A stretch of DNA of 64,000 nucleotides, taken from assembly GCA_046734455.1 (NCBI GenBank), contig JBKPRJ010000055.1, positions 14,151 through 78,150 of the forward strand. The letters run 5' to 3'. Within the stretch, counting starts at the first letter, position 1; every line of letters begins with the position of its first letter. The notes under the pieces are model-generated. The model worked only from the letters and a program-made list of their open reading frames with translations, was not told where the DNA came from and did no database searches. The stretch is from Actinomycetota bacterium. GTDB taxonomy: Bacteria; Actinomycetota; Thermoleophilia; Gaiellales; Gaiellaceae. This document shows, in pieces, positions 1 through 64,000 of this stretch. Position numbers and translations under genes: made by a program.

Positions 1-122
1 AAGCACTCCGTCTCGACGAAGATCGGCTCGGCTCCCGCCGAGCGTACGCACTCCGCGATCGCGGGACCGGGAACGCCGTCCCGCTCACCGAGCGCGATCA
101 CCTTCTTGCCGTCGAGCTTCAT
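1..122 (-). CDS. grdA: Glycine/sarcosine/betaine reductase complex selenoprotein A (GrdA). Only the N-terminal ~40 codons are present; the gene runs off the left edge.
   Basis: Reverse translation from ATG 120-122 gives [40 protein letters not shown]. This matches the conserved GrdA N-terminus ([17 protein letters not shown]....TECFVU). The window ends about 2 codons before the expected Sec codon. The start overlaps the trx stop (ATGA). It is absent from the ORF track because it is truncated. Confidence 0.8.
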
Positions 123-445
123 GCAGCGCCACCTCCTTTCAGCGTCGCGAATGCTTCCTCCACCTGCTCTCTCGAGACCTCGCCGGAGAGCCTCTCCAGC
201 TCCGCGCCGTCGCGCATCAAAATGTACGTCGGCAGGCCGAAGACGCGCAGCTCGCGGCAGACGTCGCGGTTCTGGGTCGAGTCGACCTTGACGACCTTGA
301 CGGCGCCTCCTGCCTGCTCCTCGAGGTCCTTGATCGCTGGCATCATCGCCAGGCAGGGCTGGCAGCGCGGGCCCCAGAAGTCGACGAAGACGCTTCCCTC
401 GCTCGTGAGCTCCTTGAAGGTCTCCGGTGTCGCGTCGACCGGCAT
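119..445 (-). CDS. Thioredoxin-family protein with an atypical CQPC active site
   Basis: 108-aa ORF with a thioredoxin fold. The active site is FWGPRCQPC instead of WCGPC. An SD-like GGAAGGAG lies just upstream. The stop overlaps the grdA start, the trx-grdA arrangement known from glycine reductase operons. Confidence 0.85.
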
Positions 446-490
446 CCTCGCTCCTTCCCCTCGTTCCGGCTGACTGTGAAGGAGACAGTA

Positions 491-1849
491 CTAGGGCAGT
501 CCCTCACGGGCTACGCGTGCGACGAGCTTCGCGCTGTCGCGCACGCGGCGCTCGAGCGTGTCGAAGTCGACGTGCACGATGCCGAAGCGGTAGCTGTAGC
601 CGTGCGGCCACTCGAAGTTGTCGAGGAGCGACCAGACGAAGTAGCCGCGCAGCGGCAATCCGCGCTCGACAGCGGTCAGCGCCGCTTCGAAGTGACGCTC
701 GAGGAAGCTGACCCGGTCGGGATCGCACGTCGGATCGCGGACGTCGAGAGGATAGGCGGCGCCGTTTTCGGTCACGTAGATCGGCAGGTCGCCCGTGCGC
801 GACGCGGCGAACTCGAGCACCTCCAGGAGGCCGGCGGGATAGACCTCCCACCCCATTTCGGTCTGCTCGTGCCCGTCGGGCGAGGCGAGCGCCGGGAGGA
901 AGGGCGAGCGAACCAGGTGGCGGCAGTAGTAGTTGACGCCGAGGAAATCGATCGGGCTCGCGATCAGCTCCAGGTCGCCGTCTTGCACCTCGTCCCGATG
1001 CCAGCCCGCGGCCTGCACCGCTTCCTCGGGATAGCCGCGTCCGGCAATGGGATCGAGGTACCAGCGGTTGAGCCGGTCGTGGGCGACGATCGCGGCCTCC
1101 TGGTCGAGCATGTGCGGCGTGGCCGGATGCTTCGGATGGAAGTTGAGGACGATCCCGGCCTCGACGCCCGGGGCGGCCACCCGAATCGCCGCGACGGCCA
1201 GGCCGTGCGCGACGAGCAGGTGGTGCGCCGCTGCGAACGCCGCGTCGGGCTCGGTGCGCCCGGGCGCGTGCGTGCCGAGGCCGTAGCCGAGCTCGGCGAC
1301 GACGTAGGGCTCGTTGAGCGTGGCGATGTGGCGGACACGATCCCCGAGCCGCTCGGCCACGATTCCCGCGTAGCGGGCAAAGGCTTCCGCAGTCGCGCGG
1401 ACAGGCCAGCCGCCCGCATCCTCGAGGGCCTGCGGGAGATCCCAGTGGTAAAGCGTCGGGTAGGGCTCGATCCCGTGCTCCAGGAGCTCGTCCACCAAGC
1501 GGTCGTAGAAGTCGAGCCCGGCCTGGTTCACGGCACCGGATCCGTCGGGCACGACGCGCGGCCAGGCGATCGAGAAGCGGTACCCGTCGAGACCGAGCTC
1601 CGCCATGAGGGCGACGTCCTCGCGGTAGAGGTGGTAGTGGTCGCAGGCGACGTCGCCCGTGTCGCCGTTCCAGATCCGTCCGGGCGTGTGCGCGAAGCGG
1701 TCCCAGATGCTCTCGCCGCGCCCGTCGGCCGTGACCGCGCCTTCGATCTGGTACGACGCCGTCGCTGCTCCCCAGACGAATCCGGCGGGGAAGCGGCGGC
1801 CTCCGGCCGGCTCCCCTGCCTGCTCCGGGTCGAGAACTCCGCGGCTCAT
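491..1849 (-). CDS. GH1 beta-glucosidase (BglC-like)
   Basis: The real start is ATG 1847-1849, inside track ORF 491..2770 (452 aa). GH1 motifs are present: [23 protein letters not shown] (acid/base) and YVTENG (nucleophile). ATGA overlap with the upstream permease. Confidence 0.93.
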
Positions 1850-2709
1850 CCCTTCACGGCTCCTTCGAGGATTCCGCCCACGATCTGCTTGCCGAGGAGC
1901 GCGAACACGATGAGCACCGGCACCGTCCCGACGAGCGTGCCCGCGAGGATGATGGAGCGGTCGGGGACGTAGCCCTGTCCGAGGCTGTTGAGCGCGACCT
2001 GGACGGTCGGGTTCTGGCTGGAAAGCGCGATGATCGGCCAGAAGAAGTCGTTCCAGGCCGTGAGGAACGTCAGCATCCCGAGGACCGCCATCGCCGGGCG
2101 GGCGGTCGGGAGCACGATCGAGCGGAAGATGCGGAAGGTGGAGGCGCCGTCGACGACCGCGGCCTCGATGATCTCCGTGGGCAGCGCGCGGATCAGGTAC
2201 TGCCGCATGAAGACGACGCCGAACGCGCTGACGAGGGTCGGCAGGATCACGGCCTGCAGGTGGTTCACCCAGCCGAGCTTGGCGACGAGGATGAAGAGCG
2301 GGACGACGCCGAGCTGGGCCGGAACCATCATCGTCGCGAGGAGGATGATGAGCAGCGCTGTGCTCCCGCGGAAGCGGAGCTTCGCGAACGCAAACCCGGC
2401 GAGCGTGCAGAAGAAGACGGTCCCGAGCGCGATCGCCCCGGCGACGACGAGCGAGTTCAGGAGCGCCTTGAACATGTCGACCTGGTCGAGCGCTTCGCGG
2501 ATGTTGGAGAAGAGGTTTCCGCCGGGCGTGAGCGGAGGCGGCGTCTTCGAGATGTCCGCGTTCGTGCGCGACGCAGCAACGACCGTCCAGTAGAGCGGGA
2601 AGATCGCGAGCACCGTCGTCAGCGTGAGGATCACGTAGGTGAGCGGTCCTCCGCGGCGTTCCCCCACCCGGCGCCCGAAGAACCTGCGCGGGCTCGCGAC
2701 GGCGCTCAC
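1846..2709 (-). CDS. Carbohydrate ABC transporter permease (MalG/CebG-like)
   Basis: 287-aa multi-TM protein with an EAA loop (IIEAAVVDGASTFRIF). GTG start in a GTGA overlap with the upstream permease. Confidence 0.92.
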   Translation of the reverse strand: MSAVASPRRFFGRRVGERRGGPLTYVILTLTTVLAIFPLYWTVVAASRTNADISKTPPPLTPGGNLFSNIREALDQVDMFKALLNSLVVAGAIALGTVFFCTLAGFAFAKLRFRGSTALLIILLATMMVPAQLGVVPLFILVAKLGWVNHLQAVILPTLVSAFGVVFMRQYLIRALPTEIIEAAVVDGASTFRIFRSIVLPTARPAMAVLGMLTFLTAWNDFFWPIIALSSQNPTVQVALNSLGQGYVPDRSIILAGTLVGTVPVLIVFALLGKQIVGGILEGAVKG

Positions 2710-3713
2710 GCCGGCCTCCCCTTCCGGCCGAGCGTGAACGCGCTCCTGCCGCGCGCCGCGAGCAGCGCATTGATCCCGACCGCCACGATGATGATCAGGA
2801 ACATCGTCCAGGCCGTCGCGGCGGCACGGCCGAGCTGGAAGTTGAACCAGCCCTGCTCGTAGAGAAGGAGGCCCAGGGTCTGGTACTGGTGGTCGGCGCC
2901 GCCCGAGTGGCCGCCGGCTCCGCCGAAGAGGAGAGGCTCGCCGAAGAGCTGGGTCGCTCCGATCGTCGAGATGATGATCGTGAAGACGATCGTCGGCCAG
3001 ATGCCCGGGACGGTGACGTGGCGGAACTGGTGCCAGCGAGTCGCGCCGTCAACCTCCGCCGCTTCATAGAGGTCTTTCGGGACCGCCTGCATCGCCGCGA
3101 GGTAGATGAGCGCGTTGTAGCCCGTCCAGCGCCACGTGACGATCGTCGAGATCGCGATCTGCGACGACCAGCGTCCGCTCTCCCAGTCGACGTTGTCGAA
3201 GCCGAGGAGGCCGAGGAACGAGTTGATGAGGCCGAAGTCGCGGCCGAACAGCATGGCGAAGACGATGGTGGCGGCCGCAACCGAGGTCGCATACGGCATG
3301 AGGAGCGAGACGCGCCAGAAGGTCGATCCCCGCACCTTGCAGTCGAGGGCGTAGGCGAGCCCGAGCGCCATCAACAGCTGCGGGACCGTCGAGATGACGC
3401 CGATCGTGAACGTGTTCGTGAGGGCGTTCCAGAAGCGGTCGTCGTGGAAGAGCCGCGTGTAGTTGTCGAGCCCGACCCACTCCATCTCGTCGGTGTTCTG
3501 GAGCGTGACGCTGTGGAGCGAGACCCACGCGGTGTAGACGAGAGGGAAGAGCCCGAAGGCAATGAAGAGGAGGAAGAAGGGCGAGACGTACGCGTACGGA
3601 GAGAAGCGCTGGTCGAACCTCGTCAGCCGCATGCGCCACGGCCGCGGTGCCGCCGGGTCAGCGCGGAGGGCGACTGCCGCGGCGAGCTCGGTATCGGTGC
3701 TGGTCTTCGCCAC
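2706..3713 (-). CDS. Carbohydrate ABC transporter permease (MalF/CebF-like)
   Basis: 335-aa ORF with TM helices and an EAA loop (YEAAEVDGATRWHQF). The start is GTG 3713, or alternatively ATG 3632. Confidence 0.9.
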   Translation of the reverse strand: MAKTSTDTELAAAVALRADPAAPRPWRMRLTRFDQRFSPYAYVSPFFLLFIAFGLFPLVYTAWVSLHSVTLQNTDEMEWVGLDNYTRLFHDDRFWNALTNTFTIGVISTVPQLLMALGLAYALDCKVRGSTFWRVSLLMPYATSVAAATIVFAMLFGRDFGLINSFLGLLGFDNVDWESGRWSSQIAISTIVTWRWTGYNALIYLAAMQAVPKDLYEAAEVDGATRWHQFRHVTVPGIWPTIVFTIIISTIGATQLFGEPLLFGGAGGHSGGADHQYQTLGLLLYEQGWFNFQLGRAAATAWTMFLIIIVAVGINALLAARGRSAFTLGRKGRPA

Positions 3714-3793
3714 GTAGCTGGATGGGCGTCCGGCGGCTCCCGACGATACAGCCGGGAGCCGCCGGTGAGGAGGTCAGGATCGCCCGCGGTGCG

Positions 3794-5125
3794 TCATCCG
3801 ATGGCGCTCGCGATCTCGTCCATGGTCTTCTGCCAGGCGGTGTCGGGGTCCTCGCCCTGCTGGTCCACTCGCAGGAGACCGTTCGAGATCGTGTCCTTGA
3901 TGACGCCGTCTTTCGGCCCGAGGGTCGCGACGGTGAGATTGTCGGCGGACTCCTTGAAGAGCTCGCCCACGGGCGCGTTCGAGAAGTACTCGTCCGTGGC
4001 GGCCGCGACGGCATCGTCCTCGGCCGCGGTCGAGCTCGACGGGAAGTGCTGCGCCTGCGTCCACATCTTCACCTGCTGCTCGGGGGCGGTCAGCCACTGG
4101 ATCAGGTCGTACGCCTCCTGCTGGTGCTCGCTGGCGGTTGGGATGGCGAGATACGAGCCGCCCCAGTTTCCGCCCCCGCCCGGGATGGGAGCGACGTCCC
4201 ACTTGCCCGAGCCGGTGTCGCCGGCCTGGCCCTTGATGTAGCCGATCATCCAGGCGGGGCAGGCGATCGTCGCGAAGCGTCCGTTGGCAAACGCCTGGTT
4301 CCACGGCTGGTCGAACTGCTTGAGCTTTGCGGTCAGCCCGGCCTGGATCGCCGAGACCGCGAGGTCCCACGCGTCCTTGACAGCCGGGTTCGTGTCGTAG
4401 ATCGGGTTGCCTTCCGTGTCGTAGTACTGGGTCTCCGACTGGCCGATGATGGCGTTGTAGTAGCCGGAGGCGCTGTCCATGAACGCGGAGTTGTCGGGCG
4501 CGTTCGCCGCGTACTGCTTGCCGACCTCGATGAAGTCGGGCCACGTCTGCCACATCGACGCGAGCTCGTCGCGGTCGGTCGGCAGCCCGGCCTTCTTGAA
4601 GAGATCCGTCCGGTAGCAGATCGCGAGGGGGCCGGTATCGGTGCCGAGCCCGACGACCGCGCCGTCGGGGCTCGTGGCCGCCTCCCACTTCCACGGGAAG
4701 AAGGTGCTCTGGAGATCGTCCGCGCCGAGATCGCGCAAGTCGACGAACTTGTCCGCCTGCGTCTGCGTCACCTCGGCGATGCGCGCGACTTCGATGCCCT
4801 GGATGTCGGAGAGGCCGGCGCCGCCGGCGAGATGAGTCTGCAAAGCCTGGTAGTAGTCCTGCTCGAACTCGATGCTCGTCTCCTTGATGGTGACGTTCGG
4901 GTGGAGCGTCATGTACTCGTCGTACAGCCCGGCTTCCTTGTAGCCGAACGTGCCGAAGAGCCCGACGGTCAGCGTCACCTTCTCGCTGCTCGCCGACGCA
5001 GTCTCCGACCCACCGGACACCGCGTCGTCGCCTCCGCAGCCGAGGGCCGCCAGCACCAGGCCGGCAGCGACCGCGAGCAACGAAACGACGCGCGCCCACG
5101 TCGATGCCTGCAACGGTTTCAGCAT
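3794..5125 (-). CDS. Sugar ABC transporter substrate-binding lipoprotein (CebE-like)
   Basis: Real start is ATG 5123-5125 with SD GAGGAGG upstream. The lipoprotein signal is MLKPLQASTWARVVSLLAVAAGLVLAALGCGGDD. The rest resembles a family-1 solute-binding protein. Confidence 0.9.
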   Translation of the reverse strand: MLKPLQASTWARVVSLLAVAAGLVLAALGCGGDDAVSGGSETASASSEKVTLTVGLFGTFGYKEAGLYDEYMTLHPNVTIKETSIEFEQDYYQALQTHLAGGAGLSDIQGIEVARIAEVTQTQADKFVDLRDLGADDLQSTFFPWKWEAATSPDGAVVGLGTDTGPLAICYRTDLFKKAGLPTDRDELASMWQTWPDFIEVGKQYAANAPDNSAFMDSASGYYNAIIGQSETQYYDTEGNPIYDTNPAVKDAWDLAVSAIQAGLTAKLKQFDQPWNQAFANGRFATIACPAWMIGYIKGQAGDTGSGKWDVAPIPGGGGNWGGSYLAIPTASEHQQEAYDLIQWLTAPEQQVKMWTQAQHFPSSSTAAEDDAVAAATDEYFSNAPVGELFKESADNLTVATLGPKDGVIKDTISNGLLRVDQQGEDPDTAWQKTMDEIASAIG

Positions 5126-5190
5126 CTGAACCTCCTCGAAGAATCCGCGCGGGAGCCCGTTGGCTCGACCGCCCGAAGCGCTCGATAAGA

Positions 5191-5219
5191 TGTAAGCGCT
5201 TTCATTGGAAGCGCTTACA
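5191..5219. promoter_or_regulatory. Pair of LacI-type palindromic operators (CebR-box-like)
   Basis: TGTAAGCGCTTTCA (5191-5204) and TGGAAGCGCTTACA (5206-5219) each centre on GCGC. Together they form an 11-bp perfect inverted repeat, TGTAAGCGCTT/AAGCGCTTACA. They lie between the divergent binding-protein gene and the LacI gene. Confidence 0.6.
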
Positions 5220-6296
5220 TTACACTGCAAGCGACGACGTGTAAAGGAGGCGGAGATCAAGAAGGCGGAGCAGCATTCCCACGGGGGCCGGTCCCTCCCG
5301 ACGATCGCCGAGGTGGCACGGCTCGCGACCGTCTCGACGGCGACGGTGTCGCGTGTGGTCAACGGGTCCCCCAACGTGCGGCCCACGACGCGGGACGCCG
5401 TCCTCGATGCGATCGACCAGCTCGGCTACACGCCCAATCGCGCCGCCCGCACGCTGGTCACTCGGCGGACGGACACGATCGCCCTCGTCGTCTCCGAGTC
5501 CGAGACGCGCGTCTTCTCCGACCCCTTCTTCCCGAGCATCGTCCGCGGCGTCTCGGCCGCGCTCGCGCACACCGAGCTCCAGCTCCTGCTCCTCATGGCC
5601 CGCGACGACAGGGAGCATGCGAAGGTCGAGCGCTACGTGCGCCAGGGGCACGTCGACGGCGTCATTCTCATGTCGCTGCACGGGGACGATCCCCTGCCGA
5701 AAACGCTCCCCCGGCTCGGCGTGCCGACGGTGCTCGTGGGCAGGCCGAAGAGCGACGAACGCCTCCCCTGGGTGGATGCGGACAACCGCGGCGGCGCCCG
5801 GGCCGCGACGGGACGACTGCTCTCCGGCGGGAGGAAGAGCGTCGCGACGATCACGGGGCCTCTCGACATGACGGTGAGCGTCGATCGCTTCGACGGCTAT
5901 CGCGACGCCCTGCGGGCAGCGGGACGGCGCTACCGGAAGAGCCTCGTCGCCCACGGCGACTTCGGCAAGGAATCCGGCGCGCGCGGCATCCGGGAGCTCG
6001 CCCAGCGCGTGCCCGACATGGACGCCGTGTTCGTCGCCAACGACCCGATGGCGATCGGCGCACTCGAGGCGCTGCGCTCCCTCGGCCGGCGCGTCCCGGA
6101 CGACGTCGCGGTCATCGGCTTCGACGACATCGCCGAGGCCGCCCTCACCGACCCTCCGCTGACCACCGTCAGCCAGCCCCTCGAGCAGATGACGAACGCG
6201 CTCGCGGAGCTCCTCCTCAGGCGCATCAGCCGCCTCGGTGATGCGGAGGAGTCGGTCGTCGTGCCGACCCAGCTCGTCGCACGCGCATCGGCCTAG
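5205..6296 (+). CDS. LacI-family transcriptional repressor (CebR-like)
   Basis: The HTH is PTIAEVARLATVSTATVSRVVNG, followed by a periplasmic-binding-fold effector domain. The start is uncertain. The track start is TTG 5205, inside the operator. An SD (AAGGAGG, 5244-5250) is followed in frame only by ATC 5256. Confidence 0.88.
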   Translation: MEALTLHCKRRRVKEAEIKKAEQHSHGGRSLPTIAEVARLATVSTATVSRVVNGSPNVRPTTRDAVLDAIDQLGYTPNRAARTLVTRRTDTIALVVSESETRVFSDPFFPSIVRGVSAALAHTELQLLLLMARDDREHAKVERYVRQGHVDGVILMSLHGDDPLPKTLPRLGVPTVLVGRPKSDERLPWVDADNRGGARAATGRLLSGGRKSVATITGPLDMTVSVDRFDGYRDALRAAGRRYRKSLVAHGDFGKESGARGIRELAQRVPDMDAVFVANDPMAIGALEALRSLGRRVPDDVAVIGFDDIAEAALTDPPLTTVSQPLEQMTNALAELLLRRISRLGDAEESVVVPTQLVARASA

Positions 6297-6304
6297 CGGC
6301 TGCG

Positions 6305-7612
6305 CTAGCGAGACGGTTCGAGCAGGACCGACATGCCGTCGGCCAGCTCCGTCATGCGGCCGAGAAACAGCGATCCCTTGGCGACCAGCATCGTCGAGTC
6401 GATCTCGCCGGCGCGGAGCGCCTCGAGACCGTGTGGTAGCCAAGGCACGGCCGAGGCGACGTGGCCCTGCGTCGGCGAGAAGCCGGGCAGGCCGCGCTCG
6501 CGCTCGAAGCCGTCCAGCTGCTCACGCGGGAGCTCTCCTCGCTTGACCGCCAGTGCGGCGATGAGCTTGTAGTTGCGCTGCGGCACGTTGCCCGCCCCCG
6601 CCGGTTCGGTGATCTCCGGGTCGTGGAGCTCGGTCGCGTACCGGTCGACGTCGAGGATCCCGCGGCCGAGGCGCCCGAGCGGTTCGACGACGAGGTCTTC
6701 GAGAACCGCCTGCTGCGCCGAGCCCGAGCCGACGCGGTGGCGTCCGACGGCGTCGAGGCGGATCGTCGCGGCGCCATCCTCTACGGGGCCCACGAGAATC
6801 GCGAGGCCGGCGAGGACGTCCTCGAGGACAGGCACGTCGTTGCGCAGCGCGCCGGCGAACTTCATGCCGAGCTTGGCGAGCGAGCCTCCTGCGACGACCG
6901 CCACGTGCTCGTACACGCCTGAACTGACGAGCGAGGCTGCGACGACGAGCGCGTGGATCGGGCCCGCGCAGAAGGCCTTGACATCGGAGCCGGACGCGTT
7001 GACGCAGCCGGCTTGCTCGGCGATCGCCTTGCCGAGATTGCCGCCGCCGCGCTGGTAGCGGTCGCCCACCGCCTCCTCGCCGCAGCCGATCGCGTACGCA
7101 AGTTCCTCGGCGGGGAAGCCGGTGCGGGTCAGGAGGTGCTCGAGCGCGACGGCGCCGGTCGCCTTGCAGGCGAGGTTCTCGAGCAGGACGCTGGCCGAGA
7201 GGCTCTCGTCGAGCTCGTGGGCACGGTCCATGACACCCGCTCGGCTGCCGTTGCGGTAGAGAGGAAGCGCGCCGTCGGCGGCCTCGCGCCCATCCAGGTG
7301 GAGGAGCTGGAACTGGTCCGCGGCGGCCATGCGCGAGTAGAGCTCGTCCTGGTCGACGAAGACGCCGAACGGGCCCTCGGCTTTCGGCTCGGCGGGATGG
7401 CGCCACCACGGGCGCTCCGTCTCCCAGAGCGCGTCCGGCGAGAGGTTGCCGATGAAGACCTGGTGCGGCGGGTAGCCGAGCGCCTCGTCGAACGTACGGA
7501 GGGCCAGCTTGATCTCATCGGCGGCGTGCTCCCGGGCCGGCTTCGATCCGTGGCGGACGAGGTCGGGCGCGTGGGCGAGAACGAGGCTGCAGCCGTGGAC
7601 GGCGGCGCTCAC
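6305..7612 (-). CDS. Glycine/sarcosine/betaine reductase component C beta-subunit-like protein (GrdC-like, thiolase-type fold)
   Basis: Preferred start is GTG 7610-7612 with GGAAGGG 8 nt upstream; the track start 7654 is an alternative. The N-terminus (LVLAHAPDLVRHGSKP...LRTFDEALGYPPHQVFIGNL...RPWW) resembles GrdC N-termini as I remember them. The central block DVKAFCAGPIHALVVAASLVSSGVYEHVAVVAGGS is thiolase-like. The family call is from memory, not searched. Confidence 0.7.
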   Translation of the reverse strand: MSAAVHGCSLVLAHAPDLVRHGSKPAREHAADEIKLALRTFDEALGYPPHQVFIGNLSPDALWETERPWWRHPAEPKAEGPFGVFVDQDELYSRMAAADQFQLLHLDGREAADGALPLYRNGSRAGVMDRAHELDESLSASVLLENLACKATGAVALEHLLTRTGFPAEELAYAIGCGEEAVGDRYQRGGGNLGKAIAEQAGCVNASGSDVKAFCAGPIHALVVAASLVSSGVYEHVAVVAGGSLAKLGMKFAGALRNDVPVLEDVLAGLAILVGPVEDGAATIRLDAVGRHRVGSGSAQQAVLEDLVVEPLGRLGRGILDVDRYATELHDPEITEPAGAGNVPQRNYKLIAALAVKRGELPREQLDGFERERGLPGFSPTQGHVASAVPWLPHGLEALRAGEIDSTMLVAKGSLFLGRMTELADGMSVLLEPSR

Positions 7613-7718
7613 CGGCCGCGCCCTTCCGGCTCGTTCTCGGCACATTCCACGCACCTCGCTCGCGATTTACGGCGATACGATCGAGGTGGGTGGAGGCATG
7701 GGGTGGCCGAGGAAACGG

Positions 7719-8990
7719 TCACTCGTCGACCTCCCAGACGGTGGTCGCCTCGACGTCTGTCTCGAGCATGTCGAGTGCGCGCTCCACGATCCGCCGCCGC
7801 TCCTCCTCGTCGAGCCCGAACGGATGCGTGATCGCCGGACCGCGCACGATGCGGTTCGCTCCGATCATCGTGGCAACGGTCGGAAGCGACGTCACGTAGA
7901 CCGCCGGTATTCCCGCCCGCTCGATCTCCTTCGCCAGCACTGCCCCGCAGCGCGTGCCCGTCCCTCAGGTGCCGGAGAGGAGGACGGCTTGTACGCCCGC
8001 GTCGCGAAGCTCGCCCGCGATCTCCTGCCCGAATTTCGTCGCGACGACGACGGGCGTGCCGTTCCCCGTCGTCGTGTAGAGCGACTCGTGGACGCGGCCC
8101 ACGCGCCCAGCGCGCTCGAGGCCGCGAACCGTGTCGAGCGGGACGAGCCGGTTCGGATCCTCGTTCGCGAGGGTGACGTCGAAGCCGCCGTGCACCGACT
8201 CGTACCGGCCCGACGCGAGTGTCTCGGCGCCGCCGAGGTCGTAGCGGAACCAGCCCTGCGCACGCACGGACTGAAGGTGGTCCGGATTTCCCTGCGGCAC
8301 ACACCCGGCCTCGGTCACGAGCGCCACGAGCGCGGACGACAGGTCGGCAACCGGAGGCGGCGGCTCGACGCGGTCCATGTCTCCGCCGACCTCGGTTCGC
8401 GTCTCGCCGGCGAGCTTCGCAAGGAGGAGCCCGACCGCGCGCTCGGCGCCGGTCTTCTCGGCGAAATAGTTGCGCCGGAACCCGCGCACGAGGTAGCCCT
8501 CCTCGTCGGCCGAGCCGAGCTCGCGGCCCGACGCGAGCGCGGAGGTAAGAGCCCCGAGCCGCGGGAGAGCGTCGCGCATCCCGGCAACGTTCACGGCCGT
8601 CGGGACGACGTAGGCGGCACCTGCCTCCCCCACACCCGGGTTCTCCTCGTGCATGGCCGCGACGGCCGGAATTCCCCGCTCGGCGGCGGCCGCGGCGAGC
8701 CGCGCACATGCGTAGCCGTATCGGCCGGAGCCGAACGCCGGCCCGGCGACGAGGACGTCCGGTTCGTGCTCGGCCAGCATCTCGAGCAGCGTCGCCAAAG
8801 CCTCCTCCTCGTGCTCGGCGAAGTAGTCGTCCCCGCAGGCGAGCGTCGCGACGATCTCGACGCCTTGGAGCTCGGCGGCGAGCCCGCGCCCGGGCCCGAC
8901 CGCTCCCTCGAGCCGCGTCGGCGGCGTCTCGGCCTGCTCCTCCCCGCCCAGGCCGGCGAAGAACTGGTTCAGGTAGTGGACGGCCTTCAC
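7719..8990 (-). CDS. Glycine/sarcosine/betaine/D-proline reductase family selenoprotein B (GrdB/GrdF/GrdH-like), with in-frame UGA (Sec) at 7965-7967
   Basis: Track ORFs 7965..9278 and 7719..7940 share one frame, and TGA 7965-7967 is the only interruption. The start is GTG 8988-8990 (VKAVHYLNQFFAGLGGEE) in a GTGA overlap with the upstream gene. Read-through gives LLSGT-U-GTGTRCGAVLAKEIERAGIPAVYVTS, the family Sec block. The product is 423 codons with Sec at about residue 342. Confidence 0.85.
7937..7967 (-). other. Sec UGA codon plus candidate SECIS hairpin
   Basis: UGA lies at 7965-7967. A hairpin, GCGCUGC-GGG-GCAGUGC (7 bp including one G-U, G-rich apical loop), spans 7937-7953 and starts 11 nt after the UGA. 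Confidence 0.55.
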
Positions 8991-10162
8991 TCGGTCCTCG
9001 CACTCAGGGCCAGCTGCCCCATCTGGTTGGCGGCGCCGAGGTAGTTGCGGACGGGAATCGGGCCAGCCGCGGCCGCCTGAGCCCCGTCCAGGAGCCGATC
9101 GCCGCCGAGCACGCGCTCCGGCGTCCACGCGTCGACGAGCTCCTCGACGTTCCCGGTCGAGACGATCGAATCGGCCTCCCGTACCCAGTCGGTGAGGATC
9201 GGCTTCGTCGACTGAGGATCGGTCTCCTCGGCCAGGACGACAGTTGTGCGGATGCCGGCCTGCTCGCACGCGCGGCATGTGAGCATGACGTCGGTGTGCG
9301 AGTTGCCGCCCGCGTCCGTCGTGATGACGACGCCGTCCGCGCCGAGCTCGCCGGCGACAGCGGCCCCTCGCTCCGCCGCGTGCTGCTTGTCGGCCGCACT
9401 CTGTTCGTAGCCACGCATCAGGACGACGCCGGCGAAGCGCAGTGACTTCCCATGCTCGCGGTAGAGCGTGCGGATGAGCTCGTTCCGCTGGAAGAACCAG
9501 GTCGGGTTCCGCATCGCGGCCCAGTGGTACTCGCCGCAGGTGACCGCGCCGTCGAGCACCTCGGCGGGGCCGAAGGCGCGCGGCAAGCCGGCATCGCCCG
9601 CCGGCACGCCGTAGACGTACTGGATGTACAGCGGCCCCAGATCGGAGAGCTGGATGAGTGCCGCGACCGCCGGGAGGCCCGCATCGCCCGCGCCGAGCGC
9701 GAAGCGCTCCACCTCATCGTGCTCGGCGTCGAGCGTCCCGCGCGCGATCTCCTCGGCAACGGAGAGAGTGGTGCGGCGCGCCTCCGCATCGATCGCCACA
9801 TGCCCTCCCCCTCCAGGCGAGAAGGTGAGGATGACGGCGGTCATGTCGGAAAAGGGAGTCAGCGCGGCGCCGGGACCGCCGAGGTCGACGATCGACTCCT
9901 GCTCGTGGAGAGGCCTCTCCTCGCCCGGGAAGTCGAGGCACGAAAGGACGACGACGCCGTCGAGGCGGTTCGTCCGCCCCTCCCCGGCCCGCCCGTCGGT
10001 GGGGAACGCGGGGCGGCCGTCGGGCCGGATCCGCGGCTCCACGGCGTCGAGCACGTGCGTCACGCGCACGGGGGAGCCACGCGGCACGACCTCGACGTCC
10101 GCACCCTCGACGACAGGCTCCCGAAGGAGGTCGGGCGAGAACGATGCGAGCTCCCACGGCAT
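8987..10162 (-). CDS. Glycine/sarcosine/betaine reductase component B alpha/beta proprotein-like (GrdE/GrdG/GrdI-like)
   Basis: 391-aa ORF immediately upstream of, and translationally coupled to, the selenoprotein B gene. It has the size and layout of GrdE-type partners. Cys209 (AVTCGEYHW) is a possible self-processing site. Confidence 0.75.
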   Translation of the reverse strand: MPWELASFSPDLLREPVVEGADVEVVPRGSPVRVTHVLDAVEPRIRPDGRPAFPTDGRAGEGRTNRLDGVVVLSCLDFPGEERPLHEQESIVDLGGPGAALTPFSDMTAVILTFSPGGGGHVAIDAEARRTTLSVAEEIARGTLDAEHDEVERFALGAGDAGLPAVAALIQLSDLGPLYIQYVYGVPAGDAGLPRAFGPAEVLDGAVTCGEYHWAAMRNPTWFFQRNELIRTLYREHGKSLRFAGVVLMRGYEQSAADKQHAAERGAAVAGELGADGVVITTDAGGNSHTDVMLTCRACEQAGIRTTVVLAEETDPQSTKPILTDWVREADSIVSTGNVEELVDAWTPERVLGGDRLLDGAQAAAAGPIPVRNYLGAANQMGQLALSARTE

Positions 10163-10183
10163 CAGGCCCGAATTCTCTCGCAG

Positions 10184-12592
10184 TCAGGCACGGACGCGCT
10201 CGTTCTCCGGGTCGTAGAGGGCGTCCGCCGCGATCTCGGCGGGAACCATCTCGCCGAAGACCTCGACCTCGAGCTTCGTCCCCTCCGCGAGCTCCGACGG
10301 CACGTAGGCGAGTGCGACGTTGCGGCCCACGGTGAATCCGTAGCCGGCGCTGCGCACTCGACCGATCACCGAACCGTTCAGGTGGATCGCCTCGCCGCCG
10401 TAGACCGTCGCATACTCGGCGCCGCCGACGAGCAGCGTCCTCAGGCGCCGCGCGGGCTCTCTACCTTCGAGCGCCGCCCGCCCGGTGAACTCCTTGTCCC
10501 ATGAGACGCAGAAGCCGAGGCCGGCCTCGAGCGGGTCGTCCCCCGCCGTCAGGTCGGTGCCGAAGTAGCGGTAGCCCTTCTCGAGGCGCAGGGAGTCGAG
10601 GACGCGGTAGCCGCCCGGCGCGATCCCGAACAGCTCGCCGGCCGCCATCAGGCGGTCCCACACCTGCACGGCCGAGTCGCGCGCGAGGTAGAGCTCGAAG
10701 CCGAGCTCGCCCACGTAGGTGATCCGCTGTGCGAGCACCGCGATTCCGCCGACCGCGATGTCCTTTGCGCGGCGGAACGGCAGAGCCTCGGCGGCGACGT
10801 CGTCTTCCGTCACCGACTGGAGCACGGCCCTCGCCTCGGGCCCCCAGAGCCCGATGACAGCGAGCTCGTCGGTCTCGTCGCGGATCTCCACGACCCCGTC
10901 CTCCGGCCGCGCTTTGAGCCGCAGCCAGCCGAGGTCGGAGTCGACTGCGCCCGCGCCGGTGACGACACGGAAGCGTTCGTCGCCGAGCCGTGTCACGGTG
11001 AGATCGGAGACGATGCCGCCGCGGTCGTTCAGGAACTGGGTGTAGACCACGCTGCCGACCGGCCGGTCGATCCGGTTGTCCGCGACGCGCTCGAGAAGCG
11101 CCAGCGCCCCCGGTCCCGCGACCTCGATTTTCCCGAACGACGTCATGTCGATGATCCCGACGCGCTCGCGGAACGCGCGGTGCTCTGCGGCGAGCAGGTC
11201 GAGATAGGGCGGCGGGTTCCAGCCGAACTCGCGCTGGTCGGCGCCCGCGCGGCGCCAGGCCCGGCCGGGCCGGAAGTAGTCGGCCCGCTCCCAGCCGTTC
11301 TTCGTGCCGAAGACCGCGCCGAGCTCCTGCAGCCGCCCATGGAGCGGGCTCAGCCGCTGCGGCCTCCCCCATTCGTCGGTGTCGAGGGGATAGCGAAGGC
11401 GGTAGTAGTAGCGATAGACCTCGCGCGCGGCCGCGGTCGTGAAGCCCGGGTCGCGGTAGGGCCCGCCGAAACGCCAGGGCCTGTAGCCCTGGACGTCCAG
11501 CTCCGACTCGCCGGAGGTGATCAGCTCCGCGGCGGTCTTCCCCATCCCGCCGGCGCCGCCGAAGCCGTTGAGCGAGAGGCCCGCGGCCATCCAGAAGCCG
11601 GGTACGCCGGGCAGCGGGCCGAGCAGTGGGTTCCCGTCCGGCGTCATCGCGTCGGGATGGCAGACGAGCTTGAGCATCCCCGCGTCCTGCAGGAACGGGA
11701 AGCGGCGGATCGCGCCCTGCCAGAGAGGCCGGAAGCGCTCCTCGTTCGGAGGGAGCGAGGCGCTCCCGTGCTCCCACGGGACGCCGTCCTCCCAGCGCGA
11801 GGCGGGATCGCCCTCGTAGCCGCCGAAGAGCATTCCGCCAGCCTCCGAGCGCCCGTAGACGAGGTTGTCGGTGTCCCGGAAGCAGGGCATCGCACGCGGC
11901 AGCTCGTAGCCGTCGACGGAGGCGAGCGCGATGTGCTGGTGGTCGACCGGAATCGACGGCGTGAAGGCGCCCACCATCGCGGCGACCTGCGGCGCCCAGA
12001 TCCCACAGGCGTTCACCACGCACTCCGTCTCGATCCGTCCGTTCTCGGTATGGACGGCGCGCACCTCGCGGCGGGAGCCAAGCTCGATTCCCGTCACGCG
12101 CATGCCGGTTTGAAAGCGGACTCCGAGATCGCGTGCGGCCGAGGCGAGGGCGTGTGTCGCGGTGTGCGGGTCGACCGCGCCGTCGTCAGGAATCCAAACC
12201 GCGCCGTGGAGGGACTCCTCGGTCGCCGCAGGCATGAGGCGCACCGCGTCCTCCGGGCCGATGACCTCCACGTCGAAGCCGATGGCGCGCGCGCGGCTCG
12301 CGCCGCGCTGCAACTCCTTGAGGCTCTCCGGGCTCGACGCGATGCGCAGGCTCCCGACGGTCTCGAAGACGCCGAGCTCACGGTAGAGCTCCACGCTGTA
12401 GCGGCGGAAGCGCATCATCGTCGGCGAGGGGTTGAACTGCGTCACGAGCCCCGCCGCGTGGCAGGTCGACCCGCTCGTCAGCTCCCCTTTCTCGAGCAGG
12501 AGCACATCGGTCCAGCCCGCTTTGGCGAGGTGATAGGCGACGCTCGTCCCGGTGATCCCGCCGCCGATGACAACCACCCTCGCCCGCTCCAT
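10184..12592 (-). CDS. FAD-dependent dimethylglycine/sarcosine oxidase-dehydrogenase with a C-terminal GcvT-type folate-binding domain
   Basis: 802 aa. The N-terminal dinucleotide fold is VVVIGGGITGTSVAYHLAK. The segment SGSTCHAAGL is present. The C-terminal aminomethyltransferase-like half matches the ~800-aa dimethylglycine oxidase architecture. Confidence 0.9.
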   Translation of the reverse strand: MERARVVVIGGGITGTSVAYHLAKAGWTDVLLLEKGELTSGSTCHAAGLVTQFNPSPTMMRFRRYSVELYRELGVFETVGSLRIASSPESLKELQRGASRARAIGFDVEVIGPEDAVRLMPAATEESLHGAVWIPDDGAVDPHTATHALASAARDLGVRFQTGMRVTGIELGSRREVRAVHTENGRIETECVVNACGIWAPQVAAMVGAFTPSIPVDHQHIALASVDGYELPRAMPCFRDTDNLVYGRSEAGGMLFGGYEGDPASRWEDGVPWEHGSASLPPNEERFRPLWQGAIRRFPFLQDAGMLKLVCHPDAMTPDGNPLLGPLPGVPGFWMAAGLSLNGFGGAGGMGKTAAELITSGESELDVQGYRPWRFGGPYRDPGFTTAAAREVYRYYYRLRYPLDTDEWGRPQRLSPLHGRLQELGAVFGTKNGWERADYFRPGRAWRRAGADQREFGWNPPPYLDLLAAEHRAFRERVGIIDMTSFGKIEVAGPGALALLERVADNRIDRPVGSVVYTQFLNDRGGIVSDLTVTRLGDERFRVVTGAGAVDSDLGWLRLKARPEDGVVEIRDETDELAVIGLWGPEARAVLQSVTEDDVAAEALPFRRAKDIAVGGIAVLAQRITYVGELGFELYLARDSAVQVWDRLMAAGELFGIAPGGYRVLDSLRLEKGYRYFGTDLTAGDDPLEAGLGFCVSWDKEFTGRAALEGREPARRLRTLLVGGAEYATVYGGEAIHLNGSVIGRVRSAGYGFTVGRNVALAYVPSELAEGTKLEVEVFGEMVPAEIAADALYDPENERVRA

Positions 12593-12612
12593 GCGATAGA
12601 AACCTACGCCAC

Positions 12613-13527
12613 GTGGAAGGCGGCGGCACGCAGATCGACGAAGTCCTCGAGCTCGTTCCCGAGCTGCGAGACGCGCACGCCGTCTCCGAGCTCGCGGGCG
12701 GGCTGACGAACACGAACTACAAGGTCGAGGCCGAGGGCGGCGCCTACGTCGTCCGCGTCTCCGCGAAGGACGCGGGGCTCCTCGCCATTGACCGGGAGAA
12801 CGAGTACTTGAACACGGTCGCGGCCGCCGAGGCGGGCGTCGGGGCCGGCGTGGTCGCCTACATGCCCGACCGCGGCGTTCTCGTGCTCGAGTTCATCGAA
12901 GGGCAGACGCAGACGGCGGAGGATCTGCGCCGCGGCAACCGGCTCGACTGGGTCGCAGCCGCCTGCCGCAAGCTGCACGGCGCACGGCGCTTCCGCGACG
13001 ACTTCAACATGTTCCGGATTCAGCAGCGCTATCTGGGCCTCGTCCAGGAGCGCGGCTTCCGACTTCCCGACGGCTATCTCGACTACGAGCCGCAGGTGCG
13101 CCGGATCGAGAGGGCCATGGCCGTCAGGGACGAGGGCACGGTTCCCTGCAACAACGACCTCCTCGCCGAGAACTTCATCGACGTGGGCGACGGCTTCAGG
13201 CTCATCGACTACGAGTACTCCGGCAACAACGACGCGTGCTTCGAGCTCGGCAACGTCTGGAGCGAGTCGAACCTCGCGCTCGAGCAGCTCGACGAGATCG
13301 TCGCGCGCTACTACGGCCGGCAGCTCGCCAACAAGGTCGCCCGCGCGCGCCTCTGGGGGCTCATGTCGAAGTACGGGTGGACGCTCTGGGCGTCCATCCA
13401 GGACAGCGTGTCCGACATCGACTTCGACTTCTGGGGCTGGGGAATGGAGAAGTACGAGCGCGCCGTCGCCGAATTCGAGGGTCCCGACTTCGAGCGCCTG
13501 CTCGAGGACGTGGAGCGCGAGGATTGA
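12613..13527 (+). CDS. Choline/ethanolamine kinase-family phosphotransferase
   Basis: 304 aa. It carries a Brenner-type motif (PCNNDLLAENFI) and a choline-kinase-type motif (LIDYEYSGNND). It diverges 20 nt from the DMG-oxidase-type gene. Confidence 0.8.
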   Translation: MEGGGTQIDEVLELVPELRDAHAVSELAGGLTNTNYKVEAEGGAYVVRVSAKDAGLLAIDRENEYLNTVAAAEAGVGAGVVAYMPDRGVLVLEFIEGQTQTAEDLRRGNRLDWVAAACRKLHGARRFRDDFNMFRIQQRYLGLVQERGFRLPDGYLDYEPQVRRIERAMAVRDEGTVPCNNDLLAENFIDVGDGFRLIDYEYSGNNDACFELGNVWSESNLALEQLDEIVARYYGRQLANKVARARLWGLMSKYGWTLWASIQDSVSDIDFDFWGWGMEKYERAVAEFEGPDFERLLEDVERED

Positions 13528-13565
13528 CACGGCGCTTCCGCCGCAGCGGTGCGTAGACTCGGCGC

Positions 13566-14405
13566 GTGGCCGCGTTCCGCGCACAGGGCCTCGCGAAGCG
13601 GTACGGGAACGTGACCGCCCTCGGCGGGGTCGACCTCGAGGTCGCGGAGGGAGAGCTCGTGGGCCTGCTCGGGCCGAACGGAGCGGGGAAGTCCACGCTC
13701 GTGAAGATCGCGTGCGGGCTCGTGCGGGCGAGCGCGGGCACCGCGGACGTGGCCGGTGCACCGGCCGGCTCGCCGGCGGCGCGCGCGGCTCTCGGCTATC
13801 TCGCCGAGCTCTTCCGCTTTCCCGGCTGGTACAACGCCGACGAGCTCCTCGCCCTGCACCAGCGCCTTGCCGGCTCCGAGGGAGGCGAGGCCGAGCGGGC
13901 CGAGCTCCTCGACCTTGTCGGCCTGACCGAGGCGCGGTCGCGCAAGGTCGAGGACATGTCGAAGGGGATGCAGCAGCGGCTCGGCATCGCCCAGGCGCTC
14001 GTGGGCCGGCCGCGGCTCCTCTTCCTCGACGAGCCGACGAGCGCGCTCGACCCGGTCGGCCGGCGCACCGTCCGCCGCCTCCTCGAGGAGCTGCGGCGAC
14101 GTGGAGTCTCGGTGCTCCTCAACTCACATCTCCTGAGCGAGGTCGAGCTCGTCTGCGACCGCGTCGTCATCCTCTCCAAGGGCCTCGTCGTGGCCGCGGG
14201 CCGCACCGAGGAGCTGGCCAGGCCGCGCGGGGTCGAGATCGACACGGACGGCGGGACGCGGCTCTTCGACTCGGCGCGCCGTGAGGATGCACCGCGCATC
14301 GTCGCCGAGCTGGTCGCGGCCGGAGAGAAGGTCTACGGGGTCCGCGTCCTCGAGACGACTCTGGAGGAGATCTATCTCGAGGCGGTCGAGGGAGAGACGA
14401 GTTGA
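13566..14405 (+). CDS. ABC transporter ATP-binding protein
   Basis: Walker A (GPNGAGKST), ABC signature (MSKGMQQRL) and Walker B (LLFLDEPTSALD) are all present. Confidence 0.92.
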   Translation: MAAFRAQGLAKRYGNVTALGGVDLEVAEGELVGLLGPNGAGKSTLVKIACGLVRASAGTADVAGAPAGSPAARAALGYLAELFRFPGWYNADELLALHQRLAGSEGGEAERAELLDLVGLTEARSRKVEDMSKGMQQRLGIAQALVGRPRLLFLDEPTSALDPVGRRTVRRLLEELRRRGVSVLLNSHLLSEVELVCDRVVILSKGLVVAAGRTEELARPRGVEIDTDGGTRLFDSARREDAPRIVAELVAAGEKVYGVRVLETTLEEIYLEAVEGETS

Positions 14406-15277
14406 GAGGCGCGGTCATCGTCGCGGGCTACGCGGTTCAGGAAAGCGTCCGCCGCCGCGTCTTCCCGGTCGTCCTCGTCCTCACCCTCGCCTTCCTCGGG
14501 CTCTACAGCTTCGGGGTCTACAAGGCGTACCAGTCGATCGACCCGGGCTCCACGGAGTCCGTCGGCAACGGCGACGAGCTGGCGATCGTCGACACGCAGG
14601 TGCTCTTCAGCGCGACACTCTTCGGCCTCTCGATCTTCGCGGTGCTCTTCCTCGGAACGGTGCTCGCGATCTTCCTCACGCACGCGGTCGTCCGGGGAGA
14701 TGCAGAACGCGGCCTCCTGCAGCCGCTCGTCGTGAGGCCGGTCGGGCGCGCCGCGCTCCTCGCCGGGCGGTACGGCGCGGCGGCGCTCGTCTGCGCTGTC
14801 TACGTCGTTCTCGTCTACGCGATCTCGCTGCTCGTCATACACTGGGTGACCGGCTGGTGGCCCGACCAGATCGTCGTCCCCGCGCTCGAGCTCGCCGCGG
14901 CCGTCGCGGTCATCGTCGCCATCTCGCTCTTCGGCTCCATCTTCCTCTCGGCGATTGCGAACGGCATCGCAATCTTCATGGTCTTCGGCGCGGGCCTCGT
15001 CGCCGGCCTGCTCGGCCAGATCGGGGAGGCGCTGAACTCCGACAGCCTCAACACGATCGCCAACGTCTCCTCGTGGGCGCTCCCCTTCGAGGCGCTCTAC
15101 CAGGACGCGCTCAACGGGATCACCTCGGACACGGCCGGATTCACGAAGGTCGCGCTCTCCCTCGGGCCTTTCGGAGGCGCGCAGCCGGCGGGCGCCTGGC
15201 TCTGGCCCTACCTCGTGGGATACCTCGCCGCTCTCGGCGCCGTCGGGCTCTGGGCCTTCAACCGCAAAGACCTGTAG
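14402..15277 (+). CDS. ABC-2-type transporter permease
   Basis: 291-aa polytopic membrane protein. TTG start in a TTGA overlap with the ATPase stop. Confidence 0.8.
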   Translation: MRGAVIVAGYAVQESVRRRVFPVVLVLTLAFLGLYSFGVYKAYQSIDPGSTESVGNGDELAIVDTQVLFSATLFGLSIFAVLFLGTVLAIFLTHAVVRGDAERGLLQPLVVRPVGRAALLAGRYGAAALVCAVYVVLVYAISLLVIHWVTGWWPDQIVVPALELAAAVAVIVAISLFGSIFLSAIANGIAIFMVFGAGLVAGLLGQIGEALNSDSLNTIANVSSWALPFEALYQDALNGITSDTAGFTKVALSLGPFGGAQPAGAWLWPYLVGYLAALGAVGLWAFNRKDL

Positions 15278-15329
15278 CTCACCCTTCCGGGGGGCATGGA
15301 AAGGCGAAGTCCCGTCCTACAGTCAGAGC

Positions 15330-15623
15330 GTGTGGGAGCTGGCCCGAGCGCTGGAGGACGACAGCCGCGCCGCGGACCTGTTCGCCTGGCTCGCCACGGC
15401 CGGGGTCGCGACCTGGGCCGCGTCGTTCATCCTCGCCGACTCGCTGCTCCCGATCACGAGCATCGCCGCGCTCGGCGCCCTCGTCTTCGGCGTCGTCGGC
15501 TGGCGGGCCTCGAAGCACGGCGATCCGCGCGAGGCGACCAACTTCGTCGCCGTCGCGCTCGCAGTCGTCCTCGCCGTGCTCTGGCTCTTCCTGCTCGGCT
15601 CGCTGCTCCTGAGACTGTTCTAG
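15330..15623 (+). CDS. Small hypothetical membrane protein
   Basis: 97 aa with three hydrophobic helices and high GC3. Confidence 0.5.
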   Translation: MWELARALEDDSRAADLFAWLATAGVATWAASFILADSLLPITSIAALGALVFGVVGWRASKHGDPREATNFVAVALAVVLAVLWLFLLGSLLLRLF

Positions 15624-16597
15624 TCGCCGGTGGGAGCGGCGACGAGGACGCCGCCGAGGATCTCGTCGATCCGCTCGAGGACATCATCCGCGAGCTCGAC
15701 GCCGCTCGCCGCGACGTTGTCGTCCACCTGCTCGGGCCGCGACGCACCGACGATCGCGCTCGAGACTCCCGGCTCCCGGAGGACCCAGGCGAGCGCGAGC
15801 TGCGGCATCGTGATGTCGAGGTCGTCGGCAACGGAACGCAGGTTCTGCACGGCCTCGAGCACGTCGTCGCGCATGAAGCGGGTCATCATGTCCTGGTCGC
15901 CGGGCGTAGCCGCGCGCGTTCCCTCCGGCGGCTGCTCGCCGGGCTTGTACTTCCCCGCGAGGACGCCCTGTGCGAGCGGGGACCACACGACCTGGCCCAT
16001 CCCGAGGCGCTTCGAGACCGGGAGCACGTCCTCCTCGATCTTCCGCTGCAGCATCGAGTACTCGGGCTGGTTCGAGGCCAGCGGGTCGAGGTTGAGCTCG
16101 GCCTGGATGCGGCGCGCCTCCTCGATCCGCTGCGCCGACCACTCGGAGACGCCGACGTAGAGCACCTTGCCCTGCGTGACGAGGTCGTCGAGCGCCCGCA
16201 GCGTCTCCTCGAGCGGTGTGTCCGCATCCGCGCGGTGGCACTGGTAGAGGTCGACGTAGTCGACGCCGAGCCGCTTCAGGGAGGCGTGGCACTGCTCCAT
16301 GATGTGCTTGCGGGAGAGCCCCCGGTCGTTGGGCCCGTCGCCCATCGGGAAGTACACCTTGGTCGCGAGGAAGTAGTCGTCGCGCGGGATGCCCTTGAGC
16401 GCGCGCCCGGTGACCTCCTCGGCCGCGCCGCGCCGATAGACGTTCGCCGTGTCGAAGAAGTTGACGCCGAGCTCGAAGGCGCGGTGGATGCAGGCGATCG
16501 CGCGCTCGTCCTCCACCGACCCGCCGTAGGTGAGCCACGAGCCGAGGGAGATCTCCGACACCTTGACCCCGAAGTCGCCGAGCTTCCGGTAGCGCAT
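15620..16597 (-). CDS. Aldo/keto reductase
   Basis: 325 aa. The sequence MRYRKLGDFGVKVSEISLGSW...FFDTANVY is a typical AKR N-terminus and core. Confidence 0.93.
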   Translation of the reverse strand: MRYRKLGDFGVKVSEISLGSWLTYGGSVEDERAIACIHRAFELGVNFFDTANVYRRGAAEEVTGRALKGIPRDDYFLATKVYFPMGDGPNDRGLSRKHIMEQCHASLKRLGVDYVDLYQCHRADADTPLEETLRALDDLVTQGKVLYVGVSEWSAQRIEEARRIQAELNLDPLASNQPEYSMLQRKIEEDVLPVSKRLGMGQVVWSPLAQGVLAGKYKPGEQPPEGTRAATPGDQDMMTRFMRDDVLEAVQNLRSVADDLDITMPQLALAWVLREPGVSSAIVGASRPEQVDDNVAASGVELADDVLERIDEILGGVLVAAPTGD

Positions 16598-16639
16598 GCC
16601 CGGAGGTCTACCAGAAGCGCGGCGGCGCTAACCCTTCAG

Positions 16640-16713
16640 TCGGGACGGCCGGATTCGAACCGGCGGCCTCCTGCTCCCAAAGCAGGCGCGCTACCAGGCT
16701 GCGCCACGTCCCG
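16640..16713 (-). tRNA. tRNA-Pro (anticodon UGG)
   Basis: The 74-nt cloverleaf was folded by hand. Acceptor stem CGGGACG/CGTCCCG, D stem GCGC/GCGC, anticodon stem CCTGC/GCAGG with loop TTTGGGA, T arm GCCGG-TTCGAAT-CCGGC, discriminator A. No encoded CCA. Confidence 0.95.
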
Positions 16714-16760
16714 CGCCTTCCAAGTGTAGAGGGCCTGCCGCCCGGATAACCTCCGCCGCC

Positions 16761-17735
16761 GTGGTCGACGCCCCGCTCACCGTCCGCGAGCTCGACGAAG
16801 AGCCCGCCGTTCGTCGCCGTCCTGCGGTCGGCTACGCGCTCGTCGTCGCCGCGATCGCGCTCTGGTCGATCAACGCGACGGTGGCGAAGATCGTCGTCGA
16901 CTCCGGCGGCCTCTCCGCGCTCCGACTGGCCGAGGTGAGAGGTACCGGCGCCGCGATCCTCCTCCTCGCCGGCGTCGCGATCTTCGCGCCGCGCACCCTC
17001 CGCGTGACCCGGCGCGAGCTCGGCTACCTCGCGATCTTCGGGATCTGCGGTCTCGCCTTCGTCCACTTCTTCTACTTCACGGCGATCACGCACCTGGACA
17101 TCGGGATCGCGCTCGTCATCCAGTACCTCGCCCCCGTGCTCGTGGCCCTCTGGGCCCGCTTCTTCGTCCACGAGCCCGTGCGGCGGCGGCTCTGGTACGC
17201 GCTGGCCCTCGCGCTGGCCGGCCTGACGCTCGTCGCGGAGATTTGGAGCGGCGGCGGGACACTCGACGGCGTCGGCGTGGCGGCGGCCCTCGCGGGCGCC
17301 TTCGCCTACGCGCTCTACATCCTCATGGCCGAGCACAGCGTTCGCGGTGGGCGCGACGTGTTCTCGCTCCTCGCCTGGGGATTCTTCTTCACCGCGCTCT
17401 TCTGGGCGGTGGTGCAGCCCTGGTGGAGCTTCCCGGACGGCATCCTCACGAGCGACGCCTCTCTCCTCGGCCGGCTCGACGACTACGAGCTGCCGGTCTG
17501 GCTCCTGATCGCCTACATCGTCGTCCTGGGGACCGTCGTGCCGTTCATCTTCATGATCACGGCGCTCCGGCACATCCCCGCGACGCGCGCCACCGTCGTG
17601 GCGATGATCGAGCCCGTTCTCGCCGGTGTCGTCGCCTATGCGTGGCTGGGGGAGGAGATCTCCGCGGGGCAGCTGATCGGCGGGCTGCTCGTCCTCGCCG
17701 CGATCGTCCTCGCACAGACGGCGCGCGGACCCTAA
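16761..17735 (+). CDS. EamA/DMT-family transporter
   Basis: 324 aa with about 10 TM helices arranged as two EamA-like halves. Confidence 0.88.
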   Translation: MVDAPLTVRELDEEPAVRRRPAVGYALVVAAIALWSINATVAKIVVDSGGLSALRLAEVRGTGAAILLLAGVAIFAPRTLRVTRRELGYLAIFGICGLAFVHFFYFTAITHLDIGIALVIQYLAPVLVALWARFFVHEPVRRRLWYALALALAGLTLVAEIWSGGGTLDGVGVAAALAGAFAYALYILMAEHSVRGGRDVFSLLAWGFFFTALFWAVVQPWWSFPDGILTSDASLLGRLDDYELPVWLLIAYIVVLGTVVPFIFMITALRHIPATRATVVAMIEPVLAGVVAYAWLGEEISAGQLIGGLLVLAAIVLAQTARGP

Positions 17736-18172
17736 GTCGTCCCGAGCAGGTCGCGGAGCTCCGAGAGCTTCTCGGCGCGGAGCTCCTCCCGCTCGCCGCG
17801 CTTGACCGCGTCGACGACGCCCCCGACGAGATCGGCGAGCTCGACCGGGTTGAAGGGCTTCGTGATGTAGTCGAGCCCGCCGGCGCCGAGCCCCCGGGCG
17901 CGGTCGCGGACGTCCGCACGGGCGGTGAGGAAGATGATCGGGATGCGGCGCGTGACTTCGTCCTCGAGCAGCTCCTGCGCGACCGTCCAGCCGTCCATGC
18001 CCGGCATCATCACGTCGAGGAGAATCGCGTCGGGGCGCTCCGCCTTGGCCACCTCGATCCCGGCGCGGCCGTTGTCCGCCTCGAGCACCTTCGCTCCCTC
18101 CGCCTCGAGGTTGACGCGGCAGAGCAGCCGGATCGGCGCTTCGTCGTCGATCACGAGCACCGTCAGGGCCAT
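17732..18172 (-). CDS. Single-domain response regulator (receiver only)
   Basis: 146 aa. VLVIDDE...ILLDVMMPGMDG...ITKPF. The start overlaps the kinase stop by 1 nt (TGATG). Confidence 0.9.
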   Translation of the reverse strand: MALTVLVIDDEAPIRLLCRVNLEAEGAKVLEADNGRAGIEVAKAERPDAILLDVMMPGMDGWTVAQELLEDEVTRRIPIIFLTARADVRDRARGLGAGGLDYITKPFNPVELADLVGGVVDAVKRGEREELRAEKLSELRDLLGTT

Positions 18173-21100
18173 CAGGCGGTCACCTTCTCCGGAGCCTCCT
18201 CGACGACGCCGCTCGGCGACGCGGGCAGCTCGAAGACGAACGTGGAGCCCTGGCCCTCCTTCGACTCGACCCAGATCCTCCCGTCCATGGCGAGCACGAG
18301 ACCGCGCGCGAGGAAGAGCCCGAGCCCCGTGCCCTGCACGCCCGGCCCGGTGCCTTCGGCGCGGAAGAACTTGGAGAAGATCCGCTGCTGGTCGGCGCGC
18401 GGAATGCCGATGCCCTGATCGGTGACGCGCACCTCGACGCTCTCGGTCCGGCGGCGCGCGGAAATGGAGATGCGCCCGCCTTCGGGCGAGAACTTGACGG
18501 CGTTGTCGACGAGGTTGAGGAGAACCTGCGAGAGCTTCTCGCGATCGGCCTCGACGAGCACGCCGGCGGCAGGCAGGTCCAGCTCGAGCTCCCAGCGCTC
18601 GGCGTGCTCCTGGATGCGCGCGACGACCTCACCCGCAAGCGCTCCGACGTCGATCTCCTCGATGGTGAGCCGCAGCGTGCCGGTCTCGAGCCGGGCGACG
18701 CTGAGCAGGTCGTCGACGATGTTGATGAGCCGCTCAGACTCGGATGCTATGTAGCCGAGGAAGGTCCTCCGCTCGGAGTCGGAGAACTCGACGTCGCCGC
18801 GCATGAGCGTCTCCGCGAACCCGTAGATCGACGTGAGCGGAGTCCGCAGCTCGTGCGAGACGGTCGCGACAAAGTCCGACTTCATCTGCTCGACCACGCG
18901 CTCGCTCGAGACGTCGCGGAAGGCGAAGACCCGGCCGGCGACCGCGCCCGCCGCGTCGAGCATGACCGCCTCACTCACCGAGAGCCACACTTCCTTGTCG
19001 CCGCGCTGAATCGAGAGCGTGCGCTCCCCCGGAGTCGCGCCTTCGTCGGCGGCGAGGTCGCGCTGCAGGACCTTCGAGACATGGCGGCCGAGGGCCTCCG
19101 AGGCGGGAACGCCGCTGATCTGCTCGGCGGTCGCGTTCCAGAGCACGATGTCGCCGTCCCGGTCGACGGCGACGATGCCGTCGGCGATGTTGGCGAGAAT
19201 CGCCTCGCTCCGCTCCTTCTCCTCGGCGACGCGCTGGTAGAGCTCAGCGCTCGAGAAGACGGCGGACGCCGTGGCGGCGAGCGCCGAGAGCGCCTGCACC
19301 TCGTCCTCGCGCCAGGTCCGCACCTCCGAGTCGTAGACCGTGAGGACGCCGCTCAGGCCGCCGCCGTGGATGACCATCGGCACGGCGACGCAGGACACCA
19401 TTCCGTTCGCAAGCAGCGGATCCTCGTGCCCGAATCTCGGCGTCTCCCTGGCATCCGAGACGGCCAGCGGCGCGCGCGACTGCGCAGCGATTCCAACCGC
19501 TCCGCCCGCGGAGCTCGAGCGCATGTTGCGGATCCCCTGCGTGCCGGGGCCCCACGCAGCCCGCACGACGAGATCGTCGTTCTCGATCAGGCGGAGGACG
19601 GCGGAGTCGGCGTCGAGGAGGACCGGCGCCTCGCGCACGACTTCTTCGAACGCGGCCGCCGGGTCGAGCTTCGTCGCGAGAAGGCCGCCGATGTCCGCGA
19701 GCCGCTGGGAGAACGTATGTGCGCGCCGCTCACCTTCGAAGAGCTCGGCGCGCTCGAGCGCTCCTCGCGCCGCTCCGGTCAGGTGCCGCGCGAGGGCCAG
19801 GTCGTCGTCCGAGAACTTCCGCTCCTCGCGGAAGAGGACGAGCACCGCGTGCTTCTGGCCCTCGGCCCCGAGCACCGGCGCGGCGATCAGCGACCGGTAG
19901 CCCTGTCCGGTCAGGAGCCCGCGAAGGCTCTCCTCGAAGCGGTCGTCATCCTGCAGCGAGGTCGAGGAGAGGATCCGGCCCTCCTCCGCGGCGGCGCGCA
20001 GCGACGAGACGTCGCCCGGAAGGCCCTGCGCAAATCGCTCCCGCAGCTCCGCACGGAGCTCGTGGGCGCCCGAGAGCCGGAGCCGTTCGCCGCTTGGCTC
20101 GAGGACGATCGCCGACGAGCCGCCGAGCGCATCGCACGCTGCCTGCGCGAGCGCGTCGAGCGTCTCGCCGAGGGAGAGCGTCGATCCGAGCACCTCCGCG
20201 ATGCGGTAGAAGCCGCGTTGAACCTGCGCTTGGCGCTCGCGCTCGCCGAAGCTCTCGGCGTTGTGCAGGGCGAGCGAGGCGAGGCGCGCGAAGGTGTCGA
20301 GCAGCTCCAGGTCCTTCTCGTCGAAGTGGCCGTGCTCCCGCGCGCAGACACCGAGGACGCCCCGGACCTCGCCCAGCCAGGTGATCGGCGCGTCCATGAC
20401 CTCGGCGAAGATCTGGTAGTCGTCCGTCGGCGTCGGCGACTCGGTGCGGGCGAAGTCCCGCTTGAGGAGCGCGCGCCCTGTCGACAGCACGTGCTCGAAC
20501 GTGCCCTCCGGAACGATCTCGCGGCCGACGTTCCGCTCGGGCACGCCGAGCACGGCCTCGCAGCGCAGCATCGTCCGGCGCTCGTCGTAGACCCAGCAGT
20601 CGGCGGCGTCGGCTCGGAGGAGCTGGACGACCTCCGTGACCAGGCGCTGGATGACCGAGGCGAAGCGCAGGTCGGAGGTGAGGACCTGGCCGGCCTTGAG
20701 GAGCGCGGCCTGTTCCTGCAGGCGCCGTTCGTTCTGCTGCAGGAGCTGCGCGGTGTGGACCGCGAGACCGATCTCGCGCGCCACCGCCTCGGCGACCGAG
20801 ACGTCGTGCGGGCTCCAGACCGACGCCTCGGCGCGATGTAGCGCGAAGATCCCGATGATCCGGTCGAAGACGAGAATCGGCGTGGCGATGGCCGCGCGCG
20901 TGCCGAGCTCGACCAGCGTGTCCCTGCCGCCGAGTGTCGGGTCGTCGAGGTCGGGCGCGACGAGGACGTCTCCGACGACGACGGTCCGGCGCTCGCGCGC
21001 AGCGAGGTTCGAGACGGGCAGCCGCCCGGCCGCGTTGCCGATCGTCTCGACTCCGGGCGCGTCCCACTCCGCCCTGACCGGCGCGTCATCACCCGGGTCG

Positions 21101-22104
21101 CCGAGCCGAATGAACGCGCGGGAGAGGTCGAGAGCCATCCCGACCTCCGTCACGGCGACGTTCAAAACGGCGTCGAGGTCGAGCTCCGAACGGACGCGCC
21201 TGCCGATCTCCGAGATCACCCGCTCGCGCTCGAGCGCCTCCTCGAGCGCGTCGCGTGACGAAGCGTGCCCGAGGGCGAGCGCCGTCTCGTTGGCCAGGTC
21301 CTGCATGAGCTCGGTCTCCGACGGGGTGAAGAGCCGCGGCTTCTCGCTCGCGACGGCGAGGACCGCCGTCACCCGGCCGTCTGCGAGCAGTGGCACGAAG
21401 GCGGCGCTGTGCGCCCCCACGCGGGTCGCGAGATCCTGATTCACCTGCGGCGAGGTCTTCACGTCGAAGACGACGAGGGGCGTGCGCTCGCGAGCGACGG
21501 CCACGATTCCGCTCCGGGCGGTCTCGAGGTCAAGGACGACGGTGCGCCACCAGGTCTCGTCGATCCCGCGCGCCGCGTAGCCCGCGGCGATTCCCGCCTC
21601 CTCATCAACGGTGGCGATCATCGCCCTGGTCACCTCGAGGGCGCTCTCGAGCTCGTCGAAGAGCCGGTTCGCCGCCTCCCGCCCGCTGACGGCCTGCGAA
21701 AGGGCGGTCGAGAGCCGGGAGATCGACTCCGCGTCGCGCCGCCGTTCTGATGCCTCCCGTTCGGCCTTGTCGACGCGCGGCCCGGCCGAGACGAGCAGGT
21801 GCCGCTCGTTCCAGCGCCAGACGAAGATGGCGCCGGGCACGAGCGCGAGCAGCGAGAGCCCGAAGACCACCCAGGGGCTGAGCGTGCTCAGGAAGTCGTC
21901 GTCCGAGAGCCGCTGGCCGCCGGCCAGCGCGGCGAACGTCCCGATGAGGATGAAGACGAGCCACATCCCGAGTCCGAGCCAGGAAAAACGCTCGCGGCGG
22001 CGCAGGAGCTCGGGCGCAAGGGCGAGCGAGACGCCGAGGTACAGGGCCGCAAGCACGAACAGCGGCACGACCTCGAGCAGGATGACTCGACTGTGGTGAC
22101 TCAC
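18172..22104 (-). CDS. Membrane-anchored multi-GAF/PAS sensor histidine kinase
   Basis: 1310 aa. N-terminal TM helices are followed by several GAF-like segments and a PAS domain (IVAVDRDGDIVLWNATAEQISG). The H-box is SHELRTPLTSI and the HATPase block is DQGIGIP...GTGLGL. Confidence 0.9.
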   Translation of the reverse strand: MSHHSRVILLEVVPLFVLAALYLGVSLALAPELLRRRERFSWLGLGMWLVFILIGTFAALAGGQRLSDDDFLSTLSPWVVFGLSLLALVPGAIFVWRWNERHLLVSAGPRVDKAEREASERRRDAESISRLSTALSQAVSGREAANRLFDELESALEVTRAMIATVDEEAGIAAGYAARGIDETWWRTVVLDLETARSGIVAVARERTPLVVFDVKTSPQVNQDLATRVGAHSAAFVPLLADGRVTAVLAVASEKPRLFTPSETELMQDLANETALALGHASSRDALEEALERERVISEIGRRVRSELDLDAVLNVAVTEVGMALDLSRAFIRLGDPGDDAPVRAEWDAPGVETIGNAAGRLPVSNLAARERRTVVVGDVLVAPDLDDPTLGGRDTLVELGTRAAIATPILVFDRIIGIFALHRAEASVWSPHDVSVAEAVAREIGLAVHTAQLLQQNERRLQEQAALLKAGQVLTSDLRFASVIQRLVTEVVQLLRADAADCWVYDERRTMLRCEAVLGVPERNVGREIVPEGTFEHVLSTGRALLKRDFARTESPTPTDDYQIFAEVMDAPITWLGEVRGVLGVCAREHGHFDEKDLELLDTFARLASLALHNAESFGERERQAQVQRGFYRIAEVLGSTLSLGETLDALAQAACDALGGSSAIVLEPSGERLRLSGAHELRAELRERFAQGLPGDVSSLRAAAEEGRILSSTSLQDDDRFEESLRGLLTGQGYRSLIAAPVLGAEGQKHAVLVLFREERKFSDDDLALARHLTGAARGALERAELFEGERRAHTFSQRLADIGGLLATKLDPAAAFEEVVREAPVLLDADSAVLRLIENDDLVVRAAWGPGTQGIRNMRSSSAGGAVGIAAQSRAPLAVSDARETPRFGHEDPLLANGMVSCVAVPMVIHGGGLSGVLTVYDSEVRTWREDEVQALSALAATASAVFSSAELYQRVAEEKERSEAILANIADGIVAVDRDGDIVLWNATAEQISGVPASEALGRHVSKVLQRDLAADEGATPGERTLSIQRGDKEVWLSVSEAVMLDAAGAVAGRVFAFRDVSSERVVEQMKSDFVATVSHELRTPLTSIYGFAETLMRGDVEFSDSERRTFLGYIASESERLINIVDDLLSVARLETGTLRLTIEEIDVGALAGEVVARIQEHAERWELELDLPAAGVLVEADREKLSQVLLNLVDNAVKFSPEGGRISISARRRTESVEVRVTDQGIGIPRADQQRIFSKFFRAEGTGPGVQGTGLGLFLARGLVLAMDGRIWVESKEGQGSTFVFELPASPSGVVEEAPEKVTA

Positions 22105-22295
22105 TGGGCACTTGATGATAGGCGCGCCTCGGGCGTCCGTCGAGACACGCGCAGCGCGGAAATCCCGATTGCAAAGATGGGCCGAAGGACCTATTGGCAG
22201 GGCTCGAGCGCCGCTGTACCTTCCCCGCCACTGGGCGATGCGAACCGCGGCATGTGTCCCTGGCCATGTGAAGCCGCGGTGAGCAACTGTGGGAA

Positions 22296-22340
22296 GGCCC
22301 GCCGCGCTTACCCCCCGAGCGGCGGGCTTTTCCGCTTTTC
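22296..22340 (+). terminator. Orphan intrinsic-terminator-like hairpin with T tract (plus-strand orientation)
   Basis: GCCCGCCGC (22297-22305) pairs with GCGGCGGGC (22319-22327), giving 9 perfect bp around a 13-nt C-rich loop (GCTTACCCCCCGA). It is followed by TTTTCCGCTTTTC. No plus-strand CDS lies upstream. Confidence 0.5.
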
Positions 22341-22395
22341 GAGGGAGACGCGTAGACGGTTCTCAGCCAGCCGCTGAGAGGCTGTAACTACACTC

Positions 22396-23349
22396 ATGGC
22401 GGTGGTCAAACGGCTGGTCCTCGCCTCGCCCAGGGGCTATTGCGCCGGCGTCGAGCGGGCAGTCAAGACCGTGGAGCAGGCACTCGAGGTGCACGGGGCG
22501 CCCGTCTACGTGCGTAAGCAGATCGTCCACAACGCGCACGTCGTCCGCGACCTCGAGCGGCGCGGAGCGGTCTTCGTCGAGAGCGTCTCGGAAGTGCCGC
22601 CGTCGAGCATCGTCGTCTTCTCGGCGCACGGGGTCTCGCCCGCTGTCCGCCACACAGCGCGCTTCCGCGGCCTCCGGGCGATCGACGCGACGTGCCCGCT
22701 CGTCTCCAAGGTGCACGCGGAGGCCCGGCACTACGCTCGCCTCGGCTACACCATCTTCCTCATCGGCCACGCAGGCCACGAGGAGGTCGAGGGAACCACG
22801 GGCGAGGCGCCGCAGGCGATCGTCCTCGTCGAGACCGCAGAGCAGGCGGAGAACGTCACCCCGCCGCAAACGGACCGCCTCGTCTATCTCACGCAGACGA
22901 CGCTCTCCGTGGACGAGACCGACGAGATCGTCGCAGTGCTTCGCCGCCGCTTCCCCGGCATCGAGGCTCCGCCGAAGGAGGACATCTGCTACGCGACGAC
23001 GAACCGCCAGCGCGCGGTCAAGCAGACCCTCGCCGCCGTCGACCTGCTGCTCGTGATCGGCTCCCGGAACAGCTCGAACTCGAACCGCCTCGTCGACGTC
23101 GCACGCGCCGGCGGAGTCCAGGCGCATCTGATCGACGACGAGACCGAGATCGACGAGACCTGGCTCGAGGGCGTGGAGAGCGTCGGAATCACCTCCGGCG
23201 CATCGGCGCCCGAGTCCCTCGTCGCCCGCGTCGTCGCCTGGTTCCGCGAGCGCGGCGTGTCCGAGATCGAGGCGCTCGACGGTGCGGCCGAAGACGTCTT
23301 CTTCAAGCTCCCGCGCGAGGTTCGCGCGGACGCTCTCACCAGGACGTAG
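22396..23349 (+). CDS. ispH: 4-hydroxy-3-methylbut-2-enyl diphosphate reductase
   Basis: 317 aa. LASPRGYCAGVERAV...VHNAHVV is the typical IspH/LytB sequence with conserved Cys ligands. Confidence 0.95.
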   Translation: MAVVKRLVLASPRGYCAGVERAVKTVEQALEVHGAPVYVRKQIVHNAHVVRDLERRGAVFVESVSEVPPSSIVVFSAHGVSPAVRHTARFRGLRAIDATCPLVSKVHAEARHYARLGYTIFLIGHAGHEEVEGTTGEAPQAIVLVETAEQAENVTPPQTDRLVYLTQTTLSVDETDEIVAVLRRRFPGIEAPPKEDICYATTNRQRAVKQTLAAVDLLLVIGSRNSSNSNRLVDVARAGGVQAHLIDDETEIDETWLEGVESVGITSGASAPESLVARVVAWFRERGVSEIEALDGAAEDVFFKLPREVRADALTRT

Positions 23350-23869
23350 CCGAGACGCTGCCCACCCGCTTGCCCGTGCGGGTGAAGAGCACCACCGAGT
23401 GCCCGTCGGAGAGGAGGGTCGCGACGAGCCGGCCCTCGTCGGCGAAGCCGAGCCCGCCGCCGAAGCTCCCGGCCGGGACCGGGAACGCGGCGAGAAGCCG
23501 TCGGTCACGCCAGAGCTCGACCGCGGCCTCCACCGGCTCCTTCGCCGGAAACCGGTAGATCGCGAGCGCGAGCGTGCCGTCGGGGGCCGTGGCGAGGTGG
23601 GAGATGTCGAACGGCTCGCCGGTCTCGAGGCTCGGGAAGGCGGCGTCGATCGACGCCGTGCTCAGGTACTCGCGCCCGTGACGCAGGACACGCTTGCGGG
23701 TGAAGGGGCCGACCGCGACGTAGCCCGACGACGGGCGCTGGATCGAGGCGGATGCCGCCGCGCCGTTCGAGGCCTCCGAGATCGCCCTCTCCTTCGCGTC
23801 CGGCCTGAGCGCGTCGGCCGCCGCCACCGCGACGAGAACGACCACCGCGGCCAGGACGAGGCGGGTCAT
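23336..23869 (-). CDS. Hypothetical secreted or membrane-anchored protein
   Basis: Only the last 177 codons of track ORF 23336..24619 are plausible. ATG 23867-23869 overlaps the ileS stop (ATGA). The N-terminal signal/anchor is MTRLVLAAVVVLVAVAAADA. Confidence 0.6.
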   Translation of the reverse strand: MTRLVLAAVVVLVAVAAADALRPDAKERAISEASNGAAASASIQRPSSGYVAVGPFTRKRVLRHGREYLSTASIDAAFPSLETGEPFDISHLATAPDGTLALAIYRFPAKEPVEAAVELWRDRRLLAAFPVPAGSFGGGLGFADEGRLVATLLSDGHSVVLFTRTGKRVGSVSATSW

Positions 23870-26800
23870 TCGACTTTGCGCACCGCCAGCTCGGCACCCA
23901 CCTCGACGTCCTCCGCAAGCGTCTCGGCGGCAATCCAGTCGCGGTGCTCGAGCAGCGCCTCGTCCGCAGAGGAGACGGTGAGGACGATGCGATCCGTGAC
24001 CTCGAGGCCGGCGTCGCGGCGCAGGCGCTGGACGGCGTGGATGAGGTCGTACACGCGGCCCTCCGTCAGGAGTTCGTCGTCGAGCCGGGTGTCGACGCCG
24101 ACCACGTACTCGTCCTCGTGCTTGACCTCCCAACCCTCGCGCGGCGCGTACTCGAGCATGAACTCGCCCTTCGAGAGGATGTAGGCGCCTGCGCGCAGGG
24201 TTCCGTTCGACACCTCGAAGCTGCCCTCCTCGAGGAGCTTTCTGAGGTCCGGGAGATTCGGTCCGTAGCGTGGGCCGACCAGGTCTAGGCGGGGCTTTGC
24301 CCGCATCTCGGCGACCTCCCTCGGGCTCTCGAGGATCGCCACTTCCTTCACGCGAAGCTCGGCGGCGAGATCCTCGACCTGCCGAGAGATGAGCATCCGC
24401 CGCCCGGGATCGGGAGTCGCGACCACGAGCCGCCGGAGCGGCTGGCGCAGCTTGATCCCCGCGGCATCGCGTGCTGCGCGGGCGAGCTCCGCGACGCGCC
24501 GTGCGCCGGCCACCTCCGCCAGGAGCTCGGGATCCTCGTAGCGCGTCGCCGCCTGCGGCCAGCCGGCGAGGAAGGCGCTTTCCGGTGCCCCGCGCACGGA
24601 CGCGGCGAGGTTTCGCCACATGTGCTCGGCGAGGAACGGCATCACCGGCGCGATCACCCGCACGGCCTGGACGAGGGCGTACCAGAGCGTCCTGAACGCG
24701 GCCTCGTCGAGGCTGTAGAAGCGCTTACGCGAGCGGCGGATGTACCAGTTCGAGAGATCGTCGGTAAATCGCTCCCACGCGCTCGTGACGTCGGGCGTCC
24801 AGAAGCGCTCATAGGCATCCGTGGCCTCCTGGACGAGCTGCTGGGTCCGCGCGAGGAGCCAGCGGTCGAGTGGGCGGAGCTCCTCCGGGTCGGGGCCCGA
24901 GGCCAGATCGCGGTACGTCGGCTTGAACCCCTCGATGTTCGCGTAGAGGACGAAGAACGAGGCCGAGTTCCAGAAGGTGAGAAGCCGCCGCTTGACCTCG
25001 TTCGCCGGCCCGTAGCCGAAGTTGAGGTTCTGCTGGGGGACGTGGTCGCAGTACATGAACCGCATCACGTCGGCGCCCATCTTGTCCATGGCCTCGTTGG
25101 CCTCGATCGCGTTCCCCCAGGATTTGTGCATCTCCTTGCCGGTCTCGTCGCGGAGCTTCTCGTAGGCGAGGATCTGCCGGTACGGCGCCTTCCCGACAAG
25201 CGCGACCGACATGAAGAGCTGCGAGTAGAACCAGAGCCGGATCTGCTCGCGCATCTCCGAGACCCAGTCGGCCGGGAACCAGGTCTCCCAGTACGCGTGG
25301 TCCGGAAGGTCGGCGCCCGAGAGCCCCTCGGAGGCCCCGTTTGCATAGCCGCGCTCGCGCCACTCTGTGTTCTGCCAGCCCAGCGTCGAGAACGGCACGA
25401 TGCCCGCGTCGAGCCAGGCGTCGCCCACCTCCGGGATGCGCCTGACCTCCTCCCCGCACGCTTCGCAGCTGATCGGCACGTCGTCGATCCAGGGCCTATG
25501 CAGCTCCTGCAACTGGTCGAGGCCGCCGGTCGCGCGCTCCTCGAGCTCCGCACGAGAGCCGATGACGTTGAGCTTCCCGCACTCGCAAGGATAGAACGGA
25601 AGCGGCAGGCCGAAGTAGCGCTTCCGCGAGATGTTCCAGTCGCCCATGTTGCGGAGCCAGTCGTCCATGCGCTTCGAGTAGAAGTCGGGCGTCCACTCGA
25701 CGGTCGCGTTCGCTTCGAGCATCGGCTGACGGATCTCGTCGCACGCGATGAACCACTCGTCGACGATCCGGAAGATGAGCGGCGTGTGGCAGCGCCAACA
25801 GACGGGATAGCGGTGGACGATCTCGCCTGCCTCGAGCAGCCGGCCGCGCTCGCCGAGGTCGCCGATGATCTGGTCCTTCGCCTCGGCGGTCGAGGTGCCG
25901 TGCAGCCAGCCGTAGGAGTCGTAGAAGCGGCCGGCCTCGTCCACCGGTGTCAGGACCGGCAGGTCGTGGACACGGGAGAGCTCGAAGTCCTCGGCGCCGC
26001 AGCCCGGGGCGATGTGGACGATGCCCGTGCCCTCCTCCATGGTCACGTCGTCCCACGGGATCACGCGGTGGTCGACGTCTTCGGCGGCTGCGAGGTGGTC
26101 GTAAGGCCCCTCGTAGCGCTTCCCAACGAGGTCGACGCCCTTCGCCTTTGCCACGACCTCGCCGCCGAAGGGGAGCTCGGGCAGCCTCGCCTCCGCGACC
26201 CAGAGCAGGCCGTCGGCGGTCGAGAGCTTCACGTACTCGGCCTCGGGGTCGACGGCCGCGGCGACGTTGGCCGGCAGCGTCCAGGGCGTGGTCGTCCAGA
26301 CGACGAGCGCCTCCCCGGCCTCGTCGAGGAGCGGCAGGCGGACGTAGAGCGACGGGTCGCTCCGGTCCTCGTACGACCCGATGAGCTCGTGCTGGGAAAT
26401 CGACGTCCCGCAGCGGGGGCACCAGACGTTTGAGCGGTGGCCCATGTAGAGCCACCCGCGCTCGTTCACCGTCTTCAGGAAGCGCCAGATGTACTCGATG
26501 TTCGTGTCCGAGAACGTGTAGTAGTCGTTGTCCCAGTCCATCCACATGCCGAGGCGCTTCGACTGGTCGGTAATCACCTCGGAGTACTCCGCGACCGACT
26601 GCTTGCACTTCTCGGCGAAGGCCGCGAGCCCGTAGTCCTCGATCTCGCGCTTGGAGTTGAGCCCGAGCTGGCGCTCGACGTTCACCTCCACCCAGAGGCC
26701 CTGGCAGTCGAAGCCGTTCTGGTAGCGCTGGTCGAAGCCCTGCAGAGCCTTGTAGCGCTGAAAGACGTCCTTGAGCGTGCGGCCCCAGCAGTGGTGCACG

Positions 26801-26964
26801 CCCATCGGGTTGTTCGCGGTGATCGGGCCGTCGACGAAGCTCCACTTCGGGCCCTCGCGATTGAACTCACGCAGCCGCTCGAAGACCTGCTTTTCCTCCC
26901 ACCAGTCGAGCACCTCGCGTTCGAGTCCTGGGTGATCGGGTACCGAGGGAAGCGGCTGGAACAT
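23866..26964 (-). CDS. ileS: Isoleucine--tRNA ligase (type 2)
   Basis: 1032 aa. PITANNPMGVHHCWGR is the HIGH-type motif and KMHKSWGN is KMSKS-like. The long C-terminal extension is that of type-2 IleRS. Confidence 0.97.
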   Translation of the reverse strand: MFQPLPSVPDHPGLEREVLDWWEEKQVFERLREFNREGPKWSFVDGPITANNPMGVHHCWGRTLKDVFQRYKALQGFDQRYQNGFDCQGLWVEVNVERQLGLNSKREIEDYGLAAFAEKCKQSVAEYSEVITDQSKRLGMWMDWDNDYYTFSDTNIEYIWRFLKTVNERGWLYMGHRSNVWCPRCGTSISQHELIGSYEDRSDPSLYVRLPLLDEAGEALVVWTTTPWTLPANVAAAVDPEAEYVKLSTADGLLWVAEARLPELPFGGEVVAKAKGVDLVGKRYEGPYDHLAAAEDVDHRVIPWDDVTMEEGTGIVHIAPGCGAEDFELSRVHDLPVLTPVDEAGRFYDSYGWLHGTSTAEAKDQIIGDLGERGRLLEAGEIVHRYPVCWRCHTPLIFRIVDEWFIACDEIRQPMLEANATVEWTPDFYSKRMDDWLRNMGDWNISRKRYFGLPLPFYPCECGKLNVIGSRAELEERATGGLDQLQELHRPWIDDVPISCEACGEEVRRIPEVGDAWLDAGIVPFSTLGWQNTEWRERGYANGASEGLSGADLPDHAYWETWFPADWVSEMREQIRLWFYSQLFMSVALVGKAPYRQILAYEKLRDETGKEMHKSWGNAIEANEAMDKMGADVMRFMYCDHVPQQNLNFGYGPANEVKRRLLTFWNSASFFVLYANIEGFKPTYRDLASGPDPEELRPLDRWLLARTQQLVQEATDAYERFWTPDVTSAWERFTDDLSNWYIRRSRKRFYSLDEAAFRTLWYALVQAVRVIAPVMPFLAEHMWRNLAASVRGAPESAFLAGWPQAATRYEDPELLAEVAGARRVAELARAARDAAGIKLRQPLRRLVVATPDPGRRMLISRQVEDLAAELRVKEVAILESPREVAEMRAKPRLDLVGPRYGPNLPDLRKLLEEGSFEVSNGTLRAGAYILSKGEFMLEYAPREGWEVKHEDEYVVGVDTRLDDELLTEGRVYDLIHAVQRLRRDAGLEVTDRIVLTVSSADEALLEHRDWIAAETLAEDVEVGAELAVRKVE

Positions 26965-26992
26965 TTGCGGGTCAGTCTACGTTTCAAGGGTC

Positions 26993-27310
26993 ATGGCAGA
27001 CACGATCACAACTGACACATTCGACACCGAGGTGCTCGGGAGCGAAAGCCCCGTGCTCGTCGACTTCTGGGCGGAATGGTGCGGCCCGTGCCACGCGGTG
27101 GCACCGGTGCTCGACCAGATCGCCGAAGAGCGCTCGGATCTGCGGCTGGTAAAGGTCAACATCGACGAGGAGCCCGAGCTCGCGCGCCGCTACGGCGTGA
27201 TGAGCATCCCCACGATGATCCTCTTCGACTCCGGCGAGCCCAAGGCCGCCGCGGTCGGCGCACAGCCGAAGACGATGCTCGAGAAGTCACTCGGCCTGGT
27301 CGAGGCCTAG
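26993..27310 (+). CDS. trxA: Thioredoxin
   Basis: 105 aa with the canonical FWAEWCGPC active site. Confidence 0.95.
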   Translation: MADTITTDTFDTEVLGSESPVLVDFWAEWCGPCHAVAPVLDQIAEERSDLRLVKVNIDEEPELARRYGVMSIPTMILFDSGEPKAAAVGAQPKTMLEKSLGLVEA

Positions 27311-27427
27311 CCTCGTAATCTTCGGCACCACGGAGTAACCTCGGCCGATGAGAGTCGGTCGCGGGCTGCGGGCCACGGGCGCCCTGGCGGTCGGGCCGTG
27401 ACGGCTTGCCGCCCGCGCGGCGGGGGA

Positions 27428-27571
27428 TCAGTCCCTGTCTTCCAGGAAGGTCTGGAAGTCGGCGTGCTTGCGGAGATAGGACTCGACGTCGGCGAGGCCT
27501 TCGGCCACGAAGGCGTCCAGCCACTCCTCCGTGAGGTCGTCGTCGATCCGGTGCGTGCCGCGCTCAGCCAA
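27428..27571 (-). CDS. Possible 47-aa small protein (below the ORF-track size cutoff)
   Basis: A TTG-initiated frame, LAERGTHRIDDDLTEEWLDAFVAEGLADVESYLRKHADFQTFLEDRD, has very high third-position GC. It is bounded upstream by an in-frame TAG. No SD was seen. Confidence 0.35.
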   Translation of the reverse strand: MAERGTHRIDDDLTEEWLDAFVAEGLADVESYLRKHADFQTFLEDRD

Positions 27572-27608
27572 CGTGGCTGGATTATCGGCAGGGAGCCCCG
27601 AGTTCTAC

Positions 27609-27631
27609 ATGGGCCGTTCGGCCCATTTTTC
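27609..27631 (+). terminator. Intrinsic-terminator-like hairpin plus T5 (plus-strand orientation)
   Basis: ATGGGCC-GTTC-GGCCCAT is a perfect 7-bp stem followed by TTTTT. On the minus strand it is preceded by A5 and has no U tract. Confidence 0.5.
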
Positions 27632-27636
27632 GGCCC

Positions 27637-28152
27637 CTACAGACCCTCTTTCCAAGCATTGAGAACGGCGACGGTGTTCTCGAACGCGAACTCGTCCCAC
27701 GGCGGGAGCTCGTCGCGCGCGAACCAGGCGACCTCGGCGACGTCGTCCGCGGGCTCGGGCTCGCCCGACGCGATGCGCGCGGTCCAGTAGAGGTTGAGCG
27801 TCCAGATGCCCCCGCCTCCGTAGCGGTCGGGCCACGCTCCGTAGAACTCGAGCGGCTCGATCTCGACCCCGGTCTCCTCCCGGAGCTCGCGCGCCAGTGT
27901 CTCGAGTGGCGTTTCCCCCTCGTCCGCGAACCCGCCGAGGATGTCCCAGAGCCCGCGACCGGGCTCGGCGGCTCGGCGCGCGAGGAGGATGCGCCCGTCG
28001 TCGTCGAGGATGAGCGCGCTCACCGTCGGCCCGGGGTTCGCGTAGACGATCAGGCCGCACTCCGGGCACGTTGCCGTCGCGTCTGCGATGTTCAGCTCGG
28101 CTGTGCAGCGGGGACAGCTCCTCCAGCCGTCGAAAAACGGACTCCGTCCCAT
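27637..28152 (-). CDS. NUDIX hydrolase with an N-terminal zinc ribbon (NADH-pyrophosphatase-like)
   Basis: The Nudix box is GGFADEGETPLETLARELREETG. The zinc ribbon is CPRC...CPEC. ATG 28152 is preferred; GTG 28185 (the track start) is an alternative. Confidence 0.85.
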   Translation of the reverse strand: MGRSPFFDGWRSCPRCTAELNIADATATCPECGLIVYANPGPTVSALILDDDGRILLARRAAEPGRGLWDILGGFADEGETPLETLARELREETGVEIEPLEFYGAWPDRYGGGGIWTLNLYWTARIASGEPEPADDVAEVAWFARDELPPWDEFAFENTVAVLNAWKEGL

Positions 28153-28166
28153 ACGATCGAGCCTAT

Positions 28167-28304
28167 ATGTCCACCGGAGAGACACCCGAGCCGACCGAAG
28201 AGGAACAGGACGCGCCGCCCGAGCGCCGGCAGGACGAGGACGCGCAGCGGTATCCCGCCCACGAGGATCCCGAGCGCGTCATCGATCCCGACGAAGAGCG
28301 GTGA
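28167..28304 (+). CDS. Possible 45-aa acidic small protein
   Basis: MSTGETPEPTEEEQDAPPERRQDEDAQRYPAHEDPERVIDPDEER has high GC3. Its stop overlaps the GTG of the next ORF (GTGA). Confidence 0.35.
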   Translation: MSTGETPEPTEEEQDAPPERRQDEDAQRYPAHEDPERVIDPDEER

Positions 28305-28594
28305 GACATCAGAGCGCGACGGCGAACGAGCTAGCGCGAATCGCCGAGCTCGCAGGCGTTCCCGGAGAGACCCTCGTGCGCCTCGCCGAGCGCATGCACC
28401 GAAGCGAGCTGGCTGCGGGTGCGGCCTTCGACGGCAAGGACGACTTCGGCGTCGTCCTTGCCGGGATGCTGCGCGGCGAGGCCGGGCTTCTTCGTCCGGG
28501 GGACAGCTTCTCGGGCCGCGTTGTGGCCGTGACTCCCGCCACGATCGCAAACTGCGAGCGGGCGGTCTACGACGAGATCCGCGAGCGCGCGTAG
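28301..28594 (+). CDS. Hypothetical protein (97 aa)
   Basis: The GTG start is coupled to the preceding small ORF. Only the second half of track ORF 28088..28594 has coding character (ELARIAELAGVPGETLVRLAERMH...). Confidence 0.5.
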   Translation: MRHQSATANELARIAELAGVPGETLVRLAERMHRSELAAGAAFDGKDDFGVVLAGMLRGEAGLLRPGDSFSGRVVAVTPATIANCERAVYDEIRERA

Positions 28595-28761
28595 GTGCGC
28601 AGCGTCAGGCCGCGCTTCCGGATCCTCGTGAGCGACGAGCGCCGGCCCCAGGTGGAGAGGGCGTCAGCCGCCGAGTTGAACCCGCCGAGGAAGCGAAGGC
28701 AGAGCGCCGCGAACGTGTAGCAGACGACGATGATCAGGAGATTCCACACGGCTCCCGTCAT
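28567..28761 (-). CDS. Small hypothetical membrane protein (64 aa)
   Basis: MTGAVWNLLIIVVCYTFAALCLRFLGG... ATG 28759-28761 overlaps the stop of the upstream serine hydrolase (ATGA). GC3 is high. It is the only credible part of track ORF 28567..30093. Confidence 0.5.
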   Translation of the reverse strand: MTGAVWNLLIIVVCYTFAALCLRFLGGFNSAADALSTWGRRSSLTRIRKRGLTLRTYARSRISS

Positions 28762-29600
28762 CGTAGCTCCGCGAGAACGGCATCGGAGAGCGGCGGCCAG
28801 AAGTCCTTCGCCCACTGTCCGAACCGCCGGTCGGCGAGCGAGGCGCACGCCATGCCCGCCTCGGGGTCGACCCAGAGAAAGCTCCCGGTGCCGCCGAAGT
28901 GCCCGAAGGTCCGGGGCGAGTTGCGCGTGCCCGTCCAGTGGGGGTCCTTCGCGTCGCGGAGCTCGAAGCCGAGCCCCCAGTCGAGCGGCTCGTAGCGCCC
29001 GAAGTCGGGGAGGATCCCGGAGAGGCCGGGGAACGCGACCGCCGTCGCCTCCTCGAGCGTCTCCGGCGCGACGAGCGTCGGCGCCTGGAGCTCGCGGCCG
29101 AACGCGAGCAGGTCGTCGAGCGGGCCCGCGAGCCCGGACGAGGGCGGGCCTTCGAGCGTCGTCCCGCCCAGGCCGAGCGGCCTGAGCACCGCCTCCGAGA
29201 GGTACTGGTCGAACGGCATCTCGGCCTTCTCGGCGAGAAACGCCCCGAGCTGATCGAAGCCCGTGTTCGAGTAGATCCGCCGCTTGCCAGGCTGGGAAAT
29301 CGCGCGCGGCCCGTCGAAGGGAAGCCCCGAGGCGTGCGCGAGCAGGTGGCGGACCGTCGATCCCTGTGGCCCGGCCGGCTCGTCCAGGTCGAGGACGCCC
29401 TCCTCCGCCGCGACGAGGGTCGCCATCGCCGTGAAGAGCTTGGTCACGGATGCCCACGCGAACTTCCTGTCGGCCGGACCGTGCGTCCACGTCTCCGACC
29501 CGCGCAAGACTCCGGCGGCGGCATGCTCGACCGGCCAGCCGTCGATTCGGGCGAGGGCATGCATGGGGCGCGATACTAGCCACGTGGAGCGCATGCTCAT
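28758..29600 (-). CDS. Serine hydrolase / beta-lactamase-family protein
   Basis: 280 aa with the SxxK motif (ASVTKLF) near the N-terminus and a class-C-like/esterase layout. Confidence 0.88.
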   Translation of the reverse strand: MSMRSTWLVSRPMHALARIDGWPVEHAAAGVLRGSETWTHGPADRKFAWASVTKLFTAMATLVAAEEGVLDLDEPAGPQGSTVRHLLAHASGLPFDGPRAISQPGKRRIYSNTGFDQLGAFLAEKAEMPFDQYLSEAVLRPLGLGGTTLEGPPSSGLAGPLDDLLAFGRELQAPTLVAPETLEEATAVAFPGLSGILPDFGRYEPLDWGLGFELRDAKDPHWTGTRNSPRTFGHFGGTGSFLWVDPEAGMACASLADRRFGQWAKDFWPPLSDAVLAELR

Positions 29601-29973
29601 CTCGTCGGGCTCTCCCTACGAGCCCGTCGTCGGCTTCTCGCGCGCCGTGCGCGTCGGCGAGCACGTCTACGTGGCCGGCACGGCGCCCCTCATGCCCGAC
29701 GGCGCCGACCCTCCCGGGGACTCCTACGGCCAGGCCCGCCGCTGCTTCGAGATCATCGGCGCCGCCCTGGATGACGCCGGCGCCTCGTTCGCGGACGTCG
29801 TGCGCACCCGCGTCTATCTCGTGAAGGCCGAGGACTTCGAGGGCGTCGGCCGCGCGCACGGCGAGATCTTCGGAGACATCCGCCCGGCCAACACGACCCT
29901 GCTGGCCGGAGGGCTGCTCGATTCGCGCTGGCTCGTCGAGATCGAAGCCGAGGCAGTCGTAAGCGGGCCCTGA
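29593..29973 (+). CDS. RidA/YjgF-family protein
   Basis: Real start is ATG 29593 inside track ORF 29284..29973 (126 aa). The sequence reads FSRAVRVGEHVYVAGTAP...RTRVYL...VEIEAEAV. Confidence 0.9.
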   Translation: MLISSGSPYEPVVGFSRAVRVGEHVYVAGTAPLMPDGADPPGDSYGQARRCFEIIGAALDDAGASFADVVRTRVYLVKAEDFEGVGRAHGEIFGDIRPANTTLLAGGLLDSRWLVEIEAEAVVSGP

Positions 29974-29975
29974 GG
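29942..29975 (+). repeat. Direct repeat copy 1 (3' end of the RidA gene)
   Basis: GAAGCCGAGGCAGTCGTAAGCGGGCCCTGAGG recurs at 30184-30217. The last 18 nt are identical and there are 4 mismatches further upstream. Confidence 0.7.
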
Positions 29976-30183
29976 TTAGGCCGAGCGTGACCGCTCGATG
30001 CGGTGAAGCTGGCGACAGGACGTCGCAGCATGGGCGAGCGATGACGCAAGCATCCCCGACTACCTGTCCCTGATCGAGGTTCGCTCGCATCACGGCGCCG
30101 TTGTTGGACCGATTCCCCTGTTCGAGTCCACTCTGCCGGGCTCGACAGCTGGCGTTAGCGCGTCAAGACGGTCAGAAGACGCC

Positions 30184-30217
30184 TTGAAGTCGCGACAGCC
30201 GTAAGCGGGCCCTGAGG
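30184..30217 (+). repeat. Direct repeat copy 2 (relic of a RidA-type gene end, fused to a hairpin)
   Basis: GAAGTCGCGACAGCCGTAAGCGGGCCCTGAGG, read in frame, gives ...LEVATAVSGP*. The RidA gene ends ...EIEAEAVVSGP*. Confidence 0.7.
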
Positions 30218-30230
30218 CCCGCTTACGGCT
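30197..30230. terminator. Very stable 15-bp hairpin between convergent genes (terminator candidate without a U tract)
   Basis: AGCCGTAAGCGGGCC-CTGA-GGCCCGCTTACGGCT has 15 perfect bp and a 4-nt loop. Confidence 0.5.
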
Positions 30231-30253
30231 TGCCTGCCCTTTCCCGACTTGTC

Positions 30254-30829
30254 CTAGGCGGTCTGCGGGCGAGCGAGGTGCTTCGTCGCAACGGCGGCTC
30301 CCCAGCCGAGAAGCAGGAGGCCGACGGCGAGGCCAGCGCCGACCGCCGCGTCGTTCCAGTCGAACCCGGCCGCGACGACCTGCGGCTCGCCGATCGACCG
30401 AGGCTGCGTCCGGACGAACTCGATCTTGTCGCTCGAAGTGCCGCTGGGCTGCGCCCGGACGACCTCGATCTGGTCTCCACTCGAAAGCGCGTAGTCCGTC
30501 GGCAGCGCGCGAGGCATGCCGTAGTCGGCGGCGACGAACTCGCTGCCGGTCGAGCGCGGCTGCTGCACGCGGACGAGCTCGATCTTGTCGCCGCGAACCT
30601 GCGCGTAGTCGCTCGGCAGTGCGCGAGGCATGCCGTAGTCGGCGGCGTTGACCTGCGAGTTGATCTGCGAAGAGGACGGGAAGTCCGAGACGAACGCCTG
30701 ATAGCCGTTGCCTTGAACGGAGGAACCCTCGTCCACCTTCGCCTGCGCCACCGGGGCTGCGACCGCTGCGATCGCGAGCCCGAGGGCGATCCGCTTGACC
30801 AGCCAGTTCCTTCTCCGATTGCTGCGCAT
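30254..30829 (-). CDS. Secreted repeat protein with a C-terminal membrane anchor
   Basis: Likely start is MRSNRRRNWLVKRIALGLAIAAVAAPVAQA (signal peptide). It contains the tandem repeats AADYGMPRALP(S/T)DYA...D(K/Q)IE(L/V)VR.Q and a C-terminal TM segment (AAVGAGLAVGLLLLGWGAAV). Confidence 0.7.
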   Translation of the reverse strand: MRSNRRRNWLVKRIALGLAIAAVAAPVAQAKVDEGSSVQGNGYQAFVSDFPSSSQINSQVNAADYGMPRALPSDYAQVRGDKIELVRVQQPRSTGSEFVAADYGMPRALPTDYALSSGDQIEVVRAQPSGTSSDKIEFVRTQPRSIGEPQVVAAGFDWNDAAVGAGLAVGLLLLGWGAAVATKHLARPQTA

Positions 30830-30925
30830 CTTCTGTGCTCCCTTCCTGCGACCCCTGCTCTTGCGCACCAGACGGAAGGGCGGCCGCTTTTCTTCCACCG
30901 GCAGCCGGTTAGAGTCTTACGGGCC

Positions 30926-32125
30926 GTGAAACAGATCTATCCGGCCACGATCACCGGGAAGAGCTTCGCGCCCGGCGGCAGCGTGCTCGACCACAACTTC
31001 GGGGCGGGTGAGCAGTACACCCTCGGAGTCGAGGAGGAGTACATGCTCCTCGACGGCGAGAGCTTCGATCTCGTCCAGCACGTCGACACCGTGCTCTCAG
31101 CCGCCCAGAACGGCGAGCTGACCGACCGCATTGGGCCGGAGCTCATGCAGTCCGTCGTCGAGATCTCGACCCCGGTGTGCAAGAGCGTCGCCGACGTGGA
31201 CGCCGAGCTCCGCAAGCTCAGGGGCCTCGTCACCGGGATCGCCGGCGAACGCGGGATGCGCGTCGGTTCCGCGGGCACTCACCCGTTCAGCCTGTTCGAG
31301 CGCCAGCGGATCACGGCCCGCGACCGCTACCGCAACCTCGTCGACCAGCTGCAGTACGTGGCTCGGCGCGAGCTCATCTTCGGGCTCCACATCCACGTCG
31401 CCGTGGACGACCCGGAGAAGGCGATCAAGGTGACGAGCGCGCTCCTCCTGCACCTGCCGGACTTCCTCGCGCTCTCCGCGAACTCACCGTTCTGGCGCGG
31501 CGAGGCGACGGGGCTCGCGTCCAGCCGGCAGATGGTCTTCGCCGCGTTCCCGCGCTCGGGGCCCCCGCCCCGCTTCCGCGACTACGCCGACTACGCGGAG
31601 GTCGTCGGCCAGCTGGAGAAGACCGGCTGCATCGCCGACTACACGCACATTTGGTGGGACATCCGGCTCCACCCCCGCTTCGGCACGATCGAGGTGCGCG
31701 TGATGGATGCGGTCACGCGCGTCGAGGAGACAGTTGCGCTCACCGCCTACGTACAGGCGCTCGTGAAGCACTACGCCGAGCGTTTCGAGTCCGGCGGCGA
31801 GCTGCCTTCGTTCCACCGCATCCTCATCTCCGAGAACAAGTGGCTCGGCGCGCGCTATGGGCTCGAGGCGCCGGTCATGGACCTCGCGACCGGCCGCAGG
31901 AACCGCGTGCCGATCGCGCAGCTCATCCGGCGCACGCTCAGGGACATCGAGCCGCACGCGCGCGAGCTCGGCGCCGAGCGCGAGCTCGAGGGCATCCGCG
32001 CGATCCTCGGGAAGGGAAACGGCGCCGACCGCCAGCTCCGCGTCTTCAACGCGAACCGCGACATCGTCGAGGTCGCGAGCGAGATCGCAGACGCGACCGA
32101 GGCGGCAGCGGTGGCTGCGAGATGA
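30926..32125 (+). CDS. Carboxylate-amine ligase (YbdK / glutamate-cysteine ligase family 2)
   Basis: YTLGVEEEYMLLD...ELMQSVVEISTPVC...ELIFGLHIHVAV...ANSPFW...IWWDIRLHPRFGTIEVRVMD is the GCS2 signature. The start is GTG 30926, or alternatively GTG 30983. Confidence 0.9.
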   Translation: MKQIYPATITGKSFAPGGSVLDHNFGAGEQYTLGVEEEYMLLDGESFDLVQHVDTVLSAAQNGELTDRIGPELMQSVVEISTPVCKSVADVDAELRKLRGLVTGIAGERGMRVGSAGTHPFSLFERQRITARDRYRNLVDQLQYVARRELIFGLHIHVAVDDPEKAIKVTSALLLHLPDFLALSANSPFWRGEATGLASSRQMVFAAFPRSGPPPRFRDYADYAEVVGQLEKTGCIADYTHIWWDIRLHPRFGTIEVRVMDAVTRVEETVALTAYVQALVKHYAERFESGGELPSFHRILISENKWLGARYGLEAPVMDLATGRRNRVPIAQLIRRTLRDIEPHARELGAERELEGIRAILGKGNGADRQLRVFNANRDIVEVASEIADATEAAAVAAR

Positions 32126-32583
32126 TCGGCGTCGGCGACGCCGTCCCTGCAGCTCGAGTGTGGCTGACACCTCGTGATGACGCGGAGCTCCGCGAGCTCG
32201 CCGAGGGCTCGCCTTACCTCCTGCTCTTCTACCTCTTCGACTGGTCGAGCACCTGAACGGACGAGTTCACGCTCCTGCGTGACAGGGGCCAGGAGTTCGA
32301 GGAGGCGGGCGTGAAGGTCTTCGGGATCTCGCGCGACAGCCCTTGGTCGCACGTGGCCTGGGCCCAGGCGCTCGACCTCTCGACTGCGCTCCTCTCCGAC
32401 TGGAACGGCGAGGCCGTGGCGGGCTTCGGCATCGGCCATGACTACCGGGGAATGGAAGGCGTCGCCGAGCGCAGCGCGTTTCTCGTCGACGGAGACGGCA
32501 TCATCCGCGGGACATGGCGGTACGAGCCTGGCCAAGTCCCCGACTTCGACGAGCTGCTGGCAGCCGCCCGCTCGCTCTCGTAA
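32122..32583 (+). CDS. AhpE-like 1-Cys peroxiredoxin with Sec (UGA 32254-32256) at the peroxidatic position
   Basis: ATG 32122 is in an ATGA overlap with the ligase stop. The frame continues through TGA 32254-32256 into track ORF 32311..32583 (same frame, the intervening 54 nt are open). The joined 153-codon product reads LLLFYLFDWSST-U-TDEFTLLRD...VFGISRDSPWSHVAW...LLSDWNGE...AFLVDGDGIIRG. Confidence 0.85.
32254..32296 (+). other. Sec UGA codon plus candidate SECIS region
   Basis: Two mutually exclusive hairpins follow the UGA. One is UCACGC/GCGUGA (32267-32282, loop UCCU). The other is CUCCUG/CAGGAG (32272-32295, 12-nt loop containing GGGG). Confidence 0.5.
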
Positions 32584-34457
32584 CCCTCCTCTACGCGGCC
32601 GCGGCGGTCGCGGCGACCTGGCCGGCGATCGGCTCGTTCGGAAGCGCGTTCATGGCGAGCGGCGGCGAGGGTCACGGCGCCCCGCCGGCCGGCGACCACC
32701 TGCAGACCCTGTACCGGTTTTGGCTCGTCGGCCACCAGCTGTCGAACGGCGCCGCGCCCTGGCTGGACCCGTACAGCTTCCAGCCGCTCGCCGAGCAGCA
32801 GACCGTGCTCGGCGGCTGGCCCTTCGGACTCATCTACTGGCCGCTCGGCGCGATCTTCGGGCCGATCGTCGCATGGAACCTCCTGCTGCTCGGGACGATC
32901 GTCGCCGCAGGCCTCGTCACCTTCCTCTGGCTGCGGGCGCTCGACCTCGGCCCGTGGGCAGCGGCGATCGGGGGCCTCGCCTTCGCGGTCGCTCCTTACC
33001 GGCTCGACCAGAGCGCGTCCGGCCACCTGCTCGGCTGGGCCGCGCTGTTCATCCCGCTCGCGCTCCTCGGGATCGAGCGGGTGCGGGTCGCCGCCACCCC
33101 GCGGCGGGCGCACGGCTGGGGGGCGCTCACCGCCGTGTCCCTCGCCTCGATCGCGCTCTCCGGGCAGCTGCACCTCGCGCTCGGCGCGATTCCGTTCGTC
33201 CTCGCCTACGCGCTCGTGCGCCGCGGGCGGATCCCGCTTCTCTGGACCGCGGTCGGGTCCATCGTCGCAGCGGTGGTCGGGCTCGTCGTCCGCTACACGC
33301 TCATCGCGGGCTCGGCGGAAGACCAGGGGCGTTCGCTCGCGGACGTGCGCCGGTTCCAGGCGGAGTGGGCCGACCTCTTGAACCGCTGGCATCGCCCCGG
33401 AAGCGAGGAGTTCGTCTACTTCGGCTGGCTGACACCCTTGCTCGCCGTGGCCGGACTCGTGGTCCTCTGGCGGGGGCGGCGCTGGCTGGCCGTGGTGCTC
33501 GGGCTGGGCGCTCTGCTTCCGATCCTCTTCACCGTCGGCACGAACCTGCCGACCTACTCGCCGCTCTGGCACGCGCTGCCGCCGCTCCGCTTCCCGCGGG
33601 TGCCGGAGCGCTTCATGCCGATCGCCGACCTCGCACTGGCCGCGCTACTCGCGTTCGCCGCCGCGGAGCTCGTGCAAAGAGCCGGGCGGCGCGGCGCCGC
33701 CCTGGCCGCCGGGCTACTCGTGCTCGTCGCCCTCGACCTCGGCGCACAGCCGGTCTCGGCGACCGCGGCCGACCCGGACAATGCGGCGTTCGCGGCCGTC
33801 GCGCCCGGCCGGATCCTCGATCTGCCGCTCTTCGATCCGGGGATCCACTACGGCTCGGTCTACGACTACTACGAGCTACAGGCTCCGCGGGAGCGCCCGC
33901 AGGGGTACAACACGCTCGCGCCGCGGAGCGCCTATTCGTTCGCGTTCACGTACAACCGGATCGGGTGCGGCGTCTGGGAGCCCGGCGACGAGGCGACGCT
34001 CGAGCGGCTCGGCGTCGAGAACGTCCTCCTCCAAACGGGCGTCTACCAGCAGGCGAGAGAGCGGTCGGCGTGGTTTGCCTGGCGCGAGCTGGAGCAGCAA
34101 GGGTGGGCAGCGGTGAAAGAGGACGGCGCAGTCACGCTTTTCACGCGCGGCTCTGCGCCGCGTACCCCGACGGTCCCCGAGCCCAGCCACGACCAACCCG
34201 TCTTCTGTCAGGGCTGGCGCGACGGGAGAACGACCGAGCTGCAGGCGCCGTTCTGGGTCTACGGGACCGGCCCGTTCACCCTGGTGCTCACGTCGGAGGA
34301 GCCCATCCGCGCAACCATCACGGTCAACGGGCAGATCCTGTACGAGGACCGCGTCGACGGGCGCGCGACCGCCCAGCTCGAGTTCCCCGAGGAGGAGTGG
34401 CACGCGGTCGTCCTCGACGCGACGAGCCCGGGGCTCGGACTCGCGTTCGTGCGCTAG
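32514..34457 (+). CDS. Large polytopic membrane protein (possible GT-C-type glycosyltransferase-like); hypothetical
   Basis: 647 aa. About 12 N-terminal TM helices are followed by a soluble C-terminal domain. It overlaps the peroxiredoxin 3' end by 70 nt if ATG 32514 is used. Confidence 0.75.
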   Translation: MAVRAWPSPRLRRAAGSRPLALVTLLYAAAAVAATWPAIGSFGSAFMASGGEGHGAPPAGDHLQTLYRFWLVGHQLSNGAAPWLDPYSFQPLAEQQTVLGGWPFGLIYWPLGAIFGPIVAWNLLLLGTIVAAGLVTFLWLRALDLGPWAAAIGGLAFAVAPYRLDQSASGHLLGWAALFIPLALLGIERVRVAATPRRAHGWGALTAVSLASIALSGQLHLALGAIPFVLAYALVRRGRIPLLWTAVGSIVAAVVGLVVRYTLIAGSAEDQGRSLADVRRFQAEWADLLNRWHRPGSEEFVYFGWLTPLLAVAGLVVLWRGRRWLAVVLGLGALLPILFTVGTNLPTYSPLWHALPPLRFPRVPERFMPIADLALAALLAFAAAELVQRAGRRGAALAAGLLVLVALDLGAQPVSATAADPDNAAFAAVAPGRILDLPLFDPGIHYGSVYDYYELQAPRERPQGYNTLAPRSAYSFAFTYNRIGCGVWEPGDEATLERLGVENVLLQTGVYQQARERSAWFAWRELEQQGWAAVKEDGAVTLFTRGSAPRTPTVPEPSHDQPVFCQGWRDGRTTELQAPFWVYGTGPFTLVLTSEEPIRATITVNGQILYEDRVDGRATAQLEFPEEEWHAVVLDATSPGLGLAFVR

Positions 34458-35791
34458 ACGTCGACGAAGACCGGTGGGCGCAGGAGCTCGGACTGGCCGC
34501 CGGGGGCCGACTGTTCGTCGCTTCGGCCTGCCATTCCTTCGATGTCTCGCATGCCCGGAAGGAAGAGCGCGCCCAAGGTTGCAACGGTACCGACGGCCGC
34601 TGCGACAACAAGCGTCGTCGGAGCGCCCAAGAGTTCGGCAACCGGCGCGGTCAGCGCGAAGGACAGCGGGAGGAGCCCAATCGAGATCAACCAGTCGAGG
34701 CTCGACACCCGGCCGAGCATCGAGGCCGGTACGTGGCGTTGCTTGATCGTCGCCCACACGATCGTCCCTGCCGTTTCGAGCGCGTTGAACGCGAGACAGG
34801 CGATCATCAGCTGCCACGAGGCGGTCGCGAGCCCGTATCCGGCCACGGCGAGTGTGGCCACGGTCCACGTCCCGTACATCACGGTCACGTCCCTCTGCGG
34901 ATGGCCCCGCTGACCCATGAAAAGCGCCGCACCCACGGCTCCCACGCCGCCGGCCGCAAAGACGAGACCGAGATCCCCGGCGGATGCATGGAGGACGTTC
35001 TTCACGACGTACGGCAACAGCACTTCTGCGGGTCCGAGGAAGGCGAGGTAGGCGATCGCGGCCGACAGCAGCGTCCCCCAGAGCCAGACCCGTCCGGTTA
35101 CGAACCGAAGCCCTTCCTTCATCGCGCGCACCGGTGACTCGGCATGGTCCGAGCGCGGGTGCACGGGCGGCGTCATCGCGAACACGGCCACCGTCGAGGC
35201 GACAAACGAGAGCGCGTCCAGCGCGAACGCCGCGCCCGTCCCGGCGGTGGCGACGAGGACACCGCCGAGTGCCGGCCCGAGCAGGCGCAGGGTGATCGGC
35301 CGCACGAACTGGTCGAGCGAGTTTGCGGCCGGTAGATCCTTGCCGGGCACGACGTCCGGGACGATTGCCTCAAACGCGGGCGTGAAGAACGCCGTTCCGA
35401 TCCCGTATACGGCCACGATGGCCAGGAGGTGCCAGAAGGTGAGGAGATCGGTCAGCGCGAGCAGTGCAAGCACTCCCACGACGAGCGCCCGCCCGATGTC
35501 GGCCCAGAGCATGACCATGCGGCGGTCGAGCCGATCGCTCAGGATCCCTGCCGGCAGGAGGAAGACGAGGGTCGGGACGGTCATCCCGATGCCGAGGATT
35601 GAAAGCGCAGCGGGCGCGTTCCACAGCTCGTAGGCCTGCCATGCCATTGCGACGAGAAAGATGCCGTCCCCGAGCAGCGAGATGGTCATCCCCGCCCAGA
35701 GAAGGCGGAAGTCACGGTGGCGGAGCGGCGAAAAGAGGTTGACGCGGGAGAACCCGCCTGGGCGGTCCAGCGCCTCGTGGCTATGCTGCAC
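34454..35791 (-). CDS. MFS transporter (EntS/MFS_3-like exporter type)
   Basis: 445 aa. FRLLWAGMTISLLGDGIF...LSDRLDRR is a typical MFS N-terminus and loop 2-3 motif. The GTG start overlaps the stop of the GGDEF-EAL gene by 11 nt. Confidence 0.9.
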   Translation of the reverse strand: MQHSHEALDRPGGFSRVNLFSPLRHRDFRLLWAGMTISLLGDGIFLVAMAWQAYELWNAPAALSILGIGMTVPTLVFLLPAGILSDRLDRRMVMLWADIGRALVVGVLALLALTDLLTFWHLLAIVAVYGIGTAFFTPAFEAIVPDVVPGKDLPAANSLDQFVRPITLRLLGPALGGVLVATAGTGAAFALDALSFVASTVAVFAMTPPVHPRSDHAESPVRAMKEGLRFVTGRVWLWGTLLSAAIAYLAFLGPAEVLLPYVVKNVLHASAGDLGLVFAAGGVGAVGAALFMGQRGHPQRDVTVMYGTWTVATLAVAGYGLATASWQLMIACLAFNALETAGTIVWATIKQRHVPASMLGRVSSLDWLISIGLLPLSFALTAPVAELLGAPTTLVVAAAVGTVATLGALFLPGMRDIEGMAGRSDEQSAPGGQSELLRPPVFVDV

Positions 35792-38700
35792 TGCCGGCGA
35801 CCTCGTCGAGCCCGAGATCGAGATACTCGACCAGGTCGTCGCGGCTCATGGGCTTGGCGAACAGGAATCCCTGTCCGAGCTCGCACCCGAGGTCTCGAAG
35901 TGAGCCGATCTGCTCGGGGAACTCGATTCCCTCCGCGACGACCTCGAGATTGAGGCTGTTGCCCATTGCGATGATCGCACCCGCCAGGCCCGAGTCCTCG
36001 TGCTCCTTCGTGAGGAAGGCTCGATCCATCTTGAGGATGTCGACAGGGAACCGGCTCAGATACGAGAGCGAGGAATACCCGGTTCCGAAGTCGTCCATCG
36101 CCAGCATGATCCCCAGCCCCTTCAGCTCGTTCAGCCGCGCGACCGCGAGGTCGGTATCGGCCATCATCACGCTCTCGGTGATCTCCAGGACGAGCGAAGC
36201 GGGCGGCAGGCCGCTCGAAGCGAGTGCGTTCTGCACATCGTCCACGATCGTCTCGGACTGCAGCTGCTTCACCGAAAGGTTGACGCTCACGGTCAGCGGG
36301 GGAACCTTGTCCGAGCGCTCGTGCAAAGCTGCCCCTTGCTTGCAGGCCTGCTCGAGCACCCAACGGCCGATCGGGATGATCAGACCGGTCTCTTCGGCAA
36401 GGGGGATGAAGTTCAGCGGCGGGATCATCCCGCGCTCCGGATGCATCCAGCGAAGGAGGGCCTCGACGCCGTAGTCCGTGCGGGAGGCGAGGTTCACCAC
36501 CGGCTGGTAGTAGACCTCGAGCTGCTCGAACTCGAGCGCCTGCTGGAGCTGTGCCTGCAGCTCCAGACGCTCGACGACTTGCTCGTGCATCGTCGGCTCG
36601 AACACGCGATAGCTCCCCTTGCTGTCACGCTTCGCCATGTACATCGCGACGTCGGCGTTGCGGAGCAGCTCCTCGGCGTCGGGACTTCCGAACTCGTTTC
36701 CGGCCAAGCAGATTCCGACGCTCGCCCGGGGATAGACCTGCTTGGCCCCTACTTCGTAGGGAGCTTCGAGCGAAGCGAGAACACGCGCGGCGACGTCAGC
36801 CGCATCGGCCGAATCGCTGATCCCGTCGAGCAGGATCGCGAATTCATCCCCGCCGAAGCGGGCCACGGTGTCCGGGGGCCGCACGGCGAGCAGCAGCCGA
36901 CGCCCGACCTCTTGGAGGACGGTGTCTCCGGCCGCATGACCGAGGCTGTCGTTGACGGTCTTGAAGTCGTCGAGATCGATGAACATGACCCCGATCGACG
37001 GCCCTCCGCGAAGAGAGCGCATGATCGAGTGCTGGACGCGGTCTGCGAACAGGGCGCGGTTCGCGAGGTTCGTGACGGGGTCGTGGAAGGCCTGGTGAGC
37101 GAGCTGCTCCTCGAACGCCTTGCGCTCGCTGACGTCGCGGCTGTTGAGAACGATCCCGCGCACGTGTTCGTCCTGGAGCAGGTCGGTGTGCTGGACCTCG
37201 AACTGGAGCCAGGTGCCGTCGCGGTGCTTCAGGCTGCACTCGATCACGTGTGTCTCGGCGCCACCGCCGGCGTAGGAGTCTGCGAGACCCGACAGAATCT
37301 GCGTCAGCCGTGGACGGTCCACCGGCGCGAGGATCCGCGCAAACTCGGTCCCCTCCATCTCGTCGGGCCTGTAGCCGAGCACACGCTCCACCGATGGACT
37401 CTGGTACGTGACGGTTCCGTGCGCGTCGAGGACGGTGATGAGGTCGCTGGAGTGGGCGACGAGGGAGCGGAAGCGAGCCTCGTTCTGGCGCCGGTGGAGA
37501 TCCTCGGCGAGGCTGGCGCCCTCGAGCGCGAGGGATACCTGGCTGCTCAGCGACTCGAGCGAGTCGACGAGCTCTCGAGCAATCGGAGTCCCCGCCGAGA
37601 GGAAGAGAACGCCGCGCATCTCCTCGCGGACGGCGAGCGGCAGAAAGAGCGCCACAGCGCTTCCCCTAGCGTGCAGGTCGTCGAGAACCTGTGGTGGCAC
37701 GCTCGCGCTCCAGCGCTGTGTCGGCCCGGACACCGATTCGTGTAGCCAGCTGTTGGTCTCTTTCGACAGCTGCCATTCGTCCTCCGTCTCGGTGGACGCG
37801 GCCACGACGGCGCCATCCGACTGGTAGAGGACGAGCCGCGCGCTCACGTCCTCATCGGCGAGAGTCCGGACGGCGGAGATCGCGGCCCGGTTGACCTGCT
37901 CCCGGCCGGCCGCGGCGACGAGGTCGACTCCCGCGGCTCTCAGCGCGAGCTCGCGAGCGGCGGCGCGCTCCTCCTGTCGGACGAGCCCGGCCATGCGCAT
38001 GACCACGAGGAGAAAGAGGATCGCCGACGCGAGGATCAGGACGAGCAGGTCGGTGTCTCCCCACGCCTGCCAGGCTCGAATGCTCGGCGCGATGAGACAC
38101 GCGCCCGCGAGCAGGAGCAGACGAAGTGACGTGAGACGCGTTCGGTCCTCGAGCGCCGGCTCCTCGAGCGTTCGCATCGAGGGATGCAAGGCCGCCGCCC
38201 CCCAGAGGATGTAGTACACGATCCAACCGAGGTCGTAGCTCAGCTGGTGGTCGTACGCGCCGGTTAGGAGCGCGTAGTTGTACGCCGAGTCGACGGTCAG
38301 GAGAGAGACGATGCTGCCGATCAGCAGATAGAAGGCGGGCGCACGCTTGCCCATGTCGACCGCGAGCCTGATCGCCGCCGCGAGGAGCAGGATGTCGCCG
38401 AGCGGATAGGCAGCGGAGACCGCCTTCTCCAAGGTCGTCAGTCCCGAGAGATGGATGTTCGGAGCGATCAGGAAGACCCACGAGATGAGCGCGATGCCGA
38501 CGGTGAGAATGAGCGAGTCGATGACGCCGGCGCGGTCTCCGCGCGGGTTTCGCCGCCTGACGAGGATGAGCAATCCCGCGATGAGCGCCGGGTAGACCAG
38601 CAGGTACAGGACGTCGCCGAGCGACGGGAACTCGACATCGGCTCCGAAGACCTTCGGATAGCTGTACGTGTAGAGGTCGCCGGCGAAGAAGAGGAACTGG

Positions 38701-38918
38701 CCGACGATGAAGAGGAACCACGCGGCTCGTGCGCGCGGCCGATGGAGGTAGATCCCGACCGCGATGGCGATGGAGGACGAGAGGCCGAGGAGGTTGATCA
38801 GGGGCCCGTTGCCCTTGAGCGGCGGAAACCACATGTAGGCGGCCGTCAACGCCGCACAGACGGCCACGTAGACGATCCAGACGCGCTTGCGCCAGTTCAC
38901 CGACCTCAGGGGCTTCAT
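35781..38918 (-). CDS. Membrane sensor PAS-GGDEF-EAL protein (putative bifunctional diguanylate cyclase/phosphodiesterase)
   Basis: Real start is ATG 38916-38918, in an ATGA overlap with the upstream gene (1045 aa). About 10 TM helices are followed by a PAS domain, GGDEF (ARFGGDEFAIL) and EAL (VEALLRW, DDFGTGYSSLSYL). Confidence 0.92.
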   Translation of the reverse strand: MKPLRSVNWRKRVWIVYVAVCAALTAAYMWFPPLKGNGPLINLLGLSSSIAIAVGIYLHRPRARAAWFLFIVGQFLFFAGDLYTYSYPKVFGADVEFPSLGDVLYLLVYPALIAGLLILVRRRNPRGDRAGVIDSLILTVGIALISWVFLIAPNIHLSGLTTLEKAVSAAYPLGDILLLAAAIRLAVDMGKRAPAFYLLIGSIVSLLTVDSAYNYALLTGAYDHQLSYDLGWIVYYILWGAAALHPSMRTLEEPALEDRTRLTSLRLLLLAGACLIAPSIRAWQAWGDTDLLVLILASAILFLLVVMRMAGLVRQEERAAARELALRAAGVDLVAAAGREQVNRAAISAVRTLADEDVSARLVLYQSDGAVVAASTETEDEWQLSKETNSWLHESVSGPTQRWSASVPPQVLDDLHARGSAVALFLPLAVREEMRGVLFLSAGTPIARELVDSLESLSSQVSLALEGASLAEDLHRRQNEARFRSLVAHSSDLITVLDAHGTVTYQSPSVERVLGYRPDEMEGTEFARILAPVDRPRLTQILSGLADSYAGGGAETHVIECSLKHRDGTWLQFEVQHTDLLQDEHVRGIVLNSRDVSERKAFEEQLAHQAFHDPVTNLANRALFADRVQHSIMRSLRGGPSIGVMFIDLDDFKTVNDSLGHAAGDTVLQEVGRRLLLAVRPPDTVARFGGDEFAILLDGISDSADAADVAARVLASLEAPYEVGAKQVYPRASVGICLAGNEFGSPDAEELLRNADVAMYMAKRDSKGSYRVFEPTMHEQVVERLELQAQLQQALEFEQLEVYYQPVVNLASRTDYGVEALLRWMHPERGMIPPLNFIPLAEETGLIIPIGRWVLEQACKQGAALHERSDKVPPLTVSVNLSVKQLQSETIVDDVQNALASSGLPPASLVLEITESVMMADTDLAVARLNELKGLGIMLAMDDFGTGYSSLSYLSRFPVDILKMDRAFLTKEHEDSGLAGAIIAMGNSLNLEVVAEGIEFPEQIGSLRDLGCELGQGFLFAKPMSRDDLVEYLDLGLDEVAGSAA

Positions 38919-40219
38919 GCCGCGTACTCGTTCGGCTGGGCGGGACGAAGGTCGAACCCCGCGGCGAGCTTGCCGATGACGTCGACGAGTTGCTCGATCT
39001 CCGCCTGTGAATTGGCAGCGGTGACTTGGATCCGAAAGCCGACCTCGCTCTTGGGCACGAGCGGGTACGCAGCCAGCGTGACGTAGATGCCGTTCTCGAA
39101 CAGGAAGCGGCCCGCCGCGTCGATGTCCTCGTGCCGGGCAAGAGGGACTTCGATGATGGGGAAACCGGAGCGATTGGGCGTGTGAATCCCCAGGCGGTCG
39201 AGGCACTCGAGGATCGAGGCCGTCTTTCTCCAAAGGTCGGTTCGAATCTGCTCTCCGCGAGTGTCGTTGACGTCGAACCCAGCGAGCACCGTGGCGAGCG
39301 AAGCCGTGGGCGAGGGACCTGAGTAGAGATACGGAGGCGCCGCGGTCTTCAAGAGCTGCTTCAGCTGCGTCGGACAGGCGATGAACGCTGCGAGCGACGA
39401 GTACGACTTCGAGAAGCCCGACACGAGCACGATGCCGTCGTAGGACTCTCCGTAATGCCGGATGACGCTGTTCCCCCGGACTCCGTATGGGCTCGGCTCG
39501 TCACTCGACCTCTCCCCGATGACACCGAACCCATGGGCATCATCGACATACAGGATCGCGTCGTATCGCCGCGCGACGCGAGCAAACTCACGAATGTCGG
39601 GCGCGTTCCCTGTCATGCTGTTCACGCCGTCCATGCAGACGAGGCGTGTCGTCGACCGGTCATCGCGGAGAAGCTGCTCGAGGTCGTCGGGATCCTCGAA
39701 ACGGAACCGCTTGACGGTCGCGCCGCGGGCCGACGCGAACTGGCAGCCGTCGTAGATGGTCTTGTGTGCCCTGTTGTCCACGAAGATCGTCCCGTCCCCT
39801 GCGAGCACCGGGATCACCGACAGGTGGATCAGCGTGATGGTCGGCAGGACGAGCGCGTCTTCGCATCCCACCAGAGATACGAGACGCCTTTCGATCTCCT
39901 CATAGAGGACTGGACTTCCGAGCATCCGCGACCAGCTGGGATGCGTCCCCCATTTCTCGAGATATGCCGGAACGGCATCGATGATCTCTCGGTCGAGATC
40001 GAGCCCGAGGTAGTTGCAGGACGCGAAGTCGGCGAGCCATTTGTCTCCGATCCTGATCATCCGCCCGTCGATCTCGTCGATGACCGCGTCCGTCATCGGA
40101 TTGGACCGCTCGAGCTCGGCCAGCTCGCTGCAGGCAGCCAGCCAGCGGTCGATCCAACGCGTCGATGCATGGGGGGGCCGGTGGCCGACCGGCCGATAGG
40201 CACTCATGCGCACAAACAT
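38915..40219 (-). CDS. PLP-dependent alpha-oxoamine synthase-family enzyme (BioF/Kbl/SPT/CqsA-like)
   Basis: 434 aa. SCNYLGL, DNRAHKTIYDG, YVDDAHGFGVIG and GFSKSYSS (PLP lysine) are the class I/II aminotransferase-fold AONS pattern. The start may be 40219, 40207 or an internal ATG. Confidence 0.88.
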   Translation of the reverse strand: MFVRMSAYRPVGHRPPHASTRWIDRWLAACSELAELERSNPMTDAVIDEIDGRMIRIGDKWLADFASCNYLGLDLDREIIDAVPAYLEKWGTHPSWSRMLGSPVLYEEIERRLVSLVGCEDALVLPTITLIHLSVIPVLAGDGTIFVDNRAHKTIYDGCQFASARGATVKRFRFEDPDDLEQLLRDDRSTTRLVCMDGVNSMTGNAPDIREFARVARRYDAILYVDDAHGFGVIGERSSDEPSPYGVRGNSVIRHYGESYDGIVLVSGFSKSYSSLAAFIACPTQLKQLLKTAAPPYLYSGPSPTASLATVLAGFDVNDTRGEQIRTDLWRKTASILECLDRLGIHTPNRSGFPIIEVPLARHEDIDAAGRFLFENGIYVTLAAYPLVPKSEVGFRIQVTAANSQAEIEQLVDVIGKLAAGFDLRPAQPNEYAA

Positions 40220-40673
40220 CGTCTTTCGGGATCGCTTCCTTTAGCGCTTCGCCGCTCCGAAAGGACGTTTGTGTGCGAGGCGCTACATCCCCATCGCGTG
40301 GTGAGGAGTGTGCGTTTCGCAGGAATCGCGAGCCGAAGTCGTCACCGACATCACCGCGACAGCACCGGAGCAGCGCCAGACAGCACATCGGAGCACCTCC
40401 GCTTTGGAGGAGGTCAGAAGGTGCACCCCCACGCTGACGGTCCGTCCACAGGCCAAAGCTGGAGCGAGCCGGAACGCTTTACGGAAACGCGGCGGCGCCA
40501 GGGAGGTGCCCTATAACCCGGATTTGTGCGGATGTGGTGACCAGCATTGACTCAAAGCAGGGACTCTGAAAGTCTCGTCGTTGGATCGTTCGCCGCGTCG
40601 CCGTAGTTCGACGGCCTCGACGAAATCTCGCCGCTCGCCGTAATGCGCTGCCCTCAGGCGGCCCTTCGCGTCT

Positions 40674-41210
40674 CTACGCGGCCTTCTCGAAGGGCAACTC
40701 GGGCGTCGCCTGCGCGCCGTGCGCCGTAGCAAGGGCGGGCCCGCGCCGCTCAAGGAGCTGGTAGACGAGACCGATCGTCGTTCCGAGGGCGAGGTGTGCG
40801 ATCCACCACACCCACAGCGGGCTGATCAAACCGGTGGTGAACAGCCTATCCTCGGGCGTGTTGACCGGCAGGAAGACGTACCGCTGCAGCGCCCACAGTC
40901 CGGCGCCGTACGCCGCGCCGAGGACGAGTGCCCCAGGTGGGTTGCGCAGCACCCGCAGCAGCACGACGAAGACGATGGCCACGAAGATCGCGTTCAGCAT
41001 GTGACCGCCGATCCCGAGCACGATCGGCCCGATGTGGTCGACCGGCCGGCCGAAGTGGTTGAGCCCGCCGATGTAGGCCCAGATTCCCATCGGTGCATCC
41101 CAGGCGGTGTGGGAGCTCGAGGCCCAGCCGTAGATCATCTCGACCGCGGCCATCGCCAGGCCAGCGGCCGCGCCGGCGACGACGCCAACGAGGAGAGTGC
41201 GTCTGGTCAT
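40674..41210 (-). CDS. Hypothetical 4-5 TM membrane protein
   Basis: 178-aa hydrophobic protein with high GC3. Confidence 0.7.
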   Translation of the reverse strand: MTRRTLLVGVVAGAAAGLAMAAVEMIYGWASSSHTAWDAPMGIWAYIGGLNHFGRPVDHIGPIVLGIGGHMLNAIFVAIVFVVLLRVLRNPPGALVLGAAYGAGLWALQRYVFLPVNTPEDRLFTTGLISPLWVWWIAHLALGTTIGLVYQLLERRGPALATAHGAQATPELPFEKAA

Positions 41211-41507
41211 CGGTTTCCTCTCTTCCGACGTTGGTTCAAAGAGCCTGTCTCAGGCTGTCCTCGATCGCTGCCCTACCCGGGCACCGTCACGTGCGTTGGT
41301 CAAACCTCACGATCACGAACTTGTTCGCGGCCTCGCGCGGCCTTTGCCAGCGTGGTCGAACGGCAGCGGGCGGCGCCCGGAGAATGGCGGCCGGGACGCT
41401 CGCCGCCCTTGCTCCGGGAGCGCGTTCGGACCGACGCCCCGAGCGTCGGCCCAGCTCACGACGCTCGAGGACGGCGCTCCGGTCGGTGGAGCAAGGAGGG
41501 AGTGGGA

Positions 41508-42590
41508 TTACGCTCGCACGGCCGAGTCCGCTGCTGTTGCCAGCGCGGTGGCTGCGGTGAAGAACTCCTGGGACTGGCCATTGAAAAGCCCGCTAGCAGC
41601 AAGACCCTGGACCGCGCCCAGGGCCGCTCCCACCGTCTCAGTGGGACGGATGATCGAGCAGATCGGGAACTTGCGATCGAGGAAGACCGTCGGCTCGGGC
41701 ATGATCAGGTTGGTCTGCGTCAGCTCGCTGCCGCTGGCGTTGAGATCGGGGAACACCAACCCGTTCGTCGGATCGGTGAGCGGCGGGGCGTTGCCGGCTT
41801 TGTCCTGCCAGGTCTGAAAGTGCATCGTCTCCGTCGGCCCGATGCTGAGAAGGATGCGTAGTACTTCTGGATCGCTGACCCGCTGCGCGAGCGAGGCATA
41901 GAGGCTTGTGCCGCCTTGCTCGATCATGCCGAAGTGGAAGGCGGCCGTGTTGGCAATCGCCTGCAGGTGCTTGCGCGGGCGGAGGTCGGCGTCGGTTCGG
42001 GGGATCGCGGGGAACTTCCCGGCCGCCAGCCCCGGCACCGCCTGCGGCAGGGTGTCGCCAAGGTCGGGGTTCTGCGAGTCGCTTCGGTACCGCGTCCAGT
42101 AGCTCGTGTCGACCGTGAGCTCCATCAGGTTGGTGAGCCGTCCGACCTGCGCTGCGCCGCTGGCCTTGCTGCCCGGGACCGTGCGAAACGGGTCGAGGTT
42201 GATGGGCTGCGCACCGCGCGCCTTCAGGTAGGCGTTGATGAAGTCTGCGTGGCTTTGCTCGTCGTCGGCGTTGTCGTGGATGTACTGGGGCATGTCCTCG
42301 TCGAGTACCGATAGCGCCCGGGTGTACGCGCGATTCCCGCTTCCGCCGCGGATCTCGTCGTCCTGAACTCCGCCGAGCTCGTTGTACTGCTTCCAGAGGT
42401 CGGCTTCGAGTAGCTCCGCCGCAGCGAGGAACTGGAGAATTGCCGCGTCGCCCGCAGGCAGACTCCCGCCCGCGAAGGCGACCGGCGTATCGATCAAGAG
42501 CCGGCCGGCACCGAGGGTCAATGCGCCCGCCGCGGCTCCCTTGACCAGGAAAGCGCGGCGGCTGGTCCGAGACTGAGACAAGTCACTCAC
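41508..42590 (-). CDS. Ferritin-like domain protein with a Tat-type signal
   Basis: 360 aa. The twin-arginine leader is SRRAFLVKGAAAG. Ferritin-like helices follow (AAELLEADLW...DDEQSHADFI...). SD AAGGAGGG precedes the GTG start. Confidence 0.8.
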   Translation of the reverse strand: MSDLSQSRTSRRAFLVKGAAAGALTLGAGRLLIDTPVAFAGGSLPAGDAAILQFLAAAELLEADLWKQYNELGGVQDDEIRGGSGNRAYTRALSVLDEDMPQYIHDNADDEQSHADFINAYLKARGAQPINLDPFRTVPGSKASGAAQVGRLTNLMELTVDTSYWTRYRSDSQNPDLGDTLPQAVPGLAAGKFPAIPRTDADLRPRKHLQAIANTAAFHFGMIEQGGTSLYASLAQRVSDPEVLRILLSIGPTETMHFQTWQDKAGNAPPLTDPTNGLVFPDLNASGSELTQTNLIMPEPTVFLDRKFPICSIIRPTETVGAALGAVQGLAASGLFNGQSQEFFTAATALATAADSAVRA

Positions 42591-42831
42591 TTTTGTGATC
42601 CCTCCTTAGTTCGACGGGGGTCACAAGGCTTGTAGTTCTCGACGGGACCTCACCCGCATACCTCGAGGTGGCCAAGAGACGGCTGCGTGCGCTTCTGCGT
42701 GCGCTCGAAGAGGACGGCGAGCCAGATCGAGCCCTCGCACGGCGCCCACATCGGAAGCAGTTCAACGGCCGCTCGCACCCTTGCCTGACAGCGTGAGCTC
42801 CGCGCGAAGGCACGCGGAGAGAGGCTCGTTG

Positions 42832-43353
42832 CTAGCCGGCGGCGGCTTTCGTCCGCCGCGGAAGGATCCAGTCAGGGCGGACGAAGTGGCAGGTGTAGCC
42901 GTTCGGGTACCGCTCGAGGTAGTCCTGGTGCTCGGGCTCGGCCTCCCAGAACGGCCCGGCCGGCGCCACTTCGGTCAGAACCTTGCCCGGCCAGCGGCCC
43001 GAGATGTCGACGCTGGCGATCGTCTCGTCGGCCACGCGGCGCTGCTCTTCGTCGAGGTAGAAGATCGCCGAGCGATAGCTCGTGCCGATGTCGTTGCCCT
43101 GACGGTTCAGCGTCGTCGGATCGTGGATCTGGAAGAAAAATTCGAGTAGCTCTCGGTAGGAGGTCTGCTCGGGGTCGAAGAGGATCTCGATCGCCTCGGC
43201 GTGCGTGCCGTGGTTGCGATAGGTCGCGTTCGGGACGTCGCCGCCGGCGTATCCCACCCGGGTCGACACGACGCCGGGTCGCTTCCGGAAGAGATCCTGC
43301 ATGCCCCAGAAGCACCCTCCCGCGAGGATCGCTTTCTCGATTTCGGCGCTCAT
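42832..43353 (-). CDS. msrA: Peptide-methionine (S)-S-oxide reductase
   Basis: 173 aa. The active site is GGCFWG and the block GYAGG...YR...HAE is present. ATGA overlap with the upstream gene. Confidence 0.95.
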
Positions 43354-44312
43354 ATCTTGAGCGTAGCGACTGCAGCTCTCCGGACGGGAACGTCCGGGTG
43401 CCCTGCGCGGATGATCGTCTTCCCCCTGATCCGCTCGGTCGGATTGAAAGCGGCGACGGCGTCGTCGAGGGCCGCGACGGTGCCGATGTTCGTCCGTAGC
43501 CGACCATCCCGGACCCGCTGGACGACCTCACCCAACTGCGCACGATCGGCTTCGACGACGAAATCAACCGCCAGGCCGTCGGCAGGCCGCGTCTCGGGCG
43601 GCCCGGCGATGGTCACCAGCGTCCCGCCGGCTCGAACCAGAGCCGCAGAACGCTTCCCGATGTCTCCGCCGATCACGTCGAAAACCAGATCGACGCCGCC
43701 GACGTCTTCCAGGGAGTCGTTCAGAAGGTCGACGAACTCGTGCGCGCCGAAGTCGAGCGCCGTCTGACGGTCGGCGGCACGTCCGGTGCCGATGACGTAG
43801 GCGCCAGCCTCTTTGGCGAGCTGGGTCACCATCGAGCCGACTCCACCGGCCGCGCCGTGCACGAGGAGGCTCTGCCCCACCTGGACGCGGCCGTGCAGGA
43901 ACAATCCCTGCCACGCGGTCAGGCCCGAGATCGGCAGGCTCGCGCCCACCGTGAAGTCGACGTCGCCCGGCAGCGGCGCGAGGTTACGCGCCTCGACGAC
44001 GACATACTCGGCGAGGGTGCCGTCGCGAGTCCAGTCCGTGAGGCCGAACACCCGCTGTCCCACCGACAGCCCGGTCGTGCCATAGCCGAGCGCGCTGACT
44101 ACTCCGGCGAGCTCGTGCCCAGGGATAGACGGCGTTCGGTCCCGGCCGAGGCGATCGGTCCAGGTCCCGGGCCACGTCAGCTCACCCGGGGTGAATCCCG
44201 ACGCATGAACCTGAACGACGACGTCGTTCTGCGCCGCGTTCGGCTTGGGTTGCTCCACGAGCGTCATCCCGGCCGTTCCCGCGGCCTCGTCTGTCACCAC
44301 AATCGCCTTCAT
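43350..44312 (-). CDS. NADP-dependent MDR-family (quinone-oxidoreductase-like) oxidoreductase
   Basis: 320 aa. GHELAGVV...HGAAGGVGS is a zinc-independent MDR pattern. Confidence 0.92.
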
Positions 44313-44695
44313 CGGCCACCTTCCTGTATCGAGTTCTCGCCTCTTGGCCGAACAGACTCCGAGAGGCCGGGACGCGGGACGTTTGCGCCTCGCACGAGGC
44401 CGTTCGGGGCGCTCGATGATGCTCTTGCTGACGCTTTTGTCGGATATTGGGCTTCAATGAGAGGGGAGGCGGCGAACGAGTCGTCTGGCCCCCCTGGACC
44501 GAGTAGGTGGCTTTGTCTCGTGTGCACGACGGCGTTGGTGGGGCGGCCGCGAGTGGAGACGGTCAGCGCGAACCGCCAGAGAAGCCCGAGCCCGAGAAGA
44601 GGCGCGAGCAGTAAGGCCACGGCACCGAGGCCGGGCGTGGCGATCGTGCCAAGCACAACGCTGGCGACGAAGAGATACACAATGGTTCGAACCAT
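44309..44695 (-). CDS. Hypothetical small membrane protein
   Basis: 128 aa with two N-terminal TM helices. The stop overlaps the MDR start (ATGA). The C-terminal half has weaker coding character. Confidence 0.45.
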   Translation of the reverse strand: MVRTIVYLFVASVVLGTIATPGLGAVALLLAPLLGLGLLWRFALTVSTRGRPTNAVVHTRQSHLLGPGGPDDSFAASPLIEAQYPTKASARASSSAPNGLVRGANVPRPGLSESVRPRGENSIQEGGR

Positions 44696-45001
44696 GTCTG
44701 CCTTTCGAATCGATTTCGTTCATCGGGGTGCGCGCCGGGAGTCCTGAGCGGTCAGGCGTCGGCTCCCTGCGAAGACTTGGACTCTCCCGCCCGCTCTTCC
44801 TCGGTTGACGTGCAGAGCTAGAGGTAGGCCAACGGTGGCGGCGAGGTGGGAACGGTCGGTCGACCATGGGTACGCGAGAGGGGAAAGGGACGTGTCCAAG
44901 TGCAGGCCGGAAAGGAAGTCGGCGCAAACGTTTGGCCGCGCGGCGTCAACGTCTTTCCCCCGCCATGCACTTACTGCAGCTCGGGCTCATGCTTTTTCGC
45001 T

Positions 45002-46241
45002 TCAGCAGGGCGCGGGCTTGATCGGCGGGCATGGCGGCACCGTGCCCGGGCCTGGAGGTGCGTCGGGATGGTGGTTTCCGCGGATCGCGGTTTCAGTGGC
45101 CATCCGCCGGATCAAGAGGATGACCGCGACCAGGGCCAGTGCTGCGACGGCCGCCAAGTAGACGAGTGCTGTCTTGTGCAGGCCATAGTGCGATGTGGCA
45201 ATGCCGCCGACAACAGCCGGAATGCCGGTTGCCAGGTAGCTGACGATGTAGATCGCGGCGATCAGGCCGGCGCGATCGTCGGACGGGGCTAGCGCGATCG
45301 TGACTCGGTAGGCGCCCATGAACGCCGCTCCAAAGCCGAGCCCGGCGACGGCCGTACCCACGAAAAGGGCCGCCGGCGTGGCCGTCTCGATCGAGACGAG
45401 CGACACCATGGCTCCGACGATCAGAGCGAAGCAGCCGCCCAACAGCACGCCTGACGGGCTCCTCTTGCCGAGTAGGGCCGAGGCCATGGCCCCGAGACCG
45501 GTGAGCAGGAAGATCAAGATGCCGCCCCAAAGCAGGTTCTTCGAGTGCAGCTGCTGGGCCGCCAGCGACGGTCCCAGTGACACATAGAAGCGCCGAGCGC
45601 CCACAGTCCTACCAACCCTGGCACCGCTGCCGCGAACGCCCCCCTGGCCCGCCGGGACACACTCACGTGCGGCCGCAGTGAACTCGCAGCACCGACGCGA
45701 ACTGCTCCAGGTTCTGGGATCGCCAGCACAACGAAGATGCCGATCACGAACGCCGCCAGGAGCAGCCACCAGACCAAGCGGGTGGGCGCAAGAGCGTACT
45801 GAGCCAATGCGCTCGCACCGATTGCGCCGAGGGCCTGTCCGCCGGTCGGCGCTGCGCTGGAAACGACCGGTGCAGCTCTGCCCTCGGGCCGCAGGTCAAG
45901 CAGCGCGACGCTAGCCGTTCCGGAGATGAGGCCGACGGCGACACCTTGCAGCGCGCGGGCCCCGAACAGCAACACGAGAGCGTGCGCGATCAGGAATAAG
46001 CCGCACGCGGCAGCACCGGCAGCCAGTCCTAAGAGCATCACCGGCCGCCGGCCCACGTAGTCGGACACGGAGCCGAAGAACAGGAGCGTGAGCAGGAGAA
46101 CGGCGATGTAGATCGCGAACAACAAGGTGAGCATCGTCGCGGAGAATCCGAACTGGATCTGGTAGACCGGTAAAGTGGCGACGCCGCGGTGTTGGCTGCA
46201 AACGCCAGAAACGCGATCGCAGCCGCGGCCCAGAAGGACAT
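45002..46241 (-). pseudogene. MFS transporter disrupted by two single-base frameshifts
   Basis: Three track ORFs in three frames tile one MFS protein. These are ...FLAFAANTAASPLY | (R)VYQIQFGFSATMLTLLFAIY...LWALG | (G)FYVSLGPSLAAQQL...LIRR. The junctions lie at about 46166-46171 (CCGG-TC) and about 45588-45596 (GGCG-CTTC). Each is consistent with loss of one G. Confidence 0.75.
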
Positions 46242-46469
46242 GCTCGGCGACAGCGTTGCGCGCCGTGACGGCCTGTCTGTAACCCCGGTGCTGGAGGCGG
46301 ACGTGGTGCATCCTTCGGTCGGCGATCGAGAACCTTCAGGCTCGACTCGGTTGCTTGGACTTCGATCCCCGATCATGGCGCCGCCGTTCGTGACCGCAAG
46401 GCACAACGTCGAACCCAAGGATGCTGGAACTCCCGAAGCTCCTATTCCGGACCCGAGTAGGCTCGAGCG

Positions 46470-47132
46470 ATGCCGGCGCTGATCTTCGACCTGGACGGGA
46501 CGCTGGTCGACACGGTTTACGCCCACGTGTTCGCCTGGCAGCGCGCGCTGGCCGAGGCGGGCCTGGCGATCGACGGTTGGCGGATCCATCGACGGATTGG
46601 CATGAGCGGCGGCCTGTTCACGCGTGCGGTGGCGCGCGAGCTGGGCAGACCGCTGACGTCGACCGAAGTTGAGGCGATCCAGGCCCGTCACGGTCAGCTC
46701 TTTCGGGAGCTGCTTCCGGAGCGACGGCCGCTACCCGGGGCGGCGGAGCTGCTCACCGAGTTGCGAACGGCGGGGGTGCCGTTCGGGATCGCGACCTCTG
46801 GCCGACGGCCAGAGATCGACGCCTCGCTCGAGACGCTCGCACTGGGCCCGGAGACGGTCGTGGTCGAGCGCGGAAACGTTCAGCGGGCCAAGCCTGAACC
46901 AGACCTCTTCCTTGCCTGCGCCGCCCGGCTCAGTGCCTCGCCCGAGGAGTGCTTCGTCGTCGGCGATGCCGTCTGGGACTTGCTCGCCGCACGCCGGGCG
47001 CGGATGCTCAGCATCGGTCTTCTCAGTGGCGGTTATGGCGAGGACGAGCTGAACCGCGCCGGTGCTTTTCGTGTCTACCGGGACACAAAAGAGCTACGCG
47101 AGTCACTGGACGAGCTCGGCCTGCTCTCGTAG
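46470..47132 (+). CDS. HAD-family hydrolase (phosphoglycolate-phosphatase-like)
   Basis: 220 aa with the motifs IFDLDGTLVDT, a (S/T)xG motif and GDAVWD. Confidence 0.9.
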   Translation: MPALIFDLDGTLVDTVYAHVFAWQRALAEAGLAIDGWRIHRRIGMSGGLFTRAVARELGRPLTSTEVEAIQARHGQLFRELLPERRPLPGAAELLTELRTAGVPFGIATSGRRPEIDASLETLALGPETVVVERGNVQRAKPEPDLFLACAARLSASPEECFVVGDAVWDLLAARRARMLSIGLLSGGYGEDELNRAGAFRVYRDTKELRESLDELGLLS

Positions 47133-47331
47133 AGACCACTTCGGGCCGCTCCCGCCCGGGTGTCGACCAGAGGTTTCGCCAGCTCAGGCCCGTGCGCCCT
47201 GGAGAGGAATGAGCCCACTCCGGCTGGTGCTCGCAGACCAGCTCATGTTTCGGGCCCGATTGAATTGACCAGGCTGCCCGGCGTGTTGACCTGGAGCTCT
47301 CCACGGCGAAAGGTCGTCCGTTGGCGAAGGC

Positions 47332-47586
47332 TCATCGCACAGGCTGGAGAGCCGCGAGTCCGCGCAGGTCGACGCATGTGACCCTGTAAGCCTCGACGAG
47401 GACCATCAGGATGCTGTTGCACCGGGGACATCGGACGACCGTCCCGGGCCCCCGCAGGTAGACGCGGAGCTCGCCGACCCACCTGGCCTCGCCGCAGCTC
47501 GCGCACGTTCCAATGGCAGTCGTCATCTCTTGGCCAAAGAGGGCGAAGAGCGTTCCTGCGATCGCGTTGCCGTCGAGGGTGACCAT
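47332..47586 (-). CDS. Small CxxC...CxxC zinc-ribbon-like protein (DUF6510-like, from memory)
   Basis: Start is MVTLDGNAIAGTLFALFG (84 aa). The Cys pairs are CASCGE...CPRCNS. It lies 4 nt downstream of the FNR-like gene. Confidence 0.65.
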   Translation of the reverse strand: MVTLDGNAIAGTLFALFGQEMTTAIGTCASCGEARWVGELRVYLRGPGTVVRCPRCNSILMVLVEAYRVTCVDLRGLAALQPVR

Positions 47587-47590
47587 CAAC

Positions 47591-48322
47591 CTAGGTTCCC
47601 GTTGGGCCGAAGCGCTCGATCCGGATCCGACCCGGTTCGTGGCCGAGCGCGACAAGGAGGTCGGCGGCCGTTTCGACGAACGCGGTGGGTCCGCAGATGT
47701 AGACGAGTGGCCGATCCTGCGCCGGCCAAGCCACTTCCTCGATGAGCGCTCGGTCGATCCGCCGCGTGTACCCGTCCCAGCCCTCGGGTCGCTCACGCGT
47801 CAGCGTGATGCACGTGTCGAAGCTTGCGAGCTCCTGGCGGTAGATCAGATCTTCGCGCGTTCGCGCTGAGTAGAGCAAGCGGGCGGGAACGTCGCTCCCC
47901 GTAGCGCGGTGGTGGCGCAGCATCGCGCGCAGCGGCGCCACTCCTGAGCCGCCGCCGACGAGCATGAGCGGGCCTCCGAGCGACTCCTCCCAGACGAAGT
48001 ACCCGCCGATCGGCCCGCGAAGCTCCAGTTCGTCACCGGGGCGCAGCTCGCCGGCGAGATACGGGGAGACCTCGCCGTCGATGAGCCGTTCGACGGTAAG
48101 CATGACTCTGCGTTCCTCGGGGGCCGAGGCGATCGAGTAGCTGCGCTGCGCCTGGTAGCCATCTTCGGCAGTGAGGCGCACGTCGACGTGCTGACCGGCG
48201 CGATGCCCCGGCCACCGGGGAGCGTCGAGCACGATGCTCTTCGTTCGCGGGTTCTCCTCGATGAGGTCGACCACCGTCGTCAGCTGCCAGCTCAGTCGCC
48301 GCGGTAGCGCTGCTCTTTCCAC
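47591..48322 (-). CDS. Ferredoxin-NADP reductase-like FAD/NAD-binding oxidoreductase
   Basis: RSYSIAS is the FAD motif and MLVGGGSGVAPL is the NAD(P) motif. GTG 48320-48322 is proposed as the start, overlapping the upstream gene by 31 nt. Confidence 0.85.
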   Translation of the reverse strand: MERAALPRRLSWQLTTVVDLIEENPRTKSIVLDAPRWPGHRAGQHVDVRLTAEDGYQAQRSYSIASAPEERRVMLTVERLIDGEVSPYLAGELRPGDELELRGPIGGYFVWEESLGGPLMLVGGGSGVAPLRAMLRHHRATGSDVPARLLYSARTREDLIYRQELASFDTCITLTRERPEGWDGYTRRIDRALIEEVAWPAQDRPLVYICGPTAFVETAADLLVALGHEPGRIRIERFGPTGT

Positions 48323-48897
48323 GGGTCGCCATAGTTGTGGTAGCCGTAGTACTCCCAGAAGCCTGGCTCGTCGTATTCGAGCAACTCGAGGCCGCGCACC
48401 CATTTGGCGCTCTTCCAGAAGTAGAGGTGCGGAACGAGCAGCCGGGCCGGGCCGCCGTGTTCCGGTTCGAGGGGTTCGCCTCCGTACTCGTAAGCGATCC
48501 ATGCCTGGCCGCCGGTCAGATCCGCAAGCGGCAAGTTGGTTGTGTAGCCGCCATCGCAGAAGGCGAGCCCGTGCTCGGCGACGCTCGTCTCCACACCGTC
48601 GAGCAGCGTGTCGAGCGAGACGCCCCTCCAGACCGTGTCGAGCTTCGACCACTTGGTGACGCAGTGGATGTCGACCGTGATCGTCTCGCTCGGCAACGCT
48701 TGGAATTCCTCCCAGGTCCACGAGACCGGCTCATCGACAACGCCACGGATCGTGAAGTCCCACGCGGCGAGCGGGGTGTGCGGTGTCGGGCCGGCTGACA
48801 GCACCGGGAAGTCGCCGGTGACGTACTGGCCGGGCGGCACCCGCGCCGGATCGGCGTCGTCGCGGCGCCTGCCCTGGAAGCCGCGCGAGATAGCCAT
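48292..48897 (-). CDS. Sulfite-oxidase-like molybdopterin-binding oxidoreductase (short YedY/MsrP-type domain)
   Basis: 201 aa starting MAISRGFQ. The Mo-ligand Cys context is VDIHCVTKWSK. Its start and the Dps stop overlap by 1 nt (TGATG). Confidence 0.88.
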   Translation of the reverse strand: MAISRGFQGRRRDDADPARVPPGQYVTGDFPVLSAGPTPHTPLAAWDFTIRGVVDEPVSWTWEEFQALPSETITVDIHCVTKWSKLDTVWRGVSLDTLLDGVETSVAEHGLAFCDGGYTTNLPLADLTGGQAWIAYEYGGEPLEPEHGGPARLLVPHLYFWKSAKWVRGLELLEYDEPGFWEYYGYHNYGDPWKEQRYRGD

Positions 48898-49451
48898 CAG
48901 GCGTGCTCCCCAAGCTGGACTCGCAGCATCCACTGCTGTTTCTCGAGCTCGCGCACGACCTCGATCAGGACATCCTGCGAAGCGACATCGGCGTCGCCCA
49001 GGCGGTCCATACGGCGCCTGACTCGCTCGCTCACCTCGGCGACCCGATGAGTGAGCTCGCGCACGACCAGGTGATCCTCGATCGATCCGCGTGCAACCGG
49101 TGCCAACTCCGACCCCGCCGCGATCGCGCCCGCTTGGCCATCCGGAACGAAGCCGAGCGCGACGGCCCGCTCGGCGACCGTGTCGGAGAGCTCGTGCCAA
49201 GATTCGACCAGCTCGTCGAGCTGCAGGTGGAGGGGCCGAAACAGCGGGCCAACGATCGCCCAGTGCAGCTGCTTGCCGATCAGGGAGAGATCGAGGAGCT
49301 CGTGCAGGGTCGCCTCCAGCTCCACTCCAACGCCCTCGCGCTCATGCGGCACCTCAAGCGTTGGCAGATAGGTCGATGTTGCCGGTGAAGCCATTCCAGC
49401 CATCCCGTCTCCTTCCCGCGACGCGCCGCTCGCCACCTCTTGGCAGGTCAT
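48897..49451 (-). CDS. Dps-family ferritin-like DNA-protection protein
   Basis: LHELLDLSLIGKQLHWAIVGPLFRPLHLQLDE is the Dps ferroxidase-site region. The start may be 49451 or an internal ATG near 49403. Confidence 0.88.
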   Translation of the reverse strand: MTCQEVASGASREGDGMAGMASPATSTYLPTLEVPHEREGVGVELEATLHELLDLSLIGKQLHWAIVGPLFRPLHLQLDELVESWHELSDTVAERAVALGFVPDGQAGAIAAGSELAPVARGSIEDHLVVRELTHRVAEVSERVRRRMDRLGDADVASQDVLIEVVRELEKQQWMLRVQLGEHA

Positions 49452-49582
49452 CTGAGTCGCAAGACATTCACCTCATACGCTGCCAAGCCTGGGTTCGGAC
49501 GCGGGAACGACGAGGTGCGCTTGTTCCGTCCGGCGACAAAGTCGTCTGGCGAGCTTCCCGCCACGGCGCGTACGGTCGCGCC

Positions 49583-50491
49583 ATGACCAATAACGAACAC
49601 CCAACCAACGGAATCAGGGCCGCCTCACCCGCAGCGCGCCCGCCACGCACCACTAGCTCGCGCGGGTCCAGCCCAGCTGCCTTCGACCCGCTCGCGCTTT
49701 ACCTGCACGAGATCGGTCGCTACCGGCTGCTTACGCGGGCGCAGGAAGTCCAGCTGGCGAAGCGGATAGAAGGTGGGGACCCGCAGGCGAAGGAGCGGCT
49801 CATCAATTCGAATCTCCGCCTGGTCGTTTCGGTCGCCAAGCGCTACCAGCGCCAGAGCATCCCTCTCCTCGACCTAATCCAGGAAGGAACGCTCGGCCTG
49901 ATCCGGGCGAGCGAGAAGTTCGATTGGCGCCGCGGTAACAAGTTCTCTACGTATGCAATCTGGTGGATCCGCCAAGCCATCGACCGTGCTGTCTGCAGTC
50001 AGGCAGAGCCGATCCGGATCCCCGTTCACGTCAACGAACGACGGCGTAGGCTCGCACGCGTCAGGCAAGCGCTCACACTCGATCTCGAGCGCGAGCCCTC
50101 ACTCGCCGAGGTCGCTGCCGCAGCAGCGCTGTCGCCCGCACAAGCCGAGCAGGCGCTGAGCATCCCGGCCGGCTTCGTCCCCCTATACGGTGCGAACGCC
50201 GACGGCCGCGAACCCAGGACCGAGATCGTCGACGCGCAAGCCAGCGAAGCATACGAGCGCGTTGATGGCGTCCTCACTGGCACCCGTCTCGACGACCTGC
50301 TCGATGCACTGCCCACGCAGCAACGTCAGGTGATTGCGCTTCGCTACGGCATCACGGGCGAAGAGCGCACGACCGACCAAACCGCCGCAGATCTCGGCAT
50401 TTCGCCACAACAGGTTCAAGCGCTCGAGCGCACGGCGTTGCAGCGCCTGCGCGAGCTGAGCTCACTGGCCGAGTTGGAGCAGGCAGCCTGA
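49583..50491 (+). CDS. RNA polymerase sigma-70 family factor (group 2/3-like)
   Basis: Real start is ATG 49583 (302 aa). LINSNLRLVVSVAKRY, DLIQEGTLGLIRASEKFD and FSTYAIWWIRQAI are regions 2.1-2.4. A region 4 HTH is present at the C-terminus. Confidence 0.9.
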   Translation: MTNNEHPTNGIRAASPAARPPRTTSSRGSSPAAFDPLALYLHEIGRYRLLTRAQEVQLAKRIEGGDPQAKERLINSNLRLVVSVAKRYQRQSIPLLDLIQEGTLGLIRASEKFDWRRGNKFSTYAIWWIRQAIDRAVCSQAEPIRIPVHVNERRRRLARVRQALTLDLEREPSLAEVAAAAALSPAQAEQALSIPAGFVPLYGANADGREPRTEIVDAQASEAYERVDGVLTGTRLDDLLDALPTQQRQVIALRYGITGEERTTDQTAADLGISPQQVQALERTALQRLRELSSLAELEQAA

Positions 50492-50521
50492 AGAGAGCAC
50501 CACTGCAGGAAGTGGCCGGCA

Positions 50522-53500
50522 CTACACCGGCGACAGTGGTTCCGAGTTTGACGCGAGTGCAGGATCCTGGAGAAGCGGGATCTCGACGTCGACTCGGGTT
50601 CCGCTTCCGGGCGGGCTCGCAACGCGGATCGTGCCGTCGAGGGCCTCGACGCGATCCTTGAGCCCGATTAGACCGGAGCCTCTCGAATCTGCTCCCCCCA
50701 CGCCGTCGTCGACGATCGAGAGGCAGAGCGTCTCCTCCTCGACGTGGAGATCGATCCGGACGCAAGAGGCGTCAGCGTGCTTGGCGGCGTTCGTGAGCGC
50801 TTCCGAGGCCACGTAGTAGACGGCGACCTCGATTCCGTCGGGGAACCGGCGCTCACAGCGTATGTTGAGCTTGACACGTATCGGCGAGCGAAGAGCGAGC
50901 GCCTCGAGGGCCGGTGAGAGGCCGCCCTCTGTCAGAACGGCTGGATGGATGCCGCGCGACATCTCGCGGAGCTCCTCGATCACACTCGTCAATCGATCCG
51001 CGAAGCGCCCGACCTCCGTCCTTAGGTCCTCGAGGCCGGCGGGAACCCGGTCTTCTGCGGAGCGCAACCCAAGGGCCAGTGTGACCAGCTGCTGCTGAGC
51101 ACCGTCGTGGAGGTCACGCTCGATGCGCCGACGGCTTTCGTCGCCGGCGGCAATGACGCGGGCGCGGGAAGCGGCGACTTCGGCGCGCATCGTCGCGTTC
51201 GAAACGGCGGTCGCAACGAGTTCGGTGAAGCGTCCGATGCGCTCCGCTGTCTCGGACGGATTCCGGTCGAGCTCCGGCGTCGCCACGCAGAAGACGCCCC
51301 AGAGGCTGCCGTCGACGACGATCGGGACACCGAGGTCCGACTCCGACGGGTGGCCTTCCCACATTTCGCGCGGGGTTGCCACCGCGATGTCCGTGAAGTT
51401 GGCGACGTGGACCGGGCGCCCGGCGGTATGTACGCGAGCGGCAAGGCTGTCGACGTCGAGAGGCCAGCGGCTGCCGACCGGAAAGCGGGTGCCCGAGGCC
51501 GCGAGGATGGTGCATACGTCGCCCTCGTACCGGGCGAGCGTCACGGCCGCGGGCTCGAAGAGCCCCGCCACTTCTTCTGTAACAGCCGAGAAGAGTGCGG
51601 CCGGCTCCGCACCTTCGGCAACAAGTGTTGCGACTCGCCGGAGCGCAGCCTGTTCATCTGCGAGCCGGCGAAGGTTGTCGCGCGACTCGGCGTTGGCGAT
51701 GGAGGTGGCGAGCAGCTCGGTGAACTCTACGATTCGCGACTCCGTGTCGGCGGGCAAAGGCCTGCTTTGGTTCGTAGCGGCGATCATCGCGCCCCAGAGC
51801 CGGCCCTCGACCGCGATCGGAGACGCAACGGCGGAGCGCACACCCAGCACGTTCGCCATGGCCGCGACCGAACCGGTTGCGCTCTCCCAGTCATCCATCC
51901 GGGCGGCCTGTCCCGTTTGATGCACCGTGGCAACGATGTTCTCCCCCTCGAGAGTAAGACGGGTGCCCAGCGGTGGCGGGTCCCACGGAGTCTCCGACTG
52001 CGCGACGAGCGTGGCGGTCTCGTCGGACTCGAATCGAAGCATCCCGATGGCGTCCACCTCCAAGACCCGAGCCGCCTCTCCGGCGACCGCTTCGAGGACC
52101 TCAACCGGCGATGATTCCTGCGCCGCAACCGTCGCCACCCGCCGCAGGGCGGCTTGTTCTGTAGCAAGCCTGCGAGCGCGCCCTTCGGAGGTTGCAAGCT
52201 CGGCACGGCTTTCCGTGTTCGCGATCGCGGTGGCGACCAGCTCCGTGAAGTCTGCGAGCCGCGCTTCCGTGCTCTCGGGGAGTGGCTCGCGCCGCGGCGA
52301 GAGGACAGCTATGGCGCCCCAGAGGCGACCTTCGACAGTGATGGGGCTCGCGACCGCCGAACGCATCCCCGCCTGCCGCACGACGGCAGCGGCCTGTCCC
52401 CGTACGTCCGTGTAGTCGTCGAGCCGGGCGGGTCCGCCGCTCTGCCATACGGATGCGAGCACCCCGGGGCCGTCGAGCTGCCAGCGTGCTCCGGGCGCGA
52501 GCGGATCCACCCTCTCACCCCCGCCGCCGATGAGCTCCGCCGCCGAGCCGTCCAATTCGTAGCGGACCAACCTCACGAGCGGGACGTCGATGATTCGCGC
52601 GACCTCCTCCGCGACAGCGGCAAAGAGCTGTTGCGGCGACGACTCGCGTGCCACGAGGGTCGCAACGCGCCGCAAAGCGGCCTGCTCACCCGCCAGCTCA
52701 CGCAGATGGCCCTCCGCTTGTTTCGCGGCAGAGAGATCGCGCAGCGCTCCACAGATCCGGACCGGCTCAGCCTCGACCTGGCTTAGCGCCAACTCGACGG
52801 GGAACTCGCTCCCGTCTGCCCGCATGCCAGTCATCTCCATTCGGCGTCCGATCATGCTCCCGTGGCCGGTCTCGATGAAACGAGCAAAGCCGGTGATGTG
52901 GCGCTCGCGTAGGGAAGGCGGCACGATCAGCTCCGCCATCGTTCGCCCGAGCGCTTCCTCACGGGTGTAGCCGAACGTCCGTTCGGCGGCGGGGTTGAAT
53001 TCGACCACCCTGCCGGACGCGTCCGCGATGATGACGCAGTCCAGGGCCGCCTCGAAATAGGCGCTTGCGCCCGGGTTTGACGTCGTGTTGGGCCGCCCGC
53101 CCGCGACTTTCACAGCCATTCCGCAATCGCCCGAATGCCACACGGCGGCGTGACCCCTGGCTTGCTCTTGCGCACTTCCTTCCGGGCGCTCAAGCGTCTC
53201 GTTTGCTGCAGCGCCGAAGCCGGGCGGGCCGGTACGGCGGACAAGGTACGCCTCGCCATGGCCGAGCGGCTCCGCAGCGGCCAACGAGCCGTCGCCCAAG
53301 AGGATCTCGCCGCCACCTTCGGGAATCGCGAGTGGCTTCGGGGACGCCGCTAACTGCGCGCCGGCGAGCACGTAGCCGTCCGGGCTCACCAGTACATCCG
53401 TTGCCCTCGTCGCCAGGTCGGCATAGCGCCGTCGCAAGCGAGCGTCGCTTTGGCGTCGCGCATCGGCGTGGCAGTGCTCCAGTGCCCGGGCAGCCGTGGT

Positions 53501-54175
53501 CGCGAGCTCCAGGCTGAGTGGATGGACCGTCTCGAAAGGGCTCGAGAGGTCGACGACTCCGAGTACTCGACGGGATACAGGGTCGTGCACAGGCGCCGCA
53601 GAGCACGTCCACCCATGGTGTCGCTCGTTGAAGTGCTCGGAGGCGAACACCTGCAGGGCATGGTCAGCCGCGAGCACCGTCCCGATTCCGTTCGTTCCCG
53701 CCGCGGCTTCGCTGTACCGGGCGCCTTCGACGAAATTCATCTCCGCGGCGCGCTCCCTCAGAGCCTCCGGACCTTCGATGTGCAAGAGCAACCCGGAGGC
53801 GTCGCTTACGACGATCAGGCTCTGGGAGTCGCTCGCGATCCCCTTTAGCTGATCGAGTAGCACGCGCACAAGGGAACCAAGTGGATGCTCGGCCCACCGC
53901 TCCCGCATCTCGCTCCCGTCTGCCTCGAGCGGAGCCAACAGATCGACAGGATCAAGACCAGTGTCCAGAGAACGCTTCCAGGAGTCGACGATCGCCCATC
54001 GCAACTCTGCGGCTGCCCCGGGCGGGGGCTCAGAGTTCAGCTCGCGACCGGCGAGCAGGCGCTCCCAGCTCTGATGAAGCTGTCGAGCGCGTACGCGCGG
54101 ATCCACCCCCGGCGAAAGAGCCAGCCACTGGGAAGGCACGGCCCGACGATCATAGCGCCCCGTTCGACAATCCAT
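50522..54175 (-). CDS. Cytoplasmic multi-GAF/PAS sensor histidine kinase (HisKA_3 / NarX-class)
   Basis: 1217 aa. An N-terminal AcoR-type GAF is followed by a PAS domain (CVIIADASGRVVEFNPAAERTFGY). Three GAF modules are each introduced by EQAALRRVAT. The H-box is ERDLHDGAQQQL and the HATPase block is DDGVGGAD...GLIGLKDRV. Confidence 0.9.
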   Translation of the reverse strand: MDCRTGRYDRRAVPSQWLALSPGVDPRVRARQLHQSWERLLAGRELNSEPPPGAAAELRWAIVDSWKRSLDTGLDPVDLLAPLEADGSEMRERWAEHPLGSLVRVLLDQLKGIASDSQSLIVVSDASGLLLHIEGPEALRERAAEMNFVEGARYSEAAAGTNGIGTVLAADHALQVFASEHFNERHHGWTCSAAPVHDPVSRRVLGVVDLSSPFETVHPLSLELATTAARALEHCHADARRQSDARLRRRYADLATRATDVLVSPDGYVLAGAQLAASPKPLAIPEGGGEILLGDGSLAAAEPLGHGEAYLVRRTGPPGFGAAANETLERPEGSAQEQARGHAAVWHSGDCGMAVKVAGGRPNTTSNPGASAYFEAALDCVIIADASGRVVEFNPAAERTFGYTREEALGRTMAELIVPPSLRERHITGFARFIETGHGSMIGRRMEMTGMRADGSEFPVELALSQVEAEPVRICGALRDLSAAKQAEGHLRELAGEQAALRRVATLVARESSPQQLFAAVAEEVARIIDVPLVRLVRYELDGSAAELIGGGGERVDPLAPGARWQLDGPGVLASVWQSGGPARLDDYTDVRGQAAAVVRQAGMRSAVASPITVEGRLWGAIAVLSPRREPLPESTEARLADFTELVATAIANTESRAELATSEGRARRLATEQAALRRVATVAAQESSPVEVLEAVAGEAARVLEVDAIGMLRFESDETATLVAQSETPWDPPPLGTRLTLEGENIVATVHQTGQAARMDDWESATGSVAAMANVLGVRSAVASPIAVEGRLWGAMIAATNQSRPLPADTESRIVEFTELLATSIANAESRDNLRRLADEQAALRRVATLVAEGAEPAALFSAVTEEVAGLFEPAAVTLARYEGDVCTILAASGTRFPVGSRWPLDVDSLAARVHTAGRPVHVANFTDIAVATPREMWEGHPSESDLGVPIVVDGSLWGVFCVATPELDRNPSETAERIGRFTELVATAVSNATMRAEVAASRARVIAAGDESRRRIERDLHDGAQQQLVTLALGLRSAEDRVPAGLEDLRTEVGRFADRLTSVIEELREMSRGIHPAVLTEGGLSPALEALALRSPIRVKLNIRCERRFPDGIEVAVYYVASEALTNAAKHADASCVRIDLHVEEETLCLSIVDDGVGGADSRGSGLIGLKDRVEALDGTIRVASPPGSGTRVDVEIPLLQDPALASNSEPLSPV

Positions 54176-54270
54176 CGAAGCTCGACGAACCCTCGCTGCG
54201 CTCAGGTGCGCTCACGGTTGATCGGCTCACGCCGGACGCGACCTGTCGCCCCTGCTTCGGCATCGACGAC

Positions 54271-54747
54271 TCACGCTGCCTCAAGCCCTGCGAAGCCGGC
54301 AGGGCGATCCGCGCCAGATATGGACGCGTCCCGGTACCGCAACCTCGCTTGCTCGACGTCTTCGAGGTGCTCGTCCGCCCAGTCGGCCAACGCCATCAGT
54401 AGTTCAGTCGCCGACCAGCCAAGGGCGGTCAGCGAATACTCGACACGGACGGGAACCTCTGCGTAGACGTTGCGATCGACGAACCCGTCACGCTCAAGGC
54501 CGCGCAGGGAGTCGGTGAGCATCTTCTTCGATGCGCCCCGGAGGTTGTCGTAGAGCCGGCTGTATCGATGGACGCCGCGGGCTAGCAGGTACAGCAGATC
54601 GACCTTCCACTTCGAGGAGAGAAGGTCGCGCGCCGCCCGGGTACGGTCGATCATCTCGAGGTCCTGACGCGTCGGCCCTGCGTTCGGCCGACCGGCGCGC
54701 CGGGTGCCATGAGCATGATTGCCTCGGACTGATACGAGCTCTGCCAT
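54271..54747 (-). CDS. HxlR-family transcriptional regulator
   Basis: LSSKWKVDLLYLLARGVHRYSRLYDNLRGASKKMLTDSLRGLERDGFVDR is an HxlR winged helix. ATG 54747 has GGAAGGGG 6 nt upstream; ATG 54654 is an alternative. Confidence 0.85.
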   Translation of the reverse strand: MAELVSVRGNHAHGTRRAGRPNAGPTRQDLEMIDRTRAARDLLSSKWKVDLLYLLARGVHRYSRLYDNLRGASKKMLTDSLRGLERDGFVDRNVYAEVPVRVEYSLTALGWSATELLMALADWADEHLEDVEQARLRYRDASISGADRPAGFAGLEAA

Positions 54748-54820
54748 GCTGTCCCCTTCCTGTCGTCGCCCGGTTACCAGTGCACCGGGCGGACTTTTTG
54801 TTCAGGTCTGGTCGCCCCGC

Positions 54821-54925
54821 AGGATCCCTGAGGAGGTCGTCGCTGTCGTTGCCGCCAGCGCACAACCGGTGCGGCGGTTAGCCGAGATCTTCGCGTCCGG
54901 GCTAGCGCCCAGGGAGAAAACGCGG
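54821..54925. repeat. Conserved intergenic element, copy 1
   Basis: The first 57 nt are 84% identical to 56457-56513. After an equal 22-nt spacer there is a second conserved block, GGCTAGC.C..CAGGGA....ACGCG. It contains the imperfect palindrome CCGCC(AGC)GCAC-N5-GTGCGGCGG. Confidence 0.6.
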
Positions 54926-54991
54926 CTTCTTTCGGAAGAAGGCCGCCGTAGCAATCGCTCGGATGGGCAGTCAATTTCTAGGCTAGCGCCC

Positions 54992-55399
54992 ATGTCCTCC
55001 AGCGTCTCCGCCTGCGATCCTGGGAGCGTGGCTTTGCGCTGCCTCATCGTTGATGACCGACCGGACTTTTGTGAGGCCGCGCGCGAGCTGCTCGAAGGCC
55101 AAGGCGTTGCGGTCGTCGGGGTCGCCGCGTCCAGCGCTGAGGCGGTCCAGAGCGTTCGGGAGTTGCGGCCGGAGGTCGCTCTCGTCGACATCGACCTGGG
55201 CGCCGAAAGCGGATTCGATCTCTCCCACCGTCTCGCCGACGGCGTCGGCGGCAGCGCCCCGCGGGTGATTCTCATCTCGACGCACGACCACCGCGAGTTC
55301 CTGAAACTGATCGAATCCAGCCCGGCCGTTGGCTTCCTCGCCAAAACGGAGCTATCCGCCAAGCGGATCTATCAGCTGCTCGACCTGGCCGACGCCTGA
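54992..55399 (+). CDS. Single-domain response regulator (receiver only)
   Basis: Real start is ATG 54992 (135 aa). CLIVDDRPDF...VALVDIDLG...ILISTH is a receiver fold. Confidence 0.8.
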   Translation: MSSSVSACDPGSVALRCLIVDDRPDFCEAARELLEGQGVAVVGVAASSAEAVQSVRELRPEVALVDIDLGAESGFDLSHRLADGVGGSAPRVILISTHDHREFLKLIESSPAVGFLAKTELSAKRIYQLLDLADA

Positions 55400-55440
55400 C
55401 CAACCGGGTCGGTTCCCGACATTTCGGGAGTCAGCGCCGG

Positions 55441-56136
55441 CTATCCGGCTCGATCGGGCTCGCGAAGCGACGGTCGCAAGAATGTGATTACGGCGAGGAC
55501 GCGACGATGGTCGTCGTCGGTCTCCGGCAGACGGAGCTTGACCATGATGTGGTGCACGTGATTCTCGACCGTTCCATCGGTGATCCACAGCTGGCGAGCG
55601 ATCCCGGCGTTCGAGCGGCCCTCGGCCATCAAGGCGAGCACCTCGCGTTCGCGAGGCGTGAGCGATTCGAGCGGATCATCGGCCGTTCGCGCCGAGACGA
55701 GCTCCTGCACCAGACTCGGGTCGACGACGGAGCCGCCTCGGCACACGCGCTCCACCGTCTCGAGGAACTCGTTGATATCCGTCACGCGACTCTTCAGCAG
55801 GTACCCGCTGCGGCTCCCGCTCGAAAGCAGCGTCATCGCGTGCTCCACCTCGACGTGTGCCGAGAGGATCAGAATCGCCATGTCCGGGAACTCGTCGCGA
55901 ATCACAGCCGCCGCCTCGAGGCCTTCCGTCGAACGGGTCGGAGGCATCCGGATGTCGACGATGGCTAGATCGGGCCGGTGCTCGCGAACGAGGCTCAAGA
56001 GCTCCGATCCGTCGCCCGCCTGACCGACGACCTGGTATCCCGTTCGCTCGAGCAGGCTCACAAGGCCCTCCCTCAGCAGGACATCGTCGTCAGCGACGAT
56101 CACGCGCCTGCTGCTCGGGCCAGCCTCGCTTGCCAC
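55441..56136 (-). CDS. NarL/LuxR-family response regulator
   Basis: The receiver is VIVADDDVLLREG...AIVDIRMPP. The LuxR HTH is LTPREREVLALMAEGRSNAGIARQLWITDGTVENHV. Confidence 0.93.
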   Translation of the reverse strand: MASEAGPSSRRVIVADDDVLLREGLVSLLERTGYQVVGQAGDGSELLSLVREHRPDLAIVDIRMPPTRSTEGLEAAAVIRDEFPDMAILILSAHVEVEHAMTLLSSGSRSGYLLKSRVTDINEFLETVERVCRGGSVVDPSLVQELVSARTADDPLESLTPREREVLALMAEGRSNAGIARQLWITDGTVENHVHHIMVKLRLPETDDDHRRVLAVITFLRPSLREPDRAG

Positions 56137-56214
56137 CCCTGGAGTATGCGGTACGTGAGACCGCGCCGCACGCCACGGTTGGGGGGCGAGCGGTTGGTGC
56201 GCTTCCGTCGGCGC

Positions 56215-56439
56215 TCAGCGCACGATTTCGAGTGCCAACTCGGGCGAGCAGCCGTGCTCGACCAGGCGTGCGATCTCGTGCCAGTCGACGAAGGACGCCA
56301 CCGCGCTCGCAATCACATGCGAGAGCCCGAGCGTAGAGAGCTGCTCTACCCGCCACGCGTAGATGCGCGCATCCTCTTCGGACTCCTCGGCCGCGACCTC
56401 GATCTCTGCTAGCTCTTCCACGATCGGCTCCTTTCGCAT
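56215..56439 (-). CDS. Small acidic hypothetical protein (74 aa, or 68 aa from GTG 56421)
   Basis: (MRKEPI)VEELAEIEVAAEESEEDARIYAWRVEQLSTLGLSHVIASAVASFVDWHEIARLVEHGCSPELALEIVR. AAGGAG lies 6 nt upstream of GTG 56419-56421. Confidence 0.5.
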   Translation of the reverse strand: MRKEPIVEELAEIEVAAEESEEDARIYAWRVEQLSTLGLSHVIASAVASFVDWHEIARLVEHGCSPELALEIVR

Positions 56440-56456
56440 TCGTGTTCTCGCGTCCG

Positions 56457-56561
56457 AGGATCGCCGAGGAGGCCGCCGCTGTCGTCGCCGCCAGCACACA
56501 ATCCGTGCAGCGGCCAACCTCAATCTCGTTGCGGTGGCTAGCCCACAGGGAACCCACGCGC
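56457..56561. repeat. Conserved intergenic element, copy 2
   Basis: See copy 1. The orientation is the same. It lies 18-36 nt upstream of the small minus-strand gene. Confidence 0.6.
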
Positions 56562-56809
56562 CCTCCGCGGCTGGGAACGACATCTACCAGCTGCCATCCC
56601 ACCTATATCGCCCGCGAGCGCGGAGTCGCGAGCGGCGGTCGTCTAGCGCGCTTCGACCGGCGCCGCGCGCTCGCAGCCTCGTAGTCGCCCGCGCCCGGGC
56701 CGCCGACAGCGCAGGCCTCTCGGCGAGAGAACTGGCCAGAGGAACTAGCTCGAACGCTGCGCACGCGAGCGATCCCGACGTGCGCGGTGGCGGGTGGCAG
56801 GGTCGGGGC

Positions 56810-57478
56810 GTGACGCGCATCGCAGTCATCTACTACAGCGCGACCGGCAACGTGCACGCGCTCGCCCGGGCGGTCGCCGAAGGTGCCGCCGACGAGGGCG
56901 CAGAGATTCGCCTTCGCCACGTGGCTGAGCTGCCGGAGGAGATGCTGATTTCCTTCCAGCAGTACTGGGGCCGTCATCGCTCCGGATTCGAGGATCAGCC
57001 CGACGCGGCGCTCCAGGACCTCGAATGGGCGGACGGGATCGCCTTCGGCACGCCGACCCGCTTCGGGAACGTCGCCGCGCAGCTGAAGGTGTTCCTCGAT
57101 CTTGCTGGCGAGCTGTGGGAGCGAGGAGCGCTCGTCGACAAGGTCGTGACCTCCTTCACCTCGTCGCAGACCGAGCATGGCGGTCAGGAGTCGACGATTC
57201 TCGCGCTCAACAACACCTTCTACCATTGGGGGGCGATCGTGCTCCCGCTCGGGTACACGGTGCACGAGGTCTTCAACGGCGGCGGCAACCCCTACGGGGC
57301 GTCGTACACGAGCGACCATAGCGTCGACGGACAACCCGGTGAGGATGCGTTGATGGTGGCTCGTGGGCAGGGCGCGCGGCTTGCACGCGTCGCGGGTGTC
57401 GTCGCGACAGCACGGGCGGCTGGCCTTCTGACCGCAGAGGTGCCCACTGAGACCACCTCATCAGACAGCAAGGGATAG
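56810..57478 (+). CDS. WrbA-type NAD(P)H:quinone oxidoreductase (flavodoxin-like)
   Basis: GTG 56810 start (222 aa). IAVIYYSATGNVHALA...GTPTRFGN...SQTEHGGQE is the WrbA pattern. Confidence 0.88.
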   Translation: MTRIAVIYYSATGNVHALARAVAEGAADEGAEIRLRHVAELPEEMLISFQQYWGRHRSGFEDQPDAALQDLEWADGIAFGTPTRFGNVAAQLKVFLDLAGELWERGALVDKVVTSFTSSQTEHGGQESTILALNNTFYHWGAIVLPLGYTVHEVFNGGGNPYGASYTSDHSVDGQPGEDALMVARGQGARLARVAGVVATARAAGLLTAEVPTETTSSDSKG

Positions 57479-57489
57479 GAGAAATAGCC

Positions 57490-57579
57490 ATGCCCGACGA
57501 ACAGTCGTTGACGAGACGGCGGGCTCGTATCGACCGGCGACATCGCCGGCGGACAGCCGACAGGGGATGTCCGAGATGA
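57490..57579 (+). CDS. Possible 29-aa arginine-rich small ORF
   Basis: The SD GGAGA is followed 8 nt later by ATG. The product is MPDEQSLTRRRARIDRRHRRRTADRGCPR. Its stop overlaps an ATG of the next ORF (ATGA). Confidence 0.25.
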   Translation: MPDEQSLTRRRARIDRRHRRRTADRGCPR

Positions 57580-57857
57580 GCTCCTCGCTCCTGCATGCCA
57601 CAGCCCCCTACGCGGCGACGGTCGCCGCCGCACTTCTGATGGTTCGCCTCGGGTCAGCCTTTGGATTGATCGAGCCGAAATACCGATCTCACTGGTGCGC
57701 CTCCTGCCACAGGCGCATCAACGGTCGCCGCTGCACCTGTGCGCGCGACCGGTGGTCGACGCAGGCCAGCAGAGCAGCCTTGCCGGGACTCTTCGCCGCA
57801 GCGCGTCGTCGCGGCGCCCGTCTGGATTGGCGAATCGCTGGCTGCCGCTTACGCTGA
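57576..57857 (+). CDS. Possible small membrane-anchored Cys-rich protein
   Basis: MSSSLLHATAPYAATVAAALLMVRLG...HWCASCHRRINGRRCTC. Coding character is moderate in the first half only. Confidence 0.3.
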   Translation: MSSSLLHATAPYAATVAAALLMVRLGSAFGLIEPKYRSHWCASCHRRINGRRCTCARDRWSTQASRAALPGLFAAARRRGARLDWRIAGCRLR

Positions 57858-58237
57858 CGGTGCGGCGGCGGCCACTCTCACGGGCCGCGGCCCTGGGCTC
57901 TGTGCCAGGCTACTCTCGCAGTCGGCGGACCTATTGACAAAGCTCCTCGCCGCCCGCGGATGTGGCTCACCGCAACCGTGCCGCTGATCGTCGATATGCA
58001 CTCGGGTCGACCGCGGTGCAGGACGGCCTTCAGCGCGGCGATGGGCTGGTAACAGCGGGCATCGCCTCGCTGGTGACCAATGCGGTTCCGATACAGCTGG
58101 CATCGATTCCCGCGTGCGCACCCCTTCGCACCTTCCGGTTCCCGCCCGGTCGCAACGTGCCGCTACGTTGGTCTTCGAAGCGAATTCGCCGCCGATCACG
58201 GCGTGCGGCGTCCCTGACGAGAGGAGCACCGGAAGCA

Positions 58238-58558
58238 ATGACTGATGTGGAGGCCAACAGCGCGCCCGAGCAGGCGGAGCGCAAGCCCTCGTCAGAGCCA
58301 GACCCGAACCACCCGCTCCCGCTCCGGGCGATGGCCCACAAGCAACCTAAGCCGGCGGATATTTCCCGGACCGACGACGAGAAGGCGGCAGGAAACGGCA
58401 AGGAGCGTGAGGATGCGGTCGGGCAGCTGGCCGAGGCGCTCCAAACCGCCAAGCGCTCGCACCGCGCCTACCTGGCCGAGCTACGGCAGAGTAGTGACGT
58501 CCAGCCGGCCGAGGACTGGTCGACTTGGTATGCCGAATACCTGCTCGGACTGCGCTGA
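58238..58558 (+). CDS. Hypothetical protein (106 aa)
   Basis: SD GAGGAG lies 11 nt upstream of ATG 58238. A low-complexity N-terminus is followed by a helical C-terminus (...AYLAELRQ...WSTWYAEYLLGLR). Confidence 0.5.
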   Translation: MTDVEANSAPEQAERKPSSEPDPNHPLPLRAMAHKQPKPADISRTDDEKAAGNGKEREDAVGQLAEALQTAKRSHRAYLAELRQSSDVQPAEDWSTWYAEYLLGLR

Positions 58559-58574
58559 TGGGCAGGGCAGAATA

Positions 58575-58919
58575 GTGGACGTCGAACGCGCCCGGACGCT
58601 GCTTGCCGCCGAACGACGGGAGATCGAGCAAACTCTCAACCATCGCGGGCACCAGGACGACGGCGACGACGCGGGCTGGCTGGAGCTGGGGAACCTGGCC
58701 GCGAACCTCTACCTCGACGAGCTTGACGAGGGCCTGGCCGAAGACCTTCGCGACCGGCTTGCCGCCCTTGAGCGTGCGGAGCAGCGTCTGACCGCGGGTA
58801 ACTACGGCCTTTCGATCGAGAGTGGCCGGCCGATCCCGGACGAGCGTCTCGAGGCTTTCCCCACCGCCGAGCGGACGGTGGAGGAGGAGCGCGTCGTGGC
58901 CAGGCGCCGCGGCGGATGA
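58575..58919 (+). CDS. DksA/TraR-like protein lacking the four zinc-finger cysteines
   Basis: GTG 58575 (114 aa). A coiled-coil region is followed by LTAGNYGLSIESGRPIPDERLEAFPTAERTVEEE. This aligns with the G.YG.C..CG..I...RL.A.P....C..C block, with every Cys replaced. Confidence 0.6.
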   Translation: MDVERARTLLAAERREIEQTLNHRGHQDDGDDAGWLELGNLAANLYLDELDEGLAEDLRDRLAALERAEQRLTAGNYGLSIESGRPIPDERLEAFPTAERTVEEERVVARRRGG

Positions 58920-59118
58920 CCGCAAACCGGTTTCGGTCCTCGTGGCCGACGAACGCGGGCGCACAATGCGCGTCAGGGTGAACTTGGCCGACGGTTGAAG
59001 CTGTACAGCAATCGCCTCAGCCAGACAGGCTCCGACTGTGATTCGGCCGATGAAATGGATGCCGAGGCGGATCTGTCGTTTTAACGCCTCTAGACGAAGC
59101 GCGCCATCGGCGCCGCGC

Positions 59119-60141
<1,023 letters not shown>

Positions 60142-60187
60142 TCGTCCTCACTCCTTGGTAAGTCGTATTAGGGGCGATGGGGAATGA

Positions 60188-60225
60188 GCACGCACCTGCG
60201 TGCCTCCCGCCCCTACATATATGTA
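60188..60225. promoter_or_regulatory. Two palindromes upstream of the sigma-factor gene
   Basis: GCACGCA-CC-TGCGTGC spans 60188-60203. An AT-rich perfect palindrome, TACATATATGTA, spans 60214-60225. They lie 47-84 nt upstream of the proposed start. Confidence 0.35.
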
Positions 60226-61005
60226 AACGCCTAGAGGGCACTGCCTGTTCCGCGACCGGCGTTCCGTCGAGGCTGCACGATCCTCACCAACTCGACGCCC
60301 GATCGAAACCACGCCGAGGCACGGAAGTCGACCGAATCGTGGGTCATGATCTTTGCCGCCGGGGTATCGCGCATGCGGGCCTTGGTCGAATGAACTGGCG
60401 ATCCAAGCTGGCGTGTTGGCGGCTTCGAGGCGACCTCGCTGTGCGATCCTCCGTCGAGAACAGGTGAACACCGCGCCGCGGCCGTGGCGGTTACCCGGGA
60501 CCCCGACGTGCCGAATGGCCGGCAGGTTCCCAGGGTGACCGAGATGTTGTCGCCGCGGATCAGTAGGCACACATGCCCGGGCGGCCATAGACATATTCCT
60601 GCGACGAGCGAGCGTTCGACCGCCGTCCATTCCTTGGTAGCTGGCTGCTTGTACTCGCCGCCGCTGCACTGGACTGGATCCCCGTCGCCGGGGCTGCGGC
60701 TGCGACGAACTCGAGGGGTCCTCGAGCTCTCGCGGATCGCGACCGGAGTCAAGAAGCTTCCTCGCCGGCCGGCGCCCTCAATACCTCAAGGCACTCGACC
60801 CGGCCGCCTGCGTACTTCGCGGTGCCTACCGGTCGCGAAGCCAACAGGTATCTGTAACCAGAACAGAGGAATGCATTGCCACTCGCCAACAGCGGGAGGA
60901 GCGGAACGAAGAGAGGCTCCACTTGCCTCTCGAACTGTCCCGCGCCGGCGCGCGCATTACGGATGCCTTCCATAGGTCCAAGCCAGCTCGAAAGGAGGAA
61001 ACCTG

Positions 61006-61329
61006 ATGATCAATCCACCGGAAGCGACCGTAATCATCCGCCATCGGGTTGGGGACTACCGGCGTTGGAAGCGCGTCTTCGACGCCAATCTGGCTACACG
61101 GCTGCGCCACGGAGGCGTCGGTCACCGGGTTCTGCGATCGCAAGATGATCCAAACGAGCTCACCGTGGTGCTCGACTTCGCCTCGCGAGGCGGGGCACTG
61201 GGGTTCCTAGACGACCCAGCTCTAATCTACGCAATCGGCGACGCAGGCGTGATCGGCGGCGCGCACCACAAGCAGTGGTCGGAGCAGCTGTTGGCCGAGG
61301 TCGACGCCACCACCCGCTACTCGCTTTGA
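61006..61329 (+). CDS. Hypothetical small alpha+beta protein (ABM/dimeric alpha-beta-barrel-like)
   Basis: A strong SD (AAAGGAGGAA) lies 5 nt upstream of the ATG. The 107-aa product begins TVIIRHRVGDYRRWKRVFD... Confidence 0.7.
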   Translation: MINPPEATVIIRHRVGDYRRWKRVFDANLATRLRHGGVGHRVLRSQDDPNELTVVLDFASRGGALGFLDDPALIYAIGDAGVIGGAHHKQWSEQLLAEVDATTRYSL

Positions 61330-61381
61330 CGGCGGCCGGAGCATCGGTACCAGGTCTGCCTCAAACGAGAAAGAAGCGCAC

Positions 61382-61801
61382 ATGGCTTTTCAAGAGATCA
61401 TCAAACTCCACCCACAGCCGACCAGCCTGGATCGCGGCGCGCTCCTCCGTTGTATCGAAGAGTGTCTCGATTGCGCCGCCAGCTGCACCGCCTGCGCGGA
61501 CGCCAGTCTGAGCGAGAGGGATGTGCAGGAGCTGCTCCGCGTCATTCGACTCTGCCTCGACTGCGCCGATGCCTGCGACGCAACCGGTCGTATCGTGACG
61601 CGGCAGAGCGCGCCGGATCTCCGCCTTCTCGCCGCGATGCTCGAAGCCTGTTCGGCAGCCTGCCTCGCCTCGGCCGAGGAGTGCGAATTGCATGCCGCTC
61701 ACCACGAGCATTGCCGCCTCTGCGCCGAGGTCTGTCGCCGCTGCAAGAAGACCTGCGACGACCTTCTCGCGACAATCGTCGTGGACACCAACAGTGATTG
61801 A
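61382..61801 (+). CDS. Cys-rich four-helix-bundle (DUF326-type) putative copper-binding protein
   Basis: 139 aa with repeated CxxxC/CxxC helices (CIEECLDCAASCTACADA, CLDCADACDA, CSAACLASAEEC, CRLCAEVCRRCKKTC). Confidence 0.85.
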   Translation: MAFQEIIKLHPQPTSLDRGALLRCIEECLDCAASCTACADASLSERDVQELLRVIRLCLDCADACDATGRIVTRQSAPDLRLLAAMLEACSAACLASAEECELHAAHHEHCRLCAEVCRRCKKTCDDLLATIVVDTNSD

Positions 61802-62144
61802 GCGCAGGATCACGCTCACGTTCGCGAGTGGCGCACGTGTGGACCTACTCGACGAAGATGCTGCCTGGCTACGCGAGGAACTCGTCAGAGGCGAGTACAC
61901 GTCTCCGAAGCGCGACGCCGGCATCGTCGTCGACCGAGCGCTCGGGGCTATCGACGAAGATACAGAACCCTCGGCAGCCGACATGACTCCCGCAAACGTC
62001 GTTGAACTCGCCTGGGCGCTCCGCGGCATGCTGGACCATGATTCAGATCGCTTTACAGGCTCGCCTCTCCTCATGCATCTTCGCGACCTTCTATTCATCG
62101 AGCCCGAACGAGGAACACAAGAGGAACTGGTAAATCGGAAGTAG
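61794..62144 (+). CDS. Hypothetical protein (116 aa)
   Basis: GTG 61794 overlaps the preceding stop by 8 nt. The stop TAG overlaps the ndh GTG by 1 nt. Confidence 0.55.
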   Translation: MIERRITLTFASGARVDLLDEDAAWLREELVRGEYTSPKRDAGIVVDRALGAIDEDTEPSAADMTPANVVELAWALRGMLDHDSDRFTGSPLLMHLRDLLFIEPERGTQEELVNRK

Positions 62145-63481
62145 TGGGCGCTGTGCGCACCTCTGGCTCCCCAGAACACCAGATCATCGTCGTCGGCGGC
62201 GGTTTCGGTGGCCTCCAGGCGGTCTCGAAGCTGCGGCGTGCGCCGGTCGAGATCACGCTCGTCGACCGCCGCAACTTCCATCTCTTCCAGCCGCTCACCT
62301 ACCAGGTTGCGACGGGAGCGCTTTCGCCCGGCGAGATCGCCTATCCGCTCCGCACGATCTTCAAGCGCGACCGCAACGTCCGCGTCCTGCTGGCGGAGGT
62401 CGCCGACTTCGACCTCGATGTGCGCGAGCTGCACCTACGCTCCGTCTCGGCGGTGCCTGCGCCGGAACGACTCGTCTACGACACACTGATCGTCGCCGGC
62501 GGCTCGCACTACTCGTACTTCGGCCACGAGGAGTGGCGGATGCACGCCGCCGAGGTCAAGTCCCTCGAGAGTGCACTCGCGGTTCGCAGCCGCCTCCTCG
62601 CCGCCTTCGAAGCCGCCGAGACCGAGCCGAACGCAGAGCAACGGGACGCGTGGCTCACATTCGTCGTCGTCGGCGCGGGCCCCACCGGCGTCGAGATGGC
62701 CGGCCAAATCGCCGAGCTCGCGCGGGACACGCTGCGGCGCGACTTCCGGACCATCGATCCCCGCCGCGCCCGCATCCTGCTCGTCGAGGCGGCCGATCGT
62801 GTGCTGACGAGCTTCCCAGCCTCGCTGTCGGCGAAGGCAGAGCGATCGCTGCAGCGCCTCGGCGTAACCGTCCTCGCAGGGCGCACGGTGATCGGGATCG
62901 ACGCCGCCGGCGTGACGCTCGAAGGCCGAGACGGTGGCGCGGAGCGCATCGCCAGCCGCGCGGTGGTCTGGGCCGCCGGCGTCACCGCATCCAGCCTCGC
63001 CGGCAGGCTCGGCGAGCTAACCGGAGCCGAGCGTGACCGCGTCGGCCGCGTCACGGTCGAATCCGATCTGACCCTGCCCGGGCACCCGGAGGTGTTCGCG
63101 ATCGGCGACATGGTGCGCGTCCGCGACCCGGGCGGCGAGCCCGTCGTGCTGCCCGGCTTCGCACCCGTCGCGATGCAGCAAGGGCGGTACGCAGCCGGCG
63201 TCGTCCGCGCGCGGCTTCGAGGCCGCGAGCACAGAGCGTTCCGCTACCGCGACAAGGGCAACCTGGCCACGATCGGCCGCGCAGCGGCAGTCGCCGACAT
63301 CAAAGGCGTCCGGCTGAGCGGCTTTCCGGCGTGGGCGACCTGGCTGGTCGTCCACCTCTGGTACCTGATCGGCTTCCAGAATCGGGTGCTCGTCCTCATC
63401 CGCTGGTCGTTCAGCTTCGCGACCCACGGTCGTGGCGCCCGACTCATCACAGGCCCTTCGACAAACGGCGAGCAGCGCTGA
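62144..63481 (+). CDS. ndh: Type II NADH dehydrogenase (NDH-2)
   Basis: 445 aa. IIVVGGGFGGL and VVVGAGPTGVEMAG are the two dinucleotide folds. A C-terminal membrane-association helix is present. Confidence 0.92.
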   Translation: MGAVRTSGSPEHQIIVVGGGFGGLQAVSKLRRAPVEITLVDRRNFHLFQPLTYQVATGALSPGEIAYPLRTIFKRDRNVRVLLAEVADFDLDVRELHLRSVSAVPAPERLVYDTLIVAGGSHYSYFGHEEWRMHAAEVKSLESALAVRSRLLAAFEAAETEPNAEQRDAWLTFVVVGAGPTGVEMAGQIAELARDTLRRDFRTIDPRRARILLVEAADRVLTSFPASLSAKAERSLQRLGVTVLAGRTVIGIDAAGVTLEGRDGGAERIASRAVVWAAGVTASSLAGRLGELTGAERDRVGRVTVESDLTLPGHPEVFAIGDMVRVRDPGGEPVVLPGFAPVAMQQGRYAAGVVRARLRGREHRAFRYRDKGNLATIGRAAAVADIKGVRLSGFPAWATWLVVHLWYLIGFQNRVLVLIRWSFSFATHGRGARLITGPSTNGEQR

Positions 63482-63482
63482 T

Positions 63483-64000
63483 GTGGCGCTGATCGGTTGG
63501 GCCATACTCGTCGGCGCGAGCCTCGTCGCAGGAGTCCTCGTCGCGGTGGTCACGCGGCTTCCCGAACGCATCGCCGCGATCGTGACCTCCGTCGGCGGCG
63601 GCCTTCTCGTCGCGGCGATCGCCTTCGAGCTCGTCCCCGAGGCGGACGAGCGTGCGGGCGCGGCGATTACCGCGCTTGGGCTTCTGGCCGGGACGCTGGT
63701 CTATGTCGGGGCCGATGCGTGGCTCACGCGCGACGAGGCGATGAAGGCGATGCGACGCTCGGGCCAGGCGGCCGCAGCTGGTCAGCCCATGACGATGCCC
63801 GCCGACTACGCCGAGGCGGCGCGGGGCGAGTCGATCGCCGTGGGACTCTTCGTGGACGGGGTGCCGGAGTCGATTGCGCTGGGCCTCACGGTTGCGGAGG
63901 GCGAGATCGGGCTTGCGCTGCTCGTCGGGATCGTCGTCGGCAACGTGGTCGAGGCGTACGGTGCCGCCCAGCCGATCATCGCTGGCGGCCGCGCGAAGCG
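63483..64000 (+). CDS. ZIP-family metal transporter (partial; runs off the right edge)
   Basis: GTG 63483. TM helices carry FELVPEA and GLFVDGVPESIALG motifs typical of ZupT-like proteins. Confidence 0.8.
   Translation, partial: MALIGWAILVGASLVAGVLVAVVTRLPERIAAIVTSVGGGLLVAAIAFELVPEADERAGAAITALGLLAGTLVYVGADAWLTRDEAMKAMRRSGQAAAAGQPMTMPADYAEAARGESIAVGLFVDGVPESIALGLTVAEGEIGLALLVGIVVGNVVEAYGAAQPIIAGGRAK

Follow-up and report, generated by a model that had tools for sequence, protein, structure and literature searches.

Within the window (the whole 64,000-nucleotide stretch of DNA that was analysed), four co-directional genes lie on the minus strand and a kinase gene diverges from them, exactly where an earlier, sequence-only reading had placed them. 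The features of the locus are as follows.

1..122, minus strand: grdA (selenoprotein A), first 40 codons (translation; ATGA overlap with the thioredoxin gene)
119..445, minus strand: Grd-associated thioredoxin (trx), active site WGPRCQPC (PF00085, 66 bits)
491..6296, no single strand: sugar-utilisation (beta-glucoside) cassette of 5.8 kb that splits the grd operon (Pfam and NCBIfam matches); its members are LacI (5205-6296, plus strand), a solute-binding protein (5386-3794), two permeases (3773-2706 and 2709-1846) and a GH1 beta-glucosidase (about 1870-491)
6305..7654, minus strand: GrdC, protein C beta subunit (NF040746, 537 bits, cutoff 450; DUF5940, 174 bits)
7719..8990, minus strand: selenoprotein-B-family subunit, 423 aa, Sec342 (PF07355, 404 bits; TIGR01918, 438 bits, cutoff 65)
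7937..7953, minus strand: possible SECIS-like hairpin with a stem of 6 bp and a loop of 5 nt; it begins 15 nt past the U of UGA
8987..10162, minus strand: GrdE/G/I-family subunit of protein B, predicted to be of the unprocessed type (PF09338, 226 bits)
10184..12592, minus strand: dimethylglycine dehydrogenase/oxidase-family flavoenzyme with folate (GcvT) domain, 802 aa, first cistron
12593..12612, no single strand: conserved divergent 20-nt leader between kinase gene and operon (GTGGCGTAGGTTTCTAYCGS, GTGGCGTAGGTTTCTATCGC)
12613..13527, plus strand: choline/ethanolamine-kinase (APH) family gene, divergent (PF01633, 75.9 bits; PF01636)

The packing is as tight as had been claimed, with the oxidase gene forming the first cistron of one compact unit with the grd genes: 20 nt separate the kinase gene start from the oxidase ATG, 21 nt separate the end of the oxidase gene from the start of the GrdE-like gene, and the GrdE-like and GrdB-like genes share a GTGA start/stop overlap. 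The true start of grdC is probably 7612 instead of 7654. The genes listed in the earlier reading were correct, but trx (445 to 119) and the start of grdA (122 to 1) were overlooked; both belong to the same locus and have here been moved away by an insertion. The window edge truncates grdA two codons short of its Sec codon.

The sugar cassette separates grdC from trx-grdA, with a breakpoint in the last grdC codons. It is missing at the grdC/trx position in all 46 genome loci. A LacI gene also follows grdC in metagenome locus L060, and an independent contig bridges the grdC/cassette junction (positions 6264-6545). Such a physical interruption, together with a fragmented oxidase gene in L007, might suggest a decaying, non-functional remnant in which the in-frame TGAs are true stops and the split marks loss of function. 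We find this hardly credible, given that both TGAs lie exactly at canonical Sec positions with downstream coding conserved in 46-47 genomes, that differences from relatives are about three times commoner at third codon positions, and that the ribosome-binding site before trx survives at the insertion junction. Relatives of all four genes were also present at 90-95% identity in a soil metatranscriptome, on short contigs from related strains that may include DNA. The grd locus is not a chance occurrence, because the TGA and its context are kept in 47/47 related loci and divergence is biased to third positions.

A conserved five-gene module in Gaiellales

The subfamily was sampled by homology search, yielding 49 Gaiellales species-level MAG loci. 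The grdE-like, grdB(Sec), grdC, trx and grdA(Sec) genes are contiguous in 46/46 of the Gaiellales loci with enough downstream sequence, and the same contiguous module occurs in three distant metagenome loci (GrdE identity 43-49%). The thioredoxin gene lies directly between grdC and grdA in all 46 relatives, and its active-site motif is kept in 45/47. Sec codons are invariant in both selenoprotein genes (grdB 47/47, grdA 46/46); full-length grdA relatives read TECFV-U-TAAGAMD, and the GrdA of L011 matches PF04723 with 215 bits and NF040748 with 217.5 bits (cutoff 130). Family matches and the conserved TGA thus uphold the proposed Grd-type identity and a genuine selenoprotein.

The statement that no grdD follows grdC was also right: tblastn with three GrdD references detected no GrdD in the window or the 49 loci, where TrxB was likewise not found, and GrdD-less status here covers +/-10 kb around the loci. 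GrdC itself keeps the FabH-like Cys (FCAGP) and lacks the internal segment and C-terminal tail of GrdD-paired GrdCs (four GrdD-less and three GrdD-linked sequences aligned). The locus could still encode an ordinary glycine reductase for substrate-level phosphorylation in anoxic soil microsites, with GrdD, TrxB and other components elsewhere in the genome and its peculiarities due to neutral drift. GrdA and GrdC pass their NCBIfam equivalog cutoffs, the GrdB-type motif TxGNxTxV is retained in the GrdB-like subunit, and canonical systems also differ in gene order. However, grdD adjoins grdC in 3/3 reference systems and in none of the 46 Gaiellales and three distant loci, the two GrdC segments are absent, and the catalytic-site substitutions of the B pair described below show no drift, being the same in all 47 genomes. 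We therefore regard an ordinary glycine reductase as unlikely.

The neighbours of the module vary. An IclR regulator stands alone upstream of it in 26 loci; 14 of about 44 genomes have an amino-acid permease gene immediately upstream of it or close by; a threonine-aldolase-family gene (a glycine-producing context) adjoins it in L056, and Caa3_CtaG adjoins it in relatives. Aerobic-type host genes, as noted earlier from the sequence, are found in the window itself (MsrA, NDH-2 and Dps), and the Caa3_CtaG of the relatives is of this type too. Selenium-dependent glycine-reductase machinery is known from strict anaerobes; here an abundant, oxygen-breathing soil family, the Gaiellaceae, carries a conserved and atypical form of it. 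Judged by its sequence, the locus is a real, uncharacterised variant of Grd-type reductase.

An atypical B component

The sequence-only reading had called the B pair selenoprotein-B-like and GrdE/G/I-like; by family models, motifs and a neighbour-joining tree it clusters with neither GrdB/F/H nor GrdE/G/I. The GrdE-like subunit scores 145 bits with the GrdG model (cutoff 780) and 71 bits with FarE (cutoff 675). In an alignment with GrdE, GrdG and GrdI it has Glu-Tyr (GEY) in place of Asn-Cys (GNC), the pyruvoyl precursor of GrdE and GrdG that glycine and sarcosine reductases use (PMC10838667). GrdI and FarE are without these Cys residues and are not proproteins (PMC10838667). Tyr or Phe occupies the processing site in about 90 of 129 family representatives, and the neighbour-joining tree of these 129 sequences, a rough distance tree without support values or a PrdA outgroup, separates the window clade from GrdE, GrdG and GrdI.

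The GrdB-like gene has a single in-frame TGA (7967 to 7965, residue 342), whose context GT-U-GT(G/S)(T/S)RCG is invariant in the related loci. In the window this reads GT-U-GTGTRCG, that is UxxGxxC instead of UxxCxxC. Scores against the specific models all fall below threshold (GrdF 437, cutoff 800; GrdB 407, cutoff 602; GrdH 379, cutoff 775), and the published GrdB and GrdF motifs are satisfied by the references but not by this protein. A consensus fold of the hairpin downstream of the TGA from 12 relatives keeps six pairs, and of the changes in them one is compensatory and three are one-sided; its single-sequence z-score was not significant, and the evidence for a SECIS-like element is suggestive only.

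Since neither the pyruvoyl-precursor Cys nor the first Cys of UxxCxxC is present, substrate activation must differ from that in glycine and sarcosine reductase. The absent precursor, as read from the alignment, argues against glycine or sarcosine as substrate as classically understood. One possibility is a new B specificity needing no Schiff base, for a substrate whose carboxymethyl carbon already bears a good leaving group, with glycine betaine, N,N-dimethylglycine, a sulfonium or a haloacetate as candidates. In loci that have the oxidase gene, the reductase would then handle the same imported compound in parallel, without need of oxygen. Both conserved GrdE processing-site Cys residues are gone, as in GrdI and FarE, and the lost UxxCxxC Cys recalls FarB, which is without the whole CxxC (PMC10838667). 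The prevalence of Tyr/Phe points to a large non-pyruvoyl radiation, and reductase, permease/phosphoesterase and oxidase/kinase gene sets are seen in all three pairwise combinations. Nevertheless, similarity to GrdH is the lowest among the three B types (39% identity), GrdI groups with the canonical clade away from the window, no BCCT-type betaine transporter is present, the TxGNxTxV motif is still there, and L056 has its glycine-producing neighbour. We hold this specificity to be possible but somewhat doubtful.

The oxidase and kinase genes

The oxidase matches DAO (236 bits), FAO_M, GCV_T (257 bits) and GCV_T_C (73 bits), and aligns at full length with rat DMGDH (4pab, 460 bits) and Arthrobacter DMGO (1pj5, 453 bits). 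The best NCBIfam match of the kinase gene is GntI-like (174 bits), under the cutoff of 357. Within the 20-nt leader, a TAGGTT (-10-like) element stands 8 nt ahead of the operon ATG. The leader is followed by the oxidase ATG in the window, L003, L005, L006, L016 and L049; in L001, L008 and L012, where the oxidase gene is missing, the identical 20-mer is followed by the grdE ATG. A sigma-70 consensus scan found nothing; the leader is a candidate promoter.

The earlier reading had proposed a dedicated pathway in one operon, in which the flavoenzyme converts DMG to sarcosine or glycine and a sarcosine- or glycine-type reductase then yields acetyl phosphate. Co-packing of the genes behind a shared conserved leader stands in its favour, the arrangement is held in 8 related genomes, and the sarcosine models are the top-scoring specific ones for the B pair. 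However, the linkage is not conserved, an outcome that the earlier reading had itself named as refuting. The oxidase gene is the first grd cistron in 9 of about 44 Gaiellales genomes and is unlinked in about 35 of the 44 that keep the reductase, while the close relatives L001, L008 and L012 lost or never had it, with grdE directly behind the leader. A survey of oxidase relatives in 80 metagenome loci found grdE after the oxidase in 12/12 at >=80% oxidase identity and in 0/56 below that value, and a kinase gene adjoining in 52/57. Moreover, a Schiff base with glycine or sarcosine requires the Asn-Cys precursor, and its absence weakens the step to classical reductive cleavage; the protein also fails the GrdF and GrdB motifs and score cutoffs. 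The oxidase gene beside grd is a recent add-on seen only in one narrow lineage, the proposed pathway is lineage-specific at best, and as a dedicated route it seems distinctly unlikely.

Proposed mechanism

Taken together, these data lead us to favour, with a probability of about 60% that takes in the mechanism and the oxidase-module account given here, an uncharacterised subfamily of Grd-type, thioredoxin-driven reductase with two selenoproteins. Its core consists of a GrdE-like subunit predicted to be unprocessed, a GrdB-like subunit (Sec342), GrdC, the CQPC thioredoxin and GrdA (CxxU). By analogy with glycine reductase, the B component would bind a substrate of the form X-CH2-COO- (glycine or an N-methylated glycine being the likeliest), and its selenolate would displace X, the carboxymethyl group passing to the Sec of GrdA. 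GrdC, through the Cys in FCAGP, would turn this group into an acetyl thioester bound to the enzyme, with oxidation of GrdA; thioredoxin would re-reduce GrdA, and the acetyl unit would leave as acetyl phosphate or acetyl-CoA through an enzyme encoded outside the locus. Glycine or N-methylglycine is the most likely substrate on the evidence of neighbour genes only (the oxidase gene in the window, the threonine-aldolase-family gene of L056 and the amino-acid permease genes), and these vary. In this reading, substrate activation would resemble that of the betaine (GrdI) and fluoroacetate (FarE) enzymes, which are unprocessed. The DMGDH/DMGO-family gene would be part of a separate conserved kinase/oxidase/permease module that became fused in front of grdE in the narrow lineage including the window, where the oxidase plausibly supplies the reductase with N-methylglycine substrates or draws on the same ones.

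Comparison with known systems

Among the closest known systems is the glycine reductase GrdABCDE of Peptostreptococcales (Acetoanaerobium/Clostridium sticklandii, Peptoclostridium acidaminophilum). Both unite in one cluster a GrdA with CxxU, a GrdB-family selenoprotein, a GrdE-family partner, GrdC and a dedicated CxPC thioredoxin, with identical Sec positions and, in the window type, GrdA and GrdC above the equivalog cutoffs. In contrast, the Gaiellales cluster is without grdD or trxB, has Glu-Tyr for Asn-Cys and UxxGxxC for UxxCxxC, shares 45-46% identity in GrdB and 28-32% in GrdE, and belongs to a soil actinobacterium of 70% G+C that carries genes for aerobic respiration.

Sarcosine reductase GrdFG (P. 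acidaminophilum) provides the best specific models, GrdF and GrdG, but the window scores lie far under their cutoffs, the GrdF motif (IHGGYDR, TTGTGT) fails and the GrdG Asn-Cys site is missing. Betaine reductase GrdHI (e.g. Enterococcus gilvus pCR1A, P. acidaminophilum) likewise has an aromatic residue in place of the precursor Cys (Ser-Phe in GrdI, Glu-Tyr in the window), so that no proprotein is expected for the window subunit (PMC10838667). However, GrdHI is the least similar B type, GrdI groups with GrdE and GrdG, GrdH retains UxxCxxC, and the window locus has no BCCT transporter. FarBE of Cloacibacillus porcorum (PMC10838667), a fluoroacetate reductase proposed to use shared GrdA and GrdC, resembles the window pair in an E-type subunit without processing Cys and a selenoprotein that lost CxxC Cys; the low FarE score and its anaerobic Synergistota host set it apart, and nothing at the window locus points to a halogenated substrate.

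Lastly, the oxidase is collinear over its full length (DAO, FAO_M, GcvT, GcvT_C) with dimethylglycine oxidase (Arthrobacter globiformis, 1pj5) and dehydrogenase (rat/human, 4pab/5l46); its substrate may be DMG, sarcosine or another N-methyl amine, and its electron acceptor either O2 or ETF. Unlike these enzymes, it has as conserved partners a kinase, a metallophosphoesterase and an APC permease rather than classical betaine-catabolic genes.

Organisation of the locus

The genes relevant to the reductase are as follows.

12613..13527, plus strand: choline/ethanolamine-kinase-family gene, starting 20 nt from the oxidase ATG
12592 to 10184, minus strand: oxidase gene, 802 aa; DAO, FAO_M, GcvT and GcvT_C profile matches
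10162 to 8987, minus strand: GrdE-like gene, 391 aa; Gly_reductase (PF09338), 226 bits
8990 to 7719, minus strand: GrdB-like gene, 423 codons; PF07355, 404 bits; TIGR01918, 438 bits against a cutoff of 65
7654 (or 7612) to 6305, minus strand: grdC; NF040746, 537 bits against a cutoff of 450
491-6296, junctions at about 6296-6308 and 445-491: LacI-regulated beta-glucoside uptake/hydrolysis cassette, 5.8 kb
445 to 119, minus strand: thioredoxin gene, trx; active site WGPRCQPC
122 to 1, minus strand: first 40 codons of grdA (ending ...ETEC), selenoprotein A; ATGA overlap with trx

The sequence-only reading had described four packed minus-strand genes with a kinase gene diverging 20 nt away. This description is correct, since the gene coordinates and the profile-based family names match it. 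Its inventory holds for the genes that it listed, but it had missed trx and the start of grdA at the left edge of the window. The GrdE-like gene follows the oxidase gene after a gap of 21 nt and overlaps the GrdB-like gene in the sequence GTGA; the GrdB-like frame contains a single internal TGA (7967-7965). The window edge falls two codons short of the Sec codon of grdA, and the window copy's own Sec codon thus lies outside it. A scan for sigma-70 promoters and terminators returned no sites between the genes, although such a scan is uninformative at 70% G+C.

A sugar cassette separates grdC from trx and consists of a LacI-family regulator, a solute-binding protein, two permeases and a GH1 beta-glucosidase (TIGR03356, 589 bits). 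In relatives, grdC ends in ...LLEPGKE-stop and its last codons contain the trx ribosome-binding site GGAAAGGAG; in the window it ends in ...LLEPSR-stop, followed by the 5.8-kb cassette and then by GGGGAAGGAG and the ATG of trx. The insertion point is in the last codons of grdC, and trx-grdA now follow the glucosidase gene and share its orientation. The cassette is missing at this site in 46/46 genome loci. However, the junction between grdC and LacI is bridged by an independent soil-metagenome contig, and LacI also follows grdC in a metagenome locus (L060); the insertion is therefore real and recent. An unrelated insert of 190 nt occupies the same grdC/trx junction in one relative (L005), and this junction may therefore be prone to insertion.

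A conserved five-gene reductase module

Its 70% G+C and its closest relatives in the databases assign the window to the Gaiellaceae (class Thermoleophilia, phylum Actinomycetota). A scan of one genome per species yielded 49 loci, from MAGs of the Gaiellaceae or Gaiellales or from MAGs labelled only as Actinomycetes, Actinomycetota or Thermoleophilia. The genes encoding the GrdE-like protein, the GrdB-like protein, GrdC, thioredoxin and GrdA are contiguous and in this order in all 46 loci with downstream sequence, and by comparison with these the module is interrupted only in the window. The same five-gene order was found in three metagenome loci (L055, L056 and L057), at a GrdE-like identity of only 43-49%. 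Differences from relatives were approximately three times more frequent at third codon positions. Database annotation of such genes is already generic ('glycine/sarcosine reductase'), and this is the only label carried by the nearest relatives outside the Gaiellales. In the literature library searched, no paper treats this clade or connects grd genes or glycine reductase with the Gaiellales or Thermoleophilia, and a search on GrdD-less or aerobic Grd systems returned nothing specific.

Public gene calls for the module contain irregularities. In L001 (9269-11179; protein P0096) the GrdE-like call is 631 aa long and runs upstream across the oppositely oriented kinase gene, so its start is probably wrong. 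Moreover, every selenoprotein gene is split into two calls, such as 343 + 67 aa and 42 + 104 aa in L055.

The internal TGA of grdB is kept in 47/47 loci in the invariant context GT-U-GT(G/S)(T/S)RCG which, together with the PF07355 and TIGR01918 matches, identifies a GRDB-family subunit with Sec at a conserved position. The grdA TGA is kept in 46/46 relatives (TECFV-U-TAAGAMD), and the GrdA copy of L011 passes the GrdA equivalog (NF040748, 217.5 bits against a cutoff of 130); with the 40 codons present in the window, these data identify selenoprotein A with a CxxU motif. A 6-bp hairpin located 15 nt after the grdB UGA is conserved in the alignment, with one compensatory and three one-sided changes, although as a single sequence its fold was no better than that of shuffles (z = 0.62). 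The alignment thus lends modest support to a putative SECIS-like element.

The B component lies outside the characterised types

The GrdE-like and GrdB-like subunits lack two motifs of characterised B components. The selenocysteine motif in the window is U-G-T-G-T-R-C, that is UxxGxxC and not UxxCxxC; the first Cys position is Gly in 46 loci and Ser in one, whereas it is Cys in all four references. For the processing site we aligned GrdE (A. noterae and Photobacterium), GrdG (P. acidaminophilum) and GrdI (E. gilvus). The window reads G-E-Y-H-W-A-A where GrdE and GrdG read G-N-C-V-S/A-A/P-C, so a pyruvoyl precursor is missing, and Glu-Tyr occupies this site in 5/5 Gaiellales sequences checked. 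Two conserved cysteines are required for the autocatalytic formation of the N-terminal pyruvoyl group, and GrdI and FarE, which lack both, are therefore not proproteins (PMC10838667); in E. gilvus GrdI the site is S-G-S-F-M-P-C. Two alternative pyruvoyl sites were considered and rejected as unconserved: L037, L041 and L044 have Ala in place of a Cys three residues upstream (TCGEY), and many relatives have Ala at an Asn-Ser typical of the clade (GGNSHTD).

The wider PF09338 family was surveyed through the best 150 representatives of 50%-identity clusters (P0121-P0270) from a library of 1.84 billion proteins, of which the 120 near full length (370-560 aa) were aligned. Among these, the canonical Asn-Cys was found only in P0226, while P0151 has a Cys after Tyr (N-Y-C). 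With nine references and Gaiellales sequences added, the alignment comprises 129 sequences; in about 90 of them the position of the pyruvoyl-forming Cys is occupied by Tyr or Phe, often as Asn-Tyr. Judged by this alignment, the pyruvoyl enzymes characterised so far seem to make up only a small part of the family. A neighbour-joining tree, which is a distance tree without support values, places the window protein within an 18-leaf 'xY' clade and GrdE, GrdG and GrdI, together with one canonical representative, in a separate clade of five leaves.

The GrdB-like protein shares 45-46% identity with GrdF and GrdB and 39% with GrdH. Its scores for GrdB (407) and GrdF (437) stay far below the respective cutoffs of 602 and 800, as does the GrdG score of the GrdE-like protein (145 against 780). 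Moreover, neither of the full motifs that Nobu et al. (PMC9751293) give for GrdB and GrdF is matched in the window, while the reference proteins satisfy them; only YxNx6GGE, CGD and the GrdB-type TxGNxTxV are retained. A betaine reductase (GrdH/GrdI) would fit the lack of the precursor Cys, which GrdI shares with the window subunit; however, the GrdH score is 379 against a cutoff of 775, and GrdI falls into the clade of GrdE and GrdG and not into that of the window. Cutoffs, motifs and distance tree all place the pair elsewhere than the known GrdB/F/H and GrdE/G/I types, against which the sequence-only reading had proposed to compare it. The other outcome foreseen there, a D-proline reductase, also falls away: PrdB scores 80 against a cutoff of 300 and PrdA 33 against 700, and a Prd-type system is disfavoured because GrdA and GrdC are also present. 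By sequence, the B pair is outside the GrdBE, GrdFG, GrdHI, FarBE and PrdAB groups. Surveys of Grd distribution filtered by motif would consequently have left out this clade. Sequence and profile searches of the PDB returned no solved structure for either B subunit family.

A further pair was found in locus L054 (8001-10700), where a Tyr-type GrdE-like gene and a GrdB-like gene with a TGA (LTGT-U-GTGTRCG) follow an ABC transporter operon. Aminotransferases are encoded nearby, and grdA, grdC and trx are absent within 8 kb, so B-type pairs may also work outside a Grd complex.

GrdC without an adjacent GrdD

The GrdC of the window is bona fide by its profile score and retains the FabH-like Cys (in FCAGP) and the other invariant residues. 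In three reference systems drawn from annotated replicons, grdD directly follows grdC: Enterococcus gilvus pCR1A (trxB-trx-grdA-grdC-grdD-grdI-grdH), Acetoanaerobium noterae (trxB-trx-grdE-grdA-grdB-grdC-grdD) and a Photobacterium replicon. A tblastn search with three GrdDs (PlsX-like; E<=1e-3) found no match in the 64-kb window or the 49 loci, and a grdD gene is also missing from the Pfam-annotated loci L055, L056 and L057. Likewise, two TrxBs gave no tblastn match in the window or the 49 loci; trxB may lie elsewhere in the genome. We compared the GrdC proteins of the window (6305-7654), L017, L055 and L057 with those linked to GrdD in the reference operons (L051, L052 and L053). The former lack an internal segment of 33 residues and a C-terminal tail of about 35 residues that the three GrdD-linked proteins have, and these two segments are candidate GrdD-contact regions.

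The oxidase gene is a lineage-specific addition

The oxidase protein matches rat dimethylglycine dehydrogenase (4pab, 460 bits, residues 2-800) and Arthrobacter dimethylglycine oxidase (1pj5, 453 bits, residues 4-801) and has the architecture of this family, with a FAD (DAO) domain, a GcvT folate-binding domain and a C-terminal barrel collinear with the solved members. It resembles ETF-linked dehydrogenases as closely as it does an oxidase, and it reaches no NCBIfam equivalog cutoff.

The genes upstream of the reductase vary among relatives. An IclR regulator is directly upstream in 26 of the 49 genome loci, and 14 loci have an APC-family permease in the upstream set, preceded by a metallophosphoesterase and an uncharacterised protein. 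The kinase gene is upstream in 12 loci and the oxidase gene in only eight, plus the window. In one of the loci (L007, 1017-3410), the match to the oxidase gene is broken into five overlapping pieces of 47-92% identity, which suggests either frameshifts from assembly errors or a decaying gene. The genomes with permease and phosphoesterase genes upstream are also those in which a 659-aa GMC-family oxidoreductase with an N-terminal extension and a DNA-3-methyladenine glycosylase I are encoded on the opposite strand just past grdA (L001, L006, L008-L013, L016, L021, L031, L042, L043 and L047); the best family matches of the oxidoreductase, mycofactocin MftG and choline dehydrogenase, are weak.

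The kinase start and the operon ATG are separated by a 20-nt spacer, GTGGCGTAGGTTTCTAYCGS (12593-12612), that is almost invariant. The ATG next to it is that of the oxidase gene in the window, L003, L005, L006, L016 and L049, and that of grdE in L001, L008 and L012. Since one spacer precedes either gene, a clean insertion or deletion of the oxidase gene has taken place at the first-cistron position. The spacer contains a TAGGTT element 8 nt before the operon ATG, which fits a leaderless transcript. As 20 nt is too short for two divergent promoters, either the kinase start has been called wrongly or at least one promoter is internal to a coding sequence.

A reciprocal survey covered 80 soil-metagenome loci with relatives of the oxidase (67-93% identity). 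The kinase gene adjoins the oxidase relative in 52/57 metagenome loci, whereas grdE follows it in 12/12 loci at 80% identity or more and in 0/56 otherwise. Distant relatives are found in operons of metallophosphoesterase, APC permease, oxidase and kinase (67-70% identity in L083-L088, L098-L101, L126, L139 and other metagenome loci), some of which continue with a second oxidase paralogue (35-48%) and an aldehyde dehydrogenase. From its gene content, this operon appears to be a previously undescribed module that catabolises an N-methylated compound and involves a phosphorylation step.

The variable upstream genes and the dependence of linkage on identity reveal two modules, one of kinase, oxidase and permease and one of the five reductase genes. 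By these comparisons the two are neighbours in about one third of Gaiellales species and form one apparent operon only in the narrow lineage of the window, where the oxidase gene is a lineage-specific addition. The proposal that the oxidase feeds the reductase therefore survives as a plausible local arrangement but not as a conserved pathway: linkage is absent from most of the 49 loci and confined to oxidase identities of at least 80%.

An aerobic setting

Glycine-reductase-type enzymes are markers of strictly anaerobic Stickland fermenters. The window, however, carries aerobic-type genes (MsrA, NDH-2 and a Dps-like ferritin), and a caa3 oxidase assembly factor gene adjoins the reductase module in most relatives. 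All DNA runs containing this sequence are soil metagenomes or unspecified ('metagenome') ones. Related sequence occurs in only one soil metatranscriptome, as short contigs 90-95% identical to parts of all four packed minus-strand genes, with the junctions not covered; at best this weakly indicates expression of relatives.

Aerobic bacteria rarely keep selenoproteins (reviewed in PMC13188914). Here, two Grd selenoproteins are invariant in 46-47 species-level genomes of an abundant soil actinobacterial family with aerobic-respiration genes, in a variant without three supposed hallmarks, namely the pyruvoyl-forming site, the UxxC cysteine and a nearby GrdD. If active, such enzymes would extend the reductive, Sec-dependent cleavage of C-N (or C-X) bonds to a wider ecological range, and would imply a novel activation chemistry and a novel path from GrdC-bound acetyl to central metabolism. 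They would also be a possible soil sink for glycine- or betaine-type osmolytes, with an attendant demand for selenium.

Proposed mechanism and comparison with known systems

On the boldest reading of these data, Gaiellaceae and other high-G+C soil bacteria would have a distinct class of Grd-type selenoenzyme in oxygen-respiring hosts, lacking the pyruvoyl group and GrdD and carrying a UxxGxxC site, which would convert a carboxymethyl-onium or amine substrate (N,N-dimethylglycine, glycine betaine or glycine) directly to an acetyl unit for assimilation or ATP. We regard this reading as tentative and give it a probability of roughly three in ten. If true, it would mean Sec-dependent C2 salvage of osmolyte-derived carbon in oxic soils, with new ways of substrate activation and acetyl release.

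Gene content, Sec codons, the catalytic Cys of GrdC and the missing hallmarks are observed, and the steps are inferred by following the accepted scheme for glycine reductase (Andreesen 2004, in the summaries of PMC13188914 and PMC9908766). The B component would bind a substrate of the type X-CH2-COO-, and Sec342 would attack its alpha-carbon. The carboxymethyl group would then pass to the Sec of GrdA, and an acetyl thioester would form on GrdC as GrdA is oxidised to Se-S. GrdA would be re-reduced by the CQPC thioredoxin, and the acetyl group would leave as acetyl phosphate or acetyl-CoA via an enzyme encoded outside the locus. Because there is no pyruvoyl precursor, the classical Schiff-base activation of glycine or sarcosine cannot apply, and this would therefore call for a different activation of glycine or for a substrate that brings its own leaving group, such as betaine or dimethylglycine. 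Neighbouring genes hint at glycine or N-methylglycines: the oxidase gene here, amino-acid-type permeases, and, directly upstream of the L056 module and co-directional with it (360-2124), genes for a GntR regulator and for a member of the GntG/low-specificity threonine-aldolase family (376 bits, with a cutoff of 230). By gene neighbourhood, the latter is the clearest hint of a glycine-producing step beside any member.

By analogy, the system would share its working mode with the glycine- and betaine-type Grd reductases, and it has bona fide GrdA and GrdC in common with them. Characterised members, however, have the UxxCxxC motif, the GrdE proprotein site and an adjacent GrdD, whereas the system in the window lacks all three.

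Follow-up and report, generated by a model that had tools for sequence, protein, structure and literature searches.

A probable selenocysteine codon in a Grd-type component B gene

The TGA at positions 7967–7965 on the minus strand of the 64-kb stretch of DNA analysed here (the window) is, judging from the sequence, very probably a selenocysteine (Sec) codon with its own SECIS element, located within the gene for a 423-residue component B subunit of the glycine-reductase (Grd) type in a Gaiellales actinobacterium from soil. The recoding event is real but ordinary and follows the known SECIS design of grdB; the subfamily to which the protein belongs is uncharacterised. The features of the locus are as follows:

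7719..8990, minus strand: full selenoprotein-B-type gene; 423 codons and a TGA stop, GTG start overlapping the upstream stop; 438 bits to TIGR01918; one tblastn HSP across residues 1–423 in relatives
7965..7967, minus strand: UGA codon 342, predicted to be read as Sec; TGA in 80/80 loci, Cys at this position in homologs P0148, P0178, P0231, P0132 and P0206
7937..7953, minus strand: predicted SECIS hairpin, beginning 11 nt after the UGA; 7-bp stem and GGG loop; present in the MFE fold, with covariation
8987..10162, minus strand: GrdE/GrdG/GrdI-like partner subunit of component B; 226 bits to PF09338, 145 bits to GrdG and 71 (70.6) to FarE; translationally coupled to the grdB-like gene
6305..7654, minus strand: grdC, component C β-subunit; 537 bits to NF040746 (cut-off 450), 43% identity to Thermobrachium celere GrdC
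119..445, minus strand: thioredoxin with a CQPC motif; 66 bits to PF00085; directly after grdC in relatives (synteny, L001–L053)
1..122, minus strand: 5′ part of grdA (selenoprotein A), 40 codons; the window edge falls 3 codons short of the Sec codon of this gene

Translation of the minus strand from 8990 to 7719 gives a single frame of 423 codons followed by a TGA stop, in which the sole internal stop is the TGA at codon 342, within the context QAVLLSGT-(TGA)-GTGTRCGAVLAKEIERAGIPAVYVTSLPTVA. The ORF list cuts the gene at this point into 7965..9278(-) and 7719..7940(-), and the 24 nt from the TGA to the downstream GTG (7964–7941) are open. The GTG start at 8990 has a GAGGA 5 nt on its 5′ side and overlaps the TGA stop (8989–8987) of the upstream gene as GTGA. 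The original prediction had described two ORFs sharing a frame broken only by the TGA at 7965–7967, an open 24-nt interval, a read-through context of QAVLLSGT-U and a 423-codon gene beginning at an overlapping GTG, all of which is reproduced here. Reassignment of TGA as in genetic codes 4/25 was also considered and rejected, since TGA ends 17 of the 33 long ORFs in the window, where it is the commonest stop codon.

Conservation of the codon and the downstream hairpin

Eighty related loci were fetched from Actinomycetota (43 loci, all species-level MAGs), Bacillota, Chloroflexota, Desulfobacterota, Spirochaetota and others. As established by tblastn, every one of them has TGA at the aligned codon and stays in frame to about 420–440 aa; homologs that naturally end at the UGA, which the original prediction had named as contrary evidence, do not occur among them. 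In the five homologs listed above, Cys occupies the alignment column of the TGA.

The hairpin has the sequence GCGCUGC-GGG-GCAGUGC. When the 66-nt stretch is folded as a single sequence (70% G+C), the result is no better than that of shuffled sequences (z = 0.34), and because folding alone is not significant, we relied on comparative evidence. The seven-pair structure was tested by pair counting across the alignment, where 95.3% of cells are paired, compared with 24–70% for slid-partner controls. Compensatory changes are observed in three pairs of the hairpin, with a covariation score that is reached by 0 of 500 shuffles. Pair 21–31 is UA in 51 and CG in 28 sequences with none broken, pair 18–34 occurs as GC (45), UA (22), AU (1) and CG (1), and pair 22–30 as UA (77) or AU (2). 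The covarying bases include synonymous sites: the choice between CGC and CGU for Arg follows the first base of codon +9, and in L078 and L080 a change of Ala GCA to GCU compensates for a change of Cys to Ser. Wobble positions within the stem are almost frozen. RNAalifold recovered only the inner four pairs.

Bacterial SECIS elements are stem-loops that follow closely on the UGA and have G in a small apical loop (PMC1088965), and the hairpin described here has this position, a G in its loop and conservation among orthologs. No Rfam model matches the hairpin site at its gathering score. In a permissive search, RF01990 (SECIS_4) aligned over its full length (1–38 of 38) and in register with the window sequence at 7927–7964, with 13.5 bits relative to a gathering score of 38 (E = 2.8). 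At the same position, SECIS_4 reaches the gathering score in L045, L062 and L073 and falls below it in L002 and L004. The window element shares with SECIS_4, which is the known grdB SECIS, a start at the base after the UGA, a 6-bp inner stem and a 3-nt GGN loop, whereas the sequence of the G+C-rich form in Actinomycetota has diverged. Thus, the 7-bp hairpin with a G-rich loop originally placed at 7937–7953, 11 nt after the UGA, stands with respect to position, MFE fold and covariation, but its fold energy alone is unexceptional; likewise, the SECIS prediction that had been proposed as a check returned an in-register alignment, but with a score below the gathering level.

We found no selA, selB, selD or tRNA-Sec anywhere in the 64 kb of the window or in the 10 kb that flank the operon on either side in the 43 Actinomycetota loci, and annotation of about 35 other window ORFs yielded no sel genes. 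When E. coli SelA and SelB were compared with all loci by tblastn, the only matches were in L058, L065 and L069, three loci from outside the actinobacteria.

Family membership and the active-site motif

The joined product scores 437.9 bits against the NCBIfam model TIGR01918 (glycine/betaine/sarcosine/D-proline family reductase selenoprotein B; cut-off 65.45), with residues 2–420 aligning to profile positions 1–431 of 431, a match that takes in 81 residues after the UGA. It also shares the family PF07355 with GrdB. The VHYxNQFFxGxGGEE-type N-terminus and the (K/R)EIE(R/K)xGIP helix expected of such subunits are present as VHYLNQFF..GGEE and KEIERAGIP. The central claim, namely that the UGA encodes Sec in a subunit of the GrdB/GrdF/GrdH/PrdB family, is therefore supported by the TIGR01918 match, the invariant TGA, the covarying hairpin and the Cys-containing homologs.

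If the UGA is read as Sec, the active-site block becomes S-G-T-U-G-T-G-T-R-C-G with Sec at position 342. The redox motif of the selenoprotein B family is U-x-x-C-x-x-C (PMC13188914). Here, Gly replaces the middle Cys and the second Cys is kept (U-x-x-G-x-x-C), so that the U-x-x-C-x-x-CG block given in the original prediction has to be corrected to U-G-T-G-T-R-C-G. The window and all 43 Actinomycetota loci carry U-G-T-G/S-T-R-C, and U-x-x-C is not universal in the family, where G, S, D and A variants are found across several phyla.

Assignment to any of the four named subunits failed at the respective cut-offs, such that the original placement holds for the family as a whole but not for a specific member. 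The scores are 406.8 bits for the GrdB equivalog TIGR01917 (cut-off 602.2), 437 bits for GrdF (NF040794; cut-off 800), 379 bits for GrdH (NF040795; cut-off 775) and 79.6 bits for PrdB (TIGR04483; cut-off 300). As a positive control for the GrdH model, a paralog in L067 scores 808 bits. The published regular expression for glycine-type GrdB (PMC9751293), which matches 22 Firmicutes-type loci, fails at three blocks in the window protein (GPAFGSGRYG, VHGGFDVT and RLVPLD), and that for GrdF found no match. A PDB sequence search returned no homolog with a solved structure.

Operon context and comparison with characterised reductases

The operon has the order grdE-like, grdB-like, grdC, thioredoxin and grdA, where the ATG of grdA overlaps the thioredoxin stop as ATGA. 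A complete grdA with the motif CFVUTAAG is found at the syntenic place in L001–L024. Alignment of the processing site revealed that the GrdE-like partner does not have the conserved pyruvoyl-precursor cysteines: the column of the canonical SGN-C-VSAC cysteine is E/Y in the clade of the window, and the adjoining Cys is not conserved (C/A/S/N). No tblastn match to grdD was obtained in the window, even at E ≤ 1, or within 10 kb on either side of the operon in the 43 Actinomycetota loci. Similarly, trxB was not found in the window or in the flanks of the relatives' loci, nor was a glycine riboswitch at the window locus. A cytochrome-oxidase assembly gene adjoins the operon in 19 loci, and a Pfam census of the neighbourhoods uncovered no consistently linked transporter or catabolic gene. 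A DAO+GCV_T (dimethylglycine/sarcosine-dehydrogenase-like) gene was considered as a substrate clue, but was set aside as weak, being present only in the window and L002 and absent from L003 and L004.

The overall arrangement is similar to, but distinct from, that of glycine reductase component B (GrdB/GrdE) of Firmicutes. The window protein is 48.6% identical to GrdB of Thermobrachium celere (L045), with a homologous Sec position and a SECIS hairpin that agrees in register and in distance from the UGA, and the T. celere locus likewise contains all of the partner genes (grdE-like, grdC, trx and grdA). By contrast, GrdB has U-x-x-C where the window protein has U-x-x-G, and the window partner does not have the SGN-CVSAC cysteines that give the pyruvoyl group in GrdE. 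Gene order also differs, namely E-B-C-trx-A in the window compared with grdX-trxB-trxA-E-A-B-C-D in the glycine reductase locus, from which grdD, trxB and grdX have no counterpart in the window.

Betaine reductase (GrdH/GrdI) belongs to the same family, shares the Sec position and also has a partner that is not a pyruvoyl proprotein. However, the window protein is only 40.5% identical to GrdH, less than to GrdB, GrdH keeps U-G-T-C-T-R-C, and the window partner is only 31% identical to GrdI. In addition, the bona fide GrdH at L067 13372–14685 (808 bits versus the cut-off of 775) sits beside a BCCT transporter, which is not found near the window locus. In the fluoroacetate reductase of Cloacibacillus, FarB has lost the conserved CxxC and FarE is without the two processing cysteines (PMC10838667); in parallel, the window genes have lost the middle Cys and the pyruvoyl site. 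Nevertheless, the window partner reaches 70.6 bits where the FarE model requires 675, the window protein retains the second Cys of the motif, and phylum and genomic context differ. PrdB is homologous over its C-terminal half including the Sec region (TIGR04483 on residues 216–383), but at about 240 aa is without the N-terminal domain, and no prd genes lie near the window gene.

Alternative readings of the UGA

Were the UGA a genuine stop, the locus would encode a 341-residue protein, perhaps together with a 73-residue peptide initiated at the GTG at 7940, and hence a split, Sec-free enzyme. These are just the two pieces that ORF callers deliver, here and in public databases, and the 64-kb window is devoid of Sec machinery. 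Yet the internal start is not conserved (ACG in 51 of 79 distinct sequences, with codon +9 being ACG or ACA in most homologs), whereas homologs keep the frame and sequence downstream and preserve the 24 nt from the TGA to the GTG as coding DNA. Moreover, a conserved hairpin with compensatory changes would be left without a role and the protein would be without the residue that is catalytic in this family, which together render termination at codon 342 very improbable. Even less credible is a pseudogene, or a sequencing or assembly error in place of TGC/TGT: although a lone in-frame stop in an otherwise intact gene resembles a recent nonsense mutation, the presence of the same TGA in 80 independent assemblies effectively refutes this explanation. 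Purifying selection continues after the UGA, with variabilities of 0.115/0.059/0.260 at the three codon positions that are coding-like and indicate a constraint equal to that of the upstream part, and the operon partners are intact.

Alternatively, a near-cognate tRNA for Trp or Cys, or some other Sec-independent process, could decode the UGA and yield a full-length but selenium-free protein. The inserted amino acid cannot be told from sequence alone, and the Cys homologs indicate that the fold tolerates Cys. We nevertheless consider this highly unlikely, given that the downstream element has the same structure and register as the grdB SECIS of Sec-using Firmicutes, that grdA in the operon of the relatives has a conserved UGA too, within CFVUTAAG, and that 80 species have retained TGA rather than TGC/TGT. 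Sec at codon 342 thus remains the strongly favoured reading.

Proposed mechanism and substrate

We infer the course of Sec insertion, the chemistry and the substrate as follows. The stem-loop at 7953–7937 would recruit SelB-GTP-Sec-tRNA(Sec) to the ribosome, allowing translation to pass the UGA and produce a 423-residue subunit with Sec342. Within a Grd complex, component B is the substrate-specific part, and this product would be the half of it that carries Sec. By analogy with characterised Grd enzymes, Sec342 may attack a substituted acetate (X-CH2-COO−) at its α-carbon, the carboxymethyl group would be handed to the Sec of GrdA, component C would convert it via an acetyl thioester into acetyl phosphate, and thioredoxin would re-reduce GrdA. 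As neither grdD nor trxB was found nearby, the genes present explain the later steps to acetyl phosphate only in part.

The substrate is unlikely to be glycine or sarcosine, since the partner is without the pyruvoyl-forming cysteines, as are GrdI and FarE. Glycine is further disfavoured by the loss of the middle Cys, by the failure to reach the GrdB, GrdF, GrdH and PrdB cut-offs and by the absence of a nearby grdD. We tentatively suggest, as a possibility that we rate at somewhat under even, that the operon represents a distinct, uncharacterised class of Grd-type selenoenzyme, with a non-pyruvoyl component B, a U-x-x-G-x-x-C motif, no GrdD in the operon and a substrate other than glycine or sarcosine, forming a widespread branch with soil hosts outside the Stickland fermenters. 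Betaine, some other N-methylated glycine or a different substituted acetate are examples of candidate substrates for such a class.

Annotation and biological implications

Among the 120 best matches, all public predicted proteins end at the UGA codon, most at about 339–342 aa (the two exceptions have 321 and 387), and align with about 81% of the query. The C-terminal leftovers appear in public sets as separate small ORFs, that is, as orphan peptides of 70–100 residues. The original expectation that automatic annotation would yield a truncated gene or a pseudogene is thus borne out as regards truncation, but NCBI names close Gaiellaceae homologs 'selenoprotein B', albeit still in truncated form. 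The gene and its numerous Gaiellales orthologs are therefore stored publicly as 339–342-residue truncations and orphan peptides, and Sec-aware calling would mend two genes per genome, the grdB-like gene and grdA. Our literature search found no paper on Grd or selenoproteins in Gaiellales or Thermoleophilia.

In textbooks, selenoenzymes of the Grd type serve as markers of anaerobes that ferment amino acids. The hosts described here appear to be aerobic soil Actinomycetota, as suggested by the cytochrome-oxidase assembly gene adjoining the operon in 19 loci. That 43 species-level MAGs of Actinomycetota share the conserved operon implies that an abundant soil lineage uses selenium and reduces substituted acetates. 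The features of the proposed class recur in homologs from Chloroflexota, Desulfobacterota, Spirochaetota and Methylomirabilota; hence, if these operons do constitute a distinct class, they would represent a widespread and overlooked branch of selenium-dependent metabolism outside the classical Stickland fermenters.

Reading frame and conservation of the internal UGA

The selenoprotein gene, which encodes a GrdB-like reductase subunit, shares an operon with a second Grd selenoprotein gene (grdA), grdC and a thioredoxin gene.

Features of the operon and its surroundings in the window
12592-10184, reverse strand: FAD oxidoreductase fused to an aminomethyltransferase domain (DAO+GCV_T), dimethylglycine/sarcosine-dehydrogenase-like
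10162-8987, reverse strand: GrdE-like partner subunit (PF09338)
8990-7719, reverse strand: selenoprotein gene (reading frame and TIGR01918)
7654-6305, reverse strand: grdC (537 bits, cut-off 450)
460-6314: 5.85-kb sugar block with a LacI-type regulator on the forward strand, a sugar-binding protein, two ABC permeases and a beta-glucosidase
445-119, reverse strand: thioredoxin with CQPC (PF00085)
122-1, reverse strand: 5' end of grdA (40 codons), truncated at the window edge

The selenoprotein gene consists of one frame of 423 codons with a terminal TGA at 7721-7719, in which the single internal stop is the TGA at 7967-7965, codon 342. The mechanical ORF list divides it into two pieces, 7965..9278(-) and 7719..7940(-); no stop interrupts the 24 nt that separate the internal TGA from the GTG at 7940. 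The GTG start at 8990 is preceded five bases upstream by GAGGA and shares the sequence GTGA with the stop codon of the upstream gene. Translation, ORF list and folding bear out every coordinate of the original prediction, including those of the hairpin downstream of the UGA, but not the predicted U-x-x-C-x-x-C motif; rather, the block reads S-G-T-U-G-T-G-T-R-C-G, with Gly replacing the middle Cys.

The joined protein matches the NCBIfam family TIGR01918 (glycine/betaine/sarcosine/D-proline family reductase selenoprotein B) with 438 bits against a cut-off of 65 and over profile positions 1-431 of 431, and thus the family domain includes the 81 residues past the UGA. The Pfam GRDB match ends at residue 341. 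A collection with a single genome for each GTDB species yielded 80 related loci, of which 43 are from metagenome-assembled genomes of Gaiellaceae, Thermoleophilia or other Actinomycetota (55-94% identity) and the remainder from Bacillota, Chloroflexota, Desulfobacterota, Spirochaetota and others. TGA is present at the aligned codon in 80/80 loci, and the frame runs on to approximately 420-440 residues in every one. Within the Actinomycetota set, the 50 codons following the UGA vary by codon position in a coding-like manner (0.115/0.059/0.260) and are constrained no less than the 50 preceding it.

Other observations also bear on the assignment of selenocysteine. Reassignment of TGA in the genetic code is excluded, since TGA serves as the ordinary stop more often than any other codon in the window, ending 17 of the 33 long ORFs. 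Separate translation of a C-terminal peptide from the GTG at 7940 is not a conserved option, because the aligned codon is ACG or ACA in most homologs. Several database proteins carry Trp at the Sec site (for example, P0124 and P0181), which means that the gene caller translated TGA under genetic code 4/25. Homologs with Cys also exist (P0148, P0178, P0231, P0132 and P0206). At or near the Sec position, Thr is observed in P0137 and Ser in P0130.

Truncation of the gene by automatic annotation, as foreseen in the original prediction, is indeed widespread: the best 120 homologs in a large protein collection are about 321-387 aa long, cover approximately 81% of the query and end at the UGA, and the C-terminal piece is held in databases mostly as orphan ORFs of 70-100 residues. 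The family is nevertheless recognised by name in public records despite this truncation, with the UGA-cut entries including some that NCBI names 'selenoprotein B [Gaiellaceae bacterium]'.

A covarying hairpin downstream of the UGA

The hairpin GCGCUGC-GGG-GCAGUGC (7953-7937, reverse strand) begins 11 nt past the UGA and is contained within the minimum-free-energy fold, but is by itself energetically ordinary in DNA of 70% G+C (z = 0.34). Its 7-pair stem was tested on an alignment of 81 sequences, where 95.3% of the stem cells are paired, compared with 24-70% after shifting the partners by 1-3 columns, and where 0/500 shuffles reached the covariation score. At pair 21-31, 51 distinct sequences have U-A and 28 have C-G, and none breaks the pair; the 5' partner is the third, synonymous base of an Arg codon (CGU/CGC) and varies in step with the first base of codon +9 (ACG, or GUG/GCG). 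Pair 18-34 is seen as G-C, U-A, A-U and C-G, and pair 22-30 is flipped to A-U in two Dehalococcoidia loci, where a change of Cys to Ser (UGC to AGC) is offset by GCA to GCU, which is synonymous. Since such changes arise in several unrelated clades, protein constraint does not explain them. In the Actinomycetota set, third positions vary freely in codons +1 to +3 (0.42-0.58) and are frozen or covarying in codons +4 to +9, which form the hairpin.

Rfam SECIS_4 (RF01990), which turns out to be exactly the element tested here, reaches its gathering score in three loci (L045 of Thermobrachium celere, L062 and L073), starting at the base after the TGA. In the window it aligns at full length and in register, but with 13.5 bits against a gathering score of 38. 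The window hairpin is therefore a homolog of the known grdB SECIS that is rich in G+C and divergent in sequence, consistent with the SECIS originally placed directly downstream of the UGA.

A conserved hairpin thus follows a conserved UGA within a conserved frame, at the position where the catalytic residue of the family is Sec. The finding is real, and its interpretation as a Sec codon in a GrdB/GrdF/GrdH/PrdB-type gene is essentially right. No tRNA-Sec, selA, selB or selD was found within the 64-kb window or, in the Actinomycetota loci, up to 10 kb on either side of the operon; we infer the decoding machinery of the host lineage from the conservation of two Sec genes and their SECIS across 43 species-level genomes.

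Relationship to characterised reductases

Of the proposed comparison with GrdB, GrdF, GrdH and PrdB, family membership (TIGR01918) held, but the joined protein falls below all four curated cut-offs: 407 versus 602 bits for GrdB, 437 versus 800 for GrdF, 379 versus 775 for GrdH and 80 versus 300 for PrdB. It is 48.6% identical to GrdB of L045 and 40.5% to GrdH of L067. The published GrdB and GrdF motifs (Nobu et al., PMC9751293) match 22 of the Firmicutes-type loci, but the window protein fails them at GPAFGSGRYG, VHGGFDVT and RLVPLD. L067 served as positive control for betaine reductase, with a second full module at 11620-16375 (also present in L075) that comprises grdA2, grdI without the processing Cys, a bona fide grdH above the NCBI cut-off (808 bits) and an adjoining BCCT glycine-betaine transporter. 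A glycine riboswitch aptamer stands before the classical Firmicutes grd operon in both L045 (6298-6394) and L062 (6079-6166), whereas the window, L002 and L004 showed none ahead of the operon.

With GrdE and GrdI, the partner subunit shares 29-31% identity. At the GrdE processing site (SGN|CVSAC), the canonical Cys column is E/Y in the window clade, and the neighbouring Cys of the window partner (VTCGEY) is C/A/S/N among relatives, which makes a self-cleaving pyruvoyl proprotein very unlikely. Published accounts give the same state, without processing cysteines, for GrdI (betaine reductase) and FarE (fluoroacetate reductase); in fluoroacetate reductase, the B subunit has lost its CxxC as well (PMC10838667). 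Among the 80 loci, the middle Cys and the processing cysteines are lost together in 42 and neither is lost in 27, with one exception; these loci are spread over several phyla. GrdH/GrdI of L067 uncouples the two losses, GrdH retaining its Cys and GrdI having no processing site.

Operon organisation and genomic setting

The grdA gene, which lay beyond the view of the original prediction, is the second selenoprotein gene of the operon; its ATG overlaps the thioredoxin stop (ATGA), and the window edge ends it three codons short of its own Sec codon. In L001-L004, grdA carries CFVUTAAG. The sugar block is absent from L001-L004, where grdC, trx and grdA are contiguous, and is an insertion that splits the grd operon between grdC and trx-grdA in the window genome only. 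The DAO+GCV_T gene occupies the position immediately before the grdE-like gene only in the window and L002; L003 and L004 have no such gene there, which means that it does not belong to the conserved operon.

Firmicutes loci have the classical order grdX-trxB-trxA-grdE-grdA-grdB-grdC-grdD; in the Actinomycetota loci, L052 and L073 the order is E-B-C-trx-A, and grdD, trxB and grdX were not found within reach of these clusters. The operon thioredoxin has the active site WGPRCQPC, the usual one being C-G-P-C, and falls short of every NCBIfam thioredoxin equivalog cut-off. Synteny across many Gaiellales loci, including L003-L023, extends to a tRNA-Pro(UGG) on the upstream side of the cluster (window 16639-16713, reverse strand) and a tRNA-Gly(UCC) on its downstream side, which indicates a stable chromosomal neighbourhood rather than a mobile element. 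Substrate hints nearby are weak and inconsistent (a choline-kinase-like gene, an amino-acid permease, GMC oxidoreductases and DAO enzymes). Just downstream of grdA, 19 Actinomycetota loci have a Caa3_CtaG gene for cytochrome c oxidase assembly (for example, L004 16093-16863), suggesting that these Grd carriers respire oxygen, an unusual trait among hosts of Grd-type selenoenzymes.

Proposed mechanism and implications

On the basis of established bacterial Sec insertion and Grd enzymology (reviewed in PMC13188914), SelB would bind the hairpin and bring Sec-tRNA(Sec). Sec342 would then attack the alpha-carbon of a substituted acetate, and the carboxymethyl group would pass to the Sec of GrdA, from which component C would generate an acetyl thioester and then acetyl phosphate, with thioredoxin restoring GrdA. 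As the Schiff-base carbonyl is apparently missing, a substrate that needs no imine activation seems more likely than glycine or sarcosine; candidates would be quaternary or tertiary amines (betaine, for instance) and compounds with another good leaving group.

The SECIS is of a known type, and close orthologs are already called selenoprotein B in public records. What goes beyond the ordinary is the uncharacterised subfamily to which the gene belongs, with U-x-x-G, a predicted non-pyruvoyl partner and a grdD-less operon, and its spread in soil Actinomycetota. The subfamily may have a new substrate specificity, a reading that we hold tentatively and at slightly less than even confidence; it is widespread in soil Actinomycetota, which, from the Caa3_CtaG gene adjoining the cluster, seem to be aerobes.

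What the first reader, a model, noticed from the sequence alone, without database searches (positions are those of the whole stretch)
32122..32583. AhpE-like 1-Cys peroxiredoxin with UGA (Sec) exactly at the peroxidatic position
Seen: ATG 32122 opens a frame that the track ends at TGA 32254-32256. The next track ORF (32311..32583) is in the same frame and the intervening 54 nt are open. The joined 153-codon product is MIGVGDAVPAARVWLTPRDDAELRELAEGSPYLLLFYLFDWSST-U-TDEFTLLRDRGQEFEEAGVKVFGISRDSPWSHVAWAQAL...LLSDWNGE...AERSAFLVDGDGIIRG... It contains no cysteine at all. Two alternative hairpins lie 10-15 nt downstream of the UGA.

Known: this is the AhpC/TSA fold. Its layout matches mycobacterial AhpE as I recall it (LLVFFPLAFTGIC45QGELDQLRD...AISVGPPPTH..W...PLLSDFWPHG...NRGTFVVDRSGIIRF). 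The UGA falls on residue 45, the position of the peroxidatic Cys. Sec-containing Prx-like proteins are known but rare.

Inference: this is a Sec-dependent 1-Cys-type peroxiredoxin in a ~70% GC genome. With no resolving thiol of its own, it would depend on an external reductant.
Basis: partly seen in the sequence, partly recalled or inferred. Interest (0 to 1): 0.75.

Follow-up and report, generated by a model that had tools for sequence, protein, structure and literature searches.

The report
Selenocysteine peroxiredoxin gene in Gaiellaceae
This is almost certainly a real gene for a small peroxide-detoxifying enzyme that has selenocysteine (encoded by UGA) instead of its catalytic cysteine; the enzyme type is already known, but here it is conserved, with its own RNA insertion signal, across a whole family of soil actinobacteria where annotation pipelines cut it in two.

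Summary
ATG 32122 to TAA 32583 is one frame of 153 codons, broken only by TGA 32254-32256, and the product contains no Cys. The joined product is a complete AhpC/TSA domain. The TGA sits on the peroxidatic column, where Cys orthologs read FDWSSTC.

Of 80 species-level genomes, mostly labelled Gaiellaceae, 78 carry TGA at this codon and 2 carry TGC. All have intact frames. Directly downstream, 14 nt (TCCTGCGTGACAGG, 32273-32286) are invariant. Synonymous divergence there is 0.017, against about 0.42 on either side. The block forms a hairpin (stem 32271-77/32283-89, loop CGUGA) with the published features of a bacterial SECIS. The two Cys orthologs lack the block.

TGA is otherwise the commonest stop codon in the window. 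No Sec machinery lies in the window. However, MAGs labelled Gaiellaceae encode selA and selB, and related actinobacterial contigs also carry tRNA-Sec.

Sec-peroxiredoxins are an established selenoprotein family, so this is a new member of a known kind. "AhpE-like" holds for fold, size and thiol count, but archaeal BCP-type Prxs are closer by sequence. The most interesting lead is translational coupling to a YbdK-type carboxylate-amine ligase.

The parts
32122..32583 (+). Prx(U) coding sequence: 153 codons with Sec at codon 45, stop TAA 32581-32583
   Evidence: Single frame. Pfam AhpC-TSA covers residues 4-129 across the TGA. Orthologs of the same length and frame occur in 86 loci.
32254..32256 (+). 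In-frame UGA (Sec45) at the peroxidatic position
   Evidence: TGA in 78 of 80 species genomes and TGC in 2. Cys sits at this column in 82 full-length database homologs and W in 6 where the caller read TGA as Trp.
32271..32289 (+). SECIS-like hairpin inside the coding sequence: 5' arm GCUCCUG 32271-32277, loop CGUGA 32278-32282, 3' arm CAGGGGC 32283-32289. It starts 14 nt after the UGA.
   Evidence: Consensus fold and pair counts: 97% of cells paired, against 31-57% when the partner is slid; pair 18-36 shows G-C to C-G (5 sequences) and U-A (1) changes. Local MFE is -11 kcal/mol.
32273..32286 (+). Invariant 14-nt core TCCTGCGTGACAGG
   Evidence: Identical in all 79 distinct TGA-bearing sequences. 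Codons +6 to +11 use one codon each. pS is 0.017 there, against 0.41-0.43 in the flanks. The 13-mer CCTGCGTGACAGG was not found outside this gene in the DNA held at the time. The motif is absent from the two TGC orthologs.
32245..32247 (+). Ser42, the T/S of the T/SxxU active-site motif (the Pro at -7 is Leu38 here)
   Evidence: S42 is invariant in the alignment of Cys orthologs. The window sequence reads YLFDWSSTU.
32470..32472 (+). Arg117, matching the conserved active-site Arg of peroxiredoxins (ERSAFLVD)
   Evidence: R117 is invariant in alignment A2.
30926..32125 (+). Upstream YbdK-family carboxylate-amine ligase (GCS2). Its TGA stop overlaps the Prx ATG (ATGA at 32122-32125). The start coordinate is approximate.
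   Evidence: Pfam GCS2 E=8.5e-56. NCBIfam NF010039 scores 404 bits against a 371-bit cutoff. It is directly upstream in about half of the 87 loci and within a few kb in most others.
32652..34457 (+). Downstream membrane protein, weakly PTPS_related, 69 nt after the Prx stop. The start coordinate is approximate.
   Evidence: Begins +66 to +114 nt after the Prx stop in most loci. Pfam PTPS_related is weak here (E=7e-4) but recorded for the orthologs.
26996..27310 (+). Thioredoxin about 5 kb upstream, a candidate reductant by inference only
   Evidence: TIGR01068 scores 118 bits against a 97-bit cutoff. A Trx is found 3-10 kb upstream in many loci.

Best explanation
The gene at 32122-32583 encodes a 153-residue peroxiredoxin whose peroxidatic residue is selenocysteine. 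During translation, the hairpin at 32271-32289 (loop CGUGA, 14 nt after the UGA) would be bound by SelB carrying Sec-tRNA(Sec), so UGA 32254-32256 is read as Sec instead of stop. This recoding step is inferred from comparative evidence, not shown directly. The protein folds as a small BCP/AhpE-type Prx, with U45 in the first turn of the active-site helix and Ser42 and Arg117 nearby. The selenolate would reduce a peroxide and become a selenenic acid. Because the protein has no Cys, it must then be recycled by an external thiol. That could be a thioredoxin or a low-molecular-weight thiol, possibly one made by the ligase gene whose stop codon overlaps the Prx start. Both the reductant and the substrate are inferred.
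For: Anatomy and domain:
- One frame and no Cys.
- A complete AhpC/TSA domain spans the TGA.

Conservation of the TGA:
- 78 of 80 species genomes have TGA at the same codon and 2 have TGC. Start, length and frame are conserved down to about 60% identity.
- Cys occupies that column in 82 database homologs, and 64 of these have only that one Cys.

The RNA element:
- A 14-nt block is invariant, and synonymous change there is suppressed about 25-fold.
- It forms a hairpin with one compensatory pair and a small G-containing apical loop. This matches the published description of bacterial SECIS elements (PMC1088965).
- The motif is absent from the TGC orthologs.

Code and machinery:
- TGA is the commonest ordinary stop in the window, including the stop of the gene immediately upstream.
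- SelA is named under '[Gaiellaceae bacterium]' by NCBI, and selA-selB loci occur in MAGs of that family.
- tRNA-Sec sits beside selA-selB on related actinobacterial contigs.

Fold:
- The AF2 model of the 78%-identical Cys ortholog has pLDDT 94.9 and places residue 45 at the start of helix 43-54.
- TM is 0.93 to Bcp4 and 0.89 to AhpE.
Against: - No selA, selB, selD or tRNA-Sec lies in the window or in the 1.28 Mb of Prx loci.
- No single MAG accession was shown to hold both the Prx(U) gene and the sel genes.
- selD was not looked for outside the window and the Prx loci.
- No Rfam family matches the hairpin.
- Covariation is thin, because the stem hardly varies. Only one pair has double changes.
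- The canonical Pro of PxxxT/SxxC is Leu here.
- There is no experimental evidence of Se incorporation or of peroxidase activity.
Confidence: 0.9

Rival explanations
1. The UGA is decoded, but not as Sec. It would be read through by a near-cognate or suppressor tRNA (Trp or Cys), with the conserved hairpin acting as a generic read-through stimulator.
For: Sec machinery was not shown in the same genome. Six public gene calls print W at this site.
Against: - The column is the catalytic Cys of the family, and only C or TGA ever occurs there. Trp could not carry out peroxidatic chemistry.
- Repeated TGA/TGC interchange (at least 9 switches) is the known signature of Sec/Cys pairs (PMC1794560).
- The family's MAGs encode SelA and SelB.
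- The W calls are most simply explained as a gene-caller artefact, because TGA is an ordinary stop in this genome.
Confidence: 0.05
2. The UGA is a true stop. The locus would then hold two separate genes, a 44-aa peptide and a protein of about 90-104 aa, as public annotations show.
For: Gene callers report a 44-aa ORF and a 104-aa or 90-aa AhpC-TSA ORF.
Against: - The domain is continuous across the TGA.
- In the model, residues 1-44 supply strands 12-14, 20-22 and 32-36 and helix 23-29, so the C-terminal piece would lack these and the catalytic residue.
- The internal start is not conserved. The codon read as M or V in the 104-aa calls is ACG in the window, and the first start in the window is 18 codons after the TGA.
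- Cys orthologs are single 152-156-aa proteins.
Confidence: 0.03
3. It is a pseudogene or a sequencing or assembly error at 32254-32256.
For: A single in-frame stop in a single window could be either.
Against: The same TGA appears in 78 independently assembled species genomes and in many metagenome contigs. None has a frameshift or a second stop. The protein sequence is conserved on both sides of the TGA and pN is below pS.
Confidence: 0.01

Closest known systems
Sec-containing peroxiredoxin ('Prx' selenoprotein family; PF00578 / COG1225 Bcp; T/SxxU), including PrxU of Eubacterium acidaminophilum
   Same: It has the AhpC/TSA fold, with Sec replacing the peroxidatic Cys in a T/SxxU motif. The SECIS lies in the coding sequence just after the UGA. 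Cys orthologs are common, and Cys/Sec switching is frequent (PMC1794560, PMC13188914, PMC9312934).
   Different: It is not the PrxU equivalog: NF040737 scores 40.5 bits against a 270-bit cutoff. It is shorter (153 aa), has no Cys at all, and has Leu instead of the motif's Pro. It is found throughout an actinobacterial soil family for which I found no report of Sec use. Earlier examples are mostly from anaerobic Deltaproteobacteria and Clostridia (PMC1794560, Table 3).
Mycobacterium tuberculosis AhpE (Rv2238c; PDB 1xxu, 4x0x, 5id2)
   Same: It is 153 aa and a 1-Cys-type Prx with the peroxidatic residue at position 45. The profile match is full-length (73.9 bits). TM is 0.89 and rmsd 1.9 A. Both come from Actinomycetota and both need an external reductant.
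   Different: AhpE uses Cys rather than Sec. Identity is only about 29%. Archaeal BCP-type Prxs score higher by sequence.
Archaeal BCP/PrxQ-type peroxiredoxins (Aeropyrum pernix 2cx3/4gqf, Sulfolobus solfataricus Bcp4 3hjp, S. tokodaii 2ywn)
   Same: These are the best sequence matches (E=1.8e-18 for the single sequence, 97.9 bits for the profile). Bcp4 is the best structural match (TM 0.93/0.90, rmsd 1.5 A).
   Different: They are Cys enzymes from archaea. No residue after U45 in this protein is a Cys, so there is no resolving Cys of the atypical 2-Cys PrxQ kind. The bacterial BCP equivalog NF006960 scores only 41 bits against a 140-bit cutoff.
Escherichia coli fdhF-type bacterial SECIS
   Same: It is a hairpin within the ORF a short distance after the UGA, with a small apical loop containing G-U (loop CGUGA). 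The general consensus is described in PMC1088965. The details of the fdhF element are from my own knowledge.
   Different: The stem begins 14 nt after the UGA, compared with 11 nt in fdhF as I recall it. No bulged U is evident. The sequence is unrelated, and no Rfam model matches it.

Membership tests
Sec-containing peroxiredoxin (Prx selenoprotein family) | AhpC/TSA (PF00578) domain that is intact only if the UGA is translated | tested here: met
   PF00578 E=1.3e-23, residues 4-129 mapped to profile positions 1-122 of 124
Sec-containing peroxiredoxin (Prx selenoprotein family) | In-frame UGA aligned with the peroxidatic Cys of homologs, within a T/SxxU motif | tested here: met
   WSSTU in this gene against WSSTC in orthologs. 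TGA in 78 and TGC in 2 of 80 genomes.
Sec-containing peroxiredoxin (Prx selenoprotein family) | Bacterial SECIS: a conserved stem-loop just downstream of the UGA with a small apical loop containing G | tested here: met
   14 nt invariant, synonymous sites frozen, 5-7 bp stem, loop CGUGA, absent from the Cys orthologs. The criterion comes from PMC1088965.
Sec-containing peroxiredoxin (Prx selenoprotein family) | The host genome encodes selA, selB, selC and selD | tested here: inconclusive
   None lies in the window or the Prx loci. selA and selB are present in MAGs labelled Gaiellaceae, and tRNA-Sec on related actinobacterial contigs. No genome was shown to hold both the Prx(U) gene and the sel genes. 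selD was not looked for outside the window and the Prx loci.
Sec-containing peroxiredoxin (Prx selenoprotein family) | Selenium is actually incorporated and the protein has peroxidase activity | not testable with these tools
   Needs 75Se labelling, mass spectrometry and enzymology.
PrxU (NCBIfam NF040737) | Score at or above the curated cutoff of the equivalog model | tested here: not met
   40.5 bits against a cutoff of 270
AhpE subfamily of peroxiredoxins | Closer to AhpE than to members of other Prx subfamilies | tested here: not met
   With the single sequence, BCP-type 2cx3 gives E=1.8e-18 and AhpE 1xxu gives 2.7e-11. With the profile, the scores are 97.9 and 73.9 bits. By structure, Bcp4 has TM 0.93 and AhpE 0.89.
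AhpE subfamily of peroxiredoxins | Small single-domain 1-Cys Prx (about 153 aa, no resolving Cys) | tested here: met
   153 codons, no Cys besides U45. 64 of 82 Cys orthologs have a single Cys.
Peroxiredoxin superfamily (catalytic core) | PxxxT/SxxC(U) motif plus the conserved Arg, with the peroxidatic residue in the first turn of the active-site helix | tested here: inconclusive
   Ser42, U45 and Arg117 are present, and these positions are invariant in the orthologs. Residue 45 lies at the start of helix 43-54 in the AF2 model of the Cys ortholog. However, the motif's Pro is Leu38 in this clade.
BCP/PrxQ (bacterial thiol peroxidase Bcp, NF006960) | Score at or above the curated cutoff; many members have a resolving Cys 5 residues after the peroxidatic Cys (the latter from my own knowledge) | tested here: not met
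   41 bits against a cutoff of 140. Residue 50 is Thr, not Cys.

The most novel reading that the evidence does not exclude
The YbdK-type carboxylate-amine ligase, whose stop codon overlaps the Prx start (ATGA), makes a gamma-glutamyl-cysteine-like low-molecular-weight thiol that recycles the cysteine-free selenoperoxiredoxin. The pair would then be a self-contained two-gene selenoperoxidase system, a functional analogue of glutathione peroxidase plus glutathione built on a Prx fold. A related possibility is that the absolute invariance of the 14-nt SECIS core across a whole bacterial family reflects an unusually strict or additional role, for example regulation in response to selenium.
Probability: 0.15. 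Interest if true: 0.6.

Novelty: new member of a known kind. Interest (0 to 1): 0.35.

Why it matters
- It corrects a systematic annotation error. Public gene calls split this gene into 44-aa and 104-aa pieces or print Trp at the active site.
- It shows that an abundant soil actinobacterial family probably uses selenocysteine, in a conserved antioxidant enzyme. I found no paper reporting this.
- It gives a clean, lineage-specific SECIS (loop CGUGA) that could be used to find the rest of the Gaiellaceae selenoproteome.
- It offers many natural Sec/Cys ortholog pairs for comparing selenium and sulfur catalysis in a 1-Cys Prx.
- It does not reveal a new kind of system.

Tried and rejected
- **Whole-window Rfam and tRNA scans.** They found only tRNA-Pro and tRNA-Leu, with no tRNA-Sec and no SECIS family. 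A permissive Rfam scan of 32150-32400 gave only chance miRNA hits.
- **Folding 67 nt after the UGA.** This was uninformative (z=0.03) and did not pick the conserved hairpin. Only the comparative analysis did.
- **SelA, SelB and SelD searches of the window and Prx loci.** Motif searches (SelA, SelD and SelB-like GTPase patterns) and a tblastn with real SelA and SelB sequences were all negative. tRNA-Sec was absent from 60 Prx loci.
- **Looking for other selenoprotein genes.** I searched for in-frame TGAs with coding signal on both sides in the window, the Prx loci and the sel loci. No convincing candidate appeared besides this gene.
- **Tying Prx(U) and sel genes to one genome.** WGS prefixes of SelA-bearing records (VAXT, JBKPQP, DASYGK, DATCOE, JAWVDD, JAWVDG, WNGO) did not match any prefix in the Prx list. 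No contig length was shared between the two sets.
- **A possible physical link through a shared ABC exporter.** It could not be confirmed: only the exporter is shared, not its flanks.
- **Exact look-up of the window's 90-aa ORF.** It is not on record.
- **Literature searches.** Searches for Gaiella or Thermoleophilia with selenocysteine or selenoprotein returned nothing that looked relevant from titles and abstracts.
Full report
**1. The observation**

ATG 32122 opens a frame that meets TGA at 32254-32256, continues open, and ends at TAA 32581-32583. The 153-codon product has no cysteine. The ATG overlaps the TGA stop of the upstream gene (ATGA, 32122-32125). The window is 68% G+C.

**2. What the protein is**

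With U replaced by C, Pfam AhpC-TSA matches residues 4-129 (E=1.3e-23) and Redoxin matches residues 4-144. The domain is therefore intact only if the UGA is translated.

No NCBIfam equivalog reaches its cutoff. The experimentally founded Sec-peroxiredoxin model PrxU (NF040737) scores 40.5 bits against a cutoff of 270.

Against solved structures, the best sequence matches are archaeal BCP-type Prxs:
- Single sequence: 2cx3 at 1.8e-18, then 3hjp and 2ywn, ahead of M. tuberculosis AhpE (1xxu) at 2.7e-11.
- Profile of 60 Cys orthologs: 97.9, 88.2 and 85.4 bits for the three archaeal proteins, and 73.9 bits for AhpE.

An AlphaFold model of the closest Cys ortholog (P0001, 78% identical) is confident, with pLDDT 94.9. 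It puts residue 45 in the first turn of helix 43-54. It superposes on S. solfataricus Bcp4 (TM 0.93, rmsd 1.5 A) and on AhpE (TM 0.89, rmsd 1.9 A).

Ser42, U/C45 and Arg117 correspond to invariant columns in the orthologs. The Pro of the canonical PxxxT/SxxC motif is Leu in this clade.

**3. Is the TGA real and conserved?**

A protein search returned two classes of hit: full-length proteins of 152-160 aa, and many 104-aa fragments at 85-91% identity covering only the part after the TGA.
- 82 of the 120 hits have Cys at the column, and 64 of these have only that one Cys.
- 6 hits have W, which is TGA read as Trp by a gene caller.
- 25 hits are post-TGA fragments.

On metagenome contigs the gene is called as a 44-aa ORF followed 12 nt later by a 104-aa AhpC-TSA ORF.

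A scan of one genome per species returned 80 loci. Their records are mostly titled Gaiellaceae; the rest are titled more broadly (Thermoleophilia, Actinomycetes, Actinomycetota, Actinobacteria) or, in one case, Binatia. In 78 of them the codon is TGA, and in 2 (L052, L074) it is TGC. Almost all share the same start position, and all have similar length (151-164 residues) and an intact frame, down to about 60% protein identity.

On a rough NJ tree the Sec and Cys forms interleave, with at least 9 switches. This is the pattern described for Prx selenoproteins (PMC1794560).

Sequencing error and pseudogene are excluded. TGA reassignment is also excluded: TGA is the commonest ordinary stop in the window (16 of 30 coding-like ORFs), including the stop of the gene immediately upstream.

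**4. The insertion signal**

In the 83 distinct TGA-bearing sequences analysed, every sequence that encodes the majority residue at codons +6 to +11 uses a single codon (CTC CTG CGT GAC AGG AGC). Equally invariant Leu, Ser and Arg residues elsewhere use three or four different codons.

Fourteen nucleotides, TCCTGCGTGACAGG (window 32273-32286), are identical in all 79 distinct 60-mers. Mean pairwise synonymous difference is 0.017 in this segment, against 0.43 upstream and 0.41 downstream.

The block forms a hairpin. RNAalifold finds a 5-bp core. The 7-bp version (window 32271-77 with 32283-89, loop CGUGA) has these properties:
- 97% of cells are paired, against 31-57% when the partner is slid.
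- One pair varies U-A to U-G.
- One pair shows G-C to C-G (5 sequences) and U-A (1 sequence).

Locally it is the minimum-energy structure, at -11 kcal/mol in the window. The two TGC orthologs have different codons here, and their segments fold no better than shuffled controls. The 13-mer core was not found outside this gene in the DNA held at the time.

A stem-loop just after the UGA with a small, G-containing apical loop is the published description of bacterial SECIS elements (PMC1088965). No Rfam model matches it.

**5. Sec machinery**

Nothing was found in the window or in the 1.28 Mb of Prx loci.

I scanned metagenomes for the SelA PLP-lysine motif written in GC-rich codons. The contigs whose composition most resembled Gaiellaceae carry three elements:
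- selA (TIGR00474, 529 bits against a 268-bit cutoff),
- selB (TIGR00475, 367 bits against a 242-bit cutoff),
- tRNA-Sec with anticodon UCA.

A second SelA search returned proteins that NCBI names under '[Gaiellaceae bacterium]' (P0271, P0303, P0307, P0357). The loci of three of them (P0271, P0303, P0307), in GCA_035999905.1, GCA_036564885.1, GCA_033857655.1 and GCA_033857515.1, hold selA-selB with SelB-specific domains. An ABC exporter next to these sel loci is 80-82% identical in protein to one that lies just downstream of Prx(U) in L025, L026 and L054.

So the family has the machinery. I could not show both genes in one genome, because no accession prefix or contig length was shared. selD was not looked for outside the window and the Prx loci.

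**6. Context and mechanism**

The gene order is conserved:
- thioredoxin about 5 kb upstream,
- beta-lactamase-fold protein,
- RidA,
- YbdK-family carboxylate-amine ligase (GCS2; NF010039 at 404 bits against a 371-bit cutoff),
- Prx(U),
- a weakly PTPS_related membrane protein,
- MFS transporter,
- PAS-GGDEF-EAL protein.

The ligase is directly upstream in about half of the loci and within a few kb in most others. The membrane protein follows the Prx stop by 66-114 nt in most.

What is shown:
- a conserved recoded UGA at the catalytic position,
- a conserved hairpin after it,
- a Prx fold.

What is inferred:
- SelB-dependent Sec insertion,
- peroxide reduction through a selenenic acid,
- recycling by an external thiol.

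Thioredoxin is the conventional candidate for that thiol. The translational coupling to a gamma-glutamyl-ligase homolog makes a low-molecular-weight thiol a testable alternative.

**7. Comparison and novelty**

Sec-containing peroxiredoxins (PF00578/COG1225, T/SxxU) are listed among established bacterial selenoproteins. PrxU of Eubacterium acidaminophilum was shown experimentally, and Cys-to-Sec conversions are documented (PMC13188914, PMC9312934, PMC1794560).

This gene meets the bioinformatic criteria of that family, but it is not a PrxU equivalog. Within the Prx superfamily it lies between the archaeal BCP-type and AhpE groups.

Two things are new: the lineage, and how pervasive the gene is. 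It is present with a frozen SECIS in almost every Gaiellaceae species sampled. I found no report of Sec use in that family, and annotation pipelines split the gene.

The finding is solid and useful but not surprising to a specialist. I rate it a new member of a known kind, with interest 0.35.

Noticed in passing
window 32122-32583 and orthologs (P0013, P0021, P0027, P0042, P0050, P0066; L001-L006): Public gene calls mis-handle this gene. It appears either as a 44-aa ORF plus a 104-aa or 90-aa AhpC-TSA fragment, or as a full-length product with Trp printed at the Sec site, apparently from a TGA=Trp translation table.
   Followed up: yes
L156 9025-13093; L207 10001-18390; L208, L209, L212, L213-L217: Sel loci with conserved order in MAGs labelled Gaiellaceae and in related actinobacterial contigs: (ABC exporter) - MoaE/ThiS - Peptidase_M50 - LOG-family (LDcluster4) - (PAS) - SelA - (O-methyltransferase in some) - SelB - tRNA-Sec. 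No selD is seen in these stretches.
   Followed up: partly
L025 4097-5881, L054 12341-14125, L026 12316-12903; L111 787-2577; L213 1-1283; L214 1-1273: An ABC exporter with 80-82% protein identity lies next to the Prx(U) neighbourhood in some genomes and next to the sel cluster in others. This may hint that the two loci are close in some genomes.
   Followed up: partly
L016 (DATAOV010000042.1) and L034 (DATAOV010000129.1): One MAG (SMAG_U7054) carries two different Prx(U) loci, at 80% and 64% identity to the window protein. These are either paralogs or a mixed bin.
   Followed up: no
L007 (JBEVNX010000215.1): The record is titled 'Candidatus Binatia bacterium', yet its Prx(U) is 87% identical to the window protein, a level otherwise seen here only in loci titled Gaiellaceae or Thermoleophilia. 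The contig is probably mis-binned.
   Followed up: no
window 7965-7967, minus strand: A TGA separates two same-frame stretches with coding-like GC3, 582 codons before it and 81 after (context ...LLSGT*GTGTRCG...). They are probably two adjacent genes in one frame. I did not examine this further.
   Followed up: no
window 32122-32125: The TGA stop of the YbdK-family ligase overlaps the Prx ATG (ATGA), which implies translational coupling. 33 of the 87 loci have ATGA or GTGA at the Prx start.
   Followed up: partly
window 16639-16713 (minus strand); L046 70-144; L052 659-732: A tRNA-Pro (UGG) lies 9-16 kb upstream of the Prx gene in the window and in two relatives. This suggests longer-range synteny across the family.
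   Followed up: no
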